Positions 1-64,000 of a stretch of 64,000 nt of DNA are shown here, one piece after another. The notes under the pieces are model-generated. The model saw only the letters and a list, made by a program, of their open reading frames with translations. It was not told the DNA's origin and searched no databases. How positions within the stretch are numbered: the first letter of the stretch is position 1; each line of letters opens with the position of its first letter. The stretch is from positions 2,152-66,151 of the forward strand of contig JAFYWI010000002.1 in the NCBI GenBank assembly GCA_017558105.1, written 5' to 3'. The DNA comes from Clostridia bacterium (GTDB taxonomy: Bacteria; Bacillota; Clostridia; Christensenellales; Borkfalkiaceae). Made by a program: the position numbers and the translations under genes.

Positions 1-503
1 TTTCTCTTATAATATTTATTGTAATATCTTCATTATTAAGGCATCAAAGACCAATAGTGTTAAAAAACACGGCAAAACGCTTACCTTGGGAGTTAATTCC
101 TTTTGTTATATCTATGTTTATAATAGTGTTAGCCCTACAAAAACAAAACGTAACGGAAGTTATTTCTAATTGGCTTAGCAAAGATTATGCTATTTGGAAA
201 TATGGGTTTGCTTCCTTTTTATCTTGCAACCTAATGAATAATATTCCAATGAGCGTTTTATTTAGCACTATTCCAAATTTTGCTAACCCACTTTTACAAA
301 ACCAAGCAATATATTCAACTATTATAGGCTCTAATATAGGTGCGTTTTTAACCCCTATTGGCGCGCTTGCCGGCATTATGTTTACAGATTTAATTGCAAA
401 ACAAAAGGTTAAATATACTTTTTTAAGTTTTATTAAATACGGCGTTATTATTGCCATACCAACCATTTTAGGTGCTTTGCTAGGATTAAGCATTGTTTTA
501 TAA
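1..503 (+). CDS. ArsB/NhaD-superfamily permease, C-terminal part (5' end lies outside the window)
   Basis: Frame 3 is open from the window edge to the stop at 501-503. Polytopic hydrophobic sequence with NNIPMSVLF and GSNIGAFLTPIGALAG, typical of arsenical-pump/citrate-transporter-like permeases. A hairpin terminator follows. Confidence 0.6.
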   Translation, partial: SLIIFIVISSLLRHQRPIVLKNTAKRLPWELIPFVISMFIIVLALQKQNVTEVISNWLSKDYAIWKYGFASFLSCNLMNNIPMSVLFSTIPNFANPLLQNQAIYSTIIGSNIGAFLTPIGALAGIMFTDLIAKQKVKYTFLSFIKYGVIIAIPTILGALLGLSIVL

Positions 504-538
504 AAAATTTTTTAAGTAAACTATATATACGTTAAAAA

Positions 539-570
539 ACGGACTTTGATTTTTCAAAGTCCGTTTTTTT
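539..570 (+). terminator. Rho-independent terminator of the permease gene
   Basis: acggactttga / tcaaagtccgt stem followed by a T7 run. Confidence 0.8.
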
Positions 571-636
571 ACTAACAAGCCAATAAGCAAAACTATAACT
601 AAATTTTAATGTGAATTTAGCCATTAAATTATTGCA

Positions 637-1746
637 TTATTTATTTTTTAAATTTTCCATAAAAGCAATTTTATTCTCTTTTGCCGTTGTAGTTGGTCTG
701 CCAAGGTCTTCCCTTGCACCTATTGCGCATTTTACTTCTATAAAAGATAACGCCTTTTTTTTCTTTGCGTTTTTAAGTGCAATCTCTAATGAATCAAAAT
801 CGCTTACGCATACGGCATTATCGTAACCACAACCTAAAGCAATTTTAACTAAATTTATGTCTTTTGCAACGGTAGGCATGCCCCCAACAGTCTCATGCGA
901 GCCGTTATTTATTACTACGTGCACGACGTTTTTAGGCGAATTAGTTCCAAGAACTGCCATTGCCCCCATGTGCATTAGCACAGCACCGTCGCCGTCTATA
1001 ATCCACACCTTTTTATCTGCTTTAACGTTTGCAATTCCCAAAGCAATTGAGGAAGAATGCCCCATAGAACCTACGGTTAAAAAGTCCTTCCCGTGTGATT
1101 GCCCGTTCGCCTCCCTAATTTCAAATAATTCTCTAGATGCTTTGCCCGTTGTAGAAACTATTACGTCTTCTCCACTAACTGAAACGATACGTTTAATTAT
1201 TTCTTCACGCATCATAGTATTGCCGTTTGTATATTTAACTTTTTTATCAAATTCAAGCGAACCTTTTTTTACTACAAAAGCTACTTGTTTTCCACTATCT
1301 AATAAAGGTTGCCACTCTTTCAATTGATTTTCCACTTCTATAGAAGTAGTTTCTTTAGTTATTATAAACGTTTTAATATCCATATCTTCAAGTAATTTAA
1401 CGGTTACTTCGCCTTGATAGATATGTTGAGGCTCGTCGTGAACGCCTGGTTCACCACGCCAACCAACGATAAAAATACACGGAATTCCATACACCTTATC
1501 GTTCATAAGAGATGCAACTGGGTTAATAATGTTGCCAAGCCCACTATTCTGCATATAAACAACCGGCACTTTGCCCGTAGCCAAATGATAACCAGCGGCA
1601 ACACCTACCGCATTACCTTCGTTTGCCGTAATTACGTGCTTGTCTGATATGCCAAATCTATCCATTAGATAATTACAAAGTGGCTTCAATTGAGAGTCTG
1701 GTACACCTGCAAAAAATTCATATTTGCTTAAAAAATCTAGTTTCAT
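637..1746 (-). CDS. ppd: Phosphonopyruvate decarboxylase (TPP-dependent)
   Basis: 369 aa. N-terminus FFAGVPDSQLKPLCNYL and the TPP motif IIDGDGAVLMHMG...NNGSHETVGG are typical of Ppd/AepY. It sits directly downstream of a PEP-mutase gene. Confidence 0.85.
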   Translation of the reverse strand: MKLDFLSKYEFFAGVPDSQLKPLCNYLMDRFGISDKHVITANEGNAVGVAAGYHLATGKVPVVYMQNSGLGNIINPVASLMNDKVYGIPCIFIVGWRGEPGVHDEPQHIYQGEVTVKLLEDMDIKTFIITKETTSIEVENQLKEWQPLLDSGKQVAFVVKKGSLEFDKKVKYTNGNTMMREEIIKRIVSVSGEDVIVSTTGKASRELFEIREANGQSHGKDFLTVGSMGHSSSIALGIANVKADKKVWIIDGDGAVLMHMGAMAVLGTNSPKNVVHVVINNGSHETVGGMPTVAKDINLVKIALGCGYDNAVCVSDFDSLEIALKNAKKKKALSFIEVKCAIGAREDLGRPTTTAKENKIAFMENLKNK

Positions 1747-1756
1747 TTTATCTCCT

Positions 1757-2854
1757 TTATATAACCAACTTAGAATACAACCCGTAAACTTCTTTACTAC
1801 CCAAAGTTACAGGGGTGTTTTTTAGCCTTTCAACGTTTACCGACGACGTAAGATTTTCTAAATGCTCTTCTTTTACACGTGGTTTAGCAAGGTTAAACTC
1901 TAAAATTAATTGATTAAAAATTTCAATGCCGTCTTCAGCCTTTTTTCCACCCATTGCTTGGGCAATTTGTGTAAGCACGCTTTTTAAATAATCTTCTCCA
2001 CGAACGTCTATGCACTTGTTAGAATTATCTATTATATACTTCCAAGTAAGTGGCAAACATACGCTTACCGCGTGCCCGTGTGCTAAACCATAGTTAGAAG
2101 TTATTTTATAACTCATTGCGTGAGCAGCTGTGGTTTTAGATATATTTATTGCCTTACCAGCAAGGTTTGAGGCTATAATAATTTCTTTTGAACTTTTTTC
2201 TTTGTTTTCAAAAACGTATTCTCTTGCAGAACGCATTATCATTTCTATTGCGCATTTAGAATACTCTTTGCTTTCATCGGTAGAATAAACCGACCAAAAA
2301 CTTTCTATTGCTTGACATAAAGCATCTAAAAGAGTGCTTTTTTTCTGATAATCTGAAAGATTGCGCAAAAAGGAATAATCTAACACTGCAAGTGATGGGA
2401 GTAAACTTTGGTGAGCCACAGAATACTTTTTGCCATTTTTATAAATAACTGCAAAGTGTGTTGCCTCACTTCCCGTGCCAGCTGTAGTAGGAATTGCTAC
2501 TAAAGGAATTTTTGTATCTTTATATTCACACCTAACTAAATCTGTATTTTTATCGCCCGCAGAAAAAAGTTTAATACATTTAGCAGTATCTATTGCGCTA
2601 CCTCCACCTACTGCTATAATTGCATCACACCCGTTATCGTTAAAAACTTTAGCCCCCGTAATAGCCTGCTCGTATTGTGGATTAGGAGTAAAGTCACTAA
2701 ACCGTACGAAAGGTATATTTTGTGAATAAATATAGTCTTTTATTAATAGTTTATCAAAAGAGTTAGAACAAACTAGCATAAATTTTTTACTGCGCGAAAG
2801 TTGTAAAAACTCTTTAATAACGCTATAATCTCCGTTTTCAATAATAACAGACAA
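1757..2854 (-). CDS. Group III iron-containing alcohol dehydrogenase, probable phosphonoacetaldehyde reductase (PhpC/FomC-like)
   Basis: 365 aa. GGGSAIDTAKC and the His cluster AAHAMSY...LAHGHAV are typical of Fe-ADHs. It lies between ppd and the pepM fusion with gaps of 10 and 3 nt. Confidence 0.7.
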   Translation of the reverse strand: MSVIIENGDYSVIKEFLQLSRSKKFMLVCSNSFDKLLIKDYIYSQNIPFVRFSDFTPNPQYEQAITGAKVFNDNGCDAIIAVGGGSAIDTAKCIKLFSAGDKNTDLVRCEYKDTKIPLVAIPTTAGTGSEATHFAVIYKNGKKYSVAHQSLLPSLAVLDYSFLRNLSDYQKKSTLLDALCQAIESFWSVYSTDESKEYSKCAIEMIMRSAREYVFENKEKSSKEIIIASNLAGKAINISKTTAAHAMSYKITSNYGLAHGHAVSVCLPLTWKYIIDNSNKCIDVRGEDYLKSVLTQIAQAMGGKKAEDGIEIFNQLILEFNLAKPRVKEEHLENLTSSVNVERLKNTPVTLGSKEVYGLYSKLVI

Positions 2855-2857
2855 TCT

Positions 2858-4867
2858 CTATTCCTCCGGTATTAACGTTATTATTTCTTTTATAGACATA
2901 CACATATCGTCAGCTTCTTTTGCCCTATGGTTTAATAGAATTGTTTTAGCAACGTTTTGCATTGCAGGAAATCCACTTCTAGTAAGTTGATTTGCATAAA
3001 TTACAACGTTAACCCCTCTATCCTTAAACTCTTGTTCCGTTACGGAATTAAACGAAGTAGGCACTACGACTATAGGTGTGATTTCATTTTCTGCCCTAAA
3101 TTTTTCAACAAATTCAAAAATCTCAGTAGGGTCTTTTTTTCTACTGTGAATCATTATTGCGTCTGCCCCAGCTTTACTGAACGCAAAAGCACGAGTTAGC
3201 GCATCTTCCATACCGCGTTCTAAAATTAAACTTTCAATACGCGCACAAATCATAAAGTCTTTAGTTTTTTGAGCCTTTTTCCCTGCTTGAATTTTAGCAC
3301 AAAAATTTTCTATACTATCTTGGGTTTGAACCACTTCTGCCCCAAATAAAGAGTTCTTTTTAAGCCCCGTTTTATCTTCAATAATAACCATAGAAACGCC
3401 CATGCGTTCTAAACTTCTTACGGTATAAATAAAATGCTCGGTAAGTCCACCCGTATCGCCGTCAAAAATTATTGGCTTCGTTGTTACTTCCATTATATCG
3501 TCAATCGTTCTAAACCTTGAAGTCATATCAACGAGTTCAATATCTGGTTTACCTTTTGCAGTACTATCGCATAGCGAAGATACCCACATCGCATCAAACT
3601 GATAAGTCTTGCCGTCTTTTAATACCTTCGTGTTTTCAGCAATAAGCCCCGTTATCCCGCTATGTGCTTCAATAGCGTTTATGCAACCTTTCATTGCCAA
3701 AAGTTTTTTTAGCCTGCCACGACGCATATCTGGCATAGAAAGTTGTTGGCGAGAAGCCTTTTCAAGTTCAATATGTTTTGGGTCTTGTGAATAAGGGAAT
3801 TCTACTAATTTACCACCATAACTTTCTAAAATAGAAATAACTTCATCTCTTATAGGCTTTTGAAAACCTTCTTTCCAGTCGTCGCCGTGTACTACCACGT
3901 CTGGTTTTAACGTGGTTAAAATTTCTTTATAAGATAAATTTTTTTGTTCTATTACCTTAGATACTCCGTTTATATTTTCTACTAAGGTTTTTCTCTCTTC
4001 AAAACTCATTAACGGATAACGTTTATAACTAGCAACTGCCTCGTCTGAAAGAACCCCTACGATTAATTTTCCGTGCCTTTGCGCTTTCTTTAATATGCTT
4101 ATATGCCCACTATGTAACATATCAGTAGAAAAACACATATATACGATTTTATTTTCTATTTCTTTAAGTTTTTTTGAAACCATTGCTAAATCTTCAGGCG
4201 TATCTATTTCTGCGCAAATATCGTTTGCAAAATCAATAGGAACAATTTCGCACTTATCTGATATATTGTTAAACGCGTTTTCTGCGTAACATTTATCTTC
4301 CTTTCTTTCGCAAAATTCTACTATTTCATTAAGCCAACAATTCCACTCTTTTTTATTTAGTTTATAAAGTGGTTGCGCTGCTACGGCATTGGTAAAAAAC
4401 TCAATACCAATTTTTTCCACCCTACCGTCGTGTATTACAGCCTTAAAATCTTTTTCTGGTAAAGGAAGCGTAGTACTTACCGTAACACAGCTTTTTTTGC
4501 TATTTACTACGTTTTCAAAAACAGATTCATCAAAAACAAGGTCTCCGTGCATCATAACGATATCTTCGTCTTTAAGCTCTTCCCTTGCACAATAAATTGA
4601 ATAAATATAATTAGTTTTATCGTAAATAGGGTTATTTACGAAAGTATAATTTAATTCGTAACCTAAATTTTTACAATAATCTACTAACACGTTATCAAAA
4701 TACCCCGTGGTCATAACAACTTCTTTTATGCCAGCGTTAGATATAATTTTTAACTGCCTAGATAAAATTGTTTCTTCGTTATTTATTTCAGTCATACATT
4801 TAGGGTGTTCGCTTGTAAAAGCCCCCATTCTGCGCCCTAAGCCAGAGTTAAGTATTAATGCCTTCAT
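2858..4867 (-). CDS. pepM: Tri-domain fusion: LicC/MobA-like NTP-transferase + HxGH cytidylyltransferase + PEP phosphomutase
   Basis: 669 aa. N-terminus MKALILNSGLGRRMG (GxGxR nucleotidyltransferase). Middle region FSTDMLHSGHISILKKA (HxGH class cytidylyltransferase). C-terminus FDGDTGG...MVIIEDKTGLKKNSLFG (PEP-mutase EDKxxxxxNS signature). Confidence 0.85.
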   Translation of the reverse strand: MKALILNSGLGRRMGAFTSEHPKCMTEINNEETILSRQLKIISNAGIKEVVMTTGYFDNVLVDYCKNLGYELNYTFVNNPIYDKTNYIYSIYCAREELKDEDIVMMHGDLVFDESVFENVVNSKKSCVTVSTTLPLPEKDFKAVIHDGRVEKIGIEFFTNAVAAQPLYKLNKKEWNCWLNEIVEFCERKEDKCYAENAFNNISDKCEIVPIDFANDICAEIDTPEDLAMVSKKLKEIENKIVYMCFSTDMLHSGHISILKKAQRHGKLIVGVLSDEAVASYKRYPLMSFEERKTLVENINGVSKVIEQKNLSYKEILTTLKPDVVVHGDDWKEGFQKPIRDEVISILESYGGKLVEFPYSQDPKHIELEKASRQQLSMPDMRRGRLKKLLAMKGCINAIEAHSGITGLIAENTKVLKDGKTYQFDAMWVSSLCDSTAKGKPDIELVDMTSRFRTIDDIMEVTTKPIIFDGDTGGLTEHFIYTVRSLERMGVSMVIIEDKTGLKKNSLFGAEVVQTQDSIENFCAKIQAGKKAQKTKDFMICARIESLILERGMEDALTRAFAFSKAGADAIMIHSRKKDPTEIFEFVEKFRAENEITPIVVVPTSFNSVTEQEFKDRGVNVVIYANQLTRSGFPAMQNVAKTILLNHRAKEADDMCMSIKEIITLIPEE

Positions 4868-4886
4868 TTGTTCTCCTTTTCATATC

Positions 4887-4915
4887 ATTATAACAAATAC
4901 TAATTCGTTTGTCAA
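4887..4915 (-). promoter_or_regulatory. Consensus sigma-A promoter for the pepM-adh-ppd operon
   Basis: On the minus strand: TTGACA, 17 nt, TATAAT. The -10 box ends 20 nt upstream of the ATG and GGAG lies at 4873-4876. Confidence 0.6.
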
Positions 4916-5035
4916 TTACTACGCAAACACCAGCAAAGCACAATATAAAAAAACTAATAAATTATTGCTTAAAATACTGAATTTATAACTAGTGTTTGAA
5001 CGAAATAGAAAAGTCAAAACAAGTATTGCAAAAAG

Positions 5036-5064
5036 TTGCAAAATAAACTTAATTGTGGTATACT
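5036..5064 (+). promoter_or_regulatory. Sigma-A promoter (extended -10) for the divergent transferase operon
   Basis: TTGCAA, 17 nt, TATACT, with a TGn extension (tgg) immediately upstream of the -10 box. Confidence 0.5.
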
Positions 5065-5088
5065 ATTTACGTTTTTATAAGAGCAAAG

Positions 5089-6921
5089 ATGGAGCATATG
5101 AAGAAAATGGAAAAAAACGAACAACTCACCTTTAAACAAAGAACGATAAAGCGTATTTTACCTACGCTTCTTTTCTCTTTAGCAATTCCTTTTATAACGT
5201 GTATTTGCATTCCGTTTGAAATTTTTGCAAACAATATTGAGCAATTTGTTTTTTCTGTAAAAGACTTTTTGCCTTTATCTATTTTAATATCTTTAGGCGC
5301 AACGATAATTTTCTTTTTTTCTCTTTTATTTTTACCAGAAAAAGCATACAGAATAGTTGCTTCAATATACTTGGCTTTAGCATTTTTATTTTTTATTCAA
5401 AGCAATTATCTTAACGTTGGAGTACGTTCGCTTGCTGGCGACGGATTAGGCTCTAGCATATCGTTAGTTAGCAAAATAATTAATCTTTTTGTTTGGCTGT
5501 TGGTTTTAGGCGTTGCCGTGTTTTTTGCAGTTTTTAAAAAGTGGCACGATATTTTATCTATGGTTGCAGTAGGGCTTTGCGCGGTTATTACTATTTCTTC
5601 TCTTATGTCTCCTTTCGTGCTTGCAATTTCTACAAAAAACGTTTTTAAAACTAAGGCTGAACGCGTAAACCTAAACGGAGAAGACACGTTTAATATTTTA
5701 ACTACAAAAAACCTTACTAATATTTCTTCTAATGGTAACGTATTTATTTTCGTTGTAGACGTTATGGATAAAACGTTCGTTGAAGAAGCCATTGAAAAGC
5801 GTCCTGAAATTTTTAATAGTTTAGATGGGTTTACTTATTTCGAAGATAACCTTTCTCTTTTTGGGCACACTTTCCCTTCCGTTGCAAACATTATTACGGG
5901 CGCAGAGTTTGAAGTTACAAAGGAACGTTCTAAATATTTAAATAACGCTTATCAAAACGCCGTTCCTTTAGATATTTTAGATGAAAACGGATATCAAATT
6001 AATATTTTTAGTCAAGGTTTTTACGCTTATGAAGATGCTAGTTATATGCCTTCATACGTTAGTAACGTTTCAGAAGCAGTAAAAACTAACGTTAAACATC
6101 CTTTTTTATTAACTGCAAACTTTATTCAAATTGCTTTATACCGTTGTTTCCCTCTATTTTTAAAAAATTTAGTAGGTAACGTAGATTCAGCTGAAACCAA
6201 CAACTTCGTTTCTTGCGAAGATGAAAACGGGTACAAACAATATTCAACCGACTTAAAAGAAGTATACAACACAATTCAAAGTTCTAAAGACGATGGTAAA
6301 TTTACCACGATAAACGATAAAAAAGTGTTTTCACTCGTTCACGTTTATGGTTGCCATAGCATTAAGTATAACGCAAATTGGCAAAAACCTACCGGGAAAG
6401 ACAGAAACGATATAACCCTTTCTCTTATGAATAGTTTTAGCATTATAAACGAATACATAAAGGCAATGAAAGATATTGGCGTTTACGAAGAATCTACTAT
6501 TCTTATTTTAGGCGATCACGGAAAACCAATAAACGACTTGAAAGATCTTTCTCGCCCAATCCAAACAGGATTATTTATTAAACAAAAAGGCGCTGGAAAC
6601 GTTGCCGGCGAAGGTTACAAAATTAGTAGTAGCCAAGTAAGTCATTCTCAAATTTGGTCAACTATATTTGATAGTGAAAATATAACTCTTACTCCAGAAC
6701 AACAAGAAGCGTATAATCAAACGACGTTTAAGAAACTTAACCCTGAAGATAAATCGCATTTTGATATTTTAGAAGACGAAAACGTTACTAGATATTATTT
6801 CTGGCATACCTATGCTGGCGATTGCGATGAGTATAAGTACAAAATTACTGGTGCTGGCAATAACTTTAACAATTGGGAAATGTACGAACACATACACACG
6901 GATAAATTTCTTATGAACTAA
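5089..6921 (+). CDS. Polytopic membrane protein with an extracytoplasmic alkaline-phosphatase-superfamily (LtaS/sulfatase/phosphotransferase-like) domain
   Basis: The track ORF starts at TTG 5053 and I prefer ATG 5089 (MEHMKKMEK). About 5-6 N-terminal TM helices are followed by a soluble domain with FIFVVDVMD and ILILGDHGKP motifs, as in LtaS/EptA-type enzymes. Confidence 0.55.
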   Translation: MEHMKKMEKNEQLTFKQRTIKRILPTLLFSLAIPFITCICIPFEIFANNIEQFVFSVKDFLPLSILISLGATIIFFFSLLFLPEKAYRIVASIYLALAFLFFIQSNYLNVGVRSLAGDGLGSSISLVSKIINLFVWLLVLGVAVFFAVFKKWHDILSMVAVGLCAVITISSLMSPFVLAISTKNVFKTKAERVNLNGEDTFNILTTKNLTNISSNGNVFIFVVDVMDKTFVEEAIEKRPEIFNSLDGFTYFEDNLSLFGHTFPSVANIITGAEFEVTKERSKYLNNAYQNAVPLDILDENGYQINIFSQGFYAYEDASYMPSYVSNVSEAVKTNVKHPFLLTANFIQIALYRCFPLFLKNLVGNVDSAETNNFVSCEDENGYKQYSTDLKEVYNTIQSSKDDGKFTTINDKKVFSLVHVYGCHSIKYNANWQKPTGKDRNDITLSLMNSFSIINEYIKAMKDIGVYEESTILILGDHGKPINDLKDLSRPIQTGLFIKQKGAGNVAGEGYKISSSQVSHSQIWSTIFDSENITLTPEQQEAYNQTTFKKLNPEDKSHFDILEDENVTRYYFWHTYAGDCDEYKYKITGAGNNFNNWEMYEHIHTDKFLMN

Positions 6922-6931
6922 AGGTAAAATC

Positions 6932-9043
6932 ATGGATAAAATTATGTACTACGTTTGTATCCCTTTTGGATACATTATGAAATGGTGCTATCAATTAGTA
7001 GGAAACTACGGCATAGCGATTATTTTATTTACACTTGCTACTAAATTAGTTTTACTACCTATTTCGGTTTGGATTCACAAAAACTCTATATTAATGGTAA
7101 AAATTCAACCAGAAATAAACTTCATGAAGGCTAGGCTTCATGGTAATATGGATGCTATTGCAGACGAGCAAGCAAAAATATTTAAACGCGAGCACTACCA
7201 CCCTATGCTATCGCTTGTACCTTTATTATTGCAAATATTTTTATTGCTTGCAGTAGTTTATATTATTTACCATCCAATGAATTACTTGCTTGGAATATCA
7301 GACCAAGCAATAAGTAGCCTTGCTACCTACCTTAAATTAGACGTTTCGCAATCTTCTTACCAACTTTATATTATTGACGCAATAAAATCTGGTACGATTA
7401 CGGCAAGTTTAAGTTCAGAAATAGGGCTTTCCCCTGCTGTTCTTGGTGATATTATTAGCAAGGTAAACGGTTTCAACTTAAACTTTATTGGAATTAATCT
7501 TTCTATCGTACCGGCAGAAGTTTGGGGTTGGTTTATACTTGTTCCTATCGTTGCTGGTGCATCTTCTTGGTTTATGAGTTTTACACAAAACGCATCTAAC
7601 GTTATTCAACATGAACAAAGTAAAATTAACCAATATACTATTATGGCAATAAGCGTTGGGCTTTCGCTTTATTTAGGGCTATTTGTTCCTACAGGACTTG
7701 CTATTTATTGGGTTTCTAGCAACCTTTTATCCGTTTTACAAATGTACTGCTTAAACGCCGTTATAAACCCTAAAAAATACGTAGACCACGACGCACTAGA
7801 ACAATCTAGAAAAGTGCTTAACGATGCAAAATCTTATGGCAAAATAGACAAACACGACCCTTTGTTTAAGAAAATGAAAAAACGCGAAAAAGTAGATTAT
7901 AAAGCATTTATGCGCGTTGCCAATAAACACATCGTTATATATTCTGAAAAAAGTGGCTTTTATAAGTATTTTAAAGACGTAATGGACGAAATGTTAAAAC
8001 GTTCTAACGTGGTTATTCATTACGTTACCAACGATTATAACGACCAAATTTTTGAAGTGGCAAAAAAAGAACCACGTATAAAACCTTATTACATAAGCCT
8101 AAAGAAAACCATCCTTTTAATGATGATGGTAGAAACTGACGTTTTTATTATGACTACGCCAGATTTAAATAAGTATTACCTTAAAAAATCTTTTACGAAA
8201 AAAGACATTGAATATATCTATATCCCACACGATTCAATGAGTGCGCATAAAAACTTTAACGAAGGCGCTTTTGACGAATTTAATACCATACTTTGCGTAG
8301 GTAAGCATTTTGTAGATGAAATTAGAGCAATTGAAAAACTTTACAAATTACCTGCCAAAAACCTTGTGGAATTTGGTTTTCCACTTCTTGATAATTTAGT
8401 AGAAACCGTTAAAGCACAACTACCTAAAAAAACCAACAAAACAAAAAAAGAAATTTTAATTGCACCTTCTTGGCAAGAAGAAAACATTTTAGAGAGTTGT
8501 ATAGATACTATTATTGAAAAACTTTATAGCGATAATTATCACATAACGGTAAGACCTCACCCTGAATTCGTTAAAAGATTTGGCTACAAATTAAATCAAT
8601 TAGTTAATAAATACTCTAATTACGATAAGGATAAACTTACTTTTGAATTAGATTTCTCTAGTAATAGCTCCGTTTATAATGCAGACCTTATGATAACGGA
8701 CTGGTCTGGAATAGCTGCAGAATATAGTTTTGCAACGGGTAGACCTACTATTTTTATTAATACTAAAATGAAGGTAAATAACCCTAATTGGCAAAATATT
8801 GATATAACGCCTATTGAAATTAAGCTAAGAAGTGAAATCGGTATCCCCGTAGATTTAGATAACCTTGTTAATATAGATAAAATCGTAAGCGATGCTATAA
8901 CTAACGCTAAAAAATACAAAGAGAAAATTGAAGAATGCTTTAAAACCTTTACTTTTAACCATGGTACAGCTGCTAAAGTTGGCGCTGATTACATTCTTAA
9001 AAGTATTATTAATAAACAACAAAAAGCAAAAGAAAAAAATTAA
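6932..9043 (+). CDS. Fusion of a YidC/Oxa1-type membrane insertase domain with a CDP-glycerol glycerophosphotransferase (TagB/TagF family) domain
   Basis: 703 aa. The N-terminal ~280 aa carry GIAIILFTLATKLVLLPISV...QPE...LVPLLLQI...GLAIYWVSSNLLSVLQ (YidC pattern). The C-terminal ~400 aa carry ADLMITDWSGIAAEYSFATGRPTIFI (Glyphos_transf pattern). Confidence 0.75.
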   Translation: MDKIMYYVCIPFGYIMKWCYQLVGNYGIAIILFTLATKLVLLPISVWIHKNSILMVKIQPEINFMKARLHGNMDAIADEQAKIFKREHYHPMLSLVPLLLQIFLLLAVVYIIYHPMNYLLGISDQAISSLATYLKLDVSQSSYQLYIIDAIKSGTITASLSSEIGLSPAVLGDIISKVNGFNLNFIGINLSIVPAEVWGWFILVPIVAGASSWFMSFTQNASNVIQHEQSKINQYTIMAISVGLSLYLGLFVPTGLAIYWVSSNLLSVLQMYCLNAVINPKKYVDHDALEQSRKVLNDAKSYGKIDKHDPLFKKMKKREKVDYKAFMRVANKHIVIYSEKSGFYKYFKDVMDEMLKRSNVVIHYVTNDYNDQIFEVAKKEPRIKPYYISLKKTILLMMMVETDVFIMTTPDLNKYYLKKSFTKKDIEYIYIPHDSMSAHKNFNEGAFDEFNTILCVGKHFVDEIRAIEKLYKLPAKNLVEFGFPLLDNLVETVKAQLPKKTNKTKKEILIAPSWQEENILESCIDTIIEKLYSDNYHITVRPHPEFVKRFGYKLNQLVNKYSNYDKDKLTFELDFSSNSSVYNADLMITDWSGIAAEYSFATGRPTIFINTKMKVNNPNWQNIDITPIEIKLRSEIGIPVDLDNLVNIDKIVSDAITNAKKYKEKIEECFKTFTFNHGTAAKVGADYILKSIINKQQKAKEKN

Positions 9044-9063
9044 AATATTTTAAGGAGAATATT

Positions 9064-9294
9064 ATGAACCTACTTTCAAGTTTTTATCAATTACTTTATA
9101 TTGACCCTGCTGCAACGACTGTTCTTTTAACTTCTATAACTGCTATAGTTGCCGCTATTGGAGCTTCTGCTATAATAATATGGCGTAAACTTAAGAAAAA
9201 TGTTAAGAAAACATTTCATATTGACGAAAATGCCAATAAAGAAGTTGAAGAAGATTTAGTTATTACTGAAGACAACTCTAATAAAGAAGACTAA
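9064..9294 (+). CDS. Small single-pass membrane protein with an acidic C-terminal tail
   Basis: 76 aa with RBS aaggagaatattATG. One TM segment (TTVLLTSITAIVAAIGASAIIIW) and last gene of the cassette. Confidence 0.5.
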   Translation: MNLLSSFYQLLYIDPAATTVLLTSITAIVAAIGASAIIIWRKLKKNVKKTFHIDENANKEVEEDLVITEDNSNKED

Positions 9295-9308
9295 CTAACT
9301 TTTAATAC

Positions 9309-9406
9309 AAAAGTTAAATATACTTTTAAGTTTTATTAAATACGGCGTTATTATTGCCATACCAACCATTTTAGGTGCTTTGTTAGGGTTAGCAATAATG
9401 CTATAA
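9309..9406 (+). pseudogene. Orphan remnant of the 3' end of an ArsB-like permease gene (duplicate of ~403-503)
   Basis: A 55-nt block is identical to 423-477 (aagttttattaaatacggcg...ggtgctttg). Small indels upstream break the frame. It ends ...GALLGLAIML* versus ...GALLGLSIVL* in the intact copy. Confidence 0.75.
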
Positions 9407-9422
9407 AATACATTTTAAAAAT

Positions 9423-9457
9423 AAAAACGGACTTTGAATTTTCAAAGTCCGTTTTTG
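9423..9457. terminator. Bidirectional hairpin terminator, near-copy of 539-570
   Basis: acggactttgaa / ttcaaagtccgt stem flanked by A and T runs. It serves the remnant and the convergent yccF. Confidence 0.7.
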
Positions 9458-9475
9458 TATTTATTTAATTAAATT

Positions 9476-9844
9476 TTAATAAACGTCTGCACCAAATGGG
9501 AATAAAGATGCTTTTGCTAACTTAAAGCATTGTTTACCAAATGGAATACCTATTAAGGTTACGCAAAGTATTATGCCCAAAAACGCGTAAGTTAAACCTA
9601 ACGTTAAACCACCGTAAAATAGCCAAATTAAGTTTGCAAATGGGTGTGAACTAAAATCTGTTTCTATTTCTTTACCAAAAGGCATAAGAGTAAAACCTGC
9701 TAACTTAAAACATTCTACGCCAAAAGGTATGCCTATTAAAGTTATGCATAGAAATAAACCAAAAAAGAAAAATTCTATTGCAGTTATAATGCCTACCGTA
9801 CACCACCATAAAAGGTTTCTAAAAAGATTAAAAATTGCCCTCAT
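9476..9844 (-). CDS. yccF: YccF-family inner membrane protein (tandem DUF307)
   Basis: 122 aa with two repeats of the LIGIPFG.(E/Q)CFKLA..L.PFG motif. Confidence 0.8.
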   Translation of the reverse strand: MRAIFNLFRNLLWWCTVGIITAIEFFFFGLFLCITLIGIPFGVECFKLAGFTLMPFGKEIETDFSSHPFANLIWLFYGGLTLGLTYAFLGIILCVTLIGIPFGKQCFKLAKASLFPFGADVY

Positions 9845-9857
9845 AAAAAAATCTCCT

Positions 9858-12764
9858 TTATACTTTTCTTATTAAATCTACAGGTTTTTCTTTTGTAATT
9901 TTAATTATTGGTATTAAACTTGCCATAAAACCTGTTAACAGGCTTGCCAATAATATTATTAAAATTTGCCTTACGCCAAATATTACGAAACTAACGCTTA
10001 AGTACATAATATTCATTATATAATTACTTACTATTATACAAGCAATATAAGAACATATCGTTGCCAGAACTCCGCTTATTAAAGAAATAATAAAACTTTC
10101 TACCATAAACATAACGAATATATTTTTACTACTTGCGCCAAGACCACGTAGCACACCGATTGATTGCTTTTTAGAAATTATACTTGTAGCAACGTAGTTA
10201 AACAACAAGAATACAGAGAATAAAACTACTACTAAAGAAACGTATAAGAATAAGTTTGCAAACTCTTCTATATATTCTTTATTATATTCAATCGTTGATA
10301 AAATGTTATTTTCGTACCAATTTAATTTCATTCCCGTTTGCGTTGACATTGCCTTAGCAAGAGTTTGAGCACCAAAATAGTTGTAACCTAAAGGTGCTAT
10401 CATACGAGAATAAATGCCCTGTTCTTTATTAATTTTTAACAAATTAAAACCAGAATCAGAAAGCAATAGGTTTCCATACGTGCTTAAAGAATTTTCGCTC
10501 GAGTAAATATTCGTATCTGCATTTAAATATATACCTTTAACAATTAAATCTTCTTCTATAATTTTCTTGCCGTTTTCGTAAAAGACTATTCTTATTTCTT
10601 TTAGGTTTTCTTCGTGTGTTCCACGTATTTTATTTATTAAAACAACTAAATCGTTAACGGCAGTTACTTTATCAGAATAATCGTTTGAAGAGCTTTTAAT
10701 TTCGTTAATTAATCTGTTTAACTCGTCGTAATCATCACTTTCGGCAGATACTCTTTCTTCAGAAAACAACCTGTGTAATGCCTTTGCAGAAACCAACACT
10801 TCGTGCGCTTTTAAAGATGGTTCGCCCGTACTGCCATCAAACATTATTATATTATTTGCAGTAAAATCATCTAAATTATAAAACAAATAACTGTGCGCGC
10901 TTTGTACGTTTTTATTTCCAACTTCTACTTCGCCCGTAACGTAGTTAGTTACGTAACTTGTTACTGAATTATTTTTTGTTCTTAGTTGTTCAACGTAACC
11001 ACCCGCAACGAACAATAATTTATTTAGACTTGCGTTTATATAGGTGTTATAATCTTGTGCTAAAGAGTATTCATCGCCACTCATAACAGATTTTAACTTT
11101 TCGTATTTTGGCGAAATTTTGCCACAATCTACAATACCTACAACCTTAAATCTTTTATTTACACCGTTGCTCATAAGACGGTCTATTTCAATAGTTGTGC
11201 CAATTAAATCTTCTGTTTTTTCTATTACTTTTCCGTCGTATTCAATAACTTGTTCTAACGGATTTCTTATACCCAACCAATACACTATACTTTCTGCCAT
11301 ATAACTTGAAATAGCTACTTCTGGAAGAGTTCCTTGCGTCTCTAACTTTGGATATCTACCATAAATTCTATAATTGTAAGAAGAAGTAGATATATATTCA
11401 TCGTTACCTTTTTTAACTATTTCATCTGCAGTAAACTCTATTAAACCATTTACTTGTTGATGATAATAATCTTTACCATACGAATTATTAGCATACCTTG
11501 TAGCAGTTAAACTCCAACCTTTGTTGTAGTTATAGTTTCCTTCAACGGCTGTGATACTAGTTGTATCGTCTATATCGTAAACGCCCTTAAAAGCATAGCC
11601 GGTAGATGCACTAATTCTATCTATATACTCTTGGCTAATTTTTAGGTCTACGTCGTAATAATAATCGTCTTCATAAGAAGCATAAACGGAAACGGCGCCA
11701 TAATCGTTATTGCGCAATAAATGCGACAATGCAGTTACACCATTATATGATGCAACCGAATCGAACAACCCAAACAATGCAAATGCTACTACAGAAAGTA
11801 AAATTGTAAATATTAGCCTTAAAGGTTTAACGAATATTGATTTTGCACCTAAACCTGCACAAGTAGTAAACTTCATTTTACTATTTATAAGTGGCGCAGG
11901 GGTTTCTGGGTGAACGGCTTCTATTTTTCCCGTTTGTTTCTTTTCTCTAACGTTTAGTTCTTCTTTTACAACTATTTTTTTTCTTTCTTTAACTGCTTTT
12001 GCTAGTTTTTTGGTTTCATCTTCGGTTAAAGAACTACCAGATAATACCGTTATTTCGCTTTCTTGTTCGTAAACGTTGCCAACAATTTTTTGCTCGGAAA
12101 CCAACAAGTCTTCTGCAATAACCCCGTCTACAAACCTAATAATTCTGTCTGCATACTTTTCGGCAAATTCCATTTCGTGAGAAACTACTACAACCAACTT
12201 TTCTTTAGAAAGTTCTTTTAGTAGGTCCATAACTTGTTTACCAGAAAGGCTATCTAAAGCGCCGGTAGGTTCATCGGCTAAAATTATTTTAGGGTTTTTA
12301 ATAAGCGCCCTTGCTATTGCTACCCTTTGCTTTTGCCCACCACTCATTTCAGTTGGATTTCTTTTTGCATAACCTTCTATACCAACCCTTTCTAGTAAAG
12401 CATTTAACGTTTCTTCGTTGGTAACATTACCTTGTAATTCGTTAGCCATACCTATGTTCTTTTCTACAAGGTATTCGTTTAATAAATTATATTCTTGAAA
12501 AACGAAACCTACGAAAGTGTTTCTATAACTGTCGTAATCAGAAGGTGAAAAGGAAGAAAATTTTCTTCCGTCTATAATAATTTCGCCACTATCTATATTA
12601 TCTAAGCCACCAACGACGTTCAAAAGGGTGGTTTTACCACTACCACTTTTACCCGTTATAAACACCATACCCATATCTGGAAAAACTATGTTTACGTTGT
12701 TAAGAGCAACTGTGTTTCCTGCCTTAGTGATATAAGTTTTTTTTACGTTAATTAATTCTAACAT
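9858..12764 (-). CDS. Fused ABC transporter ATPase + FtsX/MacB-type permease
   Basis: Walker A GKSGSGKTT, signature MSGGQKQRVAIARAL, Walker B ILADEPT, a large extracytoplasmic region and C-terminal FtsX-like helices. ATG 12764 with GGAG at 12771-12774 is preferred over the TTG at 12776. Confidence 0.85.
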   Translation of the reverse strand: MLELINVKKTYITKAGNTVALNNVNIVFPDMGMVFITGKSGSGKTTLLNVVGGLDNIDSGEIIIDGRKFSSFSPSDYDSYRNTFVGFVFQEYNLLNEYLVEKNIGMANELQGNVTNEETLNALLERVGIEGYAKRNPTEMSGGQKQRVAIARALIKNPKIILADEPTGALDSLSGKQVMDLLKELSKEKLVVVVSHEMEFAEKYADRIIRFVDGVIAEDLLVSEQKIVGNVYEQESEITVLSGSSLTEDETKKLAKAVKERKKIVVKEELNVREKKQTGKIEAVHPETPAPLINSKMKFTTCAGLGAKSIFVKPLRLIFTILLSVVAFALFGLFDSVASYNGVTALSHLLRNNDYGAVSVYASYEDDYYYDVDLKISQEYIDRISASTGYAFKGVYDIDDTTSITAVEGNYNYNKGWSLTATRYANNSYGKDYYHQQVNGLIEFTADEIVKKGNDEYISTSSYNYRIYGRYPKLETQGTLPEVAISSYMAESIVYWLGIRNPLEQVIEYDGKVIEKTEDLIGTTIEIDRLMSNGVNKRFKVVGIVDCGKISPKYEKLKSVMSGDEYSLAQDYNTYINASLNKLLFVAGGYVEQLRTKNNSVTSYVTNYVTGEVEVGNKNVQSAHSYLFYNLDDFTANNIIMFDGSTGEPSLKAHEVLVSAKALHRLFSEERVSAESDDYDELNRLINEIKSSSNDYSDKVTAVNDLVVLINKIRGTHEENLKEIRIVFYENGKKIIEEDLIVKGIYLNADTNIYSSENSLSTYGNLLLSDSGFNLLKINKEQGIYSRMIAPLGYNYFGAQTLAKAMSTQTGMKLNWYENNILSTIEYNKEYIEEFANLFLYVSLVVVLFSVFLLFNYVATSIISKKQSIGVLRGLGASSKNIFVMFMVESFIISLISGVLATICSYIACIIVSNYIMNIMYLSVSFVIFGVRQILIILLASLLTGFMASLIPIIKITKEKPVDLIRKV

Positions 12765-12791
12765 ATAATTCTCCAAAAAATCTCAACTACT

Positions 12792-12820
12792 AATATAACA
12801 AAAAAGTGTGCAAGTGTCAA
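12792..12820 (-). promoter_or_regulatory. Sigma-A promoter of the ABC/yccF unit
   Basis: On the minus strand: TTGACA, 17 nt, TATATT. Confidence 0.5.
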
Positions 12821-12831
12821 TATATGAGCAT

Positions 12832-12857
12832 AAAAAAAGCATAGATAACATCTATGC
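12832..12857 (-). terminator. Rho-independent terminator ending the T-box operon
   Basis: On the minus strand: gcatagat-gtt-atctatgc followed by T7, 17 nt after the ilvE stop. Confidence 0.75.
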
Positions 12858-12873
12858 TTTAATTCGTTTGTTA

Positions 12874-13935
12874 TTATATTTTATAAACCCAACCGAATTG
12901 GTCTTCAACTCTGCCCCATTGAATACCCGTTAAAGTATCGTAAAGGTGTTGAGTTAATTTACCAATTTTGCCGTTGTTAATAACGTATTTTTTGTCTTTA
13001 TAACAAAGTTCGCCAATAGGTGAAACAACTGCAGCCGTTCCACAGCCCCACGCTTCTTCTAACGTGCCTTCTTCTAATGCTTTAGCAAGTTCTTCAATGC
13101 TAATTAACCTTTCGCTTACTTTATAACCTTCTTTTCTTAATAATTCTAAAATAGATTTTCTGGTTATACCAGGCAAAATAGAGCCTGCTAGCATTGGAGT
13201 TACAACTTCGCCGTTTATTTTGAACATAACGTTCATAGCGCCAACTTCTTCAATATATTTTCTATGAACGCCATCTAACCAAAGAACTTGTGAATAGCCT
13301 TTCTTTTCTGCCCTTTCGCCAGCCCTATTGCTTGCTGCGTAGTTACCACCGCATTTTGCTTCGCCCGTGCCACCACGAACAGCCCTTACGTCTTCGTCTT
13401 CTATCATAATTCTAACAGGATTAATGCCTTCTTTATAATAACTGCCAACAGGTGAAGTTATAATTACGAAAGTTGCGTTTTTAACAGAGTGAACACCCAA
13501 AGTTTCGTCGTTACCAAACATAAATGGGCGAATATAAAGTGAAGTGCCGGTTGCAGATGGAACCCAATCTTTTTCAAAATCAATAAATTTAACTAACGCT
13601 TCTAAGAACATATCTTCTGGGATTTGTGGCAAGCACATTCTTTCTGCCGACCTATTCATCCTTCTAATATTTTCCATTGGGCGAAATAGTTGAACGTTGC
13701 CTTCTAACGTTCTATATGCTTTTAAGCCTTCAAAAATTTCTGAACCATAGTGTAAAACGGTTGAAGCTGGGTGCAAAGCAATTTTTTGGAACGGAACTAT
13801 TTTTGCATCGTGCCAACCTTTTTCTGCGTTATATTCCATAATGAACATATGGTCTGTAAATACTTTACCGAAACCTAACGTGCTTGCTTCTGGTAACGTT
13901 CCAGGGCAAGTAGTTTTAGTAATAGAAATTTCCAT
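12874..13935 (-). CDS. ilvE: Branched-chain amino acid aminotransferase
   Basis: 353 aa, class IV aminotransferase pattern (HYGSEIFEGLKAYR, LYIRPFMFG, GGTGEAKCGGNYAAS, GITR). Confidence 0.9.
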   Translation of the reverse strand: MEISITKTTCPGTLPEASTLGFGKVFTDHMFIMEYNAEKGWHDAKIVPFQKIALHPASTVLHYGSEIFEGLKAYRTLEGNVQLFRPMENIRRMNRSAERMCLPQIPEDMFLEALVKFIDFEKDWVPSATGTSLYIRPFMFGNDETLGVHSVKNATFVIITSPVGSYYKEGINPVRIMIEDEDVRAVRGGTGEAKCGGNYAASNRAGERAEKKGYSQVLWLDGVHRKYIEEVGAMNVMFKINGEVVTPMLAGSILPGITRKSILELLRKEGYKVSERLISIEELAKALEEGTLEEAWGCGTAAVVSPIGELCYKDKKYVINNGKIGKLTQHLYDTLTGIQWGRVEDQFGWVYKI

Positions 13936-13937
13936 AA

Positions 13938-14483
13938 TTATTCTCCTTTATAATCTCTGCCTAATTTTAGTGCGTTTAGGTTGATTTCTAACATATCTGC
14001 GTGTTTTGCAGAAATAACTTTCTTTAATGCGTCTATAACGCCTTGTTCGTTAGTAAAGCCGTTTGTTTCTTTTAAAACTTTACCTAATAGAATTACGTTT
14101 GCAAGTTTAGAAATGTTGTTATCTGATGCCATTTTGGTTGCAGGAATATAGTAAGCAGTTACGTCTGTTCTTTTAACTTTTCTGTCTATTAAAGAAGAAT
14201 CAACGAAAATTATGCCACCACTTTTAACTCTTTCTTCATAAAGGTCTAAAGATGGTAAGTTCATAGCAACTAAAACGTCTGGTTTTTCTACTATAGGAGA
14301 GCCTACAGCCGTGTCGCTTATAATAACCGAACAACTTGCCGTGCCACCACGCATTTCTGGGCCGTAAGATGGCAACCAACTAACGTTTTTGCCGTCTGTT
14401 AAGCCTTTGTATGCTAATACTTTACCTGAAAACAATATACCTTGACCGCCAAAACCAGCGAATAAATATTGTGTAGTACTCAT
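13938..14483 (-). CDS. 2-oxoacid:ferredoxin oxidoreductase, gamma subunit
   Basis: 181 aa with FAGFGGQGILFSGKVLA...PSYGPEMRGG, typical of OFOR gamma subunits. Confidence 0.85.
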   Translation of the reverse strand: MSTTQYLFAGFGGQGILFSGKVLAYKGLTDGKNVSWLPSYGPEMRGGTASCSVIISDTAVGSPIVEKPDVLVAMNLPSLDLYEERVKSGGIIFVDSSLIDRKVKRTDVTAYYIPATKMASDNNISKLANVILLGKVLKETNGFTNEQGVIDALKKVISAKHADMLEINLNALKLGRDYKGE

Positions 14484-14496
14484 AATTTTTTTCTCC

Positions 14497-15237
14497 TTAT
14501 TTACTAGACCTATCTTTATAAACGCCTAGTGGATAGTAAGGTATCATTTTTTCTTCTACCCATTTAAGTGCGTTAGATGGTGTTAAGCCCCAGTTTGTTG
14601 GGCAACTTGAAACAACTTCTACTAATGAAAAGCCTTTTTTGTCTACTTGGTTTTGGAAAGCCTTTTTAATTGCTTTTTTAGCATTTTTAACGTTTTTAAC
14701 GTTGTTTACTGCAACCCTTTCTAAATATTCAGGGCCGTCTAACTGAGAAAGCATTTCGCAAACTTTAATTGGGAAACCACATTCGTTTACGTTTCTGCCA
14801 TATGGTGAAGTTTGTGTAATTTGACCAGGTAGAGAAGTTGGTGCCATTTGACCACCCGTCATACCATAAATTGCGTTGTTAATGAAAATAATAGTAATAT
14901 TTTCGTTTCTTGCTGCAGAGTGTACCGTTTCTGCCATACCAATAGACGCCAAGTCGCCGTCTCCTTGGTAAGTAAATACTATATTTTCTGGGTTAGCACG
15001 TTTAACACCCGTTGCAACTGCAGGGGCTCTGCCGTGTGCGGCTTCAACCATATCGCAATTAAAATAGTCGTATGCCATAACTGAACAACCTACCGGTGCA
15101 ATACCAATAGTTTTTCCTTCAATGCCTAATTCATCTATAACTTCTGCTACTAACCTATGTACTATACCGTGAGTACAACCTGGGCAGTAGTGCATTTGAA
15201 CGTCTGCCAATGCTTTTGGTTTATCGAAAACTACCAT
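14497..15237 (-). CDS. 2-oxoacid:ferredoxin oxidoreductase, beta (TPP-binding) subunit
   Basis: 246 aa with CPGCTHG, GDGD...NNAIYGMTGGQ TPP motif. Confidence 0.85.
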   Translation of the reverse strand: MVVFDKPKALADVQMHYCPGCTHGIVHRLVAEVIDELGIEGKTIGIAPVGCSVMAYDYFNCDMVEAAHGRAPAVATGVKRANPENIVFTYQGDGDLASIGMAETVHSAARNENITIIFINNAIYGMTGGQMAPTSLPGQITQTSPYGRNVNECGFPIKVCEMLSQLDGPEYLERVAVNNVKNVKNAKKAIKKAFQNQVDKKGFSLVEVVSSCPTNWGLTPSNALKWVEEKMIPYYPLGVYKDRSSK

Positions 15238-16301
15238 TATTCGTTACCCCCTTCGTTAGCGTTTATAATTGCTTTTAGAACTTGTTCTGGTGAAGGTATC
15301 ATACCACCTGTACGATTACATAAAGTTACAGGTACTTTTCCGTTTACAGAAAGGCGAATATCTTCTATCATTTGCCCCATAGAAAGTTCTACTGATATAA
15401 TTTGTTTAACTTTATTAGAAGCATCTGCAAATGCTTTTTCTGGGAAAGGCCACAAGGTTATTGGGCGAATTAAACCAACCTTTATACCTTGTTTTCTTGC
15501 TTCGTCTATTGCGTTTCTTGCAACTCTTGCAGCAATACCGAATGCTGCAATACAAATTTCGGCATCTTCCATTAGGTATTCTTCATACCTAACTTCGTTT
15601 TGCTTAATAATTTCGTATCTTTCAAAACGTTCTATATTAGTTTTTTCTAATTGGTCTGGCTTTAAGAATAAAGAGTTTACAATATTGTGCTTTCTTCCCA
15701 TTTTAGTGCCAGTAACAGCCCAAGGTTTTTCTACTTCTTCTGCTAATTCAAAATCTAAACTAACAGGTTCCATCATTTGCCCCATAGTTCCGTCTGCTAA
15801 AATCATAGAAGTAACGCGGTACTTATCGGCAAGTTCAAAGCCTTTAACCGTTAGTTCTGCCATTTCTTGAACAGATGCAGGTGCTAAAACTATCATATGA
15901 AAATCGCCGTGTGCGCCACCCTTGGTTGCTTGAAAATAATCGCTTTGAGAAGGTTGAATACCACCAAGCCCTGGGCCACCACGTTGTACGTTTACAATTA
16001 ATGCAGGTAAATCTGCACCAGCCATATAAGAAATACCTTCGCCTTTAAGTGATATTCCTGGGCTAGATGAAGAAGTCATAACCCTTTTACCAGCGGCAGA
16101 TACGCCGTATACCATATTGATTGCGGCAATTTCGCTTTCTGCTTGTAAAAAAGTTCCACCAATCTTTGGCATTCTTTTTGCCATGTATGCTGCTATTTCC
16201 GTTTGTGGAGTTATAGGGTAACCGAAGTAGTGCCTACAACCTGCTTTTATAGCCGCTTCTGCTATTGCTTCGTTTCCTTTCATTAAAACTTTTTCGCTCA
16301 T
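15237..16301 (-). CDS. 2-oxoacid:ferredoxin oxidoreductase, alpha subunit
   Basis: 354 aa with GNEAIAEAAIKAGCRHYFGYPITPQTEI, the typical alpha N-terminus. It overlaps the beta start by 1 nt. Confidence 0.85.
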   Translation of the reverse strand: MSEKVLMKGNEAIAEAAIKAGCRHYFGYPITPQTEIAAYMAKRMPKIGGTFLQAESEIAAINMVYGVSAAGKRVMTSSSSPGISLKGEGISYMAGADLPALIVNVQRGGPGLGGIQPSQSDYFQATKGGAHGDFHMIVLAPASVQEMAELTVKGFELADKYRVTSMILADGTMGQMMEPVSLDFELAEEVEKPWAVTGTKMGRKHNIVNSLFLKPDQLEKTNIERFERYEIIKQNEVRYEEYLMEDAEICIAAFGIAARVARNAIDEARKQGIKVGLIRPITLWPFPEKAFADASNKVKQIISVELSMGQMIEDIRLSVNGKVPVTLCNRTGGMIPSPEQVLKAIINANEGGNE

Positions 16302-16309
16302 AGTAAAAC

Positions 16310-16516
16310 CTACCTTTCTACCTTAATTATGCAGTCTGGACACATAGTAGCGCAAAATGCACAACCTATGCACGCTTCCATTTTTACTGCTTCTACGGGG
16401 TGATGCCCCTTTTTATTTATTTTGTCTGTTGCTAACGCCAATACGCCTTTTGGGCATGCTTCTACGCAAAGCCCACAGCCCTTACACTTATCTACCTGAA
16501 AAGTTAAATTAGCCAT
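16310..16516 (-). CDS. 2-oxoacid:ferredoxin oxidoreductase, delta subunit (2x[4Fe-4S] ferredoxin)
   Basis: 68 aa with CKGCGLCVEACP and CIGCAFCATMCP. Confidence 0.85.
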   Translation of the reverse strand: MANLTFQVDKCKGCGLCVEACPKGVLALATDKINKKGHHPVEAVKMEACIGCAFCATMCPDCIIKVER

Positions 16517-16528
16517 AAATTTTCTCCT

Positions 16529-17191
16529 TTATATTTTCTTTTGCATCACTAACGGATACAAATTACTTACTTTATCTTTTAGTTGTTCAAATAGTTTTTC
16601 ATCTACGGTGTTTAATACCAATGGTAAACCTAATTTTTCCGCTAACTTACTAGCAAAATCTACCGAGTTCAACACGTCTTCTATAGTGGTTTCTTTTCCT
16701 AAATTAGAATTGTTTATTATACCCGTAAACTTAATTTTGCAAGCGTTTTCTATTTCGCTAAAAACTTCTATTGCGCCGTCTATATCGCTAGTGAGTGGCC
16801 TAAATTTATTTATTACGTAAAACATATCGTAATTATTTTCTTGCTTTATTTTAGGTGCAACTCTACCTAGCGCTAAAGCACCACGTTCATCTCCACCCAC
16901 GTCTAATATAGCGCGCATGCTCAAATCGTCGGTTATGCTATAAATTTCTTGTGGCAAAGCCGGAATATCTACGTTAGAGTTTGCGTAAGGAGAACAAATT
17001 AGTTTTATGCCCGCACTCTTTAGCAACTCTTCGCTATCTTTCGTTCTAAAATATGGGTTTACTATGTCGATATCGGCAATAGCAACGTTATTATATAACT
17101 TTTTTAAATCAAAAGCAAGGTTTATAGCAATATTAGTTTTGCCACTTCCGTAATGCCCCGAAACTATTGTTAATCTTTTAAAATCTATCAT
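16529..17191 (-). CDS. MinD/ParA/CooC-like (SIMIBI) P-loop NTPase of unknown role
   Basis: 220 aa with Walker A SGHYGSGKTN and a DVGGD segment, embedded in the operon with gaps of 3 and 12 nt. Confidence 0.6.
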   Translation of the reverse strand: MIDFKRLTIVSGHYGSGKTNIAINLAFDLKKLYNNVAIADIDIVNPYFRTKDSEELLKSAGIKLICSPYANSNVDIPALPQEIYSITDDLSMRAILDVGGDERGALALGRVAPKIKQENNYDMFYVINKFRPLTSDIDGAIEVFSEIENACKIKFTGIINNSNLGKETTIEDVLNSVDFASKLAEKLGLPLVLNTVDEKLFEQLKDKVSNLYPLVMQKKI

Positions 17192-17194
17192 ATT

Positions 17195-19483
17195 TTACAA
17201 TTTATTTCTTTGAATTTTACCACTGGTTGTTTTAGGCAATTCATCTCTAAATACAACAACCCTTGGGTATTTATACGGTGCAGTATGGTCTTTAACGTAT
17301 TTTTGAATTTCTTTCTTTAGTTCTTCTGTAGGAGCAGTACCTTTAGTTAATACAATACTTGCTTTTACTACTTGACCACGAACTTCATCTGGAACGGCAG
17401 AAACACCACATTCTAATACGTAAGGTAATTCCATTATTACACTTTCTATTTCAAAAGGCCCTATTCTGTAGCCAGAAGATTTAATTACGTCGTCTGCCCT
17501 ACCAACGTACCAATAGAAGCCGTCTTCATCTCGCCAAGCAACGTCGCCCGTGTGGTAGAACCCATCGTGCCAAACTTCGTTAGTTTTTTCATCGTCGTTA
17601 TAATAACCACTAAATAATCCACAAGGAATTCTGTCTTTAACGTTAATACAAATTTCGCCAGATTTACCCGTTTCTACTTCGTTGCCGTCGGCATCTAATA
17701 ACCTAACGTCGTAAAGTGGAACAGGTTTACCCATAGAACCTGGTTTGGTATCTGCGCCTTGCAAGTTACCTATAACAAGGGTTGTTTCAGTTTGACCAAA
17801 ACCTTCCATAATGCTTAAGCCCGTTGCCTTATTAAATTGCTTAAATACTTCTAAGTTTAAGGCTTCGCCAGCAGTCGTCATATGTTTTATAGAAGATAAA
17901 TCGTATTGAGAAATATCTTCTTTAACCATCATACGAAGCATTGTTGGTGGAGCGCAGAAAGTAGTAATACCATATTTTGCAAACATAGGTAAAATGTCGC
18001 TCGCGTTAAACTTTTCGAAGTCGTAGGTAAATAGCCCGCCTTCGCATAGCCATTGGCCGTACATTTTTCCCCACATTGCTTTGGCCCAACCGGTATCTGA
18101 AATAGTAAAGTGTATTCCGTTAGGGTCTACCGCGTGCCAATATTTAGCAGTATGGAAATGCCCTAATGGGTATTTGAAACTATGTTTTGCAATTTTTGGA
18201 TAGCCCGTTGTACCACTGGTGAAGAACATAATCATATCGTCGTCGCCACAAGCGGTGTTTTCATCTCTTTCAAAGTGAGTGCTAAATAAAGCACACTCTT
18301 CGTCGAAATTTCTCCAACCTTCTTTTGCTTCGCCAACTATAATTTTGTTTACTAGTTGAGGGCATTTTTTACTTGCAGTTTCTGCGTGCTTATATGCTTC
18401 CCCTTTAGAAGTACAAATAATGGTGCTAACCCCAGCAGAGTTAAACCTATATTCAAAGTCGTGGTCTAAAAGTTGGTTCATAGCAGGTATTGCTACTGCT
18501 CCAATTCTATTTAAGCCAAGTAAAGTGTACCAAAATTGGTAATCTCTACCTAAAACAAGCATAACCTTATCGCCTTTTTTAATACCTAAAGACTTAAAGT
18601 AGTTTGCTGCACGGCAAGAATATTTTTTAATATCGCTAAAAGTAAACCTTCTTTCTTCCTTTTCCCTAGAAATATGTAGTAGGGCAAGTTTATTAGGGTC
18701 TTTTTTAGCAATTTCGTCTATAATATCAAATGCAAAGTTGAATTTTTCTATATTCTTAAAGTCTATAGTTTTTAATACGCCGTTTTCATCTACGGTGGTT
18801 TCTATAAACTTTTTATAAACTCTTTCAACAGAGTCTTTTTTAACCGTTTTAACTTCTAAATTCTTATGCTTCTTTTGTAATTCTGGTATTGCTTCGCCAG
18901 TAGGGTTTAATACTATTGCGTAGAAAATACAATCTTTACCACCAACGGCTATCATTCCGTGTGGGGTTGCAGAGTTATAATAAATACTATCGCCTGCGCT
19001 TAAAACTTCTTCGTGTTCGCCAATTTTTACTTTTAATTGACCTTCTATAACGATATCTAATTCTTGCCCAGAGTGAGAAGTTACTTCTATTTCTTTGTTT
19101 TGCGCTTCTAAACTATATTCACTGCGAACGTAAAGTGGTTCTGCAATACGGTTTTTAAAAGACGGTGCTAAGTTAAAATACGTCATACCGTGTGCTTGTT
19201 CTATTTTTTGACCTTTGCCTGCACGAGTTAAAGTATAAGACCTTAAATTTGGGCTTTGACCTTCTATAATATCGGTAACGTCTACGTTAAAGGCTTGCGC
19301 ACAACGATAAATAAATGCAAAGTTTAAATCTTGCAAACCTTCTTCGCACTTAATATATTCTTCTTCAGAAACACCCGTTCTTTCTGCCATTTCTAAGGTA
19401 GAAAGACTTTCTATTTCACGAAGTTCTTTTATTCTGTTCGCCATTTCCTTGATTTTTAAATCAAGTTCTAAAAAATTACTCAT
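17195..19483 (-). CDS. XRE-HTH + cupin domain fused to an AMP-forming (medium/short-chain) acyl-CoA synthetase
   Basis: ATG 19483 with GGAGAG RBS; the track's longer ORF runs into the T-box terminator. HTH: IKELREIESLSTLEMAERTGVS. Cupin: GDSIYYNSATPHGM. ANL enzyme: FFTSGTTGYPK, GFGQTET, YHTGD, SSGYRIGPFEIES, TTSGKIQR. Confidence 0.85.
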   Translation of the reverse strand: MSNFLELDLKIKEMANRIKELREIESLSTLEMAERTGVSEEEYIKCEEGLQDLNFAFIYRCAQAFNVDVTDIIEGQSPNLRSYTLTRAGKGQKIEQAHGMTYFNLAPSFKNRIAEPLYVRSEYSLEAQNKEIEVTSHSGQELDIVIEGQLKVKIGEHEEVLSAGDSIYYNSATPHGMIAVGGKDCIFYAIVLNPTGEAIPELQKKHKNLEVKTVKKDSVERVYKKFIETTVDENGVLKTIDFKNIEKFNFAFDIIDEIAKKDPNKLALLHISREKEERRFTFSDIKKYSCRAANYFKSLGIKKGDKVMLVLGRDYQFWYTLLGLNRIGAVAIPAMNQLLDHDFEYRFNSAGVSTIICTSKGEAYKHAETASKKCPQLVNKIIVGEAKEGWRNFDEECALFSTHFERDENTACGDDDMIMFFTSGTTGYPKIAKHSFKYPLGHFHTAKYWHAVDPNGIHFTISDTGWAKAMWGKMYGQWLCEGGLFTYDFEKFNASDILPMFAKYGITTFCAPPTMLRMMVKEDISQYDLSSIKHMTTAGEALNLEVFKQFNKATGLSIMEGFGQTETTLVIGNLQGADTKPGSMGKPVPLYDVRLLDADGNEVETGKSGEICINVKDRIPCGLFSGYYNDDEKTNEVWHDGFYHTGDVAWRDEDGFYWYVGRADDVIKSSGYRIGPFEIESVIMELPYVLECGVSAVPDEVRGQVVKASIVLTKGTAPTEELKKEIQKYVKDHTAPYKYPRVVVFRDELPKTTSGKIQRNKL

Positions 19484-19499
19484 ATTTCTCTCCGTTTTG

Positions 19500-19775
19500 G
19501 AACGAAAAAAACCCGCCCCAAAGATTTTATACTTCGAGACGAGCCTACATTTAGCCCGCGGTACCACTCAAATTGCAGTTAAACTGCCACCTCAGAATCT
19601 AACAATTCTTATGCACTAACGTAGCAACTACGGGGAAGTTCTACTAAAAACTAAAAAATTTTTTTCTTCTTCCCAACTCGAAAGTTACAAACTTTAACCT
19701 TTCTGTAACGGCTTTCACCACCCGCCGTCTCTCTGAAACCTACTAAATTAAAGCACCCTTTGTCTTCGTCTTTAT
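19500..19775 (-). promoter_or_regulatory. T-box riboswitch leader (tRNA-sensing antiterminator)
   Basis: On the minus strand: AGAGAG bulge plus distal-loop GGGUGGUGAAAGCC. T-box sequence AAUUUGAGUGGUACCGCGGGC at 19554-19574. Terminator CUCGUCUCGAAG-N8-CUUUGGGGCGGG-U7 at 19505-19543. Confidence 0.85.
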
Positions 19776-19786
19776 ATTTTTTTATT

Positions 19787-19816
19787 ATTTTAACATACTT
19801 AAACTATATATGTCAA
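19787..19816 (-). promoter_or_regulatory. Sigma-A promoter upstream of the T-box leader
   Basis: On the minus strand: TTGACA, 18 nt, TAAAAT, with a TGn extended -10. Confidence 0.5.
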
Positions 19817-19867
19817 CAATTTTTAAGCCCTTATTTTTATAGTTTAAATAGTATATTATTACCTTTT

Positions 19868-20599
19868 TTATTCTTCAATTTTGAATGCTTCTTTATTCGT
19901 GCAATAATAAATATCTTCTTTATTAGAAACTAATTTACAAAAATCTTCAATTACTTGCCAATCTACACCGCCGTTAGCATAGTCGAACTCATAGGTATGC
20001 CCCCAAATATAAAATAGTTGTGGTTTGGTAGGGTTTTTCATATTTATAAACTTTTCTGCTAATTCAAAAAGTTCTTTTTTATTGCCAATATGAGCAGTTG
20101 GGTCAAACGATAAAAGATTTTCTTGTAAATCAAAACTAAAGTTTTTTCTTATGGTTCTTGAATACTTAACCCCGGTATTTTCTTTTATTACTTTTATAAC
20201 CCTTTCATCGTGGTTTGGGTCTGCGTTAGGATAAGCCATACCTACAACTTCGTAGCCACATAGATTAGAAAGTATTTTCCTATCTTCTTCTACTTGCCAA
20301 ATTATGCAACTATCGTCTTCGTTAACTAAATATGGGTGAGTTAAAGTATGCACTGCAACTTCGTGCCCAGAGTAAATCTTTTTAATATCTTCTGCGTGAA
20401 CCTTATTATGTGGAATTTGAATAATTTCGCCGTCTTTTTTAACGTTTACTATTCCTTTATTGCCAAATAGCCCTGAATTTAGGTTGAAAGTGCTTTTTAA
20501 ACCGTATTTATTTAATATTTCTATAAACCTAATATCTTGTGTAATGCCATCGTCAAAACTAAAAGTTAACGCTTTATTAAATTTATTTTGCCAATACAT
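19868..20599 (-). CDS. Polysaccharide deacetylase (NodB-homology / CE4-like)
   Basis: LTFSFDDGITQD...HTLTHP motifs. ATG 20599 (MYWQNKF) with RBS GGAGAAAAA is preferred to the track start at 20656. Confidence 0.7.
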   Translation of the reverse strand: MYWQNKFNKALTFSFDDGITQDIRFIEILNKYGLKSTFNLNSGLFGNKGIVNVKKDGEIIQIPHNKVHAEDIKKIYSGHEVAVHTLTHPYLVNEDDSCIIWQVEEDRKILSNLCGYEVVGMAYPNADPNHDERVIKVIKENTGVKYSRTIRKNFSFDLQENLLSFDPTAHIGNKKELFELAEKFINMKNPTKPQLFYIWGHTYEFDYANGGVDWQVIEDFCKLVSNKEDIYYCTNKEAFKIEE

Positions 20600-20773
20600 A
20601 ATTTTTCTCCTTAAATTTAGCCACTTAATTATATAATAATCATTAAAAAATTTCAAGGCAATTTAAAAACAAAAAAAAGTTTTTTTATTTTTGCACTATT
20701 TTTTGCACTATAAGACACACTTTTAATAAATTGCTTGATTTTTTATGTAAATTATAATATTATAATTTTAAGT

Positions 20774-21670
20774 ATGGAAAGCAACAATAATTTTACAAAA
20801 TATTCTTTAAAAAAGAATATAAATATTCCCGCATTATATACCGTGCACTACTTTAAGTATGGAAAAAATTTTAGTTTCCACGGCGAAAGTCATAACTTTT
20901 GGGAGTTGGTGTATATAGATAGCGGTAAGGCAACCATTGTTTCCGATAAAAAAGAGTTTACCCTTTTACAAGGGCAAGCCTTTTTGCATACTCCAAACGA
21001 ATTTCACACTATTTACACTACAGATAGTTTTGCAAACTCCGTTATTATTTCTTTTGATTGCAAAAACAAACAATTAATGGAAATTGCAGACAAAGTTTTG
21101 GTTTTAGGCGACAATGAAAAAATGCTATTGAACAAAATTATTAAAGAAGCAGACCTTACTTTTGACGATAAGTTAGACCAAATTTATTTGCAAAAAATGA
21201 ACAAAAAGAAAAATGCCCCTTTTGCTTGCGAACAAGTTCTTAAAAATTGCATTGAATTATTGTTTGTTTGGCTGTTAAGAGATTCAAAAAATACGCAAAA
21301 AGTTAGCACTATGTTCGTTAACGTTGGCTCTAACGATATTACAGATAGAATTATGAACATATTAAATGCTAAAATTAACAAAGGCGAAAACGTTAGTTTA
21401 GAAGAACTTGCTTATTCCCTTAACGTTAGCAAAAGTTATATTAAACAACAATTTAAAAAGGTAAACGGCTATTCGGTTATAGAATTTTTTATTAAACTTA
21501 AAATTAACAAGGCTAAAGAACTTTTAAGCCAAAACAAGCATTCTGTTACAGAAATTGCAGATATGTTAGGGTTTTCTACCGTGTTTTATTTTAGCAGACA
21601 ATTTAAAAAACATACCGATATGTCCCCTACAGAATATGTTAAATCGATAAAAGTAGATAATTTATTATAA
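20774..21670 (+). CDS. AraC-family transcriptional regulator (cupin N-terminus, HTH C-terminus)
   Basis: C-terminal SLEELAYSLNVSKSYIKQQFKK...ITEIADMLGFSTVFYFSRQFKKHTDMSPTEY. Start taken at MESNNN. Confidence 0.8.
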   Translation: MESNNNFTKYSLKKNINIPALYTVHYFKYGKNFSFHGESHNFWELVYIDSGKATIVSDKKEFTLLQGQAFLHTPNEFHTIYTTDSFANSVIISFDCKNKQLMEIADKVLVLGDNEKMLLNKIIKEADLTFDDKLDQIYLQKMNKKKNAPFACEQVLKNCIELLFVWLLRDSKNTQKVSTMFVNVGSNDITDRIMNILNAKINKGENVSLEELAYSLNVSKSYIKQQFKKVNGYSVIEFFIKLKINKAKELLSQNKHSVTEIADMLGFSTVFYFSRQFKKHTDMSPTEYVKSIKVDNLL

Positions 21671-21681
21671 AGGTGAACACT

Positions 21682-22830
21682 ATGAAAGGTTTTAAAAATG
21701 CAAGAGTTTATTTGTACGAAAAAGGAATTGTAACTACTAACGTTGGTTTTGAAAACGGCGCAATCGCCTACGTTGGCAACGAAGACGTTATTACCGAAGT
21801 TTTACCATATAAGGAAGGGCAAGTTATAGTTCCTGGCTTTATAGACCAACACATACACGGCGCGTTTGGTGCAGACGCTATGGATGGAACGGTAGAATCT
21901 TTAGAAAAAATTGCTTGTGCTATAGCCGAAGAAGGTACAACAACCTTTTTAGCAACTACAATGACTAATAGCGAAGAAGATATTTTAAGGGCTATGAACG
22001 CCGTTAAAGAATATAAAGAACTAAATTCTAAAAAAGGTGCATTACTACACGGCATACATTTAGAAGGTCCGTTTATTTCGCCTAAACACGCAGGCGCTCA
22101 ACCTAAAGAATATATTGCTAAACCTATTGTGGAACAATTTGAAAAATATAATATTGCTAGTGGAAACAACGTTAAATTGGTTTCTTTAGCACCAGAAGTA
22201 GATGGCGCTTTAGAACTTATAGATTATTTAAATAAAAACGGCATAGTAGCAAGCGCTGGTCATACGGACGCAGGCTATAACGATATTAAAAAAGCCATAG
22301 AACACGGCTTAAAAAATATTACCCACACCTTTAACGCGCAAAAGCCACTTCACCACAGAGAAATTGGTACGGTTGGTAGTGCATTTTTATTTGATAGCCT
22401 TAACTGCGAAGCCATTTGCGACACTATTCATTTAAGCATACCTGCAATTAAACTTTTAATTAAAAACAAACCACACGATAAAGTTAGTTTAATTACAGAC
22501 TCTATGCGTGCAAAATATTTACCAGACGGGTTAAGTGAATTAGGTGGCCAACAAGTTATTGTTAAAGACGGCGAAGCAAGGTTAGTAGACGGAACTTTGG
22601 CTGGTAGCATATTAAAAATGTGCGACGCTGTTAAAAACCTTGTATTAAAGTGCGACGTTAAGTTTACCGACGCTATAGATTTTGCAACCGTTAACCCTGC
22701 TAAAAACCTAAATATCTTTGATAAAAAAGGTTCTATTGCCGTTGGTAAAGATGCCGATATTACCGTGCTTAACGAAGACTTTAGCGTTGAGCTAACCATT
22801 AGAGAAGGTAACGTTATTTATAAAAAATAA
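21682..22830 (+). CDS. nagA: N-acetylglucosamine-6-phosphate deacetylase
   Basis: PGFIDQHIHG, HLEGPF, AGHTDA and ITHTFNA motifs. ATG 21682 has an AGGTG RBS 7 nt upstream. Confidence 0.85.
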   Translation: MKGFKNARVYLYEKGIVTTNVGFENGAIAYVGNEDVITEVLPYKEGQVIVPGFIDQHIHGAFGADAMDGTVESLEKIACAIAEEGTTTFLATTMTNSEEDILRAMNAVKEYKELNSKKGALLHGIHLEGPFISPKHAGAQPKEYIAKPIVEQFEKYNIASGNNVKLVSLAPEVDGALELIDYLNKNGIVASAGHTDAGYNDIKKAIEHGLKNITHTFNAQKPLHHREIGTVGSAFLFDSLNCEAICDTIHLSIPAIKLLIKNKPHDKVSLITDSMRAKYLPDGLSELGGQQVIVKDGEARLVDGTLAGSILKMCDAVKNLVLKCDVKFTDAIDFATVNPAKNLNIFDKKGSIAVGKDADITVLNEDFSVELTIREGNVIYKK

Positions 22831-22872
22831 ACACTTAAAAACACTAATATTTTACAAACGATTTTAATAATT

Positions 22873-22902
22873 AAAAACCCACTACTTTTCGTAGTGGGTT
22901 TT
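22873..22902. terminator. Bidirectional terminator between nagA and gyrA
   Basis: cccactac-N5-gtagtggg with flanking A and T runs. Confidence 0.7.
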
Positions 22903-22929
22903 GTTGTTGTTTTGTTTTTTATTTAGTTA

Positions 22930-25437
22930 TTATTCAGCGCTTTCGGTAGTTTCTTCTACTTCTTCGGTGTCTTCTTCACTCTTTGGGCTTATTGCTATTT
23001 TAGATATAGAAGTTTCGTCTAAACGCATAATTCTAACCCCTTGAGTGTCTCTGCCAATTTTGCTAATACCAGACGCGGCAACCCTAATGATTGTGCCGTT
23101 TACGGTAATTAACATAATATCTTCTGCACTAGAAACTAATTTTAAGTTAACTAACTGACCGGTTTTCTCGTTAAACACACCTGCTTTAACGCCTTTACCG
23201 CCACGTTGTTGTAGCCTATAATCGCTAATGTCTGAACGTTTGCCATAACCCTTTTCTGTTACGGTAATAACTTCGCAGTCTTCTTTAATAACCGTCATAT
23301 CAACAACGAAATCGTCGTCGTTAAGTTCTAAGCCTTTAACACCTTGAGTATCTCTGCCGGTAGGTCTTACGTCTGTTTCTGCAAACCTAATACACTTACC
23401 ACTATGAGATGCCATTAAAATTTCATCTTTACCATTGGTTAATTGAACGGAAATTAGTTCGTCGCCTTCAACTATAGAAATTGCTATTTTACCCGTTTTT
23501 CTAATGCTTGCAAATTCTGTTAAAGCAGTTTTCTTAATTATGCCGTTTTTAGTTGCCATTGCAATATAGCCTTCGGTATCTGCCTTTAACGGCAACATTG
23601 CGCAAACCTTTTCGTTTTGTTCTAATTGTAATAGGTTAACAATTGCTCTGCCCCTTGCCGTTCTTTGCGCTTCTGGTACGAAATAACCTTTTATGCTATA
23701 TACTTTACCTTTATCTGTAAAGAACAATATATCGTCGTGAGTGGAGCAAACGAACATATCGTCTATAAAGTCTTCTTCTTTTGGCTTATGAGCCGTTACA
23801 CCCCTGCCACCCCTTCTTTGAGTTCTATATTCGGTAATAGGTAACCTTTTAACGTAGCCAAAGTGGGTTAAACTTATAACAACGTCTTCTACAGGGATTA
23901 AATCTGCAATATCTATTTCGCCATAGTCGTAAGAAAGTTCTGTTTTTCTTGGTGATGGATATTTATTTTTCATATCTATCATATCTGTTTTAATAATATT
24001 TTTAACTCTACTTTCGTTATTTAAAATATCTGTTAAATCATCTATGATTTTGCCAAGTTCAACAAGTTCTTCGTTTAATTTTTCAACTTCCATAGCAGTT
24101 AAACGTTGAAGCCTCATTTCCAAAATTGCGTTGGCTTGTTTTTCAGAAAGTTCAAACCTTTCGGTTAATGCGCTAACTGCACTATTTTTATCGTTAGAAG
24201 CCTTAATAATTTCTATAACTTCGTCTATATTAGCAAGTGCAATTACTAAACCTTTTACTATATGCGCCCTTTCTTCCGCTTTTGCTAAATCGTATTTAGT
24301 TCTTCTAATAATAACGGATTCTTGGTGAGCAATATAGTGTTCTAAAATTTCTTTTAAGCCTAAAACCTTTGGCTCGCCGTCTACTAAAGCAAGTAAAATT
24401 ATGCCGTCTTTAACTTGAAGGTTGGTGTGCTTAAACAACGTGTTTAGAACTACTTGAGAGTTTACGTCTTTTTTAAGTTCTATAACTATTCTCATACCGT
24501 GCCTATCAGACTCGTCGCGTAAGTTAGATATGCCTTCAATTCTTTTATCGTTAACCATTTGAGCAATGGTTTTAATTAATTCTTCTTTATTTACTTGGTA
24601 AGGTATTTCGGTTACGACGATTTTTTCTCTGCCGTTTGCCATTTCTTCAATATCTGTTTTAGCCCTTAAAACAAAGCCACCTTTACCCGTTTTATACGCT
24701 TGCCTTATACCTGCTCTGCCCATTAAAACGCCACCAGTAGGATAATCTGGTGCAGGGATAATTTCCATAAGTTCTTCTATGCTAATTTCAGGGTTATCTA
24801 ATAAAGCAATACACCCGTCTAAACACTCTGCAAGGTTGTGTGGTGGAATATTAGTTGCCATACCAACGGCAATACCGTCTGCACCGTTAACTAATACGTT
24901 AGGAAACCTTGAAGGTAATACAACCGGTTGCATTTCAGTATCGTCGAAGTTAGGGTAGAAATCTACCGTGTCTTTATCTATTTCCTTTAACATTTCGTTA
25001 GCAAGTTTACTTAACCTTGCTTCCGTGTACCTATATGCTGCGGCAGAGTCGCCGTCGACAGAACCGAAGTTGCCGTGCCCATCTACGAGTGGACAATTTA
25101 TAGAGAAATCTTGCGCTAAACGAACTAATGCATCGTAAACGGAACTATCGCCGTGTGGGTGATATTTACCTAAAACTTCACCGACGATTTTTGCACATTT
25201 TTTATGTGCCTTATCAGAAGTTAAGCCCATATCGTGCATAGCGTACAAAATTCTTCTATGAACGGGTTTCAAACCATCTCTTACGTCTGGAATAGCCCTT
25301 GAAACGTTAACCGCCATAGCATATGCTATAAAAGACTTTTTAACTTCGTTATTAACTTCTATATTTATAAGTTTTGTCTTTTTTAAGGTTTCTTCAAAAT
25401 CTTTACTAAGTTCAACACTATTATCTTTTTTAGCCAT
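22930..25437 (-). CDS. gyrA: DNA gyrase subunit A
   Basis: 835 aa with [23 protein letters not shown]-type N-terminus (here [26 protein letters not shown]), [17 protein letters not shown] and an acidic C-terminal tail. Confidence 0.98.
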   Translation of the reverse strand: [835 protein letters not shown]

Positions 25438-25448
25438 AGTATTCCTCC

Positions 25449-27443
<1,995 letters not shown>

Positions 27444-27585
27444 TTACCTTTTTTACAAGCGTTTTTTGCAACTTTAAAACTATTTATAGTTTTAATAAGC
27501 ATATTTTTTAACTTTTGAAAATATTGCCGAAAAATGTATATTTTTTTGGTTAAAAAACCATACTAATTAGGCAAGGGAGACGGTT

Positions 27586-27735
27586 ATGATAGAGTGTAAA
27601 AATTGCAAAAATATAGTTAAAGACGGCAATCTTTTAGGATGTAAAAATTGTGGTGCTTACATTTGTGCAAGTTGTGGCGAAAAAACTAAAAAAATTTGCC
27701 CTTATTGTTATAGCGATTTGGAATTTTTTGGTTAA
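27586..27735 (+). CDS. 49-aa cysteine-rich (4x CxxC) zinc-ribbon mini-protein, absent from the ORF track
   Basis: RBS gggagacggttATG. Translation MIECKNCKNIVKDGNLLGCKNCGAYICASCGEKTKKICPYCYSDLEFFG*. A strong terminator follows. Confidence 0.55.
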   Translation: MIECKNCKNIVKDGNLLGCKNCGAYICASCGEKTKKICPYCYSDLEFFG

Positions 27736-27755
27736 ATAAATTAATATTTTACAAC

Positions 27756-27787
27756 AAAAAAAGGGCAAAAATTTTGCCCTTTTTTTG
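27756..27787. terminator. Bidirectional terminator
   Basis: gggcaa-N5-ttgccc stem with an A run upstream and a T7 run downstream. Confidence 0.7.
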
Positions 27788-27818
27788 AACTTTTTTATTT
27801 TAAGTTGGTTTTTATTTT

Positions 27819-28925
27819 TTAGTTAAATTTTTCTTTATTTTCTTTTATGCTTTCAAAAAGTTTAATTTCAAAGTCAATTAAGCCTTTTAATTGACTGTTT
27901 TTGGCTTCTTTGATACCCTTGTTATAGAACATATCAAAAACTTCTTTTTCCTTTCTTACGTACAAAAGATAGGCTAATTTTGCTCGTAACGTTTTAGCCG
28001 TGTTAACGTTATTTAAGTATTTTTCTAGTTCGTAGGTTAAATCGTCTGCCAAGTCTTCGTTATAATTAAAGGTGCAAGCGTTAAATAACGCGTCTACTTT
28101 AATTTCGTTTATATAACCTTTTGGCATATATTCTTCTAACCCTAAAAGCCTTTCGATAGTTTTAATTGCGTTAGCGTAATCTTTTTTATCTAAATAATAG
28201 TTATACCTTGCGTTTAGTAGGTTTATAAACATAATTTCATCTTCTGGTAATTGTGGAAGGTTAAAATATTTTTCTTCTTCTATTTCGCTAGGAGTTTTAC
28301 CTTGATATAACAATGCTTGAATTTCTAATAAACCAACGGTAACTTTTGCAATATCATCTTTTCTTTTTAAGCCTAAAGCAGTTGCGCCATCGTTTCTAAA
28401 ACCACCTTCTGTCATTGGCAATAAACTGCCTAATGCGAAGAAGGCAGAAACTGGTAGTGCCATACTTAAAAAGAAATATAATTCAACTGGTAAAAGGCTT
28501 ACGAAAAATAGTGGTACAATGCTAATTATAGTTAAAACGGAAGAAACTACGCCACCAGATATTGCAACTTTTCTATACCTTTTAAAAAGGTTTTCGGTTG
28601 TGGTAGGAACAAGTTCGGTGCTACCTGCTTGGTCTTTTAACATTATAAATTTAAACTTTAGTTTGCCGTTAATTTTTTCCCACCTAAAAAACCAAACTGA
28701 AAAAGAAATAAGTTCAAATTTGTTAATTTTGCCTGCTATTAAATGCCCCCATTCGTGCAAAAAAGTGTTTATTAGCCCAAACACTATTGCTCCACCTAAC
28801 GCAATTAAGCCGTTAATTATTACGTTTTCCGTTTGGGCGCCTGCTAGCGCGCAACTTAAAATTACAAGCCCTAAAGTAGCGCCCAAAGATATTATATTGT
28901 TTATTAAAGTAGTTTTTTTATTCAT
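27819..28925 (-). CDS. Membrane-embedded HExxH zinc metalloprotease (M50/DUF3267-like) with a helical-repeat C-terminal domain
   Basis: 368 aa. LHEWGHLIAG lies within a TM helix, there are four or more TM segments and a later NDG motif. The C-terminal ~170 aa are TPR-like helical. Confidence 0.55.
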   Translation of the reverse strand: MNKKTTLINNIISLGATLGLVILSCALAGAQTENVIINGLIALGGAIVFGLINTFLHEWGHLIAGKINKFELISFSVWFFRWEKINGKLKFKFIMLKDQAGSTELVPTTTENLFKRYRKVAISGGVVSSVLTIISIVPLFFVSLLPVELYFFLSMALPVSAFFALGSLLPMTEGGFRNDGATALGLKRKDDIAKVTVGLLEIQALLYQGKTPSEIEEEKYFNLPQLPEDEIMFINLLNARYNYYLDKKDYANAIKTIERLLGLEEYMPKGYINEIKVDALFNACTFNYNEDLADDLTYELEKYLNNVNTAKTLRAKLAYLLYVRKEKEVFDMFYNKGIKEAKNSQLKGLIDFEIKLFESIKENKEKFN

Positions 28926-29785
28926 ATAGTTTTGTCCTTTAAGTAGCCTTCTAAATTGTCTCCTTCACTAATGGTTAGTTGGTCTAATCCCAATCTTTCC
29001 ATTATAAAGCATAATATTGCTACGCCACTAGAAATTGTTTCTATTCTTTTTTCTTGTAAACCTATTATGTTTTTTCTTTCTTCTAAACTTAAAGAATAAA
29101 GTTTTTTCTTTAAACTTAAAAGGTTTTGTTTTTCTATTACGTAGCCGTGGGTTTTATTAGGGTCGTAAACCTTTAACTTAAGTAAAATGGCACAAGCGCT
29201 TAGCGCAGAGCCACCAATAGCAGTAAATTTCTTTTCTTCTAACCCACCTAAAGCCAAAAAAACGTTGTTTAAGTATTCTTGGGCTTTTTTTTCTTTTTGC
29301 CCCGCAACGTTGGTTAAACTTACGCAACCTATATTAAAACTTTTTAAGTAGGTAATTTTGCCGTTTTTTTGCACCACTATTTCAGTGCTTGCGCCACCAA
29401 CGTCTATTAACCCACCATTATTCCCACCTAGCCCACCTAATATTCCTAAATAGGCTTCTTTTTCGCCAGAAACTACGTCTATTTCAATTCCACACAAGTT
29501 TTTGCACATAGCCAAAAACTCTTGCTTGTTTTTTGCGTTTCTAACGGCTGCCGTTGCAAACGCCCAAATATTATTTATGCCAAGGGCTTTTGCTCTTTTA
29601 ACAAAAAAAGAAACGGCCTTGGCACTTCTTTCCATTGGTGTGGTTTGCAAAATTAAATTTTCGCCCATTCCCTCTGCTAAACGAGTTGTTAAAACTTCTT
29701 TGTTATGGTTTTTTCCGTTTATACTTACCATTAACCTTACAGAGTTAGAGCCTATATCTATAACTGCAAATTTATTCATTTTCAT
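28922..29785 (-). CDS. Ppx/GppA-family phosphatase
   Basis: 287 aa with FAVIDIGSNSVRLMV and IDVGGASTE (ASKHA fold). A 4-nt overlap couples it to the downstream protease gene. Confidence 0.8.
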   Translation of the reverse strand: MKMNKFAVIDIGSNSVRLMVSINGKNHNKEVLTTRLAEGMGENLILQTTPMERSAKAVSFFVKRAKALGINNIWAFATAAVRNAKNKQEFLAMCKNLCGIEIDVVSGEKEAYLGILGGLGGNNGGLIDVGGASTEIVVQKNGKITYLKSFNIGCVSLTNVAGQKEKKAQEYLNNVFLALGGLEEKKFTAIGGSALSACAILLKLKVYDPNKTHGYVIEKQNLLSLKKKLYSLSLEERKNIIGLQEKRIETISSGVAILCFIMERLGLDQLTISEGDNLEGYLKDKTI

Positions 29786-29786
29786 T

Positions 29787-30125
29787 TTATTTTACTGGTT
29801 TCATAAATTCTTCGCCAATTCTATCGTTTTCAAACCAATAGCCCAATTCATGAGCCCTTTTTATAATCCATTCTTCGTCGGCCACTCTCTCTTCATACTC
29901 TGAGCCTTCTTCAAGGCGTTGTTCGTAATATTGTATTTTTGAAATTAATTCGTCGTATTTATTCTTCGTAACAATTATTGCAACAACTTGGTAAATTAAA
30001 AGAGCAAGTAAAACGATAAGCAAAACTATTGCGCCAACCTTTAGCGCATTGTGTACTCTTTTAGATTTTTCAGTTTGCGTTTGCCCTGCGTTTTCTTCTT
30101 GCAAGGTGTTTTTTTCTTCTGCCAT
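29787..30125 (-). CDS. divIC: Septum formation initiator (DivIC/FtsB family)
   Basis: 112 aa with one TM, a coiled coil and IIKRAHELGY near the C-terminus. It follows yabP-yabQ as in Bacillus. Confidence 0.65.
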   Translation of the reverse strand: MAEEKNTLQEENAGQTQTEKSKRVHNALKVGAIVLLIVLLALLIYQVVAIIVTKNKYDELISKIQYYEQRLEEGSEYEERVADEEWIIKRAHELGYWFENDRIGEEFMKPVK

Positions 30126-30465
30126 TTAATTTCCTTAGTTTTTCTTTTATTCGTTTATCTATTATATTATAAATCTTTTTAATGAATTTTGCAAGTATTA
30201 TATTAAAACTTTTAGCCGAAATAAAAAGTCCTATTAAAACCCCTGCCAACATATACACTCTTATCGATGGAAAATGCAAATTAAAAGAATAGTAAAAATA
30301 ACTAACCGATAACAGCACGAAAAAAGCAAGGTCTAATAGTATATTTAACCATTTAACCTTAAACTGCTTAAAAAGTATTATCGGTAAATAAAAAATACCC
30401 CAAATTGCGCCGAAAGATACGCATGCTAAAAATATGTAAAACTGCCCGTTTGAAATAAAGTTCAC
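30070..30465 (-). CDS. yabQ: Spore cortex biosynthesis protein YabQ
   Basis: 131 aa with four hydrophobic helices, directly after yabP (4-nt overlap). Its basic tail overlaps the divIC start by 56 nt. Confidence 0.65.
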   Translation of the reverse strand: MNFISNGQFYIFLACVSFGAIWGIFYLPIILFKQFKVKWLNILLDLAFFVLLSVSYFYYSFNLHFPSIRVYMLAGVLIGLFISAKSFNIILAKFIKKIYNIIDKRIKEKLRKLNGRRKKHLARRKRRANAN

Positions 30466-30722
30466 TTAAACAACCTTTTTAATAACGGCTGTTTTTTATG
30501 GTTATATTTAACTTCTAAAAAATTTCCGTCTGCCGTAAGATTGCCGTTTGCTTTGTTAAAGGCAGTAATTTTTATATTTTCGCCCGTAACTAAAAGGGTG
30601 CTTCCACTTACCGTTAATTTAAGCCATTGCGAAGTAAACCCGTCTACACTTTCTACGTTGGAAACGGAAAGTTTTTTTCTTCCTTCTATAAGTACTTTTT
30701 CTACGTTTATATTTTCTTGCAT
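30462..30722 (-). CDS. yabP: Sporulation protein YabP
   Basis: 86 aa with the pattern KLSVSNVESVDGF...LTVSGSTLLVTGENIKI. Confidence 0.75.
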   Translation of the reverse strand: MQENINVEKVLIEGRKKLSVSNVESVDGFTSQWLKLTVSGSTLLVTGENIKITAFNKANGNLTADGNFLEVKYNHKKQPLLKRLFK

Positions 30723-30844
30723 AATTACCCCCTACTCTACTAATAGACTATGCTAAAAAAATATTTTTACAACTAATTGTGTTAATTTGCTTGCTTTATG
30801 AAAAAAATTTGTTAGTATATACGGGTAATTAAGACTAGATGAAG

Positions 30845-31010
30845 TTTATGGAAAAAGCGTTTGCTACCGAAGAAGTAAAACTTTCAGGTGCCTAACTTTA
30901 GGCGAAGACCATAAATGGATAGCGTTCTGGAGAATCTCAAAATCATTGAGTACCGAAGGTGCAAAGGCTTTATATAAACAAGCCTAATCTCTCAGGTAAA
31001 AGGACAGAAT
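30845..31010 (+). promoter_or_regulatory. Tandem glycine riboswitch
   Basis: Aptamer 2: CUGGAGAA...ACCGAAGGUGCAA...CUCAGGUAAAAGGACAG. Aptamer 1 is weaker: GGAAAA...ACCGAAGAAGUAA...UUCAGGUG. It lies upstream of a sodium:alanine/glycine symporter. Confidence 0.8.
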
Positions 31011-31098
31011 TCACTTTTTTTGCGTGGAATTTTTGTAACTCACAATGTTTTAGGTTAAACGGAACGTTTAGCTTATTTTTTTATTTTAAGGAGTTACT

Positions 31099-32547
31099 AT
31101 GGAAGCACTTACAAAATTTATTGCAACTGTTAACAGTTATCTTGCAGACTACGTTTTAATAATTCTGCTAATTGGTTTAGGCGTATTTTTTACTATTAAA
31201 ACACGTTTTGTTCAAATTAGATGTTTTGGCGAAGGGTTTAGAAAGGTTTTTGGTAATCTTTCGTTAAAAGGTAAAAAAGAAAAGGGTCAAATGTCTTCTT
31301 TCCAAGCCTTTGCAACAGCCGTTGCCGCACAAGTTGGTACGGGCAACATCATAGGCGCAAGCGCCGCTATTTTAGCCGGTGGTCCAGGTGCTGTTTTTTG
31401 GATGTGGCTAATTGCCTTTTTAGGTATGGCTACCAACTATTCCGAAGCAGTTTTAGCACAACGCACCAAAAGCAAAGATGAAAACGGCTTTATTCAAGGT
31501 GGCCCAGTTTACTACATAAAAACGGCTTTTAATAATAAGTTTGGTAAGGTTTTATCTATATTCTTTGCTATTGCCACTATTGTTGCGCTAGGGTTTATTG
31601 GCTCTATGGTTCAATCTAATTCTATTGGCGAAGCAGTTTATAACGCAACTGGTATTCCTACCTACGTAGTTGGTATTATAGTAACCGTTTTGGCAGGAAT
31701 TATTTTTATTGGTGGCATTTCTAGGTTAGCCTCTGTTACCGAAAAGTTCGTACCTATTATGACCGTTTTATATTTATTAGGTGGCATAATTGTTCTTTGC
31801 TGTAGAGTTACTTTTATTCCAGAAGCGCTTGGTATGATATTTAAATTTGCATTTACTCCTAACGCAGTTATTGGTGGTAGCATTGGCGCAGCGCTAAAAA
31901 CGGCTATTAGCCAAGGCGCAAAACGTGGATTGTTTTCTAACGAAGCCGGTATGGGTTCTACACCACACGCACACGCTCTTGCAAACGTAAAAACCCCACA
32001 CGAACAAGGCGTAACGGCTATGGTTGGTGTTTTTATAGACACGTTTATAGTATTAACCCTTACCGCTCTTGTAATAATTTCTACTCTATACGCAGGAAAC
32101 GGCCCACTTATGAACGGCAATCCAACCGAGTTAGATAAATCTAATATGCTTGCAAATGGTATTGCTGCCATTTTTACCAACGGAAGCATTGGTTTACAAA
32201 TTGGTTCTATTTTCGTTGCCGTTTGCCTAACTTTCTTTGCTTTTTCAACCATTATTAGTTGGAACTTGTTTGGCAAAATTAACTTTAACTACGTATTTGG
32301 TAAAAAATCTACTATAGTTTATTCAATATTGTCGTTAGTATTTATTTTATTAGGTTCTTTCCTTAAAAACGATTTAGTTTGGGAATTAACCGACTTCTTT
32401 AATTATTTAATGGTTTTACCTAACGCATTGGCGTTAATTGCCCTTTCTAACCTTGTTAAAGATGAAATTAACAAAAGAGATATACGCAAGAAAAAAGGTT
32501 TATTAAACAAGGCAGGAGAACCTTTATACGACGTAGACAAAGAATAA
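31099..32547 (+). CDS. agcS: Sodium:alanine (glycine/alanine) symporter, AGCS family
   Basis: 482 aa with FQAFATAVAAQVGTGNIIG and KRGLFSNEAGMGS motifs. RBS is aaggag. Confidence 0.9.
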   Translation: MEALTKFIATVNSYLADYVLIILLIGLGVFFTIKTRFVQIRCFGEGFRKVFGNLSLKGKKEKGQMSSFQAFATAVAAQVGTGNIIGASAAILAGGPGAVFWMWLIAFLGMATNYSEAVLAQRTKSKDENGFIQGGPVYYIKTAFNNKFGKVLSIFFAIATIVALGFIGSMVQSNSIGEAVYNATGIPTYVVGIIVTVLAGIIFIGGISRLASVTEKFVPIMTVLYLLGGIIVLCCRVTFIPEALGMIFKFAFTPNAVIGGSIGAALKTAISQGAKRGLFSNEAGMGSTPHAHALANVKTPHEQGVTAMVGVFIDTFIVLTLTALVIISTLYAGNGPLMNGNPTELDKSNMLANGIAAIFTNGSIGLQIGSIFVAVCLTFFAFSTIISWNLFGKINFNYVFGKKSTIVYSILSLVFILLGSFLKNDLVWELTDFFNYLMVLPNALALIALSNLVKDEINKRDIRKKKGLLNKAGEPLYDVDKE

Positions 32548-32561
32548 TTTAATTACAAACT

Positions 32562-32596
32562 AAAAACACGCTAAAATTTTTTAGCGTGTTTTATTT
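32562..32596. terminator. Terminator after agcS
   Basis: acacgctaa-N6-ttagcgtgt followed by a T-rich tract. Confidence 0.7.
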
Positions 32597-32631
32597 TATG
32601 TTTTTATTCTATCTTTTAGAAAATTCGCAAC

Positions 32632-33225
32632 CTATCTTTTAGAAAATTCACAACCACAATAGTTTTGCCTATATAAGCCGTACTCTTTAGAAAGTTCTAT
32701 ACTTCTAATATAGCCGTTTTGTTTTTTGAAATCTGCATATAAAAATTTAACCTTTTTTTCTTTTGCAATTTCAAAGCCAATTTCGTTTAATAGCGCGCTA
32801 TTTTTTAACGGGCTTACAGAAAGAGTAGTTGTAAAAAATTCGTAGCCGTTGTTAGAAGCAAACTCTGCCGTTTTATTTAACCTTAAATTAAAACAAAGTT
32901 TACACCTACTACCACCTTCAACTTCTTTTTCATAACCTTTTACGCAATTTAAAAATTGCTCTTTTAGGTGTTGTTCCCCAAAAAAATTAACCCCTAAAAG
33001 TTCACATAACCTTTTTTGTTCGTTAAACCTTAGTTGGTATTCTTCTAAACTATCTATATTAGGGTTATAATAATAAACGGTTATTTCAAAATAAGGTTTT
33101 AGCCTTTCTATTACAGAACTTGAACAAGGGGCGCAACAACTATGCAACAATAAGGTTGGTTTTTTCTTTTCTTTTTGTAATTGCAAAATTATATTTTGCA
33201 TTTCTTTATTATAATTTTTCACCAT
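32632..33225 (-). CDS. queH: Epoxyqueuosine reductase QueH (DUF208)
   Basis: 197 aa with LLLHSCCAPCSS...YYYNPNI...CxxC...YCGCEFS. Confidence 0.85.
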   Translation of the reverse strand: MVKNYNKEMQNIILQLQKEKKKPTLLLHSCCAPCSSSVIERLKPYFEITVYYYNPNIDSLEEYQLRFNEQKRLCELLGVNFFGEQHLKEQFLNCVKGYEKEVEGGSRCKLCFNLRLNKTAEFASNNGYEFFTTTLSVSPLKNSALLNEIGFEIAKEKKVKFLYADFKKQNGYIRSIELSKEYGLYRQNYCGCEFSKR

Positions 33226-33923
33226 TATATTTCACTTTTAACTATTTTTCCATTTTCGTTGGTCATTAAATAAGCTTTGCCACCAGCAGAAATACTTTTA
33301 GTTAATTTGCCGTTAATAAATTCTAAAGCGCAGTCGTTTTCTACGCAATAGGCACTTTTAATTCCTTTTTTAATAAAGGCTTTAGTAAAATCTTCTTCTC
33401 TTTCGTTAAAGTGTGGGCACATTGTTCCATCTAACACGCCTAATCCTTTTTTCATAACGTAATCTGCACTTTGCCCACGCATAATTTCGTAGTCTGTGTA
33501 CATATCGTTAAACCAACAAATTGCACCTGCAGAAAGCCCACAAATTATTTTACCCTTATTATAAGCATCTATAATAAGTTTATCTAACCCTACTTCGCGC
33601 CATTTTTCTAACATATACACCGTGTCGCCACCACCTATGTAAATGCAGTCTGCCATATCTATTTTCCCTGCGATTTTTTCTATATTCATTTCGCCGTAGA
33701 CTATTAGCGCAACTTCTGCCTTAATATCGAAAACAGAAGTGTAAGTTTTTCTAAAACTATTAAAGTAAGGCATTGAATCGTGAGAGGCAGTGCCTATAAA
33801 CAAAGCGTTAGCGCGTTTATCTTTTGCGTGAATTTTGGCTTTTTCTGCCACGTATTTATCTATTTCTAACGTGGTTTTATTTTTTATTTCGCCACCACCA
33901 ATGGCTATAATAATTTTTTCCAT
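33225..33923 (-). CDS. Peptidase S51 (dipeptidase E-like) family protein
   Basis: 232 aa with IIAIGGGE, IYIGGGDT and GLSAGAICW (nucleophile Ser). Confidence 0.7.
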   Translation of the reverse strand: MEKIIIAIGGGEIKNKTTLEIDKYVAEKAKIHAKDKRANALFIGTASHDSMPYFNSFRKTYTSVFDIKAEVALIVYGEMNIEKIAGKIDMADCIYIGGGDTVYMLEKWREVGLDKLIIDAYNKGKIICGLSAGAICWFNDMYTDYEIMRGQSADYVMKKGLGVLDGTMCPHFNEREEDFTKAFIKKGIKSAYCVENDCALEFINGKLTKSISAGGKAYLMTNENGKIVKSEI

Positions 33924-33997
33924 AAGTTCCTTAAAATATTAATACTATAAAAAAGGTTAGACTTATTTGCCCAACCTTTTAATTTAATTTATTTTTA

Positions 33998-34690
33998 TTA
34001 CATTTCCGTGTAGTAGTTGCAACCCAAGTCTTTTTTCTTTTTGTACTTTGTAAATACAGAACCTAAAATATTAACGCCGTTTTTACGAAGTTCTTTAACT
34101 GCAATTTCTACTTTTTCTTTTTTGGTTTCGCCGTGCGCTACTAAGAAAATTGCGCCGTCTACTAAGAAAGATAAGTTAATATAGTCGGAAGAAGTTAGAA
34201 TTGGTGCGCTGTTAATTAAACAAAAATCGAATTCATTTTTTAATTCTTCTACTAGTTTTTTAAACTTTTCAGAAACTATTACGGAAGTTGTGCTAGTAAT
34301 ATCTATTTCCCCGTTAGTTATAACTGAAACGTTTTGATATTCCGTTTGTTTAACAACTGCCTTTTTTTCTGCAGAAGACAACGCGTATTCTCTAATGCCG
34401 TTTGCTTTTTCTACGTTTAAGAAGTGTTGGATTTTAGGGCTTGCAAAATCTAAGTCTATAACAACTACTTTTTTACCTATTTCACCAAGGCTAACTGCCA
34501 AATTGCTAGTGGTTAAAGCCTTGTTTTCGTTAGCGTTGGCAGAAGCAATTTGAATTACTTTTATTTTGCCATTTTCGCTAAAGTGTAAAACGTTATCTCT
34601 TAGCCTATTATATAGGCTTGAACCTTTTTCTACCGGTTGATTTACTATTTCTTGCTTATTCTTTTTACCAAAAAACATATTTTTCACCAT
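33998..34690 (-). CDS. CpsD/CapB (BY-kinase)-like P-loop protein with degenerate Walker motifs
   Basis: Overall BY-kinase layout. Walker A region reads IASANANENKALTTSNLA, A' reads VVVIDLDFASP and B reads CLINSAP. The start is uncertain (ATG 34690, 34678 or 34741). Confidence 0.55.
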   Translation of the reverse strand: MVKNMFFGKKNKQEIVNQPVEKGSSLYNRLRDNVLHFSENGKIKVIQIASANANENKALTTSNLAVSLGEIGKKVVVIDLDFASPKIQHFLNVEKANGIREYALSSAEKKAVVKQTEYQNVSVITNGEIDITSTTSVIVSEKFKKLVEELKNEFDFCLINSAPILTSSDYINLSFLVDGAIFLVAHGETKKEKVEIAVKELRKNGVNILGSVFTKYKKKKDLGCNYYTEM

Positions 34691-34767
34691 TTTATAGTTT
34701 AATTTTAAATATATTATACAATACTTGGTAAAAAAAATCAATACGAAATATAATTTTTTTTGTTATT

Positions 34768-35274
34768 TTACCCTTGTAATTTGCCTAAAAGTTGTTTAAG
34801 TGCGTGAACGTGCAAGTTTTCATCTAATATAATTCTAGAAATTATTGCACTAATTTTTTCATCTTGTATTTTTTCTAACATATCTTCATAGTCGCTTATG
34901 GCAAGCATTTCGCCTGCAATATCGTCTAAAAGCATTTTGTTTGGAGTTTTGCTATAAGACACGCAAGAAGTGTTGTAAAACTGAAAACCAAACGGTGTGT
35001 TTATTCCGTAAGCGCTATCTAACCCTAACCTATTAAGAAGTTCTGCAAGAATATGTAAATGTTCCATTTCGGCTAACGCAATAGAAATTAAAACTTCTGC
35101 GTATTCTACCATATCTAACCGATTAAAATATAGCGCGTGAAATTGATATTGCAAAATTGCCGTTAGTTCGCTATGCTTCGTTGAGTACGCTGGTGCTATT
35201 ATTTGCGCATAAATATAATTTGGCGTAATTTCTTCCATTTTAGGGTATGGTAAATCTACGGCTAAAGGTTTCAT
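34768..35274 (-). CDS. Ferritin-like / Mn-catalase-family (CotJC-like) protein
   Basis: 168 aa with HSELTAILQYQFHALY and ALAEMEHLHILAELL di-metal-type helices. Confidence 0.5.
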   Translation of the reverse strand: MKPLAVDLPYPKMEEITPNYIYAQIIAPAYSTKHSELTAILQYQFHALYFNRLDMVEYAEVLISIALAEMEHLHILAELLNRLGLDSAYGINTPFGFQFYNTSCVSYSKTPNKMLLDDIAGEMLAISDYEDMLEKIQDEKISAIISRIILDENLHVHALKQLLGKLQG

Positions 35275-35375
35275 AGTTATCCCCCGTTGTTTTTATTTAT
35301 AACTATGAAAAAAAGGCACCTTATTGTGAAAGATGCTTTTTAAAGGTTTCGTTTACAATATTTACGTAGTATAAT

Positions 35376-36649
35376 TTAACCTAATAATTTTTTTTCTTTT
35401 TTCATTATAATAAGCGTTAAAGTTATTACCACTAAAGAAAGTAATGCTAATGTTATAAACAAAATTGGCCAACCAAACGCTTCAAATACTAAACTTGAAA
35501 GTGTTGGCGCTACACCCGCCGCAATAGATGCACACCCGTTTAGCACATAAGTAAAATTGCCTGGCTCTATAACGTCCCTTATTTTATAAGTCATTACGCT
35601 ATTGTACGGCAAACTTGCCATTTTTGCGCCAGACAATAATAAGCTTGAAAAAACTACGACTGCAACGGTGTTTTCGTATAAAAAAGTTAATGCTATGCTT
35701 GATGTTATCACTAACACAATTAAGCCTATTGCTAATGCATACATACGTTTCGTTTGCATAAACAAGTTTATGCCATATATGGACGCCCCACCAACTAAAA
35801 AAGCAACTATTGTTGAAACTAGCGGGGAATACACTTTACTAATTCCATTTCCATTATTATATAGTAACGTTGGCACCCAGTTGTTGAACGCATAATAAAC
35901 TATGTATGCCAGAAGATATACTAAAGACACTATTAATATAAAAGAAAGCATCCCTTTTCTTCCTTTTAGCGACGCTTTTGGTGCGTTGTAATCTGCTTGG
36001 TGTGGTTCGTGATGTTCGTCTTCTATTTCTTCTTTTAAGGCGTGAATTTTTTTGTTAAAATTGGCATACCAATAAAAAAAGCTAAACAAGTAGCGCCCAT
36101 TAGCACCCCTGCTAAAACAAATGCTAAATCCCACCTGTTAATAGCAGTAAATATAGCCGCAATGCCATAGCAAATAGCCAAAGAAAAACCGATACAAAAC
36201 GATATAGCTTTAACCCCTGAAAAATAATATTTTTTAGAAAGGTGTTTATTGTAAATACTAACTACCCCACCATAAACACCTGCTTGAGCTAACCCGTTTA
36301 GTGTAAATATAATAAAAATATGTAATATGTTTCCATATAGTTTACCTAGTACGCCAATTAAAATGGTAAGTATAGAAGATATTCCTAAAGATATAGTTAA
36401 AAACTTTCTTAAATCTATTTTATGAGCGAAAAATATCAACAAAAACTGCATTAACGCATAAACAACGTAATAAAACAAGTTTGCCAAACTTAACGTAGAG
36501 TCTTTCATTTGAAAAACCATTTTAATTTCTACTATTTCCGCCGTAAATATTTGTTTTGAAATCATCATAGCCAAAAACAAAGCTACACCCAATGCAACCA
36601 ACCATTTTTGATAGGTTCCATGTCTTTTTTCTGCTATAGACATTTTCAT
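35376..36649 (-). pseudogene. MFS transporter split by a frameshift in a homopolymer
   Basis: Two overlapping ORFs (36035-36649 and 35376-36134), each with about 6 TM helices. The frames meet at a coding-strand A7 run (plus-strand T7 at 36047-36053), and one extra A would give ...PILTKKIHALKEEIE.... Confidence 0.65.
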
Positions 36650-36770
36650 TTTTCCTTTCCTTTTGGTTTTTACCTTAAAATACTCTTGTGATTTCGCACT
36701 CTTTATCTTTATACGATTATTGTTGTTTTATATCTTTAAATATTCGCAAATTTCGTAAATTTTTAGTCAT

Positions 36771-37391
36771 TTATCTTTTCCATTGAAGATTATAATGAAT
36801 GTCGTCTGCCTTTTCTTCTTCTGTATATTTTCTTAAAGTGTTAACTGGTTTGCCGTCGTTATACTTTCTGTCGTTAACTGCTTCGGCTGTACCCATAACG
36901 GTTACGTTTAATTGACGTCTTCTTGCTCTAACTTGGTCCCAGTCAATAAAGTAAACGTGAGCAAATTCACCACCGTCTAAAACGCCGTCTTTAATAGTCA
37001 TTGTTTCGCTTCTGCCAAAGAAACAAGAACGTAAGTGACCGTCTGTATTTAAAGAAGTGAAGTCGCCTGGTTCGTTAACGAATCTACCAAATTGTGTGTG
37101 AATTGGACCTGGGTGCATATATTCGTTTGTTTCAGAATAATCTGGAATAAACTTTTGCATAATTTTTAATAGGTCGTGTTGTAAATATTCTAAATCGTAC
37201 TTATCTAAGTCGTGAGAACATTCTTGAATCATAACAGAACAAGTTGTGTGGTGAGAAGCAATGGTTACTGTACCATTTTTAATACCAGATTCTTCTACGA
37301 TATGTAAAATATCGCTTGTAACGTCGTGGAAAGTTGGTCTCCAACCCCTAGATTGTAATTCGATTTCTTTTTGAAAAACTTTAAATTCCAT
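36771..37391 (-). CDS. YjbQ/UPF0047-family protein (long form)
   Basis: 206 aa with FHDVTSDI...NGTVTIASHHTTCSVMIQE. RBS is aaaaggag. Confidence 0.7.
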   Translation of the reverse strand: MEFKVFQKEIELQSRGWRPTFHDVTSDILHIVEESGIKNGTVTIASHHTTCSVMIQECSHDLDKYDLEYLQHDLLKIMQKFIPDYSETNEYMHPGPIHTQFGRFVNEPGDFTSLNTDGHLRSCFFGRSETMTIKDGVLDGGEFAHVYFIDWDQVRARRRQLNVTVMGTAEAVNDRKYNDGKPVNTLRKYTEEEKADDIHYNLQWKR

Positions 37392-37414
37392 AATTTTTCT
37401 CCTTTTTTAGTTTT

Positions 37415-37543
37415 TTATTTTATTTTATATTTTTTTGCTAATTTTTGTAGCCCTTTTGCCATTTTTGCTAACGTTTCGCCATACATATAACATTTTGGGC
37501 CATGTTCAAAAAATGGTTCGCTAATTTTATAATCTTTAACCAT
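37415..37543 (-). CDS. Possible 42-aa small protein between the SIS and YjbQ genes
   Basis: MVKDYKISEPFFEHGPKCYMYGETLAKMAKGLQKLAKKYKIK*. It fills the otherwise empty 160-nt gap on the same strand, but the RBS is weak. Confidence 0.25.
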   Translation of the reverse strand: MVKDYKISEPFFEHGPKCYMYGETLAKMAKGLQKLAKKYKIK

Positions 37544-37554
37544 AATGTTTCTCT

Positions 37555-38151
37555 TTATTTTTTATTTAATCTTTCGCCAACTGCTCCACCTGGATGAATT
37601 AATGCAAATTGTTCGTTCTTAAAGCCCGTTTCTTCAATTAGGGCTGTTTGTAAAGCGTGGAATATCATACATAGTGCCGTGGTTGAAGTTGTGCCTTGAG
37701 AATTATATTTATCTGTTTCTCTGTTAACGTATTGTTTAATAACAACGTCTGCCCCAAGTGCTAAAGGAGATTCTAAATTTTCAGTAACCGTAATTACTTT
37801 TACTTTTTTTGTTTTACAAATGTCTAAAATAGGTAAAAGTTCTTTAGTTTTGCCCCCGCGAGATGCAAAAACCATTACGTCGCCTTCTTGTAAAAAACCC
37901 GTTGCGCCGTGAACGGCTTCTGCAGGAGAAATAAACCTTGCAGGTTGTTCTATACAACAAAGTAGGTGTGCTAAGTGTTGGCAAATAATGCCAGAATGCC
38001 CACAACCACAAGTTCCTATTCTATTTGCGTTTTTTAATAGTTCTACTGCGTTAGAAAATTGTTCTTCATCTAAATAATTTAGCATTTCGCTAATACATTC
38101 TGCTTCAATTTTGTACGCTTCTTTTACCGCCGTTAAACTTTCTTTTTTCAT
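37555..38151 (-). CDS. SIS-domain sugar-phosphate isomerase/binding protein
   Basis: 198 aa with RIGTCGCGHSG...VMVFASRGGKTKE...VITVTEN. Confidence 0.75.
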   Translation of the reverse strand: MKKESLTAVKEAYKIEAECISEMLNYLDEEQFSNAVELLKNANRIGTCGCGHSGIICQHLAHLLCCIEQPARFISPAEAVHGATGFLQEGDVMVFASRGGKTKELLPILDICKTKKVKVITVTENLESPLALGADVVIKQYVNRETDKYNSQGTTSTTALCMIFHALQTALIEETGFKNEQFALIHPGGAVGERLNKK

Positions 38152-38381
38152 AAAACACCTTTTTGCAAAAAACTTTTTTAATCATATACAAAATTAATTA
38201 TAACATTTATAAAAATAAAAGCAACCTTTTTAACTAACTTATTTTATAAATTTTTGAACAAATTTTATAAATAACGAAAAATAAATTATTTAATTTTATG
38301 TTGATTTTGTTTTACTTTAGTGATATAATACTTTCGTTAAATTTTTTTAACGATTTTTACATTTTTAAGGAGTTGAATTTT

Positions 38382-39242
38382 ATGAGATTTTTAATGATTG
38401 GCGCACATCAAGACGATGCTGAATTTGAATGTGGCGGAACTGCCACCCTACTTGCTAAAAACGGACACCAAGTTAGGTTTTTATCTTGCTGTAACGGTTG
38501 TGGTGGCCACCATATTAACACTAAAGAAGAAATTAGTGCAAGAAGATGGGAAGAAAGTAAAAAGGTTGCTAAACTTTTAGGTATTGAATACGACGTTTGG
38601 CACGACGTTGACGACTGTTCTATTATGCCAGATTTAGAAACTAGAAGAAGAATGATTAACTATATTAGAGAATATAAACCAGACGTTATTATTACCCACA
38701 GAACTAACGACTACCACGCAGACCACAGAAACGTTGGTATTTTAGTTCAAGATGCTTCTTACGTTTTAATAGTTCCACACGAATGCCCAGAAACTACTGC
38801 ATTAAAAGAAATGCCAGTTATCTTATTTATGGACGACCCTTTCACTAACCCTCTGTTAATACCAGAAATTATTGTTCCTATAGACAGCGTTATAGAAACT
38901 AAACTTCAAATTTCTGCAATAAACGAATCTCAAGTATTTGAATGGTTACCTTATACTTATAACGAACCTGCACCAGACAAAAATAACCCAGAAGACGTAT
39001 TTAAAATTTTACGTGGTTTTGAAATTACCGAAAAAACTACCGATAAAGAAATTTTAAACACTCCGTTTAAGCGCGCTTACGCTGTTAAATATGCAAAAGT
39101 TGCCGCTAAACACAGAAAGTTCTTAATTAAATCCTACGGTAAATTAGGTAAAAAAGTTAGGTATGCAGAAGTATTCGGTTGTAGCGAATATGGTACGCCA
39201 ATTACCGAAGAAGTTAGAAAAATTTTAACTAACTTAAAATAA
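38382..39242 (+). CDS. PIG-L/LmbE-family N-acetylglucosaminyl deacetylase
   Basis: MRFLMIGAHQDDAEFECGGT...THRTNDYHADH. RBS aaggag precedes ATG 38382. Confidence 0.8.
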   Translation: MRFLMIGAHQDDAEFECGGTATLLAKNGHQVRFLSCCNGCGGHHINTKEEISARRWEESKKVAKLLGIEYDVWHDVDDCSIMPDLETRRRMINYIREYKPDVIITHRTNDYHADHRNVGILVQDASYVLIVPHECPETTALKEMPVILFMDDPFTNPLLIPEIIVPIDSVIETKLQISAINESQVFEWLPYTYNEPAPDKNNPEDVFKILRGFEITEKTTDKEILNTPFKRAYAVKYAKVAAKHRKFLIKSYGKLGKKVRYAEVFGCSEYGTPITEEVRKILTNLK

Positions 39243-39264
39243 ATTTTAACTTATAAACAAAATT

Positions 39265-39296
39265 AAAAGAACACCGAATTCGGTGTTCTTTTTTTA
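39265..39296. terminator. Bidirectional terminator
   Basis: agaacaccg-aatt-cggtgttct with A and T runs on both sides. Confidence 0.8.
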
Positions 39297-39310
39297 TTGT
39301 GTTTTTTATA

Positions 39311-40804
39311 TTATTCTTCAAATTTAACTGCTTCTTCGTAAACTTTTTCTGCTTTAGAATTGTCTGCCTTATCTAATAAAGAGCCAACTATACAAGCAAC
39401 CATACCAACTATAAAGCCTGGTAATAATTCGTATAACCCTGTTGTGTTAGATAAGAATATAATCCATAAAACTACCGTTAATCCACCTGCAACCATACCA
39501 GCAACAGCGCCTTTATAGGTAAATTTCTTCCAATATAATGAAAGTATTATAACCGGACCAAACGCAGCGCCAAAGCCTGCCCAAGCATTTTCTACAAGGC
39601 TCATAATATTGCCAGAGCCTGGTATTATTGCAATAATAAACGCTATTATTGAAATTACAACTACTACTGCCCTACCAACCCAAAGTGTTTCTTTTTCGGT
39701 TGCGTTCTTTCTAATAATCGGCTTATAAATATCGCAAGTGAAGGCACTAGACGCAACTAATAATTGGCTATCTGCCGTGCTCATTGCGGCAGCAAGTATT
39801 GCTGAAAGGAATATGCCAGAAATAAACGCAGGGAAAATTATTCTAACCATGTTTATAAATACCATTTCGCTATTACCACTAACAAGTTCTGGGAAAACGA
39901 AACGGCCAACCACACCAATAAGTGCTGCCATAGCAAGTGTAATAACTACCCAAACGGTTGCTACTCTGCGAGAAGTTTTAATCATTTTACTAGATTTTAT
40001 TGACATAAATCTTACTAAAATGTGTGGCATACCCATATAGCCCAAGCCCCAAGCAAGACCAGAAAGAATTGAACTAATACTTTCCCAGTCTAACTTGCCA
40101 CTAGGAAGTAAATTAAAGTAGTTTGGAGAATTGCTTAATATTGCATTAATATCAAACGCACCACTGCCGTTAATTCCGTTAACTGCAACGAAAATTGGAA
40201 CGAACACTATTGCGCCTAACATTAGTAAAGATTGAAAAAAGTCTGTCCAACAAACTGCGTTAAACCCACCCATAAATGTATAGGCAAGCATAATTACACC
40301 AAAAATTACCATTGCCAAAGCATTACTTTCTATTTGTAATACACTTTGGAAAAGGGCTGCACCAGCCTTAAAACCACTTGCTACGTAAACGGTAAAGCAT
40401 ACGAAGAAAATTACTGCAGAAATAACTTGCAACGCTTTGCCAGATGCTTTAAATCTATTATTTAAATATTGTGGAATAGTTATAGAATCTCCTGCAGATT
40501 GAGAAAATTTTCTTAATCTTCCAGCAACTACTAGCCAGTTAAAATAAGTGCCTAATGCTAAACCAATAGCAATCCACACTTCTCCAAAACCTATTGCTAA
40601 AATAGAACCTGGTAAGCCCATTAAAAGCCAACCGCTCATATCGGAAGCCTGTGCAGACATTGCCGTTACGAAAGGCCCCATTTTTCTTTCGCCTAAAAAG
40701 TATTCTTTTTCGTTATTAGACTTGCTTTTTACCATAAAATATATGCCTATGCCAAGCATAGCAACAAAATAAACGATAAACGCAAGTAATTCTCCTATTC
40801 TCAT
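39311..40804 (-). CDS. putP: Sodium:solute symporter, PutP-like (sodium/proline symporter family)
   Basis: YFLGERKMGPFVTAMSAQASDMSGWLLMGLPG closely matches the PutP signature. ATG 40804 has GGAG 9 nt upstream and is preferred to the TTG at 40819. Confidence 0.8.
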   Translation of the reverse strand: MRIGELLAFIVYFVAMLGIGIYFMVKSKSNNEKEYFLGERKMGPFVTAMSAQASDMSGWLLMGLPGSILAIGFGEVWIAIGLALGTYFNWLVVAGRLRKFSQSAGDSITIPQYLNNRFKASGKALQVISAVIFFVCFTVYVASGFKAGAALFQSVLQIESNALAMVIFGVIMLAYTFMGGFNAVCWTDFFQSLLMLGAIVFVPIFVAVNGINGSGAFDINAILSNSPNYFNLLPSGKLDWESISSILSGLAWGLGYMGMPHILVRFMSIKSSKMIKTSRRVATVWVVITLAMAALIGVVGRFVFPELVSGNSEMVFINMVRIIFPAFISGIFLSAILAAAMSTADSQLLVASSAFTCDIYKPIIRKNATEKETLWVGRAVVVVISIIAFIIAIIPGSGNIMSLVENAWAGFGAAFGPVIILSLYWKKFTYKGAVAGMVAGGLTVVLWIIFLSNTTGLYELLPGFIVGMVACIVGSLLDKADNSKAEKVYEEAVKFEE

Positions 40805-40883
40805 ATCTTTCATCTCCAATTAAATTACCAAAACATTTTAGCAAATTTTGTATTATAAATCAAGCATATTCGCAACTAATTAT

Positions 40884-40914
40884 AAAAAGAACGCTTGTGC
40901 AAGCGTTCTTTTTG
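40884..40914 (-). terminator. Terminator after the isomerase gene
   Basis: gaacgctt-gtgc-aagcgttc with a T run on the minus strand. Confidence 0.7.
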
Positions 40915-40974
40915 ATTGTTTTTGTTGTTAAACTTCTACCCAATCGCCTAATTTAGACATAGATTCTATAACTT

Positions 40975-41811
40975 TTATTTTTTCTCTTTGAATACTTTTT
41001 TGTTTAAATAATCTACGGCTTTTTTAAGGTCGTTTAATTGTTTTTCTCCTTCTATTTCCCTTTCAATAATAATTGGGCCGTTAAAACCTACTTTTTCTAA
41101 TTCCTTAAACACTCTTTTAAAGTCTACGTAGCCTTCGCCGATAGCCGTTTCTTTACCTAATTCGTAAGGGTTTGTTGGTGGAACGCTGTCTTTAACGTGC
41201 ATACTTTTAATATATTTGTTTAAAGTAGGAACGGCTTCTATTGGGTTGCCGTAGCCATACATTATTATATTAGCAGTATCTAAGTTAACGAAAATATTAC
41301 CTAAGCCGATTTCTTCTATTAAACGTAGCATTGTAATAGGGCTTTCGCCACCCGTTTCTAATAAAACGTTAACGCCAATTTCTTTGCAATATAAAGCAAA
41401 GTTTTTAACGCATTTTTTCATATAAAGGTATTCTTTACTAAAAGGGTTGTTTGCAACGAACCCTGCGTGAATCAACACGTCTAAAACGCCCATTTCTTTA
41501 GCAAAACTTGCAGCACTTTTAATATATTTTAACCTTGCTTTGCCATATTTTTTACTATTTATGCCGGCATCTTTATAGTCGCCGTAAATATCCCATTTAG
41601 TAAGATTGTCGTAAAAACCTGCAAAAAGCGCAACTACTTTAACACCTACCTTTTCGGCTGCTTGTTTAATAACTAGTGCATCTTCTTTGCAATAGGTTTT
41701 TGGCTTAAAAACTAATTGGCAAAAACTAAACCCCAATTCTTTTAGTTTGGTAAAAGATTGTTCTGCCATTTCTACCTTTTTTAAGCGAACTAAAGTTCCA
41801 AATTCTTTCAT
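40975..41811 (-). CDS. Xylose-isomerase-like TIM-barrel sugar phosphate isomerase/epimerase
   Basis: 278 aa with an AP-endonuclease-2/TIM-barrel pattern (VLIHAGF, LLETGGES, NLDTANI, HVKD). Confidence 0.7.
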   Translation of the reverse strand: MKEFGTLVRLKKVEMAEQSFTKLKELGFSFCQLVFKPKTYCKEDALVIKQAAEKVGVKVVALFAGFYDNLTKWDIYGDYKDAGINSKKYGKARLKYIKSAASFAKEMGVLDVLIHAGFVANNPFSKEYLYMKKCVKNFALYCKEIGVNVLLETGGESPITMLRLIEEIGLGNIFVNLDTANIIMYGYGNPIEAVPTLNKYIKSMHVKDSVPPTNPYELGKETAIGEGYVDFKRVFKELEKVGFNGPIIIEREIEGEKQLNDLKKAVDYLNKKVFKEKK

Positions 41812-41822
41812 TTTTTACCAAA

Positions 41823-42881
41823 TTATAATTTTACAACGGTGTTCTTTTCGGCAGATTCAAACGCTGCCATTAGAACTTGCATATCTTTTCTAATTTGTTC
41901 GTGAGTAACTATTTGCGTAGCCTTACCGTCTAAAACTTTTATAACGTTTTCGTAATATTCTTCCCAACGTGGTAATTCTTCTGGAATAGGTAGTGGCAAT
42001 TCTTCTAAGTCGTGCTCTGCCCTTGGCCACATTGTTGTAGATAAGCCGTTAGGAGTGTAAACGCAACCTTCTTCCCAACAGATTTTTTGGTTTTTAGCAC
42101 GAATAATTTTACCTTCTTTGCCAAACCATTTGTATATTATGGCAGAGCCGTCGCTACCTTCTAAATGCCACCTTGCTTCGCTAACATAGCACCATAAATC
42201 TGCAATAACTTGGGCTCTAACACCACTAGCAAATTCTATAACTACACGGCAAACGTCGTCGACGTTTAGCATACGAACTTTTTGTAGTTCTGCATATACT
42301 GAAACGGGTTTATCATTTTCAAATAGGCATAACACTTGGTCTATCATATGAATACCCCAGTCGTATAAAAGTCCACCACCCGTTTCGTATAAACTTTTCC
42401 AACTTGCGTCTGAAAAACCCCTATTACCATATAAACGAGAGTTTAAGTAGAAGTTTTTACCAAGTAAATTTTGGTTTACAATATTTTTCATTATGGCAAA
42501 GTCTGTGTCGAACCTACGGTTTTGGTGCACTGTATAAAGTTTGCCCGTTCTATTAGAAACGGCAATAACTTCTTCTAATTCTTCTAAATTTAAGCAAGCA
42601 GGTTTTTCGCAAACTACGTTTTTGCCTTTTTCCATTGCAGTAATACAATGGTCTTTATGGAAGATATTAGGCGTAGCAACCAAAATTAAGTCTACTTCGC
42701 TATTAAAAAATTCTTCTTCCGTTTCGTAAACCTTAAAACCATCTTGTTTAGCAAGTTCTCTTCTTTGTTCGTTTATATCGTAAACTGCACCAATTTCTAA
42801 CCCGTTAATTCTTTCCGTAACGTTTTTGCAGTGCCAAGAACCCATAGTGCCGTAGCCAATAACTCCTAATTTGTATGCCAT
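41823..42881 (-). CDS. Gfo/Idh/MocA-family NAD(P)-dependent oxidoreductase
   Basis: YKLGVIGYGTMG Rossmann N-terminus and EKPACLN motif. Confidence 0.85.
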   Translation of the reverse strand: MAYKLGVIGYGTMGSWHCKNVTERINGLEIGAVYDINEQRRELAKQDGFKVYETEEEFFNSEVDLILVATPNIFHKDHCITAMEKGKNVVCEKPACLNLEELEEVIAVSNRTGKLYTVHQNRRFDTDFAIMKNIVNQNLLGKNFYLNSRLYGNRGFSDASWKSLYETGGGLLYDWGIHMIDQVLCLFENDKPVSVYAELQKVRMLNVDDVCRVVIEFASGVRAQVIADLWCYVSEARWHLEGSDGSAIIYKWFGKEGKIIRAKNQKICWEEGCVYTPNGLSTTMWPRAEHDLEELPLPIPEELPRWEEYYENVIKVLDGKATQIVTHEQIRKDMQVLMAAFESAEKNTVVKL

Positions 42882-43106
42882 AATAATTCTCCTTACATTA
42901 TTAATATTGTTCGTTTATTAAACTTTATTTTTTAGTTTATAGTTATATTATACTTTTTGTTGTAGCAAATTTCAATAGATATTAAAAAAAATATATACGA
43001 ATATTCTTTCAAAAAGATACTCATTTTTACGATTTTTTTTATAAAAGTAAAAAATCGCTAGTTTTTTCATTTGTCGTTTTAATATTTCTTATGATATAAT
43101 TGAGTT

Positions 43107-43958
43107 ATGAAATACGATTTTGTTATTAACCACAACTTTGTTAGAAACCCCTTAGAGTTAGAAAAATTAAACCTTTTACAACTTGGCAGAGTGTTTTGTA
43201 ACGAAACTTTTTATTGCGATAACCACTACCACGTTAATTGGTACGAACTAACTATTGTTACCGATGGCGAAGGTGTAATTTACGCTAACGATATTCCTAC
43301 CAAAATTAAAAAGGGTGATATTTATTTTTCTACCACCTTTGAAAACCATAAAATAGAAACTTCTAAAGAAAAACCCTTAAAATACGACTTTTTTTCTTTC
43401 TACCCTACCGATAAAAAGTTGGCAGAGCAATTACAAAAGTTTTCTAATGCCAACAACATTACTTCAAGGGTATTTTCTAGCGAAAGAATAACCTTTTTGG
43501 TCAGCACGGCTCTGCACGAATTAACAAGGGAAAAAGACGGGTTTACCCTAATCACCATAAACGCAATTTGTTTGCAAATTTTGGTATATTTAATTAGGGC
43601 TCTAAACAAGGTTAAAACTGAAAGCACTAACCCAAGCGACAAGGAAGTTTTGTGTTTTCAAATTATGGAATATATTACGAGCAATATATATAATATAGGA
43701 AAAATAAGCGAAATTTCTAATAATTTTGGGTATTCTTATAATCACTTATCTTACTTATTTAAGAAAACTACGGGGAACACTATTATAGAATTTTATAACC
43801 AAACAAGGCTAAATTTAAGCAAAGCCTTAATAGAAGAAGAAAACCTTTCTTTAAGCAAAATTGCTAAAAAACTTAACTTTTCTACCGTTTATTCGTTTAG
43901 CAATTCCTTTAAAAAACACTTTGGCGTTTCGCCACTAACCTACAAAAAAAGTTTGTAA
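43107..43958 (+). CDS. AraC-family transcriptional regulator
   Basis: Cupin-like N-terminus and C-terminal HTH region ISEISNNFGYSYNHLSYLFKK...FSTVYSFSNSFKKHFGVSP. Divergent from the oxidoreductase operon. Confidence 0.8.
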   Translation: MKYDFVINHNFVRNPLELEKLNLLQLGRVFCNETFYCDNHYHVNWYELTIVTDGEGVIYANDIPTKIKKGDIYFSTTFENHKIETSKEKPLKYDFFSFYPTDKKLAEQLQKFSNANNITSRVFSSERITFLVSTALHELTREKDGFTLITINAICLQILVYLIRALNKVKTESTNPSDKEVLCFQIMEYITSNIYNIGKISEISNNFGYSYNHLSYLFKKTTGNTIIEFYNQTRLNLSKALIEEENLSLSKIAKKLNFSTVYSFSNSFKKHFGVSPLTYKKSL

Positions 43959-44083
43959 AATAAAACGAAAAGGATGTTAAAAATAACGTGAACCCAATTA
44001 AAAGCGCCAAAACAATTTGGTGCTTTTAATTTAATAAGAATACGAGCAGTATTTTATTAATACAATGTTATAAGGGGATTAAA

Positions 44084-44608
44084 ATGAAAAAGAATATTTG
44101 GTTATGGCAATTAGGTGGTATAACTTTCGTAAGCGTATTAGGTAGTATTTTGCATTTTTTATACGGGTGGACTAATAACAACAAAATTGTGGCGTTGTTT
44201 TCTAGCGTTAACGAAAGCACTTGGGAACATATGAAATTGCTATTTTTCCCTGCACTAATTTATGCAATTTTTCAAAGTTTTTTTAGTAAAAAAGAGTTTA
44301 ATTCTTTTTGGTGCGTTAAGTTAATAGGTACTTCTTTAGGGCTAATTTTAATACCAACTTTTTTCTATACTTCAACCGGAATTTTTGGCACTTTACCTGG
44401 GTGGCTTAACGTTATAATTTTCTTTGTTTCGGTTGTTTTAGGGTTTTATTACGAAACTTTTTTGTTTAATAAAAACTATAAAACTAACTGCCAAAAAATT
44501 TGCATAATTTTATTTATTATAATTGCAATTTTGTTTTTTATTTTTACATATTTTCCACCTAAAATTCCACTTTTTTTAGACCCCGTTTTTAACATTTACG
44601 GAGCATAA
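44084..44608 (+). CDS. Small polytopic membrane protein of unknown function (DUF6512-like)
   Basis: 174 aa with 5 TM helices and an NESTWEHMKLLFFP motif. Confidence 0.5.
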   Translation: MKKNIWLWQLGGITFVSVLGSILHFLYGWTNNNKIVALFSSVNESTWEHMKLLFFPALIYAIFQSFFSKKEFNSFWCVKLIGTSLGLILIPTFFYTSTGIFGTLPGWLNVIIFFVSVVLGFYYETFLFNKNYKTNCQKICIILFIIIAILFFIFTYFPPKIPLFLDPVFNIYGA

Positions 44609-44653
44609 ACAACAACCAGTTATTTACATTTTAATCTTTTATTAAAATAGAAC

Positions 44654-44686
44654 AAGGCTTAAGACTTCACCTTAAGCCTTTTAGTT
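44654..44686 (+). terminator. Rho-independent terminator
   Basis: aaggcttaag-N7-cttaagcctt followed by a T-rich tract. Confidence 0.65.
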
Positions 44687-44733
44687 TGTTTAATATTTTT
44701 TCAAAACTAACCTTTTATCTTTTTTAACAAATT

Positions 44734-44779
44734 GTGTTAATAATTAACACTTTTTTGTTAAAATGTTAAAAATTAACAT
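44734..44779. promoter_or_regulatory. Two related palindromic operator-like sites (TGTTAA-N3-TTAACA)
   Basis: gtgttaat-a-attaacac at 44734-44750 is a perfect 8-1-8 palindrome. atgttaa-aaa-ttaacat at 44763-44779 is a perfect 7-3-7 palindrome. Their centres are 29 nt apart. Confidence 0.5.
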
Positions 44780-44819
44780 AAAATTTTAATATAAACACGC
44801 TAAAATGTTTTGTAATAAT

Positions 44820-44848
44820 TTGATTATTTTGTCTTTTTGTGCTAAAAT
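44820..44848 (+). promoter_or_regulatory. Candidate sigma-A promoter of the hdr/flx/frd operon
   Basis: TTGATT, 17 nt, TAAAAT, with a TGc extended -10. Confidence 0.35.
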
Positions 44849-44973
44849 ATTTTTGCAAGTATATATAATGATTAATTATAGCCAACTTGCTTTTAACAAA
44901 AAAAGAAAAAACTTAGGCACAATTAATACTTTTTTCTTAAAAGATAAATAGTTTAAACAAAAGGACAGACATT

Positions 44974-45762
44974 ATGAAAATGAGTTATTTTCCTGGTTGC
45001 ACCTTAAAAAACAAAGCAACCGACTTAGACGTGTATGCAAGGCTTTCAGCAGAAGCGCTTGACATTATGCTTGAAGAAATTGAAAATTGGCAATGTTGCG
45101 GTGGCATGTTCACCAGTTCTAACGATGAAGTTGCAACCAAACTATCTTCCGTAAGAGTTTTAAACTCTGCATTTAAGAAAGGGCAAGATTTGGTTACCGT
45201 TTGTTCTGCTTGCCACAACGTTGTTAAACAAACTAATAACGCTATGCAAACCGATAGTGAATTCGCTTCTAAGGTTAACAACTATATGGGCGAAGATAAA
45301 TACGAAGGTCAAACCAAAATTTACCATTACTTAGAAATGCTACGCGACGTTGTTGGTTTTGAAAAAATTAAAGAAAAAGTAGTTAACCCACTAAAAGGCA
45401 AAAAAATTGGTGCTTACTACGGGTGCTTATTACTTCGCCCAAGCAAAGTAATGGCTATGGATAACCCAGAAAACCCAACCATTTTAGAAGACTTTATTCG
45501 TGCAATTGGGGCAGAACCAGTTATTTATGCTCAACGCAACGAATGTTGTGGTGGCTACGTTACTTTAGAAAGTCCTAACAGCGCTAAAAAACAAAGCAAC
45601 CGAGTTTTAGAAAATGCTAAGGCAAACGGCGCAGAATTAATTATTACTGCCTGCCCACTTTGTTTATATAACTTAAAAAAGAGTGGCGCTAATATTCCTG
45701 TAGTTTACTTTACGGAATTACTTGCCGAAGCCTTAGGATTAAAGGAGCAAACAAATGACTAA
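44974..45762 (+). CDS. hdrB: Heterodisulfide reductase subunit B-like protein (two CCG domains)
   Basis: 262 aa with FPGC...WQCCGG...CSACHN and YYGC...NECCGGY...CPLCLYN. Confidence 0.85.
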   Translation: MKMSYFPGCTLKNKATDLDVYARLSAEALDIMLEEIENWQCCGGMFTSSNDEVATKLSSVRVLNSAFKKGQDLVTVCSACHNVVKQTNNAMQTDSEFASKVNNYMGEDKYEGQTKIYHYLEMLRDVVGFEKIKEKVVNPLKGKKIGAYYGCLLLRPSKVMAMDNPENPTILEDFIRAIGAEPVIYAQRNECCGGYVTLESPNSAKKQSNRVLENAKANGAELIITACPLCLYNLKKSGANIPVVYFTELLAEALGLKEQTND

Positions 45763-46141
45763 TAAATATTCAGTAGAAGAAATTATTAAAAGAAGTGGTG
45801 CAAACCCACTTAAATGTATGAAATGTGGTAAATGCTCTGCAACCTGCCCTGCTTACGATGAAATGGAATATCACCCACACCAATTCGTTAGCATGATTGC
45901 AGACGGAGATATTGAAGCATTAGTTAAATCTGATTCAATTTACAGATGCCTTTCTTGTTTTGCTTGCGTTGAAAGATGCCCAAGGGGTGTTGAACCTGCA
46001 AAACTTATTGAAGCGTTAAAGTTAGAAGTTATTCGCAAGAAAGGGCAAAATTATCTTACACCAAACGATATCCCTAATATGCTTAACGAAGACCTTCCTC
46101 AACAAGCAATAGTTAGCGCATTTAGAAAATACACGAAATAG
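45755..46141 (+). CDS. hdrC: Heterodisulfide reductase subunit C-like 2x[4Fe-4S] protein
   Basis: 128 aa with CMKCGKCSATCP and CLSCFACVERCP. It overlaps hdrB by 8 nt. Confidence 0.8.
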   Translation: MTNKYSVEEIIKRSGANPLKCMKCGKCSATCPAYDEMEYHPHQFVSMIADGDIEALVKSDSIYRCLSCFACVERCPRGVEPAKLIEALKLEVIRKKGQNYLTPNDIPNMLNEDLPQQAIVSAFRKYTK

Positions 46142-46156
46142 GAGAAATTAATTAAG

Positions 46157-48151
46157 ATGCAAAGAATAGGTGTTTTTGTTTGCTGGTGTGGTAGTAATAT
46201 TGCCGGCACGGTAGACGTAAAAGCAGTTGCCGAAGCCTTAAAATTTGAGCCAGGCGTTGTTCATTCTACCGATTACCAATATATGTGTTCTCAAGCAGGA
46301 CAAAATTTAATTAAAGACGCTATTAAAGAACATAACCTAACGGGTATTGTAGTATGTTCTTGTTCACCAAGAATGCACGAAGCAACTTTCCGTAAAACAG
46401 CCCAAAGTGCTGGCATTAACCCTTATATGGTAGAAATTGCCAATATTAGGGAACAATGTTCTTGGGTACATAAAGATATGGCTATTGGTACTGAAAAGGC
46501 TATTATTTTAGGTAAGGCTGCAGTAGCAAAAGTTAACTTAAACGCACCGTTAACCCCAGGTGAATCTCCTGTAACTAAACGTGCATTAGTTATTGGTGGT
46601 GGTATTGCAGGTATTCAAACTGCATTAGATATTGCAGACGCTGGTTTTGAAGTAGATATAGTTGAAAAGAAGCCAACCATTGGTGGTAAAATGGCTCAAT
46701 TAGACAAAACCTTCCCTACCCTAGACTGCGCTGCTTGTATTCTTACACCAAAAATGGTAGACGTTGCTCAACACGAAAAAATTAGAATATTCTCTTATAG
46801 CGAAGTTGAAAGCGTTAAAGGTTTCGTTGGTAATTTTAACGTTACCATTAAAAAACACGCTAGGTACGTCAAAGAAGATTTATGTACCGGTTGTGGTGCG
46901 TGTGTAGAAAAATGCCCACAAAAGAAAGTTGCTAACGAATTCAACTTAAATATGGATAATAGGCACGCAATATATATTCCTTTTGCACAAGCAGTTCCTA
47001 AGGTTGCTACTATAGACCCAAGTGCTTGTACTATGTTAAAAACGGGTAAATGTGGCGTTTGCTCTAAAATTTGTGCTGCAGGCGCTATAGATTACACCCA
47101 AAAAGATGAATATATAGAAGAAAAATACGGCGCAATAGTTGTTGCTACCGGTTTTAACCCTATTAGTTTAGAAAAATTTGACGAATATGCTTACAGCCAA
47201 TCTAAAGACGTTATTACTTCACTTGAATTTGAAAGGTTAACTAACGCGGCAGGCCCAACTGCTGGTAAACTTCTTCGCCCATCAGACGGAAAACACCCAC
47301 ACAAAATAGTTTTCGTTCAATGCGTAGGCTCAAGATGTTCTGCCGGCGCAGAAAAGGGCAAAGAATACTGCTCTAAAATTTGCTGTATGTACACTGCTAA
47401 ACACGCAATGTTAGTTAGAGATAAATACCCAGATACTGAAGTTTACGTTTTCTATATAGACGTTAGAACTCCTGGTAAAAACTTTGATGAATTCTACCGC
47501 CGTGCCGTAGAAGAATATGGCGTTCATTACATTAAAGGTATGGTTGGTAAAGTTACCCCAGAAGGCGAAGTGTTAAAAGTACAAGGCTCTGACCTAATTA
47601 ACAATAAACAAATTAATATAGATGCAGATTTAGTTGTTTTAGCCGCTGCTATTGAACCAGATAAGAGCGCAAGGCCACTTGCAACTAAACTTACTGCTAG
47701 TATGGATACTAACGACTTCTTTACAGAAGCCCACCCTAAACTACGCCCTGTTGAAAGCCCAACTGCAGGTGTATTCCTTTCTGGTGCTTGCCAAGGCCCT
47801 AAAGATATTCCTGAAACGGTTTCTCAAGCAGGTGCTGCCGCAGCCAAAGTAATTGGCTTGTTGGCTAAAGATAAACTTCTTGGTAACCCTTGCGTTGCAA
47901 GGAGCAACGAACTTTTATGTAACGGTTGTTCTAACTGCGAAAAAGTTTGTCCTTACGGCGCTATTACTTATATTGATAAAGACTTTAGAATGCCAGACAG
48001 AACTACTAGAACAAGGCGCATAGCACAAGTAAACCCTGCTGTTTGCCAAGGTTGTGGTGCTTGTACCGTTACTTGCCCTTCTGGCGCTATGGACCTTAAC
48101 GGTTTCACTAACGGACAAATTATGGCGGAGGTAGACGCAATATGCAAATAA
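46157..48151 (+). CDS. hdrA: Heterodisulfide reductase subunit A-like FAD/Fe-S flavoprotein
   Basis: 664 aa with GVFVCWCGSNI, ALVIGGGIAGIQTALDIADAG, FPTLDCAACILTPKM and several CxxCxxCxxxCP clusters. Confidence 0.9.
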   Translation: MQRIGVFVCWCGSNIAGTVDVKAVAEALKFEPGVVHSTDYQYMCSQAGQNLIKDAIKEHNLTGIVVCSCSPRMHEATFRKTAQSAGINPYMVEIANIREQCSWVHKDMAIGTEKAIILGKAAVAKVNLNAPLTPGESPVTKRALVIGGGIAGIQTALDIADAGFEVDIVEKKPTIGGKMAQLDKTFPTLDCAACILTPKMVDVAQHEKIRIFSYSEVESVKGFVGNFNVTIKKHARYVKEDLCTGCGACVEKCPQKKVANEFNLNMDNRHAIYIPFAQAVPKVATIDPSACTMLKTGKCGVCSKICAAGAIDYTQKDEYIEEKYGAIVVATGFNPISLEKFDEYAYSQSKDVITSLEFERLTNAAGPTAGKLLRPSDGKHPHKIVFVQCVGSRCSAGAEKGKEYCSKICCMYTAKHAMLVRDKYPDTEVYVFYIDVRTPGKNFDEFYRRAVEEYGVHYIKGMVGKVTPEGEVLKVQGSDLINNKQINIDADLVVLAAAIEPDKSARPLATKLTASMDTNDFFTEAHPKLRPVESPTAGVFLSGACQGPKDIPETVSQAGAAAAKVIGLLAKDKLLGNPCVARSNELLCNGCSNCEKVCPYGAITYIDKDFRMPDRTTRTRRIAQVNPAVCQGCGACTVTCPSGAMDLNGFTNGQIMAEVDAICK

Positions 48152-48576
48152 CAGAACATAAACCTTTAATAGTGGCATTTTGTTGCAACTGGTGTTCTTA
48201 CGCTGGTGCAGACCTTGCTGGAAATAACAGACTTAATTACCCTGCCGACGTAAAGATTATTAGAGTTCCTTGCTCTTGTAGGGTTAACCCAATGTTCGTT
48301 CTTCGTGCCTTCCAAAAAGGTGCTGACGGCGTTATTATTTGTGGTTGCCACCCAGGAGATTGCCACTACACTTCTGGTAACTACTACGCAAGACGTCGTA
48401 TGGCAATGCTATTTTCTATGTTAGATTACCTTGGCATTGAAAGAGAACGCACCCGTGTTGAGTGGGTTTCTGCTGCAGAAGGTGCTAAGTTTTCTGCTAC
48501 AATGAACGATTTTGTTGAAAAAGTTACTAAACTTGGCAAAAACAAAAGATTGGAGGATTTAAGATGCAAAAAATAA
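48142..48576 (+). CDS. mvhD: MvhD/FlxD-like iron-sulfur subunit
   Basis: 144 aa with IVAFCCNWCSYAGADLAG...VPCSCRV...GCHPGDCHY. Confidence 0.85.
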   Translation: MQITEHKPLIVAFCCNWCSYAGADLAGNNRLNYPADVKIIRVPCSCRVNPMFVLRAFQKGADGVIICGCHPGDCHYTSGNYYARRRMAMLFSMLDYLGIERERTRVEWVSAAEGAKFSATMNDFVEKVTKLGKNKRLEDLRCKK

Positions 48577-49547
48577 CGACTGATGCTTTAGTTCAAAAAG
48601 CCGTTGAACTACTTAATAACAATACGGTATCTTACGTTCTCGGTTGGAAAAAGGGTGAATTCGATTACGATATTACCCCTTACGTATTCAAAGATGAAAA
48701 AACCTTAAAAGAAGAATTTATTTATAGCGACTTTTGTGGTGTAAACCTTTCTAAATACTTAGTTGCTAAAACTAAAGAATTAGCTGGCAAAATTTTAGTT
48801 TTCTTAAAGCCTTGCGACACTTATAGCTTTAACCAACTTTTAACTGAACATAGGTTTAATAGAGAAAAAGTTTACGCAATAGGTATTCCTTGCGAAGGTA
48901 TGCTAGATATAGATAAAATTAAACTTAATTTAGAAGGTATTAGTTCTATTGTAGAAACAAAAGAAGGCGTTAAAGTTAACACTTTAGACGATAAAACTAT
49001 TGAACTAGAAAAACAAGCAATTTTATTAGAAAAATGTAAAAATTGCAAAAGCAAAAAACACTATGCTTACGATGAACTTTTGGGCGAAGAAGGCGACGTT
49101 TTAGATAACAACCGTTTCGATGAAGTTGCAAAGTTAGAAAGTATGACGGCAGAAGAACGTTTTGAATTTTGGCAAAGCCAACTTTCTAAATGTATTAGGT
49201 GCAACGCTTGTAGAGATGCTTGCCCTGCTTGTACTTGCGAAAAATGTGTTTTCGACAACCCTAATTCTGGCATAGAAAACAAATCACCTGCAAATAGTTT
49301 TGAAGAAAAACTATTCCATATTATTCGTGCTTTCCACGTTGCAGGTCGTTGTACCGATTGTGGCGAATGTTCACGTGCTTGCCCACAAAACATTCCACTA
49401 CACTTACTAAACAGAAAATTCATTAAAGACATAAACGAACACTACGGCGAATTCCAAGCAGGCTTAGAAGTTGGTCAAAGAGGCCCACTAGTTAGTTATA
49501 CTACGGAAGACGTTGAACCTTCGGACGTTTTTAATAAAGGAGAATAA
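48564..49547 (+). CDS. FlxC/HydB/AsrA-like 4Fe-4S polyferredoxin subunit
   Basis: 327 aa with CIRCNACRDACPACTC and CTDCGECSRACP. It overlaps mvhD by 13 nt. Confidence 0.65.
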   Translation: MQKITTDALVQKAVELLNNNTVSYVLGWKKGEFDYDITPYVFKDEKTLKEEFIYSDFCGVNLSKYLVAKTKELAGKILVFLKPCDTYSFNQLLTEHRFNREKVYAIGIPCEGMLDIDKIKLNLEGISSIVETKEGVKVNTLDDKTIELEKQAILLEKCKNCKSKKHYAYDELLGEEGDVLDNNRFDEVAKLESMTAEERFEFWQSQLSKCIRCNACRDACPACTCEKCVFDNPNSGIENKSPANSFEEKLFHIIRAFHVAGRCTDCGECSRACPQNIPLHLLNRKFIKDINEHYGEFQAGLEVGQRGPLVSYTTEDVEPSDVFNKGE

Positions 49548-49548
49548 A

Positions 49549-50577
49549 ATGCGTAAATGTTCTTTAAGTGCAATTAATTCTATTTTTGAAGAAATTGCTA
49601 AAAATACTATGCTTTTTTTACCCGTAGATAATAAAGACGGCAAAGCAGAATATAAAAAATGGCAAGAAGGCTTTCTTTTAAGCGAAAAACTTAACACCGT
49701 TAAAAGCCCTAAAGAATTTCTCTTTCCACAAACGGAAAATTTAATGGAATTTAAAACGAGTGGTAAAAACATTGAAATTATAGACACAAGAACTGCTAAA
49801 GAAGATTTTGTTGTGTTTGGCGTTCGTGCTTGCGATGCAAAGGCTTTTGATATTTTAGATAAAGTTTTCTTAACCGAACCAAGAGATAGTTATTACGCTT
49901 CTTGTCGTGAACACGGCACTATAATTACCTTAGCGTGCAATAAGCCTAGCGAAACTTGTTTCTGTTCTGCCTTCGGTATTGACCCTGCTAACCCTATGGG
50001 CGACGTTTCTGCTTGGAAAACCGAAAATGAAATGTTTTTTGAAGCAAATACCGAAAAAGGCGAAAAATTTATTGAATTAATTAAAAATTTAACGGAAAAA
50101 ACTGATAATAAAGAAGTTAAAAAACAAAAAGAAAAAATTTCTAATATAATGAAAAAACTTCCGTTGGCTAATTTAAGCACAGAAAAATTTGGTGGTGGCA
50201 AAACCAAAGAATTATTCGACGCACCAGAATGGGCAGAACTTTCTTCTACTTGTTTAGGTTGTGGAACTTGTACTTTCGTATGCCCTACCTGCCAATGCTA
50301 CGATATTAAAGATTTTAACACCGGCAAAGGCGTAATTCGTTTTAGGTGTTGGGATTCTTGTATGTATTCTAACTTTACACTTATGGCACACGGCAACAAC
50401 AGAAATTCTCAAAAAGAACGTTTCCGCCAACGTTTTATGCACAAGTTAGTTTACTTCCCAGAAAATAACGACGGAACTTTTGGTTGCGTTGGTTGTGGCA
50501 GGTGCTTATCTAGATGTCCTATTTCTATGAACATCGTTAAAGTAATGAAAAAATTAGGGGGAAAAACAAATGACTAA
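49549..50577 (+). CDS. FlxB/HydB/AsrA-like 4Fe-4S subunit
   Basis: ATG 49549 follows RBS aaaggaga. CLGCGTCTFVCPTCQCYD and CVGCGRCLSRCP are typical of the sulfhydrogenase-beta/AsrA family. Confidence 0.7.
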   Translation: MRKCSLSAINSIFEEIAKNTMLFLPVDNKDGKAEYKKWQEGFLLSEKLNTVKSPKEFLFPQTENLMEFKTSGKNIEIIDTRTAKEDFVVFGVRACDAKAFDILDKVFLTEPRDSYYASCREHGTIITLACNKPSETCFCSAFGIDPANPMGDVSAWKTENEMFFEANTEKGEKFIELIKNLTEKTDNKEVKKQKEKISNIMKKLPLANLSTEKFGGGKTKELFDAPEWAELSSTCLGCGTCTFVCPTCQCYDIKDFNTGKGVIRFRCWDSCMYSNFTLMAHGNNRNSQKERFRQRFMHKLVYFPENNDGTFGCVGCGRCLSRCPISMNIVKVMKKLGGKTND

Positions 50578-51400
50578 CGTAGATACTTTAATTCCTAAAG
50601 TTGGTGTTATTACCGACGTACGCATAGACACCCCAGATATTAAAACTTTTAGAGTTGTTACTCCTGATGGCAAAAAGGCTTTCGACCACAGACCTGGTCA
50701 ATGCGCTATGCTTTCTATTCCTGGTGTTGGCGAAGCAATGTTTTCTATAACTTCTTCACCTACTAATACGGAATATATGGAATTCTCTATTAAAAAATGT
50801 GGTTGTGTTACAGAGTGGTTGCACTCTGCAGAAGTAGGTCAACAAATTACTATAAGAGGGCCTTACGGCAAACCTTTCCCTGTAGACGACGAATTTGCAG
50901 GCAAAAACCTACTATTTATTGCAGGTGGCGTTGGGCTTGCTCCACTACGTTCTGTAATTAACTACTGCCGTCATTACCGCGATAGATATGGTAAAATAGA
51001 TATCGTTTACGGCTCTAGAAGTAAAGACGACTTGTTAGACTATAAAGAAATAATAGACGAATGGGCTACCGACGAAGGCATTAACGTTCACTTAACTATA
51101 GACAATGCTCAAGAAGGTTGGGACGGGCACGTTGGTTTCGTACCTAACTACGTTAAAGAACTTGGCTTTGATACAGATAAAACTGCCGTTCTTTGCGGGC
51201 CACCTATTATGATTAAATTTACCCTAGACGGGCTTTACGCGTTAGGGTTTGAAAAAACACAAATTTACACCACGTTAGAACTTCGTATGAAATGCGGTGT
51301 TGGTAAATGTGGCAGATGTAACGTAGGCGCAAAATACGTTTGCAAAGACGGACCTGTTTTCCGTTTTGACGAACTAAACGAACTACCTACAGAATATTAA
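50570..51400 (+). CDS. FlxA/HydG/AsrB/PyrK-like FAD + NAD(P)H-binding [2Fe-2S] oxidoreductase subunit
   Basis: 276 aa with RPGQCAML, MFSITSSP, LLFIAGGVGLAPLRS and a C-terminal CGVGKCGRCNVG cluster. Confidence 0.75.
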   Translation: MTNVDTLIPKVGVITDVRIDTPDIKTFRVVTPDGKKAFDHRPGQCAMLSIPGVGEAMFSITSSPTNTEYMEFSIKKCGCVTEWLHSAEVGQQITIRGPYGKPFPVDDEFAGKNLLFIAGGVGLAPLRSVINYCRHYRDRYGKIDIVYGSRSKDDLLDYKEIIDEWATDEGINVHLTIDNAQEGWDGHVGFVPNYVKELGFDTDKTAVLCGPPIMIKFTLDGLYALGFEKTQIYTTLELRMKCGVGKCGRCNVGAKYVCKDGPVFRFDELNELPTEY

Positions 51401-51412
51401 AAGGAGAGAACT

Positions 51413-52087
51413 ATGGAAAAAATGGTAAACGTTTTCCTTTTTGGAAAAAAGTATGAAGTTCCTGCAAGTCTTACTATTATGACTGCTATGGAATATGCTG
51501 GCTACCAACTTGTTAGGGGTTGTGGTTGCCGTAACGGCTTTTGTGGCGCTTGCGCTACCATATACCGTATTAAAGGTGATAAAGAATTAAAGGCTTGTCT
51601 TGCTTGCCAAACTCAAGTAGAAGACAATATGTACGTTGCTACCTTGCCTTTCTTCCCTTTAGTTAAACAAGTTTACGATATTGAAAAGGTTACACCTTCT
51701 CAACAAATTATGATGCAACTTTACCCAGAAATTTATGCTTGTATTGGTTGTAATGCTTGTACGAAAAGTTGTACTCAAGACCTTAACGTAATGCAATACA
51801 TTGCTTACGCACAAAGAGGTGACCACGAAAAATGCGCAGAAGAATCTTTCGACTGCGTTATGTGTGGCGTTTGTTCTTCAAGATGCCCTGCTGGGATTTC
51901 TCACCCACAAGTTGCAGAACTTTCTAGGCGTATTTACGGCAAGTATATTGCCCCAGAAACTCAACACTTATTAGATAGGGTTAAAGAAATTGAAGACGGC
52001 AAATACGTTGAACTTATTGAAACACTTATGAATAAGCCAATAGAAGAACTTAAAGAACTTTATAACAATAGAGAGATTGAAAAGTAA
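51413..52087 (+). CDS. SdhB/FrdB-like iron-sulfur subunit ([2Fe-2S] plus two CxxCxxCxxxC(P) clusters)
   Basis: 224 aa. CRNGFCGACATIY...C resembles the SdhB 2Fe-2S motif. CIGCNACTKSC and CVMCGVCSSRCP follow. Confidence 0.7.
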   Translation: MEKMVNVFLFGKKYEVPASLTIMTAMEYAGYQLVRGCGCRNGFCGACATIYRIKGDKELKACLACQTQVEDNMYVATLPFFPLVKQVYDIEKVTPSQQIMMQLYPEIYACIGCNACTKSCTQDLNVMQYIAYAQRGDHEKCAEESFDCVMCGVCSSRCPAGISHPQVAELSRRIYGKYIAPETQHLLDRVKEIEDGKYVELIETLMNKPIEELKELYNNREIEK

Positions 52088-52099
52088 GGGAGATTAATA

Positions 52100-53710
52100 A
52101 TGTATAAATATACTCAAGAACAACTAGATTCAATGAAAAAAGTTGAAGCGACTAGGCAAGAAAGGTTAAACAATCTTTTTGCTAGAATGAGCGCTGATGA
52201 AAAACAAAAAGTATTAAAAGAAAATCACCCAGACTATATTGATTCTGCTTACGAAGAATTAAAAGTAGGACCTAATAAGGGTGGCAAAGTTCTACACGAA
52301 CTTGCAGACCTTTTACAAGGTAGGTCAAGAGTTTTAGATATGGATTTAGACCTAACTAAACCAGATTACGACGTAGACGTTTTAGTTATTGGTGGTGGTG
52401 GCTCTGGTTCTTGCGCTGCTATTGAAGCAGATAACGCAGGCGCTAAGGTTATGATGGTTACTAAACTTCGTATCGGTGACGCTAACACTATGATGGCTGA
52501 AGGTGGTATTCAAGCGGCAGACAAACCTAACGACTCACCTGCTATTCACTACCTAGATGCTTTTGGTGGTGGCCACTTCGCAGCTAAGCCAGAACTATTA
52601 TATAAACTTGTTAACGACGCTCCAGATTGTATTAAATGGCTAAACGAACTTGGCGTTATGTTCGATAAAGACAAAGACGGCACTATGATTACTACCCACG
52701 GTGGTGGTACTTCAAGAAAACGTATGCACGCTTGTAAAGACTATTCTGGTGCAGAAATTATGAGAACTTTACGTGATGAAGTTCTAAATAGGGGTATTCC
52801 TGTTGTGGATTTTACTTCTGCTATTGAACTTATTAAAGACGTTGAAGGTAAAGTTGCAGGTGCAGTACTTCTTAATATGGAAACCAAAGAAATTAAAATT
52901 GCAAGGGCTAAAACGGTTGTTATTGCTACAGGTGGTGCTGGCAGACTTCATTACCAAGGCTTCCCTACTTCTAACCACTACGGCGCAACGGCAGACGGCT
53001 TGGTTTTAGGTTATAGGGCTGGTGCTAAACTTCTTTATGCCGATACGCTTCAATATCACCCAACCGGTGTTGCAGAACCTACACAAATTTTTGGTGCACT
53101 AGTTACCGAAAAAGTTCGTTCACTTGGCGCTCAATTAGTTAATAAAGATGGTGAAGCGTTCGTTTATTCTTTAGAAACGCGTGACGTTACTGCTTCTTCT
53201 ATTATTAGAGAATGCAGACAAAGAGATAACGGCATTAAAACTACCGATGGCGAAGGCGTATGGCTAGATACACCTATGATTGAAATGATTGGTGGTGAAG
53301 GCACTATTGAAAAACGTATTCCTGCAATGCTACGTATGTTTGGTAAATACGGCATTGATATTAGAAAAGAACCTATTTTAGTTTACCCTACCCTACACTA
53401 CCAAAACGGTGGTTTAGATATTTCTGCAGACGGTATGACTACCAACGTTCCTAACCTATTCGTTGCTGGCGAAGCCGTTGGGGGAATTCACGGCAGAAAT
53501 AGGCTAATGGGCAACTCTTTATTAGATATTATAGTTTTCGGTAGAAACGCTGGTAAGAGTGTTGGTAAAGTTTATAAAAACGTTGAACTAAAAGAATTAA
53601 CTTTAGACCACGTTAAAGCCTTTGATAAAGAACTTAAAGATGCTGGCTTAAACCCAACTAAACTTTCACCACAATTATTACCTAACTACACCATACAAAA
53701 AGATATTTAA
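52100..53710 (+). CDS. Fumarate reductase / succinate dehydrogenase / L-aspartate-oxidase-family flavoprotein (soluble, FrdA-like)
   Basis: 536 aa with DVLVIGGGGSGS, MMAEGG, LQYHPTG, ETRD, LHYQNGG and HGRNRLMGNSLLD. These are the family's FAD and dicarboxylate-site motifs. Confidence 0.8.
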   Translation: MYKYTQEQLDSMKKVEATRQERLNNLFARMSADEKQKVLKENHPDYIDSAYEELKVGPNKGGKVLHELADLLQGRSRVLDMDLDLTKPDYDVDVLVIGGGGSGSCAAIEADNAGAKVMMVTKLRIGDANTMMAEGGIQAADKPNDSPAIHYLDAFGGGHFAAKPELLYKLVNDAPDCIKWLNELGVMFDKDKDGTMITTHGGGTSRKRMHACKDYSGAEIMRTLRDEVLNRGIPVVDFTSAIELIKDVEGKVAGAVLLNMETKEIKIARAKTVVIATGGAGRLHYQGFPTSNHYGATADGLVLGYRAGAKLLYADTLQYHPTGVAEPTQIFGALVTEKVRSLGAQLVNKDGEAFVYSLETRDVTASSIIRECRQRDNGIKTTDGEGVWLDTPMIEMIGGEGTIEKRIPAMLRMFGKYGIDIRKEPILVYPTLHYQNGGLDISADGMTTNVPNLFVAGEAVGGIHGRNRLMGNSLLDIIVFGRNAGKSVGKVYKNVELKELTLDHVKAFDKELKDAGLNPTKLSPQLLPNYTIQKDI

Positions 53711-53718
53711 TTTATTTC

Positions 53719-53751
53719 CTTAACGGCAGAATACCTTTTGCCGTTAAGTTT
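53719..53751 (+). terminator. Weak terminator after the nine-gene operon
   Basis: cttaacggca-N10-tgccgttaag followed by only ttt. Confidence 0.4.
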
Positions 53752-53799
53752 AATAATATATGATAACGGGCTTAATGAAATAAATTTTTAGGAGACATT

Positions 53800-55227
53800 A
53801 TGGAAAATTCAAAAAAGAAAAGCCTTAAATGGCTTTGGATTACAATTGCCTTAGTTGTAGTTGCCGGCATTGCAATTTGGTGTGGTGTTGCATCTACTTG
53901 GGGTAAAGACATAAAAGATAAATGGGGCGAATTTGAAAAAACACAATATGGCATTGGAAATATTTTAAGTATTTCAAGTTTTTTAATAACTTTGTTTGTA
54001 ATAGTTGTTCTTGGCTATATGCTTGGTAGAATTACTATTAAAGGTGTTTCTTTAGGAACGGCTGGAGTATTCCTAGTTGCTATTCTTGTTGGTTTCTTAT
54101 GCACTTTAATTCCAGAAGATATTCCTGTTATTGGGTCACTTCACCTACAAGCAGAAATATTAGATAAGGTTAACAAAGAAGTAATTCAATCAGCGTCTAA
54201 AAATCTTCCTTACTTCAAAAGTGTTTTACAAAACGTTGGTTTAGTTCTATTCGTTGGTTCTGTTGGTTTTATTGCAGGCCCTAAATTCTTTAGAGATTTA
54301 GCAAAGAACTTTAAAACCTATATATTTATGGGCGTTATAATTATTCTTGCAGGTACGGTAGTTTCAGTTGCTTTTGCACTTATTCCTGGAATTGGATCAG
54401 ACTTTTCTGCAGGTGTTTTATCTGGTGCATTAACTTCTACCCCTGGTTATTCTGCAGCGTTAGAAGTTTCTAGTGCACAAGGTTTAGTAACGTTAGGGCA
54501 CGCTATTGCATATCCTTTCGGTGTTATAGGTGTTGTACTATTCGTTCAACTTATGCCTAAATTCTTAAAAGCAGATATGAACGTTGAAAGAAGCTTATTA
54601 AAACCAGAAGTTATGGCTTCTACCGAAAAGAAGGAAGAAAAGAAATTATTTAAATGCGACGACTTTGGTTTAATGCCTTTAGCATTAGCAATAGTTTGTG
54701 GACTACTTATTGGAGCAATTAAAATTCCACTAACAGGGGCTGGTTATAATGGTGCTTGCTTCTCTTTAGGAACTACTGGTGGCGTTTTAATTATGTGCTT
54801 AGTATTTGGTCACTTTGGTAGAATTGGTAAACTTTCTTTAGAAGTACCTCAACACTCTGCAAAAGTTTTACGTGAATTAGGTTTAATGCTATTCTTAATT
54901 GGCGCTGGTGTAGACGGTGGCGTTTCACTTGTTACCGAAGTTGCTAATGCAGGTGGCGGTATGATAGTTGTTTGGGGGCTTTTAGGTGGCGCTGTAATGA
55001 CGTTAACCCCTATGATAGTTGGTTTCTTCGTAGGTGGCAAAATGTTAAAACTTCCACTACTTAACAACCTTGGCTCTATTACCGGTGGTATGACTTCTAC
55101 CCCAGCATTAGGAACACTTATCTCTACTGCTGAAACAGAAGACGTTGCAAGTGCTTATGCTTCAACTTACCCTATTGCGTTAGTTTTAATAGTTCTTGCT
55201 TGTAATTTAATGATAGGCTTAATTTAA
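53800..55227 (+). CDS. AAE-family (aspartate:alanine exchanger / YidE-YbjL-like) transporter
   Basis: 475 aa. Two homologous halves each carry G(R/H)I...SLG..GG.L motifs (GRITIKGVSLGTAGVFLVAILVG and GRIGKLSLEVP...). RBS is aggaga. Confidence 0.7.
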   Translation: MENSKKKSLKWLWITIALVVVAGIAIWCGVASTWGKDIKDKWGEFEKTQYGIGNILSISSFLITLFVIVVLGYMLGRITIKGVSLGTAGVFLVAILVGFLCTLIPEDIPVIGSLHLQAEILDKVNKEVIQSASKNLPYFKSVLQNVGLVLFVGSVGFIAGPKFFRDLAKNFKTYIFMGVIIILAGTVVSVAFALIPGIGSDFSAGVLSGALTSTPGYSAALEVSSAQGLVTLGHAIAYPFGVIGVVLFVQLMPKFLKADMNVERSLLKPEVMASTEKKEEKKLFKCDDFGLMPLALAIVCGLLIGAIKIPLTGAGYNGACFSLGTTGGVLIMCLVFGHFGRIGKLSLEVPQHSAKVLRELGLMLFLIGAGVDGGVSLVTEVANAGGGMIVVWGLLGGAVMTLTPMIVGFFVGGKMLKLPLLNNLGSITGGMTSTPALGTLISTAETEDVASAYASTYPIALVLIVLACNLMIGLI

Positions 55228-55250
55228 TTAGTAAATATCTTAACAATATT

Positions 55251-55288
55251 AAAAGGAGTATTAGTTTTTCTAATACTCCTTTATTTTT
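55251..55288. terminator. Bidirectional terminator
   Basis: ggagtattag-ttttt-ctaatactcc flanked by A and T runs. Confidence 0.75.
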
Positions 55289-55293
55289 AATTC

Positions 55294-56445
55294 TTAAAGT
55301 TCTAAATCTTTAAATAGTTTAGCAATTTTTTGTTTCTTTTCTTCGCTAACTTTTTTGTTTGCTTTTAGTTCAAAAGAAGCCTTTTCTCTTTTTTCTTTGT
55401 TTAACAAAGAAAACCAACGTCTTACAATAAAAAATGGATAAAGTATTTTCCATTTCCTTAAAACCGGGTATCTTATTTCCATAGTCTTAAATGGTGGAAA
55501 TATTCTTTGAAAGAAATATTTTAAACTTCCTTTTTTAAGTTTCTGTATGGTCGTTGAGTTTGTAGTATCTCCGTACATCCCAGAATAAAGGGCGAAATCT
55601 TTTAACGACAAAACTATATCATCGCCACCTTCATCAGCAAGTAAATATTTAGTGGTTTTTTCCAAAACGTCCGCAAACCTTTTTAGTCCTGCTTGGCTTA
55701 ATAAACTGTTTAATACATCTCTCTCTAAGTTGAATTTTTGCAGTATAATTAAAGTATCTATAAAAGGTCTTATACCACAACCACCACCCCTAACGTGTTT
55801 TGCAATATGTGCTATATGATAGAAGTAAAAGAATTCTTCTTTCATACTTTTTTCATAACTATCCGTTTGATATAAATAGTTCCAAACTTCATCTAGCACG
55901 TTTTTTATTTTTACATCTGTTTCTACCAATGCAAAATGAAGTTCAAAATGAATACCACTTTCAGAAACCATTTGAACGTCGTGGTCGCTTTGCCCATCTA
56001 CTTTATAAAGTAAACGTTCTTGCAAAAAAGAAATTGCATTGTTAACGTCGTTAGATTTTACTAAAATATCTATATCGCAACTGGTTCTTTGCCAAGTCGT
56101 AGAATAAAAATTACGAATAACGCTCCCTTTTAGCGGAATAAAAGGTATTTTTGCTTCTTCTAAAGTTTTGCAAATTTGTTGCAGTTCATAACGTTGTTGT
56201 TCATAACGATAAACTGCAACGTTTCTTTCATATAAGAAATGTTTTTTTGCGTTAGGGTTTTCTTCTAATAACCCGTTTTTTTCTAACGCGTTGCCAATTA
56301 AATGTGCAAGGTCGTGCCGTTTTGCAAGTGAAAATAGAGCAGGCAAAATTTCTGGAGTTATTAAGTTTTTTATTTCTTCCGTTAGTTCGGTTTTATTTAT
56401 TTCAAACCTAATTAGCGCGAAAAATATTTTTTCTAGTTGTTGCAT
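55294..56445 (-). CDS. Uncharacterised nucleotidyltransferase-family protein (capsule-locus type)
   Basis: 383 aa. PLKG...DIDILV is reminiscent of minimal nucleotidyltransferase folds. Assignment is tentative. Confidence 0.4.
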   Translation of the reverse strand: MQQLEKIFFALIRFEINKTELTEEIKNLITPEILPALFSLAKRHDLAHLIGNALEKNGLLEENPNAKKHFLYERNVAVYRYEQQRYELQQICKTLEEAKIPFIPLKGSVIRNFYSTTWQRTSCDIDILVKSNDVNNAISFLQERLLYKVDGQSDHDVQMVSESGIHFELHFALVETDVKIKNVLDEVWNYLYQTDSYEKSMKEEFFYFYHIAHIAKHVRGGGCGIRPFIDTLIILQKFNLERDVLNSLLSQAGLKRFADVLEKTTKYLLADEGGDDIVLSLKDFALYSGMYGDTTNSTTIQKLKKGSLKYFFQRIFPPFKTMEIRYPVLRKWKILYPFFIVRRWFSLLNKEKREKASFELKANKKVSEEKKQKIAKLFKDLEL

Positions 56446-56477
56446 TTTTGCCCCTTTTATATCTTAACATACTACCT

Positions 56478-57212
56478 TTATAGTAGCCCTTTATATTCCT
56501 TTTGAACCTTTTCGTAACTTTCTAAATTGCCAATATCGTAACGTTTACCCGGCATTACAAAAGCGTGAACGGTTGTTTTAGTGCATAGCCAAGCGATATA
56601 ACTACCTGGGGCATCTACACCACAACCTTCTTCTATGCCTTCTTTAACAAGTTTTGCATCTTCCTTAGTGTAATAATAAAATGGTGGGCAAGCCCAGTTA
56701 GATTTTGGCTCTTGTGGTTTTTCGGTTAAACGAATAATTTTATCCGTTTCGTCTACTTCTGCCACACCCGTTTTCTTTAATTTTTCTAAATTACCTTCGT
56801 AATAACGCATTATGCAAGAAGTGCCTTTTTCTTTTGCATACAATATAAACTTGGTTAGGCTAAAGTCTAACAAATTATCGCCTGCAACAACTAATATATC
56901 ATCATCTACGCCTAGTTTTTCTATGGCAAACTGAATATCTTTAACTGCACCAAGGCGTGTTTCGTTAGAAGTTGTGCCATCGTCTACAATAGTAATTTTT
57001 TTATTGCTTTCTTTCGCCCAATTAGAAAAAATTTGGGCAAATTTATGGTTAGAAACAACTATATATTCGTCTACCCAACCTAAACTATCTATATCGTCAA
57101 TAAGCCAATCTAAAATAGTTTTGTCTTGCACCTTTAATAGGGACTTTGGAAAGTTTTCTGTTAAAGGATATAGCCTAGTAGCATAGCCCGCCGCCAAAAT
57201 TAAACATTTCAT
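56478..57212 (-). CDS. Sugar-1-phosphate nucleotidyltransferase
   Basis: 244 aa with MKCLILAAGYATRLYPLT and VVAGDNL. It overlaps the kinase stop by 4 nt. Confidence 0.8.
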   Translation of the reverse strand: MKCLILAAGYATRLYPLTENFPKSLLKVQDKTILDWLIDDIDSLGWVDEYIVVSNHKFAQIFSNWAKESNKKITIVDDGTTSNETRLGAVKDIQFAIEKLGVDDDILVVAGDNLLDFSLTKFILYAKEKGTSCIMRYYEGNLEKLKKTGVAEVDETDKIIRLTEKPQEPKSNWACPPFYYYTKEDAKLVKEGIEEGCGVDAPGSYIAWLCTKTTVHAFVMPGKRYDIGNLESYEKVQKEYKGLL

Positions 57213-58381
57213 ACTTCTACCCCGTTTGCAATATTACAAATATGAACAGAGAATTTTCCTTTTAAGTTAGGAAATGCTTTTAGGTATTCTTCGGTAATTT
57301 TTTTAGTAATGCTTTCTTCGTATTCTGGGTTAATTATTGCTATACAACAACCCTTAAAACCAGCACCACTAAAACGGCCACCGTAAATACCTTCTGTTTT
57401 TAGCATAATTTCGTAAAGAGTTTTAAGTTCTTCTGAACCCGTTTCGTAATTGCATATAGAAGATTTACCGCTTTCAAAAGAAAGTTTACCAAACGTTTCT
57501 ATATCTCCGTTTTTATAAGCATCTACGCCTTTTTGTACACGAATAGATTCCGTGTAAAAATGTTCTGCACGTTTGTGCCAACTTTCTGGAAGTTTATCTT
57601 TATATTGCAAATATACTTCGTAAGGAACGTCGCTAAGATAGGTTTCGTTTATCTTGCCGTATTCCATACCACTAAACGCCTTAAGTGCATATGCTGCGGC
57701 ACGACATTCATCTACTCGCATATTATACTTACTGCCTGCAAGGTTTCTTTCTATGCCTGAAAAGAAAATTGCAATTTTAAAAGGCTTCATATTAACAGGG
57801 GTTGGAATTAACTCATAAGTATCGTCTTTTGTGTTTAAATATAATAAGTTGTTCTTTTTAGAAAAAACTTCGCAAGATTGGTCTAGTTTACCACAAGAAA
57901 CGCCAACATATTTGTTTTCTGCCGCTTGAGCAGTTAAAATCATTTCTAGTTTGCTAAGTTTTATGTTATTAACCTTACATAGTGCCGATAAAAACGCTAA
58001 CGTTACCGCAGCAGAAGAAGAAAGACCACCAATTGGTAGCGTTCCTTCAATAACACCACTAAGCCCAACTCTTAAAGGATATTTTTTAGAAAGCATTAAG
58101 GTTGCGCCACGCAAATAATCTGCCCAGTCGTTTTCTTTTGTTTCCAAAACAGAACTAACGTGCCATTGCGCACGCTTACTAAACTGTAACGAATTTAACT
58201 CAATAACTCCGTTTTGCTTTGGAGCATAGGCAATGTTTATGCCTTTATCTATGGCAAAACCCGTTATCTTGCCTAGTTGGTGGTCTATATGCGCACCAAT
58301 AGGGCAAATACGGTAAGGGCAAAAAGATACTGCCATAGGTTCTTTTTTATAAGTTTCTACAAATTTTTCTACACAACGCAT
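57209..58381 (-). CDS. GHMP-family sugar 1-kinase (galactokinase-like)
   Basis: CPIGAHIDHQLG (galactokinase-signature-like) and PIGGLSSSAA (GHMP motif). ATG 58381 with GGAG 9 nt upstream is preferred to the TTG at 58396. Confidence 0.75.
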   Translation of the reverse strand: MRCVEKFVETYKKEPMAVSFCPYRICPIGAHIDHQLGKITGFAIDKGINIAYAPKQNGVIELNSLQFSKRAQWHVSSVLETKENDWADYLRGATLMLSKKYPLRVGLSGVIEGTLPIGGLSSSAAVTLAFLSALCKVNNIKLSKLEMILTAQAAENKYVGVSCGKLDQSCEVFSKKNNLLYLNTKDDTYELIPTPVNMKPFKIAIFFSGIERNLAGSKYNMRVDECRAAAYALKAFSGMEYGKINETYLSDVPYEVYLQYKDKLPESWHKRAEHFYTESIRVQKGVDAYKNGDIETFGKLSFESGKSSICNYETGSEELKTLYEIMLKTEGIYGGRFSGAGFKGCCIAIINPEYEESITKKITEEYLKAFPNLKGKFSVHICNIANGVEV

Positions 58382-59571
58382 TAAAATTTTCTCCAAACCA
58401 TTTTATCTACTACGCCCGTATAACTTTGAATAATTTTTACTACTTTTGTTGAAACGTTTTCTTCAACGTAATCTGGAACAGGTATTCCGTGATTACCATC
58501 TTTTGTTAAACTAACAGCCGTTTCTACTGCTTGTAAAAGGTGTTTTTCATCTATGCCAGCAAGCACGAAACAAGCCTTGTCTAACGCTTCTGGGCGTTCT
58601 GTGCTTGTACGAATACAAACTGCTGGGAAAGGTTTACCAATACTTGTAAAGAAAGAACTTTCTTCTGGTAAGGTACCACTATCTGACACAACTGCAAAAG
58701 CGTTCATTTGTAAGTTGTTGTAGTCGTGGAAGCCTAAAGGTTGGTTTTGAATAACACGCTTATCTAACTTAAAGCCAGTTGCTTCTAAACGCTTTTTGCT
58801 TCTTGGGTGACAAGAATATAAAATAGGCATATTATATTTTTCTGCCAACTTATTAATTGCAGTAAATAATGAATTAAAGTTCTTTTCCGTATCGATATTT
58901 TCTTCTCTGTGTGCAGAAAGAAGAATATATTTTTTAGGTTCTAATCCAAGTTTAGTTAAAACGTTGCTTTCTTCTATTTCTTTTAGGTTGCTATGTAATA
59001 CTTCTGCCATAGGAGAGCCTGTAACGTAAGTTCTTTCTTTAGGCAAGCCACATTCTGCTAAATATCTTCTAGCGTGTTCGCTATATGCTAGGTTTACGTC
59101 GGAAATAATATCTACAATGCGCCTATTAGTTTCTTCTGGTAAACATTCATCTTTACAACGGTTACCTGCTTCCATATGGAAAATTGGAATATGTAAACGC
59201 TTTGCAGAAATTGCAGAAAGGCAACTATTAGTATCGCCTAAAATTAACAATGCATCTGGTTTAATTGCACTCATAAGTTTATAAGAACAATTTATAATAT
59301 TGCCAACGGTTGCACCTAAATCGTCGCCAACGGCATCCATATAAACTTCTGGGTCTTTAAGTTTTAAGTCCTTAAAGAATACGCCGTTTAAGTTATAGTC
59401 GTAATTTTGACCGGTATGTGCCAAAATAGTATCAAAATACTCACGGCACTTGTTTATAACTGCACCTAAACGAATTATTTCTGGCCTTGTACCTACTATA
59501 ATAAGTAGTTTTAATTTTCCATTTTCTTTGAACTTAACGTCGCTGTAATCTAACTTAATTTTCTTTTCCAT
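58381..59571 (-). CDS. fnlC: UDP-N-acetylglucosamine 2-epimerase family (FnlC/CapG-type, UDP-L-FucNAc pathway)
   Basis: 396 aa with LLIIVGTRPEIIRL...HTGQNYDY...HMEAGNR. Third gene after fnlA-fnlB. Confidence 0.8.
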   Translation of the reverse strand: MEKKIKLDYSDVKFKENGKLKLLIIVGTRPEIIRLGAVINKCREYFDTILAHTGQNYDYNLNGVFFKDLKLKDPEVYMDAVGDDLGATVGNIINCSYKLMSAIKPDALLILGDTNSCLSAISAKRLHIPIFHMEAGNRCKDECLPEETNRRIVDIISDVNLAYSEHARRYLAECGLPKERTYVTGSPMAEVLHSNLKEIEESNVLTKLGLEPKKYILLSAHREENIDTEKNFNSLFTAINKLAEKYNMPILYSCHPRSKKRLEATGFKLDKRVIQNQPLGFHDYNNLQMNAFAVVSDSGTLPEESSFFTSIGKPFPAVCIRTSTERPEALDKACFVLAGIDEKHLLQAVETAVSLTKDGNHGIPVPDYVEENVSTKVVKIIQSYTGVVDKMVWRKF

Positions 59572-59599
59572 ATTAAAAATAAATTCCTTTTGATTTTCC

Positions 59600-60766
59600 T
59601 TATTCTACTATTTCAAAAAAAGTATCTGGTTTATTAGTGTCAAATTGTTCGTTTGCCCACATTATAGTAACCAAGTTTTCTGTTTTAGATAGGTTTATTA
59701 TATTGTGGGTATACCCAGGTAACATATGTATTGCTTTAATTTCATCACCACTAACTTCAAAATTTAGCACTTCGTTAGTGCCAATTTTTCTTTGTTGAAT
59801 TAAGCCTTTGCCACTAACTACAATAAAAAATTCCCATTTCGTATTGTGCCAATGTTGCCCTTTTGTTATGCCAGGCTTAGAAATGTTTACCGAAAATTGA
59901 CCGCACTTTTCCGTTTTTAATAATTCGGTAAAACTGCCCCTATCGTCTTTATTCATTTTTAAGTTAAACGCCACTTTTTCTTTTGGCAAATAACTTAAAT
60001 AGGTAGAATAAAGTTTTTTTGCAAAACTACCGTTAGGTATTTCGGGCATAATTAAGGTGTTTGTTTGTTCTTTAAACGAATACAACAAATCTACAATTTC
60101 GCCTAAGGTTACTTCGTGCTCTACGCTAACTTTACAAAAATCACCTTGCCTATTTTCTTTACCTTCTAGGGAATTTAACATTTCGCTAACTAAATCGTCT
60201 ATATATATAAGGGTTAAGGCAATATTTCTATCGTTAACGGTTATAGGCAAGTCGCAAGCAATGTTATTACAAAACGTTGCTACTGCGCTATTGTAGTTTG
60301 GCCTACACCATTTACCAAAGACGTTAGGAAACCTATATACTAGCATTTTTGCGCCTGTTTCTTTGCCATATTCAAAAAATAAATCTTCGCCAGCCTTTTT
60401 GCTTTTGCCATATTCGCTACCAGCATATCTGCCTTCTAGCGTTGCTTGAATAGAAGAAGAAAGCATTACCGGGCAAGTATTATTATATTTTTTTAACGTG
60501 TTAAGTAAAGTAGATGCAAAGCCAAAATTGCCTTGCATAAACTCTTCTTCCGTTTTAGGTCTGTTTACTCCTGCTAGGTTAAACACGAAATCTGCTTTAG
60601 CGCAATAGTTCTCTAATTCTTCTAAAGTGCTATCTATATCGTATTCAAGAACTTCTTCAATAATTAAGTTTGGGCGTGTTTTATCTTTGCCTGCTTTTAT
60701 GTTTTTAAGGCTTTCTACAAGGTTTTTACCAACAAAACCCTTTGCGCCTGTTATAAGAATTTTCAT
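59600..60766 (-). CDS. fnlB: CapF/FnlB-type bifunctional reductase (SDR N-terminal domain, cupin C-terminal domain)
   Basis: 388 aa with MKILITGAKGFVGKNL and a C-terminal cupin region DDRGSFTEL...GQHWHNTKWEFF. Confidence 0.8.
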   Translation of the reverse strand: MKILITGAKGFVGKNLVESLKNIKAGKDKTRPNLIIEEVLEYDIDSTLEELENYCAKADFVFNLAGVNRPKTEEEFMQGNFGFASTLLNTLKKYNNTCPVMLSSSIQATLEGRYAGSEYGKSKKAGEDLFFEYGKETGAKMLVYRFPNVFGKWCRPNYNSAVATFCNNIACDLPITVNDRNIALTLIYIDDLVSEMLNSLEGKENRQGDFCKVSVEHEVTLGEIVDLLYSFKEQTNTLIMPEIPNGSFAKKLYSTYLSYLPKEKVAFNLKMNKDDRGSFTELLKTEKCGQFSVNISKPGITKGQHWHNTKWEFFIVVSGKGLIQQRKIGTNEVLNFEVSGDEIKAIHMLPGYTHNIINLSKTENLVTIMWANEQFDTNKPDTFFEIVE

Positions 60767-60767
60767 T

Positions 60768-61820
60768 TTAATATTTAATTCCCATTTTTTCTAATTCTTC
60801 GCGTATATAAGAAAGTGTTAATAATTTTTGTTTAACTTCTTCTACTGTTAAAAGTTTAGTATTATTAGAATTGAATTCCGTTAAGGTGTTACGCTCTGCA
60901 TCGCCTTGACTAAAATACTTATCGTAATTTAACCCACGGTTATCGGCTGGAACACGGTAGAAGTTACCCATATCTATTGCGTTTGCACATTCTTCATTGG
61001 TTAAAAGCGTTTCGTACATTTTTTCGCCATGGCGAATACCAATAACTTTAATTTTGTTTTTATCTCCACCAAACAGTTCACAAACGGCTTCGGCTTGAGT
61101 TTGAATTGTACAAGCAGGTGCTTTTTGAACCAAAATATCGCCACTAACACCATTTTCAAAAGCAAATAAAACAAGGTCTACTGCTTCATCTAAACTCATT
61201 ATAAACCTAGTCATACTACCGTCTGTTAAGGTAATAGGTTGTCCGTTTTTAATTTGTTCTATCCATAATGGAATAACGCTACCACGAGAACACATTACGT
61301 TACCGTACCTTGTGCAACAAATTTTAGTTTTTTCTGGTGAAACGGTACGAGCCTTTGCAACGGAAACCCTTTCTTCTAATGCCTTAGAAATACCCATAGC
61401 ATTTACAGGGTATGCAGCCTTATCGGTAGATAAGCAAACAACGTTTTTAACCCCTGCTTCTATTGCGGCGGTTAACACGTTTTCCGTACCTAAAACATTT
61501 GTTTTAACTGCTTCTATTGGGAAAAATTCGCAAGAAGGAACTTGCTTTAACGCTGCCGCGTGGAATATGTAGTCTACCCCGTGCATAACGTTACGAAGAG
61601 ATTGAATATCTCTTACGTCGCCAATAAAGAACTTAATTTTTTCTGCTACTTCAGGCATTTTTGCTTGAAATTCATGGCGCATATCGTCTTGCTTTTTTTC
61701 ATCTCTAGAAAAAATTCTAATTTCACCAATGTCGGTTTTCAAAAACCTGTTTAATACGGCGTTACCAAAACTACCCGTTCCACCCGTTATTAATAACGTT
61801 TTTCCCTTAAATAAACTCAT
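60768..61820 (-). CDS. fnlA: UDP-GlcNAc 4,6-dehydratase/5-epimerase (CapE/FnlA)
   Basis: 350 aa with LLITGGTGSFGNAVLNRFL...IRIFSRDEKKQDDMR...AAALKQVPSCEFFPIEAVKTNVLGTENV...TRYGNVMCSRGSVIPL, very close to staphylococcal CapE as I recall it. Confidence 0.9.
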   Translation of the reverse strand: MSLFKGKTLLITGGTGSFGNAVLNRFLKTDIGEIRIFSRDEKKQDDMRHEFQAKMPEVAEKIKFFIGDVRDIQSLRNVMHGVDYIFHAAALKQVPSCEFFPIEAVKTNVLGTENVLTAAIEAGVKNVVCLSTDKAAYPVNAMGISKALEERVSVAKARTVSPEKTKICCTRYGNVMCSRGSVIPLWIEQIKNGQPITLTDGSMTRFIMSLDEAVDLVLFAFENGVSGDILVQKAPACTIQTQAEAVCELFGGDKNKIKVIGIRHGEKMYETLLTNEECANAIDMGNFYRVPADNRGLNYDKYFSQGDAERNTLTEFNSNNTKLLTVEEVKQKLLTLSYIREELEKMGIKY

Positions 61821-61830
61821 ACTTTTTCTC

Positions 61831-62613
61831 CTATATCCCTAGTCTTCTTTTCATAATTGACCAATATTTACTAACCAAGTAGCCCATTTTTGACATTTTT
61901 CGTATTTTTTTCACCTTTGTTGGTATTCCTTCCTTTTTTAAGAAACTATTATTTTTCCATAGCCAACGTGACTTCCAAATTCCATATCCCTGACCTCTTA
62001 ACAACACATAACTAAATATGTCCTCACTTCTTATTTTGTCATAATATGTAGTTCGACTACAATAATACTCCATACCCTTCTTTTCAATGCTTAAACTATT
62101 GAACCCTTTATCCTCAAATTCCCAAGCTGACATAGCTCCTTTTGTAGCTTCTAGTAAAACATCCTTTCTCCATAATGCTGCTTGACAATTACACATATAT
62201 TGAGCATCTTTTTGTGGCTTCATTAAATAATATTCTTCATATCTTGATTCTTCGGTGTAACCAGTAATTTTGTTAAAATAAAACACTGCTATTTGATTGT
62301 TTGTTTTCATCTCTTGCAATACTTTATTAAATTTTTCAGTTTTTACACTTCTTTGGAAAAAGAAATCTTCTAAAAAAAACAATATGAATTCTGCATCAAT
62401 TTCTTCTAATACGCGATGTAATCTTGCCGTCCATTTGCCCTCATGAGAAAGTATTGTTTTTACACCATATTTACTGTAATTTTTGCTTTCTGTATTTAAA
62501 AAAACAGGCAAATTACAATCAGGCCAGTATTTTCTTAGTAAATAAAAAAATGGGTCCCAAGCCTCTTCATAAGAGTCGCAACTACATACTAAAATAGCAC
62601 ATTTATCCCTCAT
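61831..62613 (-). CDS. Hypothetical protein, possibly a GT-A-like glycosyltransferase
   Basis: 260 aa with ILVCSCDSY...FILFFLEDFFF (DxD-like acidic motif), in the polysaccharide locus. I do not recognise a family. Confidence 0.3.
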   Translation of the reverse strand: MRDKCAILVCSCDSYEEAWDPFFYLLRKYWPDCNLPVFLNTESKNYSKYGVKTILSHEGKWTARLHRVLEEIDAEFILFFLEDFFFQRSVKTEKFNKVLQEMKTNNQIAVFYFNKITGYTEESRYEEYYLMKPQKDAQYMCNCQAALWRKDVLLEATKGAMSAWEFEDKGFNSLSIEKKGMEYYCSRTTYYDKIRSEDIFSYVLLRGQGYGIWKSRWLWKNNSFLKKEGIPTKVKKIRKMSKMGYLVSKYWSIMKRRLGI

Positions 62614-64000
62614 TTTTCACGTTCCCCTTTTTCCCAAATATAGCTTTTATAATTTTAATACTTTCTTGCAATGCTTTTACTTTGAACAAAAACGATACTC
62701 CAATATAAACAACACCCGCAACTATAATTTGTAAAAACATACAAAGCAATGAAGGTATAGGCAAAAATATCATCCAATATATACTTAATGACATGATAAG
62801 TGTTAAAAGCAATGCTGATGTTAGATCTTTTAATTGTTCTAATAAGTTATACCTTAAAATTATAATGTTAGGGATAATATTAATAAATAAGCCCACAAAG
62901 TTAGCAAATGCTTCAGCAAGAGCAATTGCTATTACTCCTTTGTTAATAAAAACAATTAGCACTATAACCCCTACTAATTTTTTTAGAATATCTAAAATTA
63001 AGTAAATACCACTTTTCCCCAGCGCTTTAACAACTTGTATATGCATTGAACCAATAGGGGAAACTAAAAATGAAATACAAGCTATTTGCAAATATATAAC
63101 CGCATCAGCCCATACATCTGTTAAAATGAAATTTATAAAGGGTTTTGCTACTATTGCTAAACCAACAATGAGAGGCAAAATTATAAACGACCCAAACCTA
63201 ATAGATTGTCTTAACCTATATTTTAATTTTGCCTTATTATCACTTTCTCTTGACATAGAAGAGAATAAGACAGAATCCAAAGAAGCACCAACTTGTCCCG
63301 CTAATAATTGAGGAAAGCTTTTACCTTTTTTATAATAGGCTAGGTCTGCAGAATTATACTTTCTTGCAATTATCCATGTGTATAAATCTGAATAAATTGT
63401 AGTTAATAATGTAGCAAATAATAGTTTCCACCCATAAGATAATAATATTTTTAATCTCTTAAACGAAAAAGCAAGTGTAGGTCTCCATTTTATAGTGAAA
63501 AATAAAACTATGGTATCTATAAGAGTATTTAAGATGTACTGCACCATTAAGGACCACACACCATATCCTAAAAAAGCCATTACAATACCAACTGCTCCGG
63601 AAACACTTATACCGCCTAACGTTGAAAAGAAAAACCTTCTAAACATTAAGTTTCTAGAAACATATGCACGTTGCACAGAATTAAATGAAGAAATTATAAG
63701 TTGAATGCCCATTATTCTTAATAACGTAGTTAATTCTTCTATCCTAAAATAAAGTGATATATATGGTGCAACAAAAAAGAGAAGCAAATACAAGCAAATT
63801 GAAAAGCCCATTCCAAAGTATAGCACACTAGAAAAATCTACGTGGTCAACTTCTTTTTTTTGTATTAATGCATTGCTAAACCCACCAGTAACGAAAACAT
63901 TTGCAATACCAATAAAAAGAGTTACTATTGCTATTACGCCATAATCATCTGGCAATATAAATCTAGCCAAAACAATGGAAACTATAAAACTTACAATTTG
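62603..64000 (-). CDS. wzx: Wzx-type oligosaccharide flippase (MOP superfamily); N-terminus outside the window
   Basis: More than 12 TM helices and LARFILPDDYGVIAIV, typical of the Wzx N-terminal region. The frame stays open to the window edge. Confidence 0.75.
   Translation of the reverse strand, partial: QIVSFIVSIVLARFILPDDYGVIAIVTLFIGIANVFVTGGFSNALIQKKEVDHVDFSSVLYFGMGFSICLYLLLFFVAPYISLYFRIEELTTLLRIMGIQLIISSFNSVQRAYVSRNLMFRRFFFSTLGGISVSGAVGIVMAFLGYGVWSLMVQYILNTLIDTIVLFFTIKWRPTLAFSFKRLKILLSYGWKLLFATLLTTIYSDLYTWIIARKYNSADLAYYKKGKSFPQLLAGQVGASLDSVLFSSMSRESDNKAKLKYRLRQSIRFGSFIILPLIVGLAIVAKPFINFILTDVWADAVIYLQIACISFLVSPIGSMHIQVVKALGKSGIYLILDILKKLVGVIVLIVFINKGVIAIALAEAFANFVGLFINIIPNIIILRYNLLEQLKDLTSALLLTLIMSLSIYWMIFLPIPSLLCMFLQIIVAGVVYIGVSFLFKVKALQESIKIIKAIFGKKGNVKNEG

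Follow-up and report, generated by a model that had tools for sequence, protein, structure and literature searches.

A predicted CMP-2-hydroxyethylphosphonate supply cassette lies head-to-head with a conserved envelope operon in a Clostridia genome

In the 64-kb stretch of Clostridia DNA analysed here (the window), two modules of three genes each meet head-to-head. The minus-strand operon (637-4867) is a fixed, widespread cassette predicted to supply CMP-2-hydroxyethylphosphonate (CMP-HEP), and the plus-strand genes (5089-9294), hereafter the trio, are a conserved, undescribed envelope operon of this Clostridia lineage that is not specific to phosphonates. A model in which the cassette feeds the trio, which would then install the unit on an envelope glycopolymer, has in our estimate an even chance of being correct.

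The six ORFs were confirmed at the coordinates given below. On the minus strand, the gene nearest to the intergenic region (2858..4867) encodes a fusion of two nucleotidyltransferase (NTase) domains and a PEP mutase (PepM). The N-terminal domain (aa 1-235; 4163..4867) is of the LicC/PntC type, with matches over aa 1-125 to PF12804 (46.1 bits, GA 27) and PF00483, a match to LicC in the PDB (1jyk, E=3e-9) and a GLGRR motif. The second domain (aa 236-375; 3743..4162) matches the cytidylyltransferase domain of Fom1 (5x3d, E=1.1e-38, aa 238-362) and PF01467 (56 bits), has an HSGH motif of the HxGH type and is fused directly N-terminal to PepM, a domain order as in Fom1; its assignment as a close relative of the HEP cytidylyltransferase of Fom1 is well supported by sequence comparison. 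The PepM domain (aa 376-669; 2858..3742) passes the equivalog cut-off of TIGR02320 (402 bits against 319.6, aa 386-668) and includes the motif sequence IIEDKTGLKKNS; its EDKTGLKKNS fits the motif EDKxxxxxNS, which separates Ppm from isocitrate-lyase relatives (PMC6697681). Ppd (369 aa; 637..1746) likewise passes its equivalog model (TIGR03297, 474 bits against 312.5), contains the Pfam domains TPP_enzyme_N and TPP_enzyme_C, and finds its best PDB match in 9iz3, a putative Ppd alpha/beta pair. For the third gene (1757..2854), encoding an Fe-ADH of 365 aa that is a predicted phosphonoacetaldehyde reductase, the fold is supported by PF00465 (134.6 bits) and PF25137 (82.3 bits). The protein falls below the cut-off of the phosphonate-cluster model TIGR03405 Phn_Fe-ADH (157 bits against 423.7), which is nevertheless its top-scoring NCBIfam model, and the PGAP annotation at NCBI labels it phosphonoacetaldehyde reductase (MBR5191973.1).

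These three genes are strictly linked, since the triple fusion, Ppd and the Fe-ADH occur together in 72 of the 72 homologous loci with room for all three, and wherever one of them is missing, the contig breaks off. A PhnW-like transaminase was found in none of 83 PepM cassette loci, and six-frame translation of the window yielded no class-V (PhnW-type) or DegT aminotransferase, the sole aminotransferase seen being a class-IV BCAT (12874-13935). By homology to characterised enzymes and by this linkage, a route from PEP to CMP-HEP is well supported: PepM would convert PEP to phosphonopyruvate, Ppd would decarboxylate this to phosphonoacetaldehyde, the Fe-ADH would reduce the aldehyde to HEP, and the Fom1-type domain, possibly with the LicC/PntC-type domain, would join HEP and CTP into CMP-HEP, the product of the Fom1 cytidylyltransferase (Cho 2017, as cited in PMC6697681). 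The preliminary description of this DNA, which had named PepM, Ppd and the Fe-ADH, the route to HEP, the fusion of cytidylyltransferase domains to PepM after the manner of PntC and Fom1, and the lack of an AEP-type aminotransferase in the window, agrees with our results on all these points. It had also placed the sequence in a spore-forming Firmicute. The sequence comes from a MAG of gut Clostridia, and both this origin and the YabP/YabQ genes detected are consistent with that placement.

Elsewhere the cassette usually resides in Wzx/Wzy polysaccharide clusters, with glycosyltransferases, Wzx, LicD and TagF-like proteins encoded nearby. LicD lies within 10 kb in 33 of the 83 loci and a stand-alone TagF-like gene in 11, one or the other often as the immediate neighbour. 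A surface glycopolymer as the destination of the phosphonate fits these surroundings and is well supported by them. In two loci (L091 and L092) the cassette abuts its customary partners, FnlA/B/C-like sugar genes and NTP_transf_5, the counterparts of which are found in the window at 55294-61820, 46 kb from the cassette, within a Wzx cluster that begins at about 55 kb and extends past the end of the window. A 260-aa ORF next to Wzx (61831-62613) gave no family match, and this cluster could conceal a transferase. Neither LicD nor a stand-alone TagF-like gene was found in the 64-kb window, nor within 10 kb of the six-gene block in the other genomes that carry it (L086 and L090), where, as in the window, the TagF-like domain encoded by the trio is the only such phosphotransferase within reach.

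The first gene of the trio (gene 4; 5089..6921) encodes a 610-aa LtaS/EptA-like membrane enzyme of the alkaline-phosphatase superfamily, a predicted transferase. The window copy scores 22.5 bits with Pfam Sulfatase, just below GA 25; most of its homologues carry this domain (PF00884), and the family profile has S. aureus LtaS as its best PDB match (2w5q, E=1.7e-7, across the GDH motif). Its AF2 model (pLDDT 89.6) has five N-terminal TM helices and is matched by Foldseek to sulfatases and to full-length PbgA/YejM, and residues D224, D227, T261, H423, D476 and H477 are invariant in the family. The model and these residues point to an extracytoplasmic catalytic domain of AP fold, with a Thr and Asp/His metal ligands, behind the five helices; from its position, T261 would be the nucleophile.

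Gene 5 (6932-9043) encodes a fusion protein. Its N-terminal membrane domain (aa 1-300; 6932..7831) scores well above threshold with PF02096 (91.6 bits, GA 35) and passes TIGR03592 (90.9 bits, cut-off 84.3), and its Lys38, invariant in the family, aligns with the groove Arg R366 of E. coli YidC; both the scores and this groove cation, Lys for Arg, argue for membership of the YidC/Oxa1 family. The remainder (aa 301-703; 7832..9043) is a TagF-like GT-B phosphotransferase domain, predicted to be cytoplasmic. In the window copy PF04464 is absent even at E<=10 (C-terminal 397 aa searched), and a sequence search of the PDB gave no TagF match for this domain. Most orthologues of the fusion protein at 60-71% identity do carry PF04464, TagF structures (3l7l/3l7k, E=2e-9) are the top Foldseek PDB matches of the AF2 model (pLDDT 81.7), and an HMM of the stand-alone TagF-like proteins (PF04464) that flank pepM cassettes elsewhere matches the domain with E=1.7e-11. 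It also has the motifs APSWQE, RPHPE and TDWSG, resembling those of the TagF family. At family and fold level the domain belongs with TagF. Its invariant residues H433, H439, H459 and H543 may include a counterpart of the catalytic His of TagF (H444/H584). Since the window copies of both the LtaS-like protein and the TagF-like domain lie below Pfam thresholds, these assignments rest on homologues, profiles and folds. Rosetta-stone fusions of a YidC-like domain with a sulfatase-like module exist as well. The third member (9064..9294) is a small single-TM protein of 76 aa that has no Pfam family match; in 82 of 84 loci a homologue with 40-80% identity comes immediately after the gene for the fusion protein. 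The operon ends at a bidirectional terminator hairpin (9421..9458; stem of 15-17 bp, T runs on both strands).

Both modules are preceded by promoters that face away from each other. The one for the pepM-adh-ppd operon (4915..4887, minus strand; TTGACA-17-TGnTATAAT) agrees with the consensus at 12 of 12 positions, has an extended TG and is the only perfect match within 400-9900. The one for the trio (5036..5064, plus strand; TTGCAA-17-TGnTATACT) agrees at 9 of 12 and also has the extended TG. Promoter-like matches overall are not in excess (40 observed against 36.5 expected after shuffling), but relatives retain both of these promoters: the hexamer pairs are invariant in L086 and L090 although the spacer has otherwise diverged. 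Because the -10 element of the trio promoter (5059-5064) falls within the ORF that would begin at TTG 5053, this codon was rejected as the start of gene 4, which was moved to ATG 5089 (610 aa, the ENA call) or ATG 5098 (607 aa, NCBI).

The distribution of the trio is wide and largely separate from that of the cassette. A total of 310 trio relatives was detected, and about 300 species conserve the trio in the absence of PepM; it was present without PepM in 80 of the 80 species loci examined and, conversely, was absent from all 80 metagenome PepM loci, so that outside a single small clade the two do not co-occur statistically. Within this clade, L086/L087 and L090 also have the block of six genes, at 81-85% identity, and none of the four outer flanks is the same. 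Adjacency of cassette and trio is limited to the window genome and these two close relatives, and their shared ancestry could account for it. The trio has, on the other hand, a habit of adjoining other head-group supply cassettes. Of the 49 trio loci in which 6 kb or more of downstream sequence is available, such a cassette lies next to the trio in 26, and none could be recognised in the other 23. One type comprises an ABC importer and an HTH-NTase, the three importer subunits best matching the PhnS2/T2/U2 'putative AEP transporter' families. In the second type, a PhnW-like aminotransferase accompanies a fusion of a TagD-like CTase with a dehydrogenase. The PhnS2/T2/U2 and PhnW matches are all under NCBIfam cut-offs. 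An HMM of the HTH-NTases that adjoin the trio matches the N-terminal domain of the triple fusion (E=7e-14). It appears that in other species the trio is fed by other cassettes, the donor varying and the installing machine being constant.

With adjacency confined to three genomes and the modules otherwise separate, the link between cassette and trio is one that we infer; it is strengthened by the habit of the trio just described. Their coupling is plausible, unproven and, to our judgement, evenly balanced between true and false, and the trio is the likeliest machine for attaching a CMP-HEP-derived unit to the cell surface. The preliminary description had gone further and read the six genes as a single dedicated phosphonate cassette, a view that the above distributions do not support; its proposal of surface-glycopolymer decoration suits the Wzx/Wzy homes of the cassette, and extends to the trio by way of that link. 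Its divergent operon of an LtaS-like enzyme, a TagF-type transferase and a small TM protein was found with all three members, but the YidC/Oxa1 domain of gene 5 had been missed and only aa ~300-703 are TagF-like; similarly, both of the back-to-back promoters placed at 4887-5064 were found, but gene 4 does not start at TTG 5053. It had further suggested HMM searches of each domain and a co-occurrence analysis. In the former PepM, Ppd, the LicC/PntC-type NTase domain and the YidC-like domain passed, while the ADH with TIGR03405, Sulfatase and PF04464 stayed below threshold; in the latter pepM, ppd and adh were strictly linked, while the trio joined them in three genomes only.

If the two modules do work together, the cytoplasmic TagF-like domain would take CMP-HEP as its donor, place the phosphonyl-alcohol unit on a membrane-bound lipid or lipid-linked glycan, and release CMP. 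More speculatively, the YidC-like domain may anchor its TagF-like partner and aid the passage of the charged head group across the membrane; lipid scramblase activity has been reported for YidC (PMC11047089, PMC11997395). Outside the cell, the LtaS/EptA-like enzyme would hand the unit to a wall- or membrane-anchored glycopolymer, a step suggested by its fold and its conserved Thr and metal residues.

It can also be the case that the modules are neighbours but unrelated, CMP-HEP serving, by means of an unseen transferase, to decorate the Wzx/Wzy polysaccharide whose genes start at about 55 kb in the window, and the trio being a housekeeping system of teichoic or lipoteichoic type with a common donor such as CDP-glycerol. 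We regard this as possible though doubtful. It would agree with the location of most cassette loci inside Wzx/Wzy clusters, including the two that abut FnlA/B/C-like and NTP_transf_5 genes, with the 80 species loci in which the trio does without PepM, with the 23 well-flanked trio loci that show no supply cassette, and with the family-less ORF adjoining Wzx; but the block has stayed intact in three genomes despite changed outer flanks, the polysaccharide genes of the window lie 46 kb away, and LicD and stand-alone TagF-like genes are missing from the window and from the 10 kb around the block in both relatives. A phosphonolipid as the end product seems to us quite improbable. In this reading the TagF-like domain would attach HEP to diacylglycerol or to a glycolipid, and the product, scrambled by the YidC-like domain, would remain in the outer leaflet as a membrane lipid, to be remodelled or recycled by the LtaS-like enzyme. 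The extracytoplasmic transferase, with its Thr and metal site intact, suggests onward transfer, and the other homes of the cassette are polysaccharide clusters. LtaS and EptA do use lipid head groups as donors, and the membrane domain to which the TagF-like domain is joined comes from a family with reported scramblase activity. Ppm products, besides, commonly have two fates, of which phosphonolipids are one, but the known phosphonolipid clusters use enzymes of the CDP-alcohol phosphatidyltransferase type and mostly AEP (PMC8942020).

As to the head group itself, AEP is the commonest surface phosphonate (PMC8942020), and the N-terminal NTase domain belongs to the PF12804 family, in which the characterised phosphonate members (PntC) prefer AEP (PMC6697681). 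A transaminase encoded elsewhere could then supply AEP for activation by the PntC-like domain, leaving the ADH another role; this is very unlikely, given that class-V aminotransferases are absent from the window and from the 83 homologous cassette loci, that the cassette always includes the Fe-ADH where there is room for it, and that the second NTase domain is Fom1-like and in precedent HEP-specific. A diffusible natural product, with CMP-HEP as a transient as in fosfomycin biosynthesis, would draw on the same equivalents of Fom1, Fom2 and FomC, but it is hardly to be credited. No Fom3-like radical-SAM methyltransferase, Fom4 epoxidase, FomD CMP-hydrolase, NRPS, ATP-grasp or exporter adjoins the cassette in the three block-carrying genomes, which bears out the earlier remark that antibiotic-type tailoring enzymes are lacking, and at other loci the neighbours are glycosyltransferases, Wzx, LicD and TagF-like genes.

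The favoured reading, a CMP-HEP cassette that supplies the trio, has several partial precedents. The predicted chemistry as far as CMP-HEP, with a CyTase-PepM fusion, Ppd and an Fe-ADH, is that of Fom1/Fom2/FomC in the fosfomycin pathway of Streptomyces wedmorensis (compare also PhpC-type reductases); the cassette differs in its extra N-terminal LicC/PntC-type domain, in the lack of Fom3, Fom4 and FomD, in its gut Clostridia host and in that CMP-HEP would presumably be a transfer donor and not a short-lived intermediate. PntC-type pathways and Ppm-NTase fusions likewise activate a phosphonate with a nucleotide for surface tailoring, and triple fusions PF12804+PF01467+Ppm amount to 42 proteins, or 2.8% of Ppm (Rice et al. 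2019, PMC6697681). The PntCs that have been characterised, however, have AEP as their substrate and an AEP transaminase nearby, in place of which an ADH is found here. HEP-containing phosphonoglycans occur in Stackebrandtia nassauensis (as cited in PMC8942020). They resemble the favoured reading in their PepM/Ppd/Fe-ADH route and in having HEP ester-linked to an exopolysaccharide; the phyla, gene clusters and transferases are others. Similar phosphonoglycans are said to have been found by Yu et al. in 2014 in Glycomyces and Stigmatella, and we know of no YidC-TagF or LtaS-like trio reported for HEP phosphonoglycan producers.

The trio too has known counterparts. With the CDP-alditol phosphotransferases TagF/TarF/TarL of wall teichoic acid its TagF-like domain shares the GT-B fold (top PDB match) and, in family members, PF04464, which the window copy fails; it differs in that a YidC-like membrane domain replaces the peripheral membrane-binding region and in that the predicted donor is a CMP-phosphonate. 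With LtaS, EptA/MCR-1, OpgB and GacH, gene 4 has in common the five N-terminal TM helices, the extracytoplasmic AP-fold and the invariant Thr and Asp/His ligands, but sequence identity is very low, and in every case the operon of gene 4 also encodes the YidC-TagF fusion and the 76-aa TM protein. The pneumococcal lic system imports choline, which passes by way of the LicA kinase and the LicC cytidylyltransferase to LicD for transfer to teichoic acid. The logic of a small cytidine-activated head group installed on a surface polymer is the same, and LicD indeed flanks many cassettes; here, however, the cassette would build the head group, C-P bond included, from PEP and would need no kinase, and the candidate transferase in this lineage is the TagF-like domain rather than LicD.

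The trio may even be a lineage-wide installer of head groups that accepts whichever CMP-activated unit its neighbouring cassette delivers, its Oxa1-family domain flipping or scrambling the product of the TagF-like domain, a proposal that we consider unlikely as a whole. Since CMP-HEP bears a free hydroxyl, the TagF-like domain could in this organism polymerise its donor into poly(2-hydroxyethylphosphonate); if so, the cell would carry a polymer resembling teichoic acid in which each backbone repeat has a C-P bond and which resists phosphodiesterases and phosphatases. For the wider family of Ppm-NTase fusions, the downstream transferases of which were left 'enigmatic' (Rice et al. 2019, PMC6697681), the genomic contexts described here name candidates, namely LicD, TagF-like proteins and the YidC-TagF fusion.

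The region 637-9294 comprises six genes arranged in two divergent operons: a minus-strand pepM cassette (637-4867), encoding a triple-fusion PEP mutase, an Fe-dependent alcohol dehydrogenase (Fe-ADH) and phosphonopyruvate decarboxylase (Ppd), and a plus-strand trio (5089-9294), encoding an LtaS/sulfatase-like protein, a YidC-TagF fusion and a small membrane protein (genes 4 to 6). The window comes from a Clostridia genome assembled from a metagenome (ENA ERZ28653710, scaffold_80), and the proteins of its genes are deposited at NCBI as MBR5191973-77, with locus tags IKW33_010xx. The region is chromosomal and belongs to a Clostridia lineage with sporulation genes; yabP and yabQ (30070-30722, minus strand) gave Pfam matches above GA, and gyrA and gyrB (22930-27425, minus strand) were identified by eye only. 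A plus-strand run of Fe-S and flavoprotein genes at 44974-53710 resembles, as judged by eye from the translations, heterodisulfide reductase (HdrABC) and MvhD-like subunits. Positions 1-13000 gave no Rfam match at E<=0.1, whether to a riboswitch or to any other RNA family.

The Ppd protein (637-1746) passes the equivalog cut-off of TIGR03297 (474 bits vs 312), and the C-terminal domain of the 669-aa triple fusion (2858-4867) passes that of the PEP mutase model TIGR02320 (402 bits vs 320), the latter domain carrying the Ppm-specific motif EDKxxxxxNS, as defined in PMC6697681, in the form EDKTGLKKNS. Residues 238-362 of the triple fusion resemble the crystallised cytidylyltransferase domain of Fom1 (5x3d, E=1e-38), which according to Cho 2017, as cited in PMC6697681, converts 2-hydroxyethylphosphonate (HEP) and CTP to CMP-HEP, and residues 1-235 constitute another, LicC/PntC-type nucleotidyltransferase (PF12804; LicC 1jyk, E=3e-9). 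Rice et al. tallied such triple fusions, at 42 proteins or 2.8% of Ppm enzymes, without characterising them (PMC6697681). For the 365-aa Fe-ADH (1757-2854) the best model is TIGR03405, of phosphonate-cluster Fe-ADHs, with a score of 157 that is well below the cut-off of 424; mainly from its context it is predicted to reduce phosphonoacetaldehyde, and PGAP likewise names it phosphonoacetaldehyde reductase. Homology and linkage strongly support a putative route from PEP to phosphonopyruvate, phosphonoacetaldehyde, HEP and CMP-HEP, which duplicates the chemistry of Fom1/Fom2/FomC up to CMP-HEP. A fosfomycin-like antibiotic pathway was dismissed, since the tailoring genes are lacking, as the preliminary description had also pointed out. 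That description had further stated that the window encodes no AEP-type (2-aminoethylphosphonate) aminotransferase, and indeed an HMM of PhnW-like class-V aminotransferases had no match in the window, whose sole aminotransferase is a class-IV BCAT, nor in any of 83 pepM cassette loci. The product of the cassette family would therefore be of the HEP type, AEP being set aside as unlikely. Annotations of PepM and the reductase already exist in the public record, HEP-bearing exopolysaccharides are already known (PMC8942020), and the nucleotidyl activation of surface phosphonates is an established process (PMC6697681).

A protein search rendered hundreds of 669-aa homologues with 76-87% identity in gut and rumen Clostridia, and a metagenome scan rendered 476 relatives. 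In the 83 loci analysed (the best 80 of these 476 plus three from the protein look-up), the triple fusion is always present, Ppd is found in 78 and the ADH in 72, each absence corresponding to a contig end; the minus-strand cassette is a fixed, widespread module. Its neighbours include glycosyltransferases, Wzx, EpsG, sugar-modifying enzymes and phosphotransferases, with LicD in 33 of the 83 loci and a stand-alone TagF-like enzyme (PF04464) in 11, and in several loci one or the other directly follows the cassette. The phosphotransferases are the most telling of these neighbours, and we infer that LicD- and TagF-type enzymes use CMP-HEP and that its usual destination is a surface polysaccharide.

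Two gene orders are found among these cassettes (the metagenome loci L093-L172 and relatives). Most have the order PepM-Ppd-ADH, and their Ppd is about 50% identical to that of the window; the order PepM-ADH-Ppd, whose Ppd proteins share 67-78% identity with the window protein, is found in the window and in L091, L092, L094, L095, L124, L128 and L162. The PepM domain is 83-90% identical in both orders. Separately, the minus strand at 55294-63970 holds the tail of a polysaccharide cluster of the Wzx type, which continues past the window end, with genes for Wzx, FnlA/B/C-like proteins, a GHMP kinase, an NTase and NTP_transf_5, as well as a 260-aa ORF without a Pfam match (61831-62613, minus strand). 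In the relatives L091 and L092 the same sugar genes flank the pepM cassette directly.

With regard to the plus-strand operon, the start of gene 4 had been placed at TTG 5053, which is wrong, since the ORF so defined includes the promoter -10 element (5059-5064); translation starts at ATG 5089 or ATG 5098. Gene 4 is conserved in nearly all trio loci, and its protein was modelled by AF2 (pLDDT 89.6), with an input alignment built from database homologues, as five N-terminal helices followed by an alkaline-phosphatase-superfamily domain. Foldseek matches of this model include sulfatases and full-length PbgA/YejM, and a family profile searched against the PDB gave Staphylococcus aureus LtaS as the best sequence match (E=1.7e-7), over the GDH metal motif. 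Residues D224, D227, T261, H423, D476 and H477 are invariant in 30 orthologues, a set that follows the LtaS/EptA pattern, metal ligands together with a Thr nucleophile, T261 being, from the motif, the probable nucleophile. Gene 6 encodes a 76-aa protein with a single TM segment, and a bidirectional terminator hairpin (9421-9458) closes the operon. Beyond it lie a YccF gene (9476-9844) and, adjoining it, a minus-strand gene (9858-12776) for a MacB-like single polypeptide of 972 aa that combines an ABC ATPase with an FtsX permease and has a long middle region; this pair is missing at the equivalent position in the related loci L086 and L090.

The designation of gene 5 as TagF-type held for the C-terminal part of the protein, but gene 5 is not simply a TagF, since residues 26-275 form an N-terminal YidC/Oxa1 domain that scores over the Pfam and NCBIfam cut-offs and maps to positions 1-162 of the 163 of the Pfam model. 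Relative to that model the domain has a helical insertion of about 90 residues (7270-7530, aa ~114-200). The groove arginine R366 of Escherichia coli YidC is replaced in the gene 5 family by an invariant Lys38. A Pfam scan of the C-terminal 397 aa of the window protein gave nothing at E<=10, and sequence and profile searches of the PDB with gene 5 found YidC only, so that the TagF assignment had to draw on the annotation of homologues, a purpose-built HMM and a fold search: most orthologues carry PF04464, an HMM built from the stand-alone TagF-like enzymes that flank pepM cassettes elsewhere matches the domain with E=1.7e-11, and the best PDB fold matches of the AF2 model (pLDDT 81.7) are those of TagF (3l7l/3l7k, E=2e-9). 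By analogy with YidC the C-terminus should be cytoplasmic, which would put the TagF-like domain on the side of the membrane on which CMP-activated donors are synthesised.

A scan of one genome per species detected 310 relatives of the fusion protein, the best 80 of which (54-71% identity) come from MAGs of Christensenellaceae and other gut Clostridia; in these the sulfatase-like, fusion and small genes are nearly always together. The six genes had been described as a single phosphonate cassette. This does not hold, since no PepM, Ppd or Fom1-like domain was found within 10 kb in those 80 species loci, and the trio was found in none of the best 80 of the 476 metagenome PepM loci. A phosphonate-specific accessory role of the trio was rejected on these two counts; it is a lineage-wide operon.

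Forty-nine trio loci extend 6 kb or more downstream, and in 26 of them one or the other of two recurring cassettes is present. Twenty have an ABC importer and an HTH-fused LicC/PntC-like NTase, without a kinase, the importer subunits (SBP, ATPase and double permease) matching best PhnS2/PhnT2/PhnU2, labelled 'putative 2-aminoethylphosphonate ABC transporter', all three below the cut-offs; this cassette suggests salvage of environmental phosphonates for envelope decoration. In the other six, a class-V aminotransferase that matches PhnW-AepZ best, with 149 bits, below the cut-off, occurs with a fusion of a TagD-like cytidylyltransferase and a GFO/IDH/MocA dehydrogenase; this cassette may lead to an amino-alcohol head group linked to CDP or CMP. 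Counted by species, the importer and HTH-NTase follow the trio in 20-25 (within L005-L084, e.g. L019:8500-13500, L052:12100-17000, L077:2200-6900), and the aminotransferase cassette does so in 9-12 (e.g. L005:4721-5800, L045:3287-5706, L088:9098-11516). Either cassette should yield, as its end product, a small head group activated with cytidine, and the trio appears to accept interchangeable supply cassettes. Database proteins P0290 (907 aa) and P0291 (947 aa), in which a YidC-like N-terminus is fused to a sulfatase-like module, complement the YidC-TagF fusion, tie the three activities together and point to a three-activity complex.

We consider that there is about an even chance that the pepM cassette feeds the trio. 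Two related lineages share the six-gene block, L086/L087 (fusion protein 81% identical) and L090 (PepM 85% identical), and the genes on both outer sides differ in all three genomes; these genomes are, however, close relatives, and no co-occurrence of cassette and trio was observed beyond this clade in the loci examined. The divergent promoters noticed in the preliminary description were borne out, since the -35 and -10 hexamers of both are invariant in the related genomes while the spacer has otherwise diverged and bears a 27-nt indel, which favours coupling. It is also favoured by the position of the cassette, where other species keep supply cassettes, and by the lack of LicD or a stand-alone TagF-like enzyme near the cassette in the three block genomes, which leaves the fused TagF-like domain as the sole candidate CMP-HEP transferase in reach. 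On the other hand, in half of the well-flanked trio loci no supply cassette can be recognised, and the usual sugar-gene partners of the pepM cassette (FnlA/B/C-like, NTP_transf_5, Wzx) are found at 55-64 kb, in the cluster leaving the window. The two modules could then be adjacent without being coupled, which we regard as rather unlikely. That a poly(HEP) teichoic-like polymer is made by the TagF domain coupled to an Oxa1-family flippase seems quite improbable.

Seven substitutions in the TagF-like domain, including those at residues 419, 517, 521, 642 and 655, are common to the three pepM-linked fusion proteins at positions whose conservation in 76 other species is 90% or more. D517, directly after the APSWQE motif, is invariant in all 76 other loci and is E or G in the pepM-linked lineage. 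These substitutions may reflect a changed donor specificity or mere drift; as a sign of a donor switch they are suggestive, too weak to serve as evidence.

If the cassette does feed the trio, the context suggests that the TagF-like domain would move HEP from CMP-HEP onto a membrane-bound acceptor. More speculatively, the YidC-like domain would anchor the enzyme and may flip the product, scramblase activity having been reported for YidC and other insertases (PMC11047089, PMC11997395). The fold and conserved residues of the LtaS-like enzyme suggest that it would hand the unit to the final acceptor outside the cell.

Of the route that takes CMP-activated phosphonates to the cell surface, Rice et al. 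2019 describe the downstream phosphonyl-tailoring steps as enigmatic (PMC6697681), and our literature search found no papers on CMP-AEP or CMP-HEP transferases beyond theirs, nor anything on a YidC-glycerophosphotransferase fusion or on the trio operon. What is new here is that candidate CMP-phosphonate transferases are named from genomic context, and that a conserved LtaS-like/YidC-TagF/small-TM operon is recognised. The testable candidates are the LicD- and TagF-like enzymes right after the fixed CMP-HEP cassette and, in this lineage, the YidC-TagF fusion and the LtaS-like enzyme. The trio, which occurs in about 300 species, also points to a possible non-insertase role of a YidC-family domain, and its frequent position beside an AEP-transporter-like importer and a PntC-like NTase suggests phosphonate salvage by some gut bacteria. 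With 476 relatives in a single scan, the pepM cassette is abundant in metagenomes from rumen and gut, which implies that HEP-decorated surface glycans may be common on gut Clostridia, which, if so, would have a bearing on phosphorus cycling, phage and immune recognition, and phosphatase resistance.

Follow-up and report, generated by a model that had tools for sequence, protein, structure and literature searches.

An apparent hand-over of phosphonate activation between two unrelated nucleotidyltransferase domains in a triple PEP mutase fusion of a Clostridia bacterium

We analysed a stretch of 64,000 nucleotides from a Clostridia bacterium (hereafter the window) and found that its PEP mutase (PepM) is the C-terminal part of a three-domain protein, in which the middle domain, an HxGH cytidylyltransferase-like domain of the Fom1 type, lacks the TxGISST signature but keeps the rest of its core. 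Comparative evidence supports an apparent hand-over of activation from this Fom1-type domain to the N-terminal GxGxR domain, a relative of PntC with a His in place of an amine-binding Glu (His-type). The domains, motifs, gene order and co-occurrence are direct observations; on balance they lead us to slightly favor the reading that the GxGxR domain makes CMP-activated 2-hydroxyethylphosphonate (CMP-HEP), with the conserved HxGH core binding ligand but catalysing poorly. The loss of TxGISST in the HxGH domain and its link with the GxGxR subfamily appear to be new here, and a literature search, with most subscription journals outside its reach, brought up Rice et al. 2019, Li and Horsman 2022 and work on fosfomycin and argolaphos, but no earlier account of such a hand-over.

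Table 1. Positions in the window of the triple fusion, its domains and the neighboring features.
Feature	Position	Strand	Remarks
Triple fusion gene	2858..4867	minus	669 aa; GxGxR nucleotidyltransferase + HxGH cytidylyltransferase-like domain + PEP mutase (PepM)
Domain 1	4157..4867	minus	aa 1-237; LicC/PntC-type GxGxR nucleotidyltransferase, proposed HEP cytidylyltransferase
Domain 2	3740..4150	minus	aa 240-376; Fom1-type HxGH; HSGH, YKR, HGDDW kept
TxGISST site, lost	about 3770-3790	minus	aa 360-366 in domain 2
Domain 3	2861..3733	minus	aa 379-669; PEP mutase, EDKx5NS at aa 497-506
Fe-containing alcohol dehydrogenase (Fe-ADH)	1757..2854	minus	365 aa; PF00465 + PF25137 above cut-off; proposed phosphonoacetaldehyde reductase (makes HEP)
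Phosphonopyruvate decarboxylase (Ppd)	637..1746	minus	369 aa; TIGR03297 473.9 bits, cut-off 312.5
Sigma-70 promoter	4887..4915	minus	perfect consensus, 12/12 matches, extended -10; consensus match only
Membrane protein	5053..6921	plus	622 aa; ~5 N-terminal hydrophobic segments (crude hydropathy) + sulfatase/alkaline-phosphatase-like domain
YidC-like domain fused to TagF-like (PF04464) domain	6932..9043	plus	703 aa; TagF-like = C-terminal half
Terminator-like hairpin, bidirectional	534..570		after ppd

The fusion is encoded by a single intact reading frame on the minus strand, and the plus-strand frame is full of stops (Table 1). The product contains PF12804 (aa 3-123, 46.1 bits, cut-off 27), PF01467 (aa 249-343, 56.4 bits, cut-off 21) and PF13714 (aa 386-644, 181.8 bits, cut-off 31.5), all above the gathering score in one protein, which is the combination that marks the triple fusions of Rice et al. 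2019; the EDKx5NS motif and a TIGR02320 match of 402 bits (cut-off 319.55) identify the third domain as a PEP mutase. The GxGxR..PK motif spans aa 9-23 and the HSGH motif aa 252-255. An AlphaFold2 model built from a 61-row alignment shows three folded domains (pLDDT 87.6), which Foldseek matched to LicC 1JYK (domain 1, target TM 0.86), the Fom1 CyTase 5X3D (domain 2, TM 0.94, rmsd 1.0) and PepM structures (domain 3). An earlier sequence-only reading of this DNA had described three domains in one 669-aa protein and quoted the GxGxR, HxGH and EDKx5NS motifs, and the Pfam boundaries, TIGR02320, AlphaFold2 and Foldseek all agree with it. Since all 119 homologues listed, the window's own protein excluded, are full-length (668-673 aa) with the three Pfam domains, the fusion is neither an assembly artefact nor a chance event; the few named ones among these 119 are Clostridia or Ruminococcaceae.

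The architecture is real, and it is already in print. Fig. 2b of Rice et al. 2019 counts 42 Ppm-PF12804-PF01467 triple fusions with the same three-domain content, 2.8% of Ppm (PMC6697681), so that the double-nucleotidyltransferase fusion is not the novelty the sequence-only reading had taken it for. The paper also notes clusters in which a second nucleotidyltransferase lies near the fused one, and from its introduction to mid-methods no triple fusion is assayed and the two transferase domains are not compared (PMC6697681). The taxonomic survey which that reading had called for placed triple fusions in 9 of 350 scored genomes of the same class and in 2 of 301 of the same order. Across the phylum, the one positive genome among 401 was that of the window itself, and in a Bacteroidales sample, again of 401, it was the centre genome. 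Being catalogued and fairly common in gut anaerobes, the fusion is ordinary in itself. Segatella copri DSM 18205, which is culturable, likewise has a 669-aa triple fusion (WP_006848642.1, annotated aepX), followed by aepY, a phosphonoacetaldehyde reductase gene and a CDP-glycerol glycerophosphotransferase family gene; it differs in being part of a polysaccharide locus and in the further erosion of its HxGH motif to NSAH. The literature search returned no paper on PEP mutase in Prevotella copri.

The triple fusion heads an operon with the Fe-dehydrogenase and Ppd genes, and the operon thus points to HEP. The promoter lies ~20 nt upstream of the triple-fusion start codon and is followed by a strong ribosome-binding site; a near-identical copy of the hairpin after ppd occurs at 9421-9458, after the YidC-TagF gene. 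The composition around the locus is unremarkable. Ppm, Ppd and an Fe-ADH without AEPT mark the HEP branch (Ppm-Ppd-PhpC; PMC8942020), and this is the combination found here, the Fe-ADH belonging to PF00465. The best NCBIfam match of the Fe-ADH, TIGR03405, is below its cut-off (157 against 423.7), and the homologue beside the S. copri triple fusion is annotated as a phosphonoacetaldehyde reductase. We ruled out an AEP route, for which the genome (1.07 Mb, 85% complete) contains no TIGR03301 transaminase match above cut-off, the Fe-ADH being present instead. By analogy with characterised families, PepM would convert PEP to phosphonopyruvate, Ppd would decarboxylate phosphonopyruvate and so pull the equilibrium, and the Fe-dehydrogenase would reduce phosphonoacetaldehyde to HEP.

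The best PDB match of domain 2 is Fom1 (5X3D, E 3.9e-40), the HEP cytidylyltransferase-PepM of Streptomyces wedmorensis, which occurs with Fom2 and FomC, is about 50% identical and has a CyTase that forms HEP-CMP (PMC9088020). Both proteins have an HxGH domain fused to PepM, with YKR and HGDDW kept, and Ppd and Fe-ADH as partners. In contrast to Fom1, in which TxG[IV]SST is intact, the window protein has an extra N-terminal GxGxR domain and has lost this second signature, and the other genes at its locus are for transfer to the cell surface rather than for antibiotic tailoring. Fom1, TagD and ECT all carry TxG[IV]S[ST]T, which forms the CTP site together with HxGH (PMC2784872, PMC8262930). Replacing either of the motif's two final residues by Ala in PfCCT lowers kcat from 1.45 to 0.001 per second, whereas CTP binding falls just three-fold (PMC6060094); the matching positions in domain 2 are His365 and Ile366. 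The motif is lost in all 120 close homologues, in which H252, G254, H255, R292 and HGDDW are invariant and mean conservation is 0.865 for the HxGH core, 0.826 for domain 1 and 0.930 for PepM. A freely decaying relic is thereby ruled out, the core being as conserved as domain 1. Because the motif is lost but the core is kept, the HxGH domain is probably still able to bind nucleotide or product, with little or no catalysis, and because a motif needed for catalysis is gone, the GxGxR domain probably does the activating. A lack of catalytic residues in one of the two nucleotidyltransferase domains is what the sequence-only reading had said would count against it; this is partly the case, the HxGH domain lacking TxGISST. 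Among 67 more distant fusions, the first His of HxGH is lost once and the Gly five times (Gly to Ala), and such further erosion, including NSAH in S. copri and HPGI at locus L191, was seen only where the GxGxR enzyme is present.

We classified 153 CyT-PepM genes from fetched loci, dropping one locus without an anchor (L074) and excluding genes without an in-frame EDKx5NS. TxG[IV]S[ST] is intact in none of the 76 triple fusions. Nor is it intact in any of the 31 genes whose loci encode the GxGxR subfamily as a separate protein or on Fe-ADH; 10 of the 31 keep it partly, and two (L019, L165) are second copies beside a triple fusion. The resulting contrast, 0/107 with the GxGxR subfamily against 18/18 HEP loci without the GxGxR enzyme, is confounded with taxonomy, Bacteroidota supplying 17 of the 18 controls. 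Fulvitalea WP_338395112.1 is an example of a CyT-PepM that retains the motif where the GxGxR gene is absent from the locus. Loss is not an obligatory consequence of a GxGxR partner, since AEP clusters with PntC often keep the motif (intact in 5/12, partial in 1). Short or unclassified loci keep it in 5/16; eight of their 11 motif-lost cases lie near contig ends. The other three look like counter-examples, yet a GxGxR enzyme is encoded next to the gene at L201, 13 kb from it at L204 and elsewhere in the genome for L202. All 15 Bacteroidales HEP loci fetched after the idea was formed agree with it, and the GxGxR subfamily is absent genome-wide in the three such genomes checked. In a PepM tree of 65 rows, with the fused group reduced to every third row plus five, a single large clade contains the full losses and a second clade the partly eroded motifs, which indicates few independent events rather than 125 cases. 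The rate of domain 2 relative to PepM is 1.3-1.7 with the GxGxR enzyme and 0.78 without it, although at matched distance the gap is modest (1.21-1.44 against 0.88 from n = 5 pairs).

A profile of 59 domain-1 sequences matched LicC (7e-28, 101 bits), then PntC (5.5e-22, 82 bits) and then IPCT (5e-17, 66 bits). Domain 1 has the fold of PntC, its GxG(T/S)Rx4-8PK motif, and residues R13, K23, D109, E196, E220 and D222 at the positions of R15, K25, D106, E196, E220 and D222 in Tde-PntC, where R15A and K25A lower activity (PMC6697681); these six are invariant in the 59 diverse relatives and in 120/120 close homologues. Of the three PntC ligand residues, only Glu196 is kept. Glu104, which contacts the AEP amine (PMC6697681), is replaced by His107, and the phosphonate-binding Lys153 by Ile/Val; an invariant K139-D140-F141 lies near the latter position, and K139 as its substitute is a guess. 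Among the loci shown, 16 of 18 of the Fe-ADH type have HGD as the motif, the other 2 being unread, and 11 of 12 with an AEP transaminase have E-x-D. An Fe-ADH domain is present on 46 of 50 long domain-1 relatives scanned, 4 of these 46 also carrying LicD; the 50 were taken from the best 150 at 50% clustering, which collapses triple fusions into few rows. In loci of at least 10 kb, an Fe-ADH lies near the subfamily in 42/45 fused and 28/29 separate cases. The fusions to Fe-ADH mirror Tde1415 of Treponema denticola (PntC-AEPT; PDB 6PD1, 6PD2), in which PntC is joined to the substrate-making transaminase (PMC6697681), with an Fe-dehydrogenase as partner and a predicted HEP substrate in place of AEP. 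LicC and IPCT (2XME, 4JD0) have the same GxGxR..PK fold and metal-binding acids; unlike them, domain 1 has a His before the metal Asp and its subfamily is tied to ppm clusters, and no LicD was found in the 85%-complete genome. The GxGxR domain looks active and HEP-directed judging from these residues and partners, and of the two transferase domains, one of which the sequence-only reading had expected to make the CMP-phosphonate, it is most likely the one.

The divergent unit contains two genes for possible later steps. The 622-aa membrane protein, a candidate outward phosphonate transferase, matches PF00884 at 22.5 bits, below the cut-off of 25, and a PDB search with it gave nothing informative and no solved relative. 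The 703-aa protein matches PF04464 at 45.7 bits (cut-off 22.1), as do 10 of 11 aligned relatives, and a PDB search with the TagF-like alignment gave no solved relative; its TagF-like domain is a candidate for the CMP-HEP acceptor step. It is not the housekeeping YidC, for which there is a separate gene elsewhere in the genome. The TagF-type domain that the sequence-only reading placed across the divergent promoter is indeed in the divergent unit, but in the second gene, as the C-terminal half of a YidC fusion. Using our own profiles on the 45 triple-fusion loci of at least 10 kb, we found a TagF-like gene in 14, LicD in 13 and neither in 18; a LicD acceptor was rejected for the window's host, with none found in its 85%-complete genome. 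Of the 18 loci in which a Fom1-type domain is the sole transferase, 8 also have the YidC-type TagF module, which would there have to take CMP-HEP. CMP-HEP plausibly resembles CDP-glycerol enough to serve as a TagF-like donor. The literature search returned no paper on YidC with phosphonate and PEP mutase, or on pepM with a glycerophosphotransferase.

In one rival reading the HxGH domain would still work as the HEP cytidylyltransferase, its pyrophosphate site having been remodelled; the GxGxR domain would then be redundant or would serve a second acceptor. The closeness to the Fom1 CyTase, the strongly conserved core and the NT-CyT-ADH fusions that keep the HxGH domain without PepM (P0128, L211) are all consistent with this, and Lys364/Tyr365 could stand in for the lost Ser/Thr contacts, a Lys and an aromatic residue being common at positions 364-365. 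However, the motif needed for PfCCT catalysis (PMC6060094) is gone, some copies have no first His or Gly, and the HEP loci that rely on the HxGH domain alone keep the motif in every case, which makes continued activity somewhat unlikely. The order of the last steps might instead be reversed, the GxGxR domain cytidylylating phosphonoacetaldehyde and the Fe-dehydrogenase then reducing the CMP adduct. The Fe-ADH fusions fit either order and His107 would suit a neutral substrate, but PhpC-type enzymes reduce free phosphonoacetaldehyde (PMC8942020) and related Fe-ADHs occur in the 18 loci with only a Fom1-type domain, whose known substrate is HEP; we consider this order quite improbable.

Two further readings assign one of the domains to a CDP-alcohol. 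The GxGxR domain could be IPCT-like and make CDP-glycerol or CDP-inositol for a polymer backbone, with CMP-HEP left to the HxGH domain: in the family ranking IPCT structures come third, a small residue precedes the GD motif in one of them, and two GCTs are known outside the HxGH family (PMC8262930). This is very improbable, however, given that LicC and PntC outscore IPCT, that the subfamily lies beside CyT-PepM in 16/16 and 10/10 sampled genomes and tracks Fe-ADH rather than TagF, and that the YidC-type TagF module also occurs without a GxGxR domain. In the proposal of the sequence-only reading, a TagD-like HxGH domain would supply the TagF-type domain with CDP-glycerol. Domain 2 does have the HxGH fold and GDDW in common with TagD (1COZ, E 1.5e-11), a PF04464 domain is present in the divergent unit, and no TIGR01518 match besides domain 2 was found in the 85%-complete genome. 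Yet Fom1 is closer by 29 orders of magnitude, and domain 2 scores 53.3 against the TIGR01518 cut-off of 165.4. The positions of TagD Lys44 and Lys46 are Tyr281 and Arg283, as in Fom1, and alignment with TagD shows neither the RYVDEVI-type dimer motif nor RTxGISTT (roles of these TagD residues and motifs in PMC8262930). With TagF-like genes beside just 14 of 45 triple fusions and the TagF module in Fom1-only loci as well, the CDP-glycerol proposal has little support, and we give it hardly any credence.

Under the favored reading, in which activation rests with the GxGxR domain, the operon would supply CMP-activated HEP for cell-surface decoration. The middle domain would be the ancestral Fom1-type HEP cytidylyltransferase, which in GxGxR-bearing lineages would have lost the pyrophosphate-binding TxGISST and kept the rest of its core, and the His-type PntC relative would convert HEP and CTP to CMP-HEP. 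The most likely recipient of the product would be the TagF-like half of the divergent YidC-containing protein, with transfer perhaps continuing to the sulfatase-like membrane protein; LicD would take this role at other loci. Domain 1 is found, depending on the lineage, alone, on Fe-ADH, on PepM or in NT-CyT-ADH fusions, and the best interpretation of the fusion is therefore that it is one among several arrangements of the genes in a four-function cassette rather than a channel. The same variety speaks against the suggestion, made in the sequence-only reading, that coupling of the first and last steps helps to pull the PepM equilibrium; it is the decarboxylase, not the fusion, that pulls it. 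A bolder version, which we regard as speculative and unlikely, is that the old Fom1-type domain is kept under selection as a non-catalytic CMP-HEP- or CTP-binding regulator of PepM that senses the product and restrains the committed step of C-P bond formation, while the His-type PntC subfamily, of unrelated fold, makes CMP-HEP in place of the ancestral activator and a not yet described YidC-TagF and sulfatase-like module delivers it.

The puzzle addressed here is that of surface-phosphonate clusters carrying two unrelated cytidylyltransferases. The prediction is that the PepM-fused HxGH domain would be the sole activator where TxGISST is kept, and that the job would have passed to a His-type PntC relative where it is lost. 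If this is true, an HEP-specific PntC subfamily would be defined, a one-residue marker, His or Glu, would separate HEP from AEP clusters, and CyT-PepM fusions should not all be annotated as active enzymes of the Fom1 kind.

A YidC-like domain joined to a TagF-like domain is a recurrent neighbour of 2-hydroxyethylphosphonate (HEP) cassettes in Clostridia-like genomes. Besides the window, we found this fusion in nine phosphonate loci fetched from other genomes (L042, L043, L100, L115, L122, L154, L160, L203, and L207), and a sulfatase-like membrane protein often adjoins it. The two domains are encoded separately in L016, L175, and L179. In Bacteroidales, the TagF-like domain has a gene of its own, followed by proteins of 1000-1100 aa, whose similarity to YidC is weak. 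In the window, two near-identical hairpins enclose the entire five-gene divergent unit, and a genome-wide pattern search returned these two as its sole matches. Elsewhere in the window, the sugar-nucleotide genes comprise an epimerase-like gene, a GHMP kinase-like gene, an ORF that resembles nucleotidyltransferases, and one that encodes a second PF12804 protein.

Features of the window and their coordinates
Feature	Position	Strand
YidC-like/TagF-like fusion and sulfatase-like membrane protein	5053-9043	+
Sugar-nucleotide genes	55294-60766	-
Bidirectional terminator-like hairpin, copy 1	534-570	
Bidirectional terminator-like hairpin, copy 2	9421-9458	

L197, L019, and L165 each carry a triple fusion plus a second CyT-PepM gene, with the HEP-type and AEP-type cassettes of L197 lying within 6 kb. 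Two CyT-PepM-like genes stand in tandem before Ppd in L190 (8175-10836), where neither Fe-ADH nor AEPT was detected within 19 kb. The HxGH motif reads NSAH in WP_006848642.1, the triple fusion of a Segatella copri DSM 18205 plasmid record (L092), which is set in a polysaccharide locus and offers a culturable test case. In L191 (8114-9415), an AEP cluster with a PntC-AEPT fusion, the PepM-fused CyT domain reads HPGI and has lost the second His, possibly an independent decay event.

Other fusions were observed among relatives of the NT domain. An NT-CyT-Fe-ADH fusion without PepM occurs as protein P0128 and in genome G1456 (L211, 7287-9509); the pathway in G1456 is split, because its CyT-PepM, Ppd, and LicD genes lie on a different contig (L202). 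The NT-Fe-ADH-LicD chain (P0169, P0218, P0230, and P0267) unites the predicted functions of synthesis, activation, and transfer in a single polypeptide. P0170, a single case, is an NT-rhomboid fusion.

A literature search for the YidC-TagF module beside phosphonate genes gave no match; the module may be dedicated to phosphonate transfer.

Follow-up and report, generated by a model that had tools for sequence, protein, structure and literature searches.

TagF, TarL and TagB (PF04464), for which structures of TagF from S. epidermidis (3L7I-3L7M) and TarL from S. aureus (8VA1) are available, share a GT-B fold, act at the cytoplasmic face of the membrane with the help of amphipathic helices, and take their units from CDP-glycerol or CDP-ribitol. 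A TagF-like enzyme of C. difficile, the CDP-N-methylthreonine:GlcNAc phosphotransferase FtaD, has been found in vitro to hand over one small phospho-containing head group, which it takes from an unusual CDP-linked donor, and this donor is made by the product of a dedicated cytidylyltransferase gene of the same operon (bioRxiv 10.64898/2026.02.12.704994). FtaD is soluble and free-standing, and its acceptor is the cytoplasmic glycoprotein flagellin. Outside the cell membrane, LtaS, GacH, EptA (MCR-1) and PbgA combine a helical anchor with an outward-facing domain, and enzymes of the LtaS/EptA class draw on a lipid donor through a covalent phospho-Thr relay. Moreover, three-component systems such as GtrA/B/C, CsbB-GtcA-YfhO and ArnC-ArnE/F-ArnT load a lipid carrier inside, cross the membrane and transfer the cargo outside. 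Bacterial phosphonate synthesis mostly feeds the decoration of the cell surface. The route by which phosphonates become CMP-activated is described for the early fosfomycin pathway (Fom1 CyTase-PepM, Fom2 and FomC) and for PntC-type activation (PMC6697681), while the transferase step that comes after CMP-phosphonates has been called enigmatic (PMC6697681), and the relevant transferases are not mentioned in PMC8931226.

The window, i.e., the whole stretch of 64,000 nucleotides that was analysed, holds a six-gene cassette that represents a concrete and compact candidate for this enigmatic transfer from CMP-phosphonates to the envelope. One of its genes had been described in the original prediction as a YidC/SpoIIIJ-like domain fused to a domain of the CDP-glycerol glycerophosphotransferase family. 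The features of the cassette and its borders are as follows.

421..571, + strand: left copy of a direct repeat, consisting of the 3' end of an ArsB-like gene and its terminator.
637..1746, - strand: phosphonopyruvate decarboxylase, Ppd (TIGR03297).
1757..2854, - strand: Fe-alcohol dehydrogenase (PF00465), candidate phosphonoacetaldehyde reductase with 2-HEP as product.
2858..4867, - strand: P0003, in which a LicC-like NTP transferase, a Fom1-like cytidylyltransferase and a PEP mutase are fused into one protein (Pfam, NCBIfam).
4887..5064, no strand assigned: putative divergent promoter region (consensus matches only).
5053..6921, + strand: P0002, LtaS/EptA/PbgA-like membrane enzyme of the alkaline-phosphatase (AP) superfamily (AF2, Foldseek, invariant residues).
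6932..9043, + strand: P0001, YidC-TagF-like fusion gene, 703 aa (intact ORF, widespread full-length relatives, AF2 pLDDT 90.8).
6932..7765, + strand: YidC/Oxa1 domain of P0001, aa 1-278 (PF02096, 91.6 bits; match to 3WO7, Z 19.4).
7766..7921, + strand: Lys-rich helical linker, aa 279-330 (AF2 helices 286-301 and 310-328).
7922..9043, + strand: TagF/TarL-like GT-B phosphotransferase domain, aa 331-703 (PF04464, 45.9 bits; TagF Z 20.5, TarL Z 20.2).
9064..9294, + strand: small single-pass membrane protein, 76 aa (listed ORF, conserved downstream of the fusion).
9324..9459, + strand: right copy of the direct repeat.
9421..9458, + strand: terminator-like hairpin that ends the three-gene operon and also belongs to the right-hand repeat copy.

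The reading frame of the fusion gene runs from the ATG at 6932 to the stop at 9043 with no internal stop. More than 120 protein clusters match P0001 end to end at 60-82% identity, full-length relatives are present in at least 586 species-level genomes, and contigs from three independent gut-metagenome studies span the junction of the two domains (about 7700-7930) free of indels. These fused relatives and junction contigs rule out a frameshift or an assembly mis-join of two genes, the artefact against which the predicted fusion had to be checked, and P0001 is a genuine fusion of YidC with a TagF-type transferase, as originally claimed. In the literature searched, which was not exhaustive, no published description of a YidC-TagF fusion was found. 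Database entries label these proteins just "membrane protein insertase YidC", a misleading name. Hundreds of uncultured Clostridia species from gut and rumen carry the module, and the surface chemistry of these bacteria shapes their dealings with host and phage.

Both domains and their fusion had thus been recognized correctly, but the earlier account omitted the products of the two genes that flank the fusion, an LtaS/EptA-like enzyme upstream (P0002) and a small membrane protein downstream, which are obligatory partners of the fusion. The gene for P0002, whose likely start is the ATG at 5089, ends 10 nt upstream of the fusion gene. The Pfam Sulfatase model (PF00884) gives 22.5 bits with P0002, below its cut-off of 25, which is passed by some P0002 homologues and fused forms; no NCBIfam model matches the protein, and a genome search for the sulfatase family returns P0002 as the sole match. 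According to its AF2 model (pLDDT 91.1, pTM 0.88) and to Foldseek matches with full-length PbgA (6XLP, E 1.2e-10), LtaP (4UOP), EptA (5FGN) and MCR-1 (9NWW), P0002 consists of an N-terminal helical membrane anchor and an extracytoplasmic AP-fold domain, as in the LtaS/EptA class. The likeness may extend to single residues: a Thr (T261), a D-H pair (D476 and H477) and other Asp and His residues (D224, D227 and H423) are invariant across 35 sequences and are, by their pattern, candidates for the nucleophile and metal-binding roles of LtaS T300, E255, D475 and H476. The predicted residue set fits a covalent phospho-Thr relay, and with its conserved residues and modelled fold P0002 looks competent as an AP-superfamily enzyme. 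Unlike the members of the LtaS/EptA class, P0002 is coupled to a cytoplasmic transferase of its own, and its lipid donor may accordingly be a custom one and not bulk PG or PE. The 76-aa protein, for its part, has a single TM helix, carries the motif Y-[IL]-D-P and ends in a tail that is first basic and then acidic.

The same four parts, namely an LtaS/EptA-like enzyme, a YidC-like domain, a TagF-like phosphotransferase and a tiny single-pass protein, are found together in hundreds of genomes, as separate genes, with the two-domain fusion, or with triple fusions. Of 87 loci, 78 have an LtaS-like gene upstream of the fusion, and in nearly all of the loci a small ORF follows the fusion. Natural triple fusions occur in the order Sulfatase-YidC-TagF (P0124, P0126 and P0128) and in the order YidC-TagF-Sulfatase (P0125), both of which agree with the expected membrane topology. 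In an unrelated lineage, a fully split locus (L128) carries in one co-directional operon separate genes for the Sulfatase, CyTase-PepM, Ppd, Fe-ADH, the TagF-like protein, the small protein, here with a signal peptide, and a stand-alone YidC-like protein, so that the same parts stand together with the same pathway to 2-hydroxyethylphosphonate (HEP). Because the parts occur in nature both joined in triple fusions and wholly separate within one operon, they are considered to work together, and it is highly probable that they form one pathway.

The C-terminal half of P0001 matches PF04464 with 45.9 bits over residues 325-703 (cut-off 22.1) and with 46.8 bits in a six-frame search of the genome, where P0001 is the sole match, whereas no match is obtained with the whole protein or residues 290-703 as query, even at E 10. 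The match spans only positions 147-292 of the 367 in the profile, that is, the C-terminal lobe, and PF04464 is found in 39 of 42 subfamily members. TagF (3L7K, E 2.4e-10) is the best Foldseek match, in agreement with the predicted family assignment. In VIA-align, where the alignment of P0001 to TagF starts at residues 305-330, TagF scores Z 20.5 and TarL Z 20.2, although UDP-GlcNAc 2-epimerases also reach Z about 20; the identity is 19-20% to TagF versus 10-14% to the epimerases, and it is this identity and the sequence motifs alone that favour TagF as the closer relative. The residues invariant in the TagF-like domains are H433, APSW 511-514, RPHP 541-544, TDWS 589-592, E597, K614 and R633. 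Among them, the C-lobe motifs align with those of TarL (APTF, KMHP and SDYSS, for APSW, RPHP and TDWSG in P0001), and H433 sits in the N-terminal lobe as a candidate counterpart of TagF H444 and TarL H300. Since the family motifs are invariant, the domain looks competent. Like TagF and TarL it is predicted to be cytoplasmic and to act at the membrane face; however, it is only 15-20% identical to them, with a Pfam match restricted to the C-terminal lobe, and in place of amphipathic helices it has a five-helix YidC domain, behind which it is covalently held. Unlike in the setting of TagF and TarL, TagO, TagA, TagGH and LCP are missing from its context, and its predicted donor is CMP-2-hydroxyethylphosphonate (CMP-HEP) in place of CDP-glycerol or CDP-ribitol. 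FtaD differs from P0001 in not being membrane-fused and in operating without a YidC, an LtaS-like partner or a phosphonate donor.

The donor CMP-HEP is predicted from the genes next to the fusion, which encode a PEP mutase, a Ppd, an Fe-ADH and a Fom1-like cytidylyltransferase. The middle domain of P0003 matches Fom1 (5X3D, E 3.5e-40) and its N-terminal domain LicC (1JYK, E 1e-9), an NTase-CyTase-PepM architecture already catalogued in 42 proteins (PMC6697681). TIGR03297 recognizes Ppd with 473.9 bits (cut-off 312.5), and the best NCBIfam match of the Fe-ADH is Phn_Fe-ADH (TIGR03405), with 157 bits, below cut-off. Both versions linked to PEP mutase, that of the window and L128, encode by way of an Fe-ADH the route to HEP, which bears a hydroxyl, and not the much commoner route to AEP; surveys in print put HEP at 8.5% of pathways and AEP at 56% (PMC8942020). 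LicD, TagD (above cut-off) and the AEP transaminase PhnW were not found in this genome, which is 85% complete, so that their absence is not proven. CMP-HEP is thus probably the donor in this genome, by the same predicted route as in the fosfomycin and PntC-type pathways; unlike the former, the cassette has no antibiotic tailoring enzymes and is tied to envelope enzymes. The suggestion that the TagF-like domain is a candidate phosphonate transferase gains support from the Fom1-like cytidylyltransferase, from the fact that neither LicD nor TagD was found, and from the split operon with its HEP pathway.

The fusion is not a housekeeping insertase and probably not a classical teichoic-acid polymerase. 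Chances are about even that it represents the membrane core of a four-part system for envelope tailoring, in which a head group is loaded inside and transferred outside, and it ranks first among candidates for the enzyme that places phosphonates on the cell surface. In the mechanism that we propose, the divergent operon would convert PEP into phosphonopyruvate, phosphonoacetaldehyde and finally HEP, which the Fom1-like domain would activate to CMP-HEP. The YidC domain would keep the TagF-like domain at the inner face, where the latter would then transfer HEP from CMP-HEP to a hydroxyl group of a membrane-bound lipid or glycolipid, with release of CMP. The loaded head group would reach the outer leaflet, possibly through the conserved hydrophilic groove of the YidC domain, and on the outside the LtaS/EptA-like partner would take it onto its Thr nucleophile and pass it to a surface polymer, either as a single decoration or in LtaS-style chain growth. 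Acceptor, product and donor specificity are inferred from gene context. By analogy only, the fusion system would follow the three-component logic of the carrier systems mentioned above, which belong to other protein families and carry sugars, with a phospho- or phosphono-alcohol as cargo and a putative flipping step. This relay of inside loading and outside transfer is a tentative proposal, with a likelihood slightly short of one half.

Alternatively, the TagF-like domain could be a cytoplasmic polymerase that builds poly(glycerol phosphate) or poly(2-hydroxyethylphosphonate) on a lipid of the inner face, with YidC as a mere anchor and the LtaS-like enzyme priming, ligating or trimming the chain outside. 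The nearest solved relatives, TagF and TarL, are indeed polymerases, both PEP-mutase-linked versions are predicted to yield HEP, whose free hydroxyl is a requirement for chain growth, and anchors that are truncated to the first YidC helix (P0144) or consist of two non-YidC helices (P0153) do occur. However, the conserved set contains no polymer exporter, either a TagGH-type ABC transporter or another, and a long polyanion is unlikely to pass the groove of YidC. FtaD, moreover, is TagF-like yet a single-unit transferase, and the solved relatives of the LicC/PntC-like enzymes, the commonest nucleotidyltransferases beside the fusion in its relatives, use phosphocholine or AEP, the products of which are not polymerisable, the substrate here being a predicted one. 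Finally, if the YidC half were only an anchor, the good retention of its polar groove residues and the survival of a YidC-like gene on its own in the split operon would be unexpected. A cytoplasmic polymerase is therefore an unlikely explanation.

In the proposed relay the YidC half may either flip the intermediate or only anchor the enzyme, and its sequence is that of a complete YidC domain. Pfam 60KD_IMP (PF02096) matches residues 26-275 with 91.6 bits (cut-off 35) and TIGR03592 reaches 90.9 bits, above its cut-off of 84.3. In the AF2 model of P0001 (pLDDT 90.8, pTM 0.72), residues 1-286 align with B. halodurans YidC2 (3WO7) at Z 19.4, with an rmsd of 2.9 A for 203 of 225 residues, and the fold is complete, with a core of five TM helices, the cytoplasmic C1 hairpin and an extracytoplasmic insert of about 70 aa (aa ~115-197). 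The N-terminal assignment of the original prediction is borne out by these matches. The groove Arg, which was to be looked for, has a positively charged counterpart in Lys38 of TM1, aligned with R366 of E. coli and R72 of B. halodurans; 43 of 45 relatives have K or R here, as do all 22 housekeeping YidCs of the same order that were compared (17 with K, 5 with R). The canonical signature positions F33, T34, K38, P43, P60, K85, Y89, P97 and Y259 are retained as well. P0001 thus shares core fold, TM1 charge and signature positions with YidC/Oxa1/SpoIIIJ (3WO6/3WO7; E. coli 3WVF). It differs from them in the extracytoplasmic insert, in having no lipoprotein signal, in the additional conserved polar groove residues Q101, Q219, N223 and N264, which together with W260 are conserved specifically within the fusion family, and in being an accessory copy of its own clade with an enzyme in place of the C-terminal tail. 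A second, housekeeping yidC lies elsewhere in the genome (G000:C5), and a separate yidC is retained in every genome checked, while the accessory fusion copy is present in 3 of the 13 genomes of the genus. In a quick tree, the YidC domains of the fusions form a clade apart from the housekeeping YidCs, so that the comparison suggested earlier places the fused domain in a separate lineage. Separate yidC genes, scattered occurrence and clade together rule out P0001 as the housekeeping YidC, and the context argues against a function of its YidC half as the insertase of the cell.

A narrower role in insertion would be that the YidC half inserts or assembles its own partners, the LtaS-like enzyme with its five helices and the tiny protein, and couples the TagF-like domain to the resulting complex. 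Classical YidC-only substrates are small single-pass proteins with short translocated N-termini, such as M13 procoat and Pf3 coat, and the small downstream protein is shaped like them; the retained signature positions and the complete fold with its C1 hairpin also suit an insertase. Yet the housekeeping YidC in every genome checked already inserts such proteins, and the C-terminal tail, which in YidC2-type insertases touches the ribosome, is replaced by a 40-kDa enzyme. Moreover, the system persists in lineages where the YidC part is truncated or its charge lost, which makes a dedicated insertase quite improbable.

With regard to the relay, the groove may hold a lipid-linked acceptor, as the original prediction suggested, or let it pass; passage is conceivable because insertases, including YidC, are known to scramble lipids (10.1101/2023.09.01.555937). 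The case for flipping is weakened by P0144 and P0153, and by the Asn that the YidC-like protein of L128 has at the groove K/R position. It is also weakened by the fact that diacylglycerol lipids with small head groups are not known to need a dedicated flippase. That the YidC half itself moves the intermediate is thus rather doubtful. The fusion provides a natural case in which to ask whether the YidC fold has been recruited beyond protein insertion. A bolder version of the relay would have the cassette build an LTA-like polymer with C-P bonds in its backbone: the TagF-like domain would make a HEP-bearing phosphono-analogue of phosphatidylglycerol from CMP-HEP, the YidC half would scramble this HEP lipid to the outer leaflet, and the LtaS-like partner would string HEP units together on a glycolipid anchor, in the manner of LtaS with glycerol phosphate. 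This version is put forward because both independent PEP-mutase-linked systems make the hydroxyl-bearing HEP instead of AEP, and its likelihood is very low.

The cassette is, judging from its borders, a mobile unit, since direct repeats bracket the six genes (421-515 versus 9324-9418, 87%; 535-571 versus 9423-9459, 95%) and the same six genes are relocated in a related cassette. In L010 and L011 these genes stand in a different neighbourhood, and in L010 only those six are conserved at the DNA level, with homology confined to 639-4917 and 5130-9272. When same-genus genomes were compared for an empty cassette site, the genomes proved too divergent, with an identity of only about 42% for the ArsB-like gene and nothing that matched YccF.

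That the trio uses CDP-glycerol or another ordinary donor and lies beside the phosphonate operon by chance, the latter serving a transferase elsewhere in the genome, agrees with the lack of a PEP mutase near most relatives, with its occurrence in none of five same-genus genomes, two of which carry the fusion, and with two CDP-alcohol phosphatidyltransferase genes that might in principle take CMP-phosphonates, but it is highly improbable given that the six genes move together, that the unrelated L128 joins the same parts and the HEP pathway in one operon, and that no TagD-type CDP-glycerol synthase was found in the 85%-complete genome.

For the proposed tailoring system as a whole, the fusion lies beside gene sets that can replace one another and whose products make small phospho- or phosphono-alcohols, or import them, and then cytidylylate them. 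PEP mutase linkage is seen in the lineage of the window and in L128 only, and the other donor modules are a PhnS2/T2/U2-like importer with a LicC/PntC-like NTase, and a PhnW-like aminotransferase with a TagD-like-GFO fusion. As most relatives do not lie beside phosphonate genes, a point that the original prediction lacked as well, the conserved function would be broader than phosphonate transfer, and since about half of the 87 loci have none of the three donor modules nearby, phosphonate use may be a lineage-specific add-on. In the window, the donor genes and the envelope genes diverge from a common region in which consensus matches mark two putative promoters, TTGACA-17-TATAAT without a mismatch at 4915-4887 (- strand) and, at 5036-5064 (+ strand), a match of 9/12 that includes TG.

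P0001 is the product of one unbroken open reading frame of 703 codons (6932-9043, + strand). Residues 26-275 match the Pfam family 60KD_IMP at 91.6 bits (cut-off 35), and TIGR03592 gives 90.9 bits (cut-off 84.3). In sequence, the N-terminal half can be aligned with the YidC structures of E. coli and B. halodurans and, in an AlphaFold2 model built from 45 relatives (mean pLDDT 90.8, pTM 0.72), the segment 1-286 fits YidC2 of B. halodurans (3WO7) with a Z score of 19.4 and an rmsd of 2.9 Å over 203 residues. Sequence and model alike indicate that this half is a complete YidC. PF04464 gave no match to the C-terminal half in the first Pfam scans; residues 325-703 taken alone score 45.9 bits against this family (Glyphos_transf, cut-off 22.1), and a six-frame search of the genome places a PF04464 match of 46.8 bits at the same position. 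Foldseek ranks TagF first for the model (3L7K, E 2.4e-10). VIA-align gives the C-terminal domain Z scores of 20.5 with TagF (19-20% identity) and 20.2 with TarL, scores that other GT-B enzymes equal by fold alone, and therefore the family assignment rests on the profile match and motifs. In the subfamily profile, APSW, RPHP and TDWSG line up with APTF, KMHP and SDYSS of TarL, respectively, and H433, S513, R541, H543, D590, W591, S592, K614 and R633 show little or no variation among relatives. The C-terminal half is, on these grounds, most probably TagF-like.

The fusion of YidC with TagF is real and widespread, and its architecture is already present in sequence databases, labelled only YidC: full-length relatives, 60-82% identical to P0001, form more than 120 protein clusters, all named merely "membrane protein insertase YidC" at NCBI. 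With each prokaryote species represented by a single genome, a scan returned at least 586 relatives, and the 80 best of these belong nearly all to uncultured gut or rumen Clostridia, with the labels Christensenellaceae, Oscillospiraceae, Acutalibacteraceae or Ruminococcus. Clusters combining PF02096 and PF04464 are also found in the ESM Atlas, one of them mainly in Actinomycetota. Moreover, three independent gut-metagenome studies yielded contigs that span the junction of the two domains with no indel.

A role of P0001 as the housekeeping insertase was rejected, since a second YidC lies on another contig of the same genome (1.07 Mb, 85% complete), a housekeeping copy occurs in all 12 other genomes of the genus and the fusion in only two of them, and a quick maximum-likelihood tree separates 27 fused YidC domains from 22 housekeeping copies of the same order by one branch (SH-aLRT 99). 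The housekeeping YidC of the genus is itself of unusual length: its open frames span 470-540 aa (G000:C5:25231-26430, - strand, in the window's own genome; loci L002/L003; outside the window). Its Pfam match is in two pieces (profile positions 3-89 and approximately 92-162) some 230 residues apart, which suggests a large insertion in the same loop that holds an insert of about 70 aa in the fused YidC.

The fusion belongs to a three-gene operon, and a divergent phosphonate operon occupies the minus strand:

637-1746, - strand, phosphonopyruvate decarboxylase (TIGR03297, 473.9 bits, above cut-off)
1757-2854, - strand, Fe-alcohol dehydrogenase (best match is the phosphonate Fe-ADH model, below cut-off)
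2858-4867, - strand, triple fusion P0003, 669 aa (PEP mutase domain TIGR02320, 402 bits, above cut-off)
5053(5089)-6921, LtaS-like protein P0002, upstream of the fusion
9064-9294, small single-pass membrane protein, downstream of the fusion
9421-9458, terminator-like hairpin, after the small-protein gene

The partners are conserved as well. A gene for an LtaS-like polytopic protein lies directly upstream of the fusion in 78 of 87 loci, usually on the same strand and stopping a few bases short of the fusion start codon, and the gene for a small single-pass protein follows about 20-30 bases 3' of the fusion in nearly all of them. P0002 scores 22.5 bits against Pfam Sulfatase, just below the cut-off of 25; its model (pLDDT 91.1, pTM 0.88) matches full-length PbgA, LtaP, EptA and MCR-1. 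D224, D227, T261, H423, D476 and H477 are invariant across 35 homologues, a pattern that fits a metal-dependent phosphotransferase with a Thr nucleophile, not a sulfatase. The sulfatase-like, YidC, TagF-like and small-protein parts are tied together by rearranged versions in other genomes. Natural triple fusions exist in the order Sulfatase-YidC-TagF (P0124, P0126 and P0128) and in the other order, YidC-TagF-Sulfatase (P0125), both compatible with the expected membrane topology. Locus L128 is a fully split version, a single co-directional operon of a sulfatase-family gene, CyTase-PEP mutase, phosphonopyruvate decarboxylase, Fe-alcohol dehydrogenase, a free-standing TagF-like gene (45% identity with the TagF-like domain of P0001), a protein of 70 aa sharing the Y-[IL]-D-P-TM motif of the small protein encoded at 9064-9294, and a stand-alone YidC-like gene (224 aa). 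Locus L127 brings together a LicC-like NTase, a TagF-like gene, a small protein and a sulfatase-family gene. A dedicated insertase that serves its partner proteins is another reading of the fusion, and it seems quite improbable to us.

All six genes behave like a single mobile cassette. In the closest relatives (loci L010/L011, 81% identity), the same six genes occupy a different neighbourhood, and DNA-level homology between the window and L010 is confined to 639-4917 and 5130-9272. The 3' end and terminator of an ArsB-like flanking gene occur twice, once on each side (421-515 with 9324-9418, 87%; 535-571 with 9423-9459, 95%), and these repeats look like the scar of an insertion by recombination. 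The duplicated source is the end of an ArsB/CitMHS-like transporter gene (3-503), its copies (421-571 and 9324-9459) bracketing a cassette of 8.9 kb, inside which no integrase or transposase was found. Just outside the cassette, 9858-12776 (- strand) encodes a 972-aa single-chain MacB-like fusion of an ABC ATPase, a large extracytoplasmic region and an FtsX-type permease.

The middle domain of P0003 matches the cytidylyltransferase domain of Fom1 (5X3D, E 3.5e-40). In fosfomycin biosynthesis, Fom1 cytidylylates 2-hydroxyethylphosphonate (HEP). The combination of phosphonopyruvate decarboxylase, Fe-alcohol dehydrogenase, PEP mutase and a Fom1-like cytidylyltransferase leads us to predict CMP-HEP as the product of the operon. 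The N-terminal domain of P0003 is LicC-like, and thus two distinct nucleotidyltransferase folds precede the PEP mutase in one polypeptide; the LicC-like domain could activate a second head group. This NTase-CyTase-PepM architecture has been catalogued in 42 proteins (PMC6697681). In the window's genome (85% complete), no AEP transaminase scored above cut-off, nor did TagD, whose sole match is the Fom1-like domain itself, and LicD was not found. P0001 is the sole PF04464 match and P0002 the sole sulfatase-family match, and two small CDP-alcohol phosphatidyltransferase genes lie elsewhere. That the phosphonate operon stands beside the fusion by chance appears very improbable.

The gene neighbourhoods of the fusion and of its split version contain interchangeable donor modules:

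PEP mutase cassette: window lineage and L128 only
wHTH-nucleotidyltransferase: 25 loci; nearest LicC (1JYK, E 4e-28), next PntC (6PD1, E 1e-13)
ABC importer, often with the wHTH-nucleotidyltransferase: 16-29 loci; best NCBIfam models PhnS2, PhnT2 and PhnU2 (putative AEP transporter), all below cut-off
PhnW/AepZ-like class V aminotransferase with a TagD-like cytidylyltransferase-GFO/IDH/MocA oxidoreductase fusion: 8-9 loci
None of these modules recognised: about half of the 87 loci

Their common denominator is probably the supply of small cytidylyl-activated phospho- or phosphono-alcohols, and no conserved cytoplasmic enzyme other than the TagF-like domain would be able to use them. Loci with both importer and nucleotidyltransferase carry two further genes after the latter (L058:16782-18451), one for a 308-aa protein that matches neither Pfam nor NCBIfam and one for a DUF4886 protein; these could be missing donor-pathway steps, e.g., a kinase or tailoring enzyme.

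Co-occurrence, fusions, conserved catalytic residues and donor-gene context are observed directly, while the mechanism that we favour, and infer at every chemical step, is a relay. The TagF-like domain would place HEP from CMP-HEP on a membrane-bound hydroxyl at the inner face, releasing CMP; the loaded intermediate would then reach the outer leaflet, where the LtaS/EptA-like partner would hand the head group to a surface polymer. This last step would parallel the use of PG or PE head groups by LtaS, GacH and EptA.

The relay is weakest at the role of the YidC half, whose proposed flipping of the intermediate is only a tentative suggestion. Several findings favour a working groove: position 38 is K or R in 43 of 45 relatives and likewise in housekeeping copies, the polar residues Q101, Q219, N223 and N264 are conserved specifically in fusions, L128 retains a separate YidC-like gene, and insertases including YidC have been shown to scramble lipids (10.1101/2023.09.01.555937). 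Against flipping, the L128 YidC-like protein has Asn at the charge position, P0144 retains no more of YidC ahead of its TagF-like domain than the first helix and a portion of the C1 hairpin, and the N-terminus of P0153 is an unrelated two-helix anchor.

A cytoplasmic polymerase, with the YidC half as a mere anchor, is an unlikely alternative to the relay. Both PEP-mutase-linked versions (window and L128) produce the hydroxyl-bearing HEP, a branch that accounts for 8.5% of known phosphonate pathways versus 56% for AEP (PMC8942020), as such a polymerase would need; however, the conserved gene set lacks any polymer exporter. LtaS-style polymerisation outside the cell, from a custom HEP-lipid donor, would reconcile the HEP hydroxyl with the missing exporter, although we see in it only a slim prospect.

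Literature searches found no paper describing the fusion, its partners or the phosphonate link. In its logic, the closest enzyme characterised so far is FtaD of C. difficile (bioRxiv 10.64898/2026.02.12.704994), which is TagF-like but free-standing and uses a CDP donor to transfer a single phospho-head group. The window contributes a compact repeat-bracketed cassette with a predictable donor, together with an independent split operon (L128) with the same pathway. In L127 (1-4494), a Polysacc_synt gene (Wzx-type flippase family) follows the sulfatase-family gene, with no YidC up to the contig end; a different flippase family at the usual place of YidC could be informative.

Follow-up and report, generated by a model that had tools for sequence, protein, structure and literature searches.

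A tRNA-Val-gated operon of a small-genome Clostridia bacterium, predicted to make valine from a branched short-chain fatty acid

The minus strand of the window (the whole 64,000-nucleotide stretch of Clostridia DNA that was analysed) carries a transcription unit that runs from a sigma-70-type promoter through a T-box leader and seven close-packed genes to a terminator-like hairpin (Table 1). The intergenic gaps, in order from the ligase gene to ilvE, are 3, 12, 8, -1, 13 and 2 nt. An earlier, sequence-only reading had proposed a single promoter-to-terminator unit of these seven genes with no gap above 13 nt, and our gene calls and signal searches bear this out in full. The TTGACA/-10 layout lies directly 5' of the T-box in orthologous loci as well, and the ligase gene is followed by all six others (the ParA-like NTPase, Vor D/A/B/G and IlvE) at 43 of the 54 loci with enough sequence. 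The carriers are gut and rumen MAGs.

Table 1. Features of the operon and its leader, in order of transcription.
Feature	Position	Strand	Basis or remark
Sigma-70-type promoter, TTGACA-18 nt-TG-n-TAAAAT	19787..19816	-	11/12 matches, extended -10
T-box leader: Stem I, Stem II, IIA/B, Stem III, antiterminator	19532..19775	-	RF00230
GUU proposed earlier; upper internal loop, not specifier	19696..19698	-	Rfam alignment
Specifier codon GUA (Val), then purine A19685 and helix CUUU 19684-19681	19686..19688	-	column homology, conservation
T-box bulge UGGUACC (7 nt)	19560..19566	-	within antiterminator
Leader terminator hairpin, 15 bp + U tract (U7)	19502..19546	-	-21.9 kcal/mol (19546-19509), z = -2.9
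AMP-forming ligase, XRE-HTH + cupin + ACS-2 fusion, 762 aa	17195..19483	-	domain and family profiles
SIMIBI-class P-loop NTPase (CbiA/ParA-like), 220 aa	16529..17191	-	domain/family profiles, fold search
OFOR delta, 2 x [4Fe-4S] ferredoxin, two CxxCxxCxxxCP motifs	16310..16516	-	domain profiles
OFOR alpha, POR_N + PFOR_II, VorB-type	15237..16301	-	NF005507
OFOR beta, TPP-binding	14497..15237	-	domain/family profiles
OFOR gamma, POR domain	13938..14483	-	domain/family profiles
Branched-chain amino acid aminotransferase IlvE, class IV, type II	12874..13935	-	TIGR01123
Operon terminator-like hairpin, 11 bp + T run	12836..12860	-	terminator search

The leader matches the full length of the Rfam T-box model RF00230 (model positions 1-219) with 92.7 bits and an E-value of 7.3e-21. 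This is 0.3 bits short of the gathering score of 93: a scan at the gathering threshold does not return the T-box, which emerges only in a search by E-value. The T-box sequence with its UGGN bulge (AAUUUGAGUGGUACCGCG) lies in an antiterminator of -11.8 kcal/mol that competes with the terminator (-21.9 kcal/mol) for a common segment, CUCGUCUCG. The match and the competing pair of hairpins substantiate the T-box that had been recognized from the letters of the DNA. The UGGU bulge is kept in all 73 orthologous leaders.

The specifier codon is GUA (Val). It shares its model columns with CUC, UGG, ACC, UUC and AUC of the genome's five other T-boxes, and it directly precedes a purine and the CUUU/AAAG lower helix. 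Among the orthologous leaders the codon is GUA in 72/73 and GUC, also Val, in the remaining one; the next base is a purine in 73/73, and four leaders outside the search pattern likewise read UGUAG. The helix above the specifier loop covaries, with a duplex energy of -8.06 kcal/mol for each strand with its own partner vs -3.95 kcal/mol for swapped partners (p = 1.7e-25, 64 distinct sequences). This alignment-free comparison of own and swapped partners replaced alignment and MFE approaches: MAFFT with RNAalifold on 67 Stem I sequences recovered the distal helix alone, since the variable helices cannot be aligned on sequence, and under unconstrained MFE folding no more than about half of the leaders adopted the Stem I layout. 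The only tRNA-Val found (contig C16, 106-181) has the anticodon UAC and A73, matching both the GUA specifier and the UGGU bulge.

The codon thus stands for a branched-chain amino acid, and for the very one that had been named from GAAAG-GUU-A; that reading had the amino acid right and the position wrong, since the specifier is GUA at 19688-19686 and not GUU at 19698-19696. Its second candidate, UUA (Leu), is excluded. It is hardly credible that the upper-loop GUU, UUA or the UGU (Cys) that overlaps GUA by two bases is the specifier after all: although the upper loop, which lies between the specifier-proximal helix and the AG bulge, contains an AGUA...GAA resembling an S-turn, its sequence (GAAAGGUUA) is found in only 3/78 leaders and sits only ~9 bp below the distal loop, probably too short a distance for the tRNA anticodon-to-elbow span for which Stem I acts as a "ruler"; UGU is rejected on the discriminator base, as UGGU demands A73 and the tRNA-Cys here has U73; and the one deviating leader still specifies Val.

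The ligase of this operon has relatives under similar control. In most related loci a paralogous ligase gene lies just upstream, behind its own Ile T-box (AUC in 55/56 leaders). Here the Ile-gated ligase is found on another contig (C1:37443-39710, with its T-box at C1:37147-37386), and a third ligase, behind a Leu (CUC) T-box, is also on contig C1. The host is a small-genome gut bacterium, and no IlvD or KARI (IlvC) was found in its contigs by a search that recovered 14/14 controls, an absence that is provisional for an assembly 85% complete. The same pattern holds more widely: IlvD is found in 4/43 operon-bearing genomes vs 142/250 sampled Clostridia (57%; Fisher p 3e-9). With IlvD missing from this genome and from 39/43 carriers, another source of the branched-chain amino acids is needed. 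An ABC permease pair was also found in the genome, and valine may be imported through it.

The ligase starts at ATG 19483; a longer ORF from a GTG overlaps the leader terminator. Its N-terminal extension of ~245 aa consists of HTH_19 and Cupin_2 domains, a fusion that the earlier reading had overlooked. A search around promoters for a conserved operator of the HTH domain gave only non-conserved palindromes. The best solved relative of the ligase is MacsMa of M. acetivorans (3ETC; 607 bits, 49% identity over 520 aligned positions), which prefers 2-methylbutyrate (PMC10455477). The two paralog groups (80 + 58 sequences) keep residues G563 and W449 without exception; these align with G and W of 3ETC and correspond to the Acs Trp416 position (Gly) and to the alternate pocket Trp (MacsMa Trp259, the KYW tryptophan), the offset to PDB-chain numbering being our estimate. 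The Val- and Ile-gated groups differ consistently (at least 90% within each group) at four catalytic-domain positions, all of them by acyl-pocket motifs. The Val-gated group has A467, M470, M569 and G572 and differs from MacsMa at all four, whereas the Ile-gated group has G467 and A572, as does MacsMa. M569 is present in 74/80 Val-gated ligases, and the window protein has L at this position. These Ala/Gly swaps by the acyl pocket offer a handle on how the ligases might discriminate between isobutyrate and 2-methylbutyrate. The best NCBIfam match of both paralogs is MbcS (NF047394), the window ligase scoring 430.7 bits against an equivalog cut-off of 850: it is related to this family and not a member of it.

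The oxidoreductase (OFOR) comprises four subunits: a POR_N/PFOR_II alpha, a TPP-binding beta, a POR gamma and a 2x[4Fe-4S] delta. With 548.2 bits against a cut-off of 399, alpha qualifies for the VorB subfamily model NF005507, in which the name VorB is an annotation only; the solved alpha subunits nearest to it come from a Pyrococcus 2-keto acid enzyme and from 2-oxoglutarate synthases. For delta, beta and gamma the best matches are Kor/Oor-type models, all below cut-off. The context of IlvE, a branched-acid-type ligase and a Val T-box suggests that the enzyme may prefer branched 2-oxoacids and branched acyl-CoA. IlvE itself is well above its family cut-offs (TIGR01123, 408.1 bits vs 250; NF009897, 490.9 vs 307) and is the only copy found in the genome (a single tblastn match). 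The P-loop NTPase is present in 43/43 complete operon copies. A sequence search of the PDB gave no match for it, and a fold search returned only generic SIMIBI relatives, the SRP54/FtsY NG domains and the ATPase-type HypB (TM 0.5-0.6). We considered a NifH-like ATP-driven reductase or electron donor and rejected it because the candidate cluster-ligating cysteines are not conserved (C66 in 44/69 and C151 in 40/69 orthologs).

We consider it probable that this operon activates a branched short-chain acid, carboxylates it reductively with a VOR-type enzyme and transaminates the product to valine, all under the control of tRNA-Val. In the proposed mechanism, uncharged tRNA-Val(UAC) would pair at two sites, through its anticodon with the GUA specifier in Stem I and through its free A73-CCA end with the UGGU in the T-box bulge. 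This would stabilize the antiterminator and let RNA polymerase go on to transcribe the seven genes (transcription attenuation). AMP-forming ligases run towards acyl-CoA, and the ligase would convert isobutyrate to isobutyryl-CoA. From isobutyryl-CoA, CO2 and reduced ferredoxin the VOR-type 2-oxoacid:ferredoxin oxidoreductase would form 2-oxoisovalerate, which IlvE would transaminate to valine. Isoleucine and leucine are probably served by this VOR and IlvE as well, and the Ile (AUC)- and Leu (CUC)-gated ligases on C1 would supply the acyl-CoA for them. Because VOR and IlvE stand only under the Val switch, supply during starvation for Ile or Leu alone would need basal expression. The core of the sequence-only reading, from acid to acyl-CoA to carboxylation to transamination under a T-box, survives all our computational tests, supported by the Val specifier, the Ile- and Leu-gated paralogous ligases, the absence of IlvC and IlvD, and a closest solved ligase that is a branched-short-acid enzyme; we infer the direction of flux and the substrates.

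The same parts could be arranged for a different end. The ligase might scavenge isobutyrate or 2-methylbutyrate, as MbcS of S. aureus does, while IlvE and OFOR oxidize valine to the same acyl-CoA, the operon then providing the branched acyl-CoA that primes the synthesis of branched-chain fatty acids for the membrane. MbcS is the top match of both ligase paralogs, branched acyl-CoA is the point at which all the parts converge, and OFOR reactions are reversible. However, the score stays below the MbcS cut-off (431/850 bits), a switch that turns on with uncharged tRNA-Val would burn valine in valine shortage, Ile and Leu T-boxes gate the paralogous ligases, and IlvD is lacking in this genome and most carriers. 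We therefore regard the supply of lipid primers as unlikely.

It is more improbable still that the OFOR is a 2-oxoglutarate or pyruvate enzyme that is tied to valine by regulation or by accident only. The Kor/Oor-type matches of three subunits, sub-cut-off as they are, and the 2-oxoglutarate synthases among the solved relatives would fit such an enzyme, but alpha passes the VorB model, the OFOR genes cluster with IlvE and a branched-acid-type ligase in 43/54 loci, and the genome has a separate NifJ-type PFOR on contig C12. About as poorly placed, and slightly the weaker of the two, is a fermentative breakdown of valine by IlvE and oxidative decarboxylation by VOR with release of isobutyrate: in Clostridia and archaea IlvE and VOR form the standard oxidative route (for example, PMC3942289), but AMP-forming ligases conserve no energy in the acid-forming direction, the operon contains no phosphotransacylase/kinase or ADP-forming synthetase, and T-box logic means induction on starvation rather than on excess.

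A broader arrangement can be tentatively suggested, although we would put it at somewhat below even chances. The operon may be one of three tRNA-gated arms on which a large group of gut and rumen Clostridia with small genomes rely as their sole means of making Val, Ile and Leu; these bacteria would then be obliged to consume branched short-chain fatty acids. Each arm may be doubly controlled: the T-box would read demand, as uncharged tRNA-Val, -Ile or -Leu, and a ligase-linked protein sensor would read supply or product. The candidate sensors are the HTH-cupin domains of the Val and Ile ligases, in which certain residues are invariant and specific to the paralog, and, next to the Leu ligase, a LeuA that is catalytically dead but whose regulatory domain is intact. 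The conserved SIMIBI NTPase may be dedicated to the carboxylating oxidoreductase, helping to assemble or activate it.

It has been known for decades that branched short-chain fatty acids act as growth factors for rumen and gut anaerobes. Together, the operon and the corresponding Ile and Leu units provide named candidates for every step in the conversion of these acids to amino acids, and they would explain how many uncultured Clostridia live without an ilv/leu pathway. The predicted phenotype is a valine auxotrophy that is relieved by isobutyrate. Such organisms would depend metabolically on proteolytic neighbours, and supplements for cultivation media are suggested accordingly.

It is instructive to compare the operon with known systems. 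With the class I transcriptional T-boxes of Firmicutes (RF00230), such as those of B. subtilis tyrS and glyQS and the Leu T-box of the ilv-leu operon, the leader shares the GA motif, specifier loop, AG bulge and distal loop of Stem I, as well as Stem II, IIA/B and III, the UGGN bulge in an antiterminator whose competitor is an intrinsic terminator, and the control of amino-acid supply genes by uncharged tRNA. It differs in its specifier loop, which has GGUG / GUU in place of the AGUA/GAA S-turn consensus, and in its target, a ligase-OFOR-aminotransferase operon in place of a gene for an aminoacyl-tRNA synthetase, a transporter or a classical ilv/leu enzyme. Our literature search found no paper listing such an operon as a T-box target and no published description of the system, and CoA ligases, ferredoxin oxidoreductases and ilvE go unmentioned in two T-box surveys. 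The operon extends the known range of T-box targets.

The enzymes also have recognizable counterparts. MacsMa does not have the N-terminal XRE-HTH + cupin module of the window protein. The S. aureus methylbutyryl-CoA synthetase MbcS likewise activates short branched acids, but it supplies lipid synthesis and has neither an HTH-cupin domain nor a T-box, and the window ligase reaches only about half of its equivalog cut-off. The archaeal and bacterial four-subunit VOR/KOR-type oxidoreductases have the same delta-alpha-beta-gamma set, with a TPP-binding beta and a two-cluster ferredoxin delta; the operon differs from them in the conserved SIMIBI NTPase gene directly upstream of the subunit genes, an arrangement that we do not know from the VOR operons described.

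The closest parallel to the pathway as a whole is physiological. Rumen anaerobes and methanogens form Val, Ile and Leu from isobutyrate, 2-methylbutyrate and isovalerate by reductive carboxylation, a route cited for M. ruminantium in PMC2812497. The chemistry predicted here is the same (acid to acyl-CoA, to 2-oxoacid with CO2 and reduced ferredoxin, to amino acid), as is the gut and rumen habitat. For bacteria, the literature searched gave no gene set for this conversion and no signal that regulates it. The classical labelling work was physiological, whereas a complete, conserved gene set together with its regulators is proposed here from sequence.

The seven minus-strand ORFs are enclosed by a promoter-like site and a terminator-like hairpin (see table), with intergenic gaps of 3, 12, 8, -1, 13 and 2 nt in order. 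This agrees with the anatomy described in the sequence-only reading (one promoter, one terminator, seven genes, gaps of 13 nt or less), whose gene list was correct except that the N-terminal HTH-cupin module of the ligase had been overlooked. We placed the ligase start at ATG 19483, as the longer ORF, which begins at a GTG, crosses the leader terminator. The upstream neighbors (a polysaccharide deacetylase and an AraC-type regulator) and the downstream neighbor (an ABC-FtsX fusion) are unrelated to the operon. An 8-nt inverted repeat, AAACTATA ... TATAGTTT, flanks the -35 hexamer (window 19790-19850, minus strand); other orthologous promoters have differing palindromes in a similar place (e.g. 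loci L033 and L040), and since no sequence common to them was found, the window repeat may be due to chance.

Features of the window and of other contigs (C1, C16) of the same genome
Feature	Position	Strand	Details
Promoter-like site	19816-19787	minus	strong match: TTGACA, 18 nt, TG-n-TAAAAT
T-box leader, RF00230	19775-19532	minus	
Specifier GUA	19688-19686	minus	
Ligase	19483-17195	minus	762 aa; HTH_19 residues 16-75, Cupin_2 131-190, AMP-binding 256-628, AMP-binding_C 678-756 (Pfam/NCBIfam)
P-loop protein		minus	220 aa, CbiA/ParA-like (Pfam/NCBIfam)
Ferredoxin (OFOR delta)		minus	68 aa, two CxxCxxCxxxCP motifs
OFOR alpha		minus	NCBIfam NF005507 'VorB' passed, 548 vs cut-off 399 bits
OFOR beta		minus	TPP-binding (Pfam/NCBIfam)
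OFOR gamma		minus	Pfam/NCBIfam
IlvE		minus	TIGR01123 passed, 408 vs 250 bits
Terminator-like hairpin	12860-12836	minus	3' border of seven-ORF unit
Glycine riboswitch aptamer, RF00504	30917-31017	plus	59.2 bits (gathering score 32), E 1e-9
Ile unit (loci L005, L088)	C1:37147-40524		
Ile T-box (L005)	C1:37147-37386		AUC
Ile-gated ligase	C1:37443-39710		755 aa
Leu unit (loci L001, L089)	C1:40607-46356		
Leu T-box (L001)	C1:40607-40845		CUC
tRNA-Val	C16:106-181		anticodon UAC, A73

At the Rfam gathering score, RF00230 reported no T-box in the window leader; an E-value search returned 92.7 bits (cut-off 93) and E 7.3e-21 over the whole model. The 3' part of the leader has two alternative folds, both of which use CUCGUCUCG: a terminator of 15 bp with U7 behind it (-21.9 kcal/mol), and an antiterminator with a seven-base UGGUACC bulge (-11.8 kcal/mol). 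The leader has the architecture of a classical transcription-attenuation T-box, a kind of element that is switched on by its uncharged cognate tRNA.

Three lines of evidence place the specifier at GUA, ten bases on from the GUU (19698-19696, in GAAAG-GUU-A) chosen in the sequence-only reading, while leaving its assignment to valine intact. First, in the five other T-boxes of the genome the codon occupies the same three Rfam columns, with a single purine between it and the lower helix (CUC-A, UGG-G, ACC-A, UUC-A, AUC-A); at these columns the window leader reads GUA-A, then CUUU pairing with AAAG. Second, among leaders from 80 loci of other species encoding the same ligase, the specifier is GUA in 72 of 73 and GUC (also Val) in the remaining one, with a purine next in 73/73; four leaders missed by the search pattern likewise read UGUAG, and the loop first proposed, GAAAGGUUA, is present in only 3/78. 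Third, the helix directly above GUA has a different sequence in nearly all species, with 64 distinct 5' strands, but keeps its complementarity: duplexes with their own partners average -8.06 kcal/mol, versus -3.95 for swapped partners (Mann-Whitney p 1.7e-25). This covariation places GUA in the internal loop between that helix and the GA-motif helix, that is, in the specifier loop. An overlapping UGU (Cys) codon is rejected because the UGGU bulge needs discriminator A73: tRNA-Cys has U73, while the sole tRNA-Val found has the matching UAC anticodon and A73. GUU is rejected as well, since no more than about nine pairs separate its upper loop from the distal loop, too short a distance for the tRNA span as judged from known stem I geometry.

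We infer the flux direction, the substrates and the electron donor, and argue the anabolic direction (isobutyrate to valine) from T-box logic, from AMP-forming ligases running towards acyl-CoA, and from the missing IlvD and ketol-acid reductoisomerase. Neither of the latter has a match in the genome (1.07 Mb, 85% complete), while both models match 14/14 control genomes; the sole aconitase-family match, a 650-aa ORF, is closer to aconitase than to LeuC. Among ligase-bearing genomes, 4/43 have an IlvD-family gene, versus 142/250 sampled Clostridia (Fisher p 3e-9). IlvE is single-copy, and besides the operon OFOR the genome has just a NifJ-type PFOR. As for import, BrnQ is absent from the 85% complete assembly, and the genome has one ABC permease pair with no substrate assigned, through which import may contribute. 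For the OFOR itself, the 'VorB' label is annotation, and the nearest solved relatives of the alpha subunit include 2-oxoglutarate synthases. Because this OFOR and IlvE are under the Val switch only, starvation for Ile or Leu alone would depend on basal expression.

The surroundings of the operon in relatives bear on its purpose. A paralogous HTH-cupin-ligase (~64% identity) lies immediately upstream in 56/69 loci with enough upstream sequence, with a promoter and a T-box to itself; 55 of these 56 leaders have AUC (Ile) as specifier. In the window genome this Ile unit is on a separate contig, its ligase being 64% identical to that of the window; an Amidohydro_2 protein follows, and L046 is the sole other locus with such a gene beside the cluster. 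Directly after this Ile unit, the Leu T-box precedes a LeuA-like protein, a fusion of a xylose-isomerase-like TIM barrel with an AMP-forming ligase (PRK12583-type, 671 bits), and an SSF-family transporter. The LeuA-like protein retains the LeuA_dimer domain but, as judged from the loss of its metal and catalytic motifs (DTTLRDGEQ to DITLKKLAEE, HCHND to QVSNK, compared with 3RMJ), is catalytically dead. At least 12 other genomes have the LeuA-like and ligase pair next to their Ile/Val cluster, with a CUC T-box ahead every time; the pair is probably an isovalerate-to-leucine arm. One T-box per branched-chain amino acid, each before its own acid-activating enzyme, is hard to explain except as amino-acid supply.

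Six T-boxes were found in the genome (L001-L006): those for Val, Ile and Leu all control acid-activating operons, and the rest are Trp (UGG), Thr (ACC) and Phe (UUC). None of the six precedes valS, ileS or leuS in this 85% complete assembly, where some T-boxes may be missing.

The closest solved relative of the window ligase is 3ETC, MacsMa of Methanosarcina acetivorans (607 bits, 254/520 identical). In both paralog groups, every ligase has Gly in place of the pocket-limiting Trp416 of acetyl-CoA synthetase, and every one has the alternate Trp of MacsMa. When 80 Val-gated and 58 Ile-gated ligases were compared, only 16 positions were fixed differently (at least 90% conserved within each group, with differing residues). 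Four are in the catalytic domain, all adjoining GW and GQTET, motifs lining the acyl site (window numbering; Val-gated, Ile-gated, MacsMa): 467, A (80/80), G (58/58), G; 470, M, L, V; 569, M (74/80; L in the window protein), L, V; 572, G (80/80), A (57/58), A. The Ile-gated ligase thus resembles MacsMa, which prefers 2-methylbutyrate (PMC10455477), whereas the Val-gated ligase does not, which fits isobutyrate, one carbon smaller, as the Val-gated substrate.

The other twelve differences lie in the HTH-cupin module (residues 1-245; e.g. N54|P, Y59|H, R60|K, A97|E, M100|I, Y102|I, L117|Y), and at R60|K, A97|E and Y102|I each residue is invariant within its own group. The module is therefore under paralog-specific constraint; it is probably a working sensor, and the pattern suggests DNA and/or ligand recognition differing by paralog. 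No conserved operator for the HTH domain was found near the orthologous promoters.

In 43/54 loci with enough downstream sequence, the ligase is followed by the complete set of six genes (ParA-like, Vor D/A/B/G, IlvE). Eight loci (L012, L026, L059, L065, L076, L077, L080, L084) have a Val (GUA) T-box and ligase with no P-loop, OFOR or IlvE genes after them. The carriers are uncultured gut or rumen Clostridia throughout, labeled Christensenellaceae, Acutalibacteraceae and Oscillospiraceae. Every one of the 43 complete operon copies encodes the P-loop protein. Its structure is modeled with confidence (pLDDT 89), and the fold has only generic SIMIBI NTPase relatives (SRP54/FtsY and ATPase-type HypB, TM 0.5-0.6). 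A NifH-like role is unlikely because the cysteines of the protein are not conserved among orthologs; a role in maturation or assembly is our guess.

The RNA mechanism of the operon is ordinary, and the chemistry of the route has been known physiologically for decades (e.g. PMC2812497). Our literature search found no description of a T-box ahead of a ligase-OFOR-IlvE operon, nor of such a gene set. New here are the corrected specifier in the window leader, the splitting of the Val and Ile units across contigs in this genome, the pocket differences between Val-gated and Ile-gated ligases, and the lower IlvD frequency in carriers than in sampled Clostridia.
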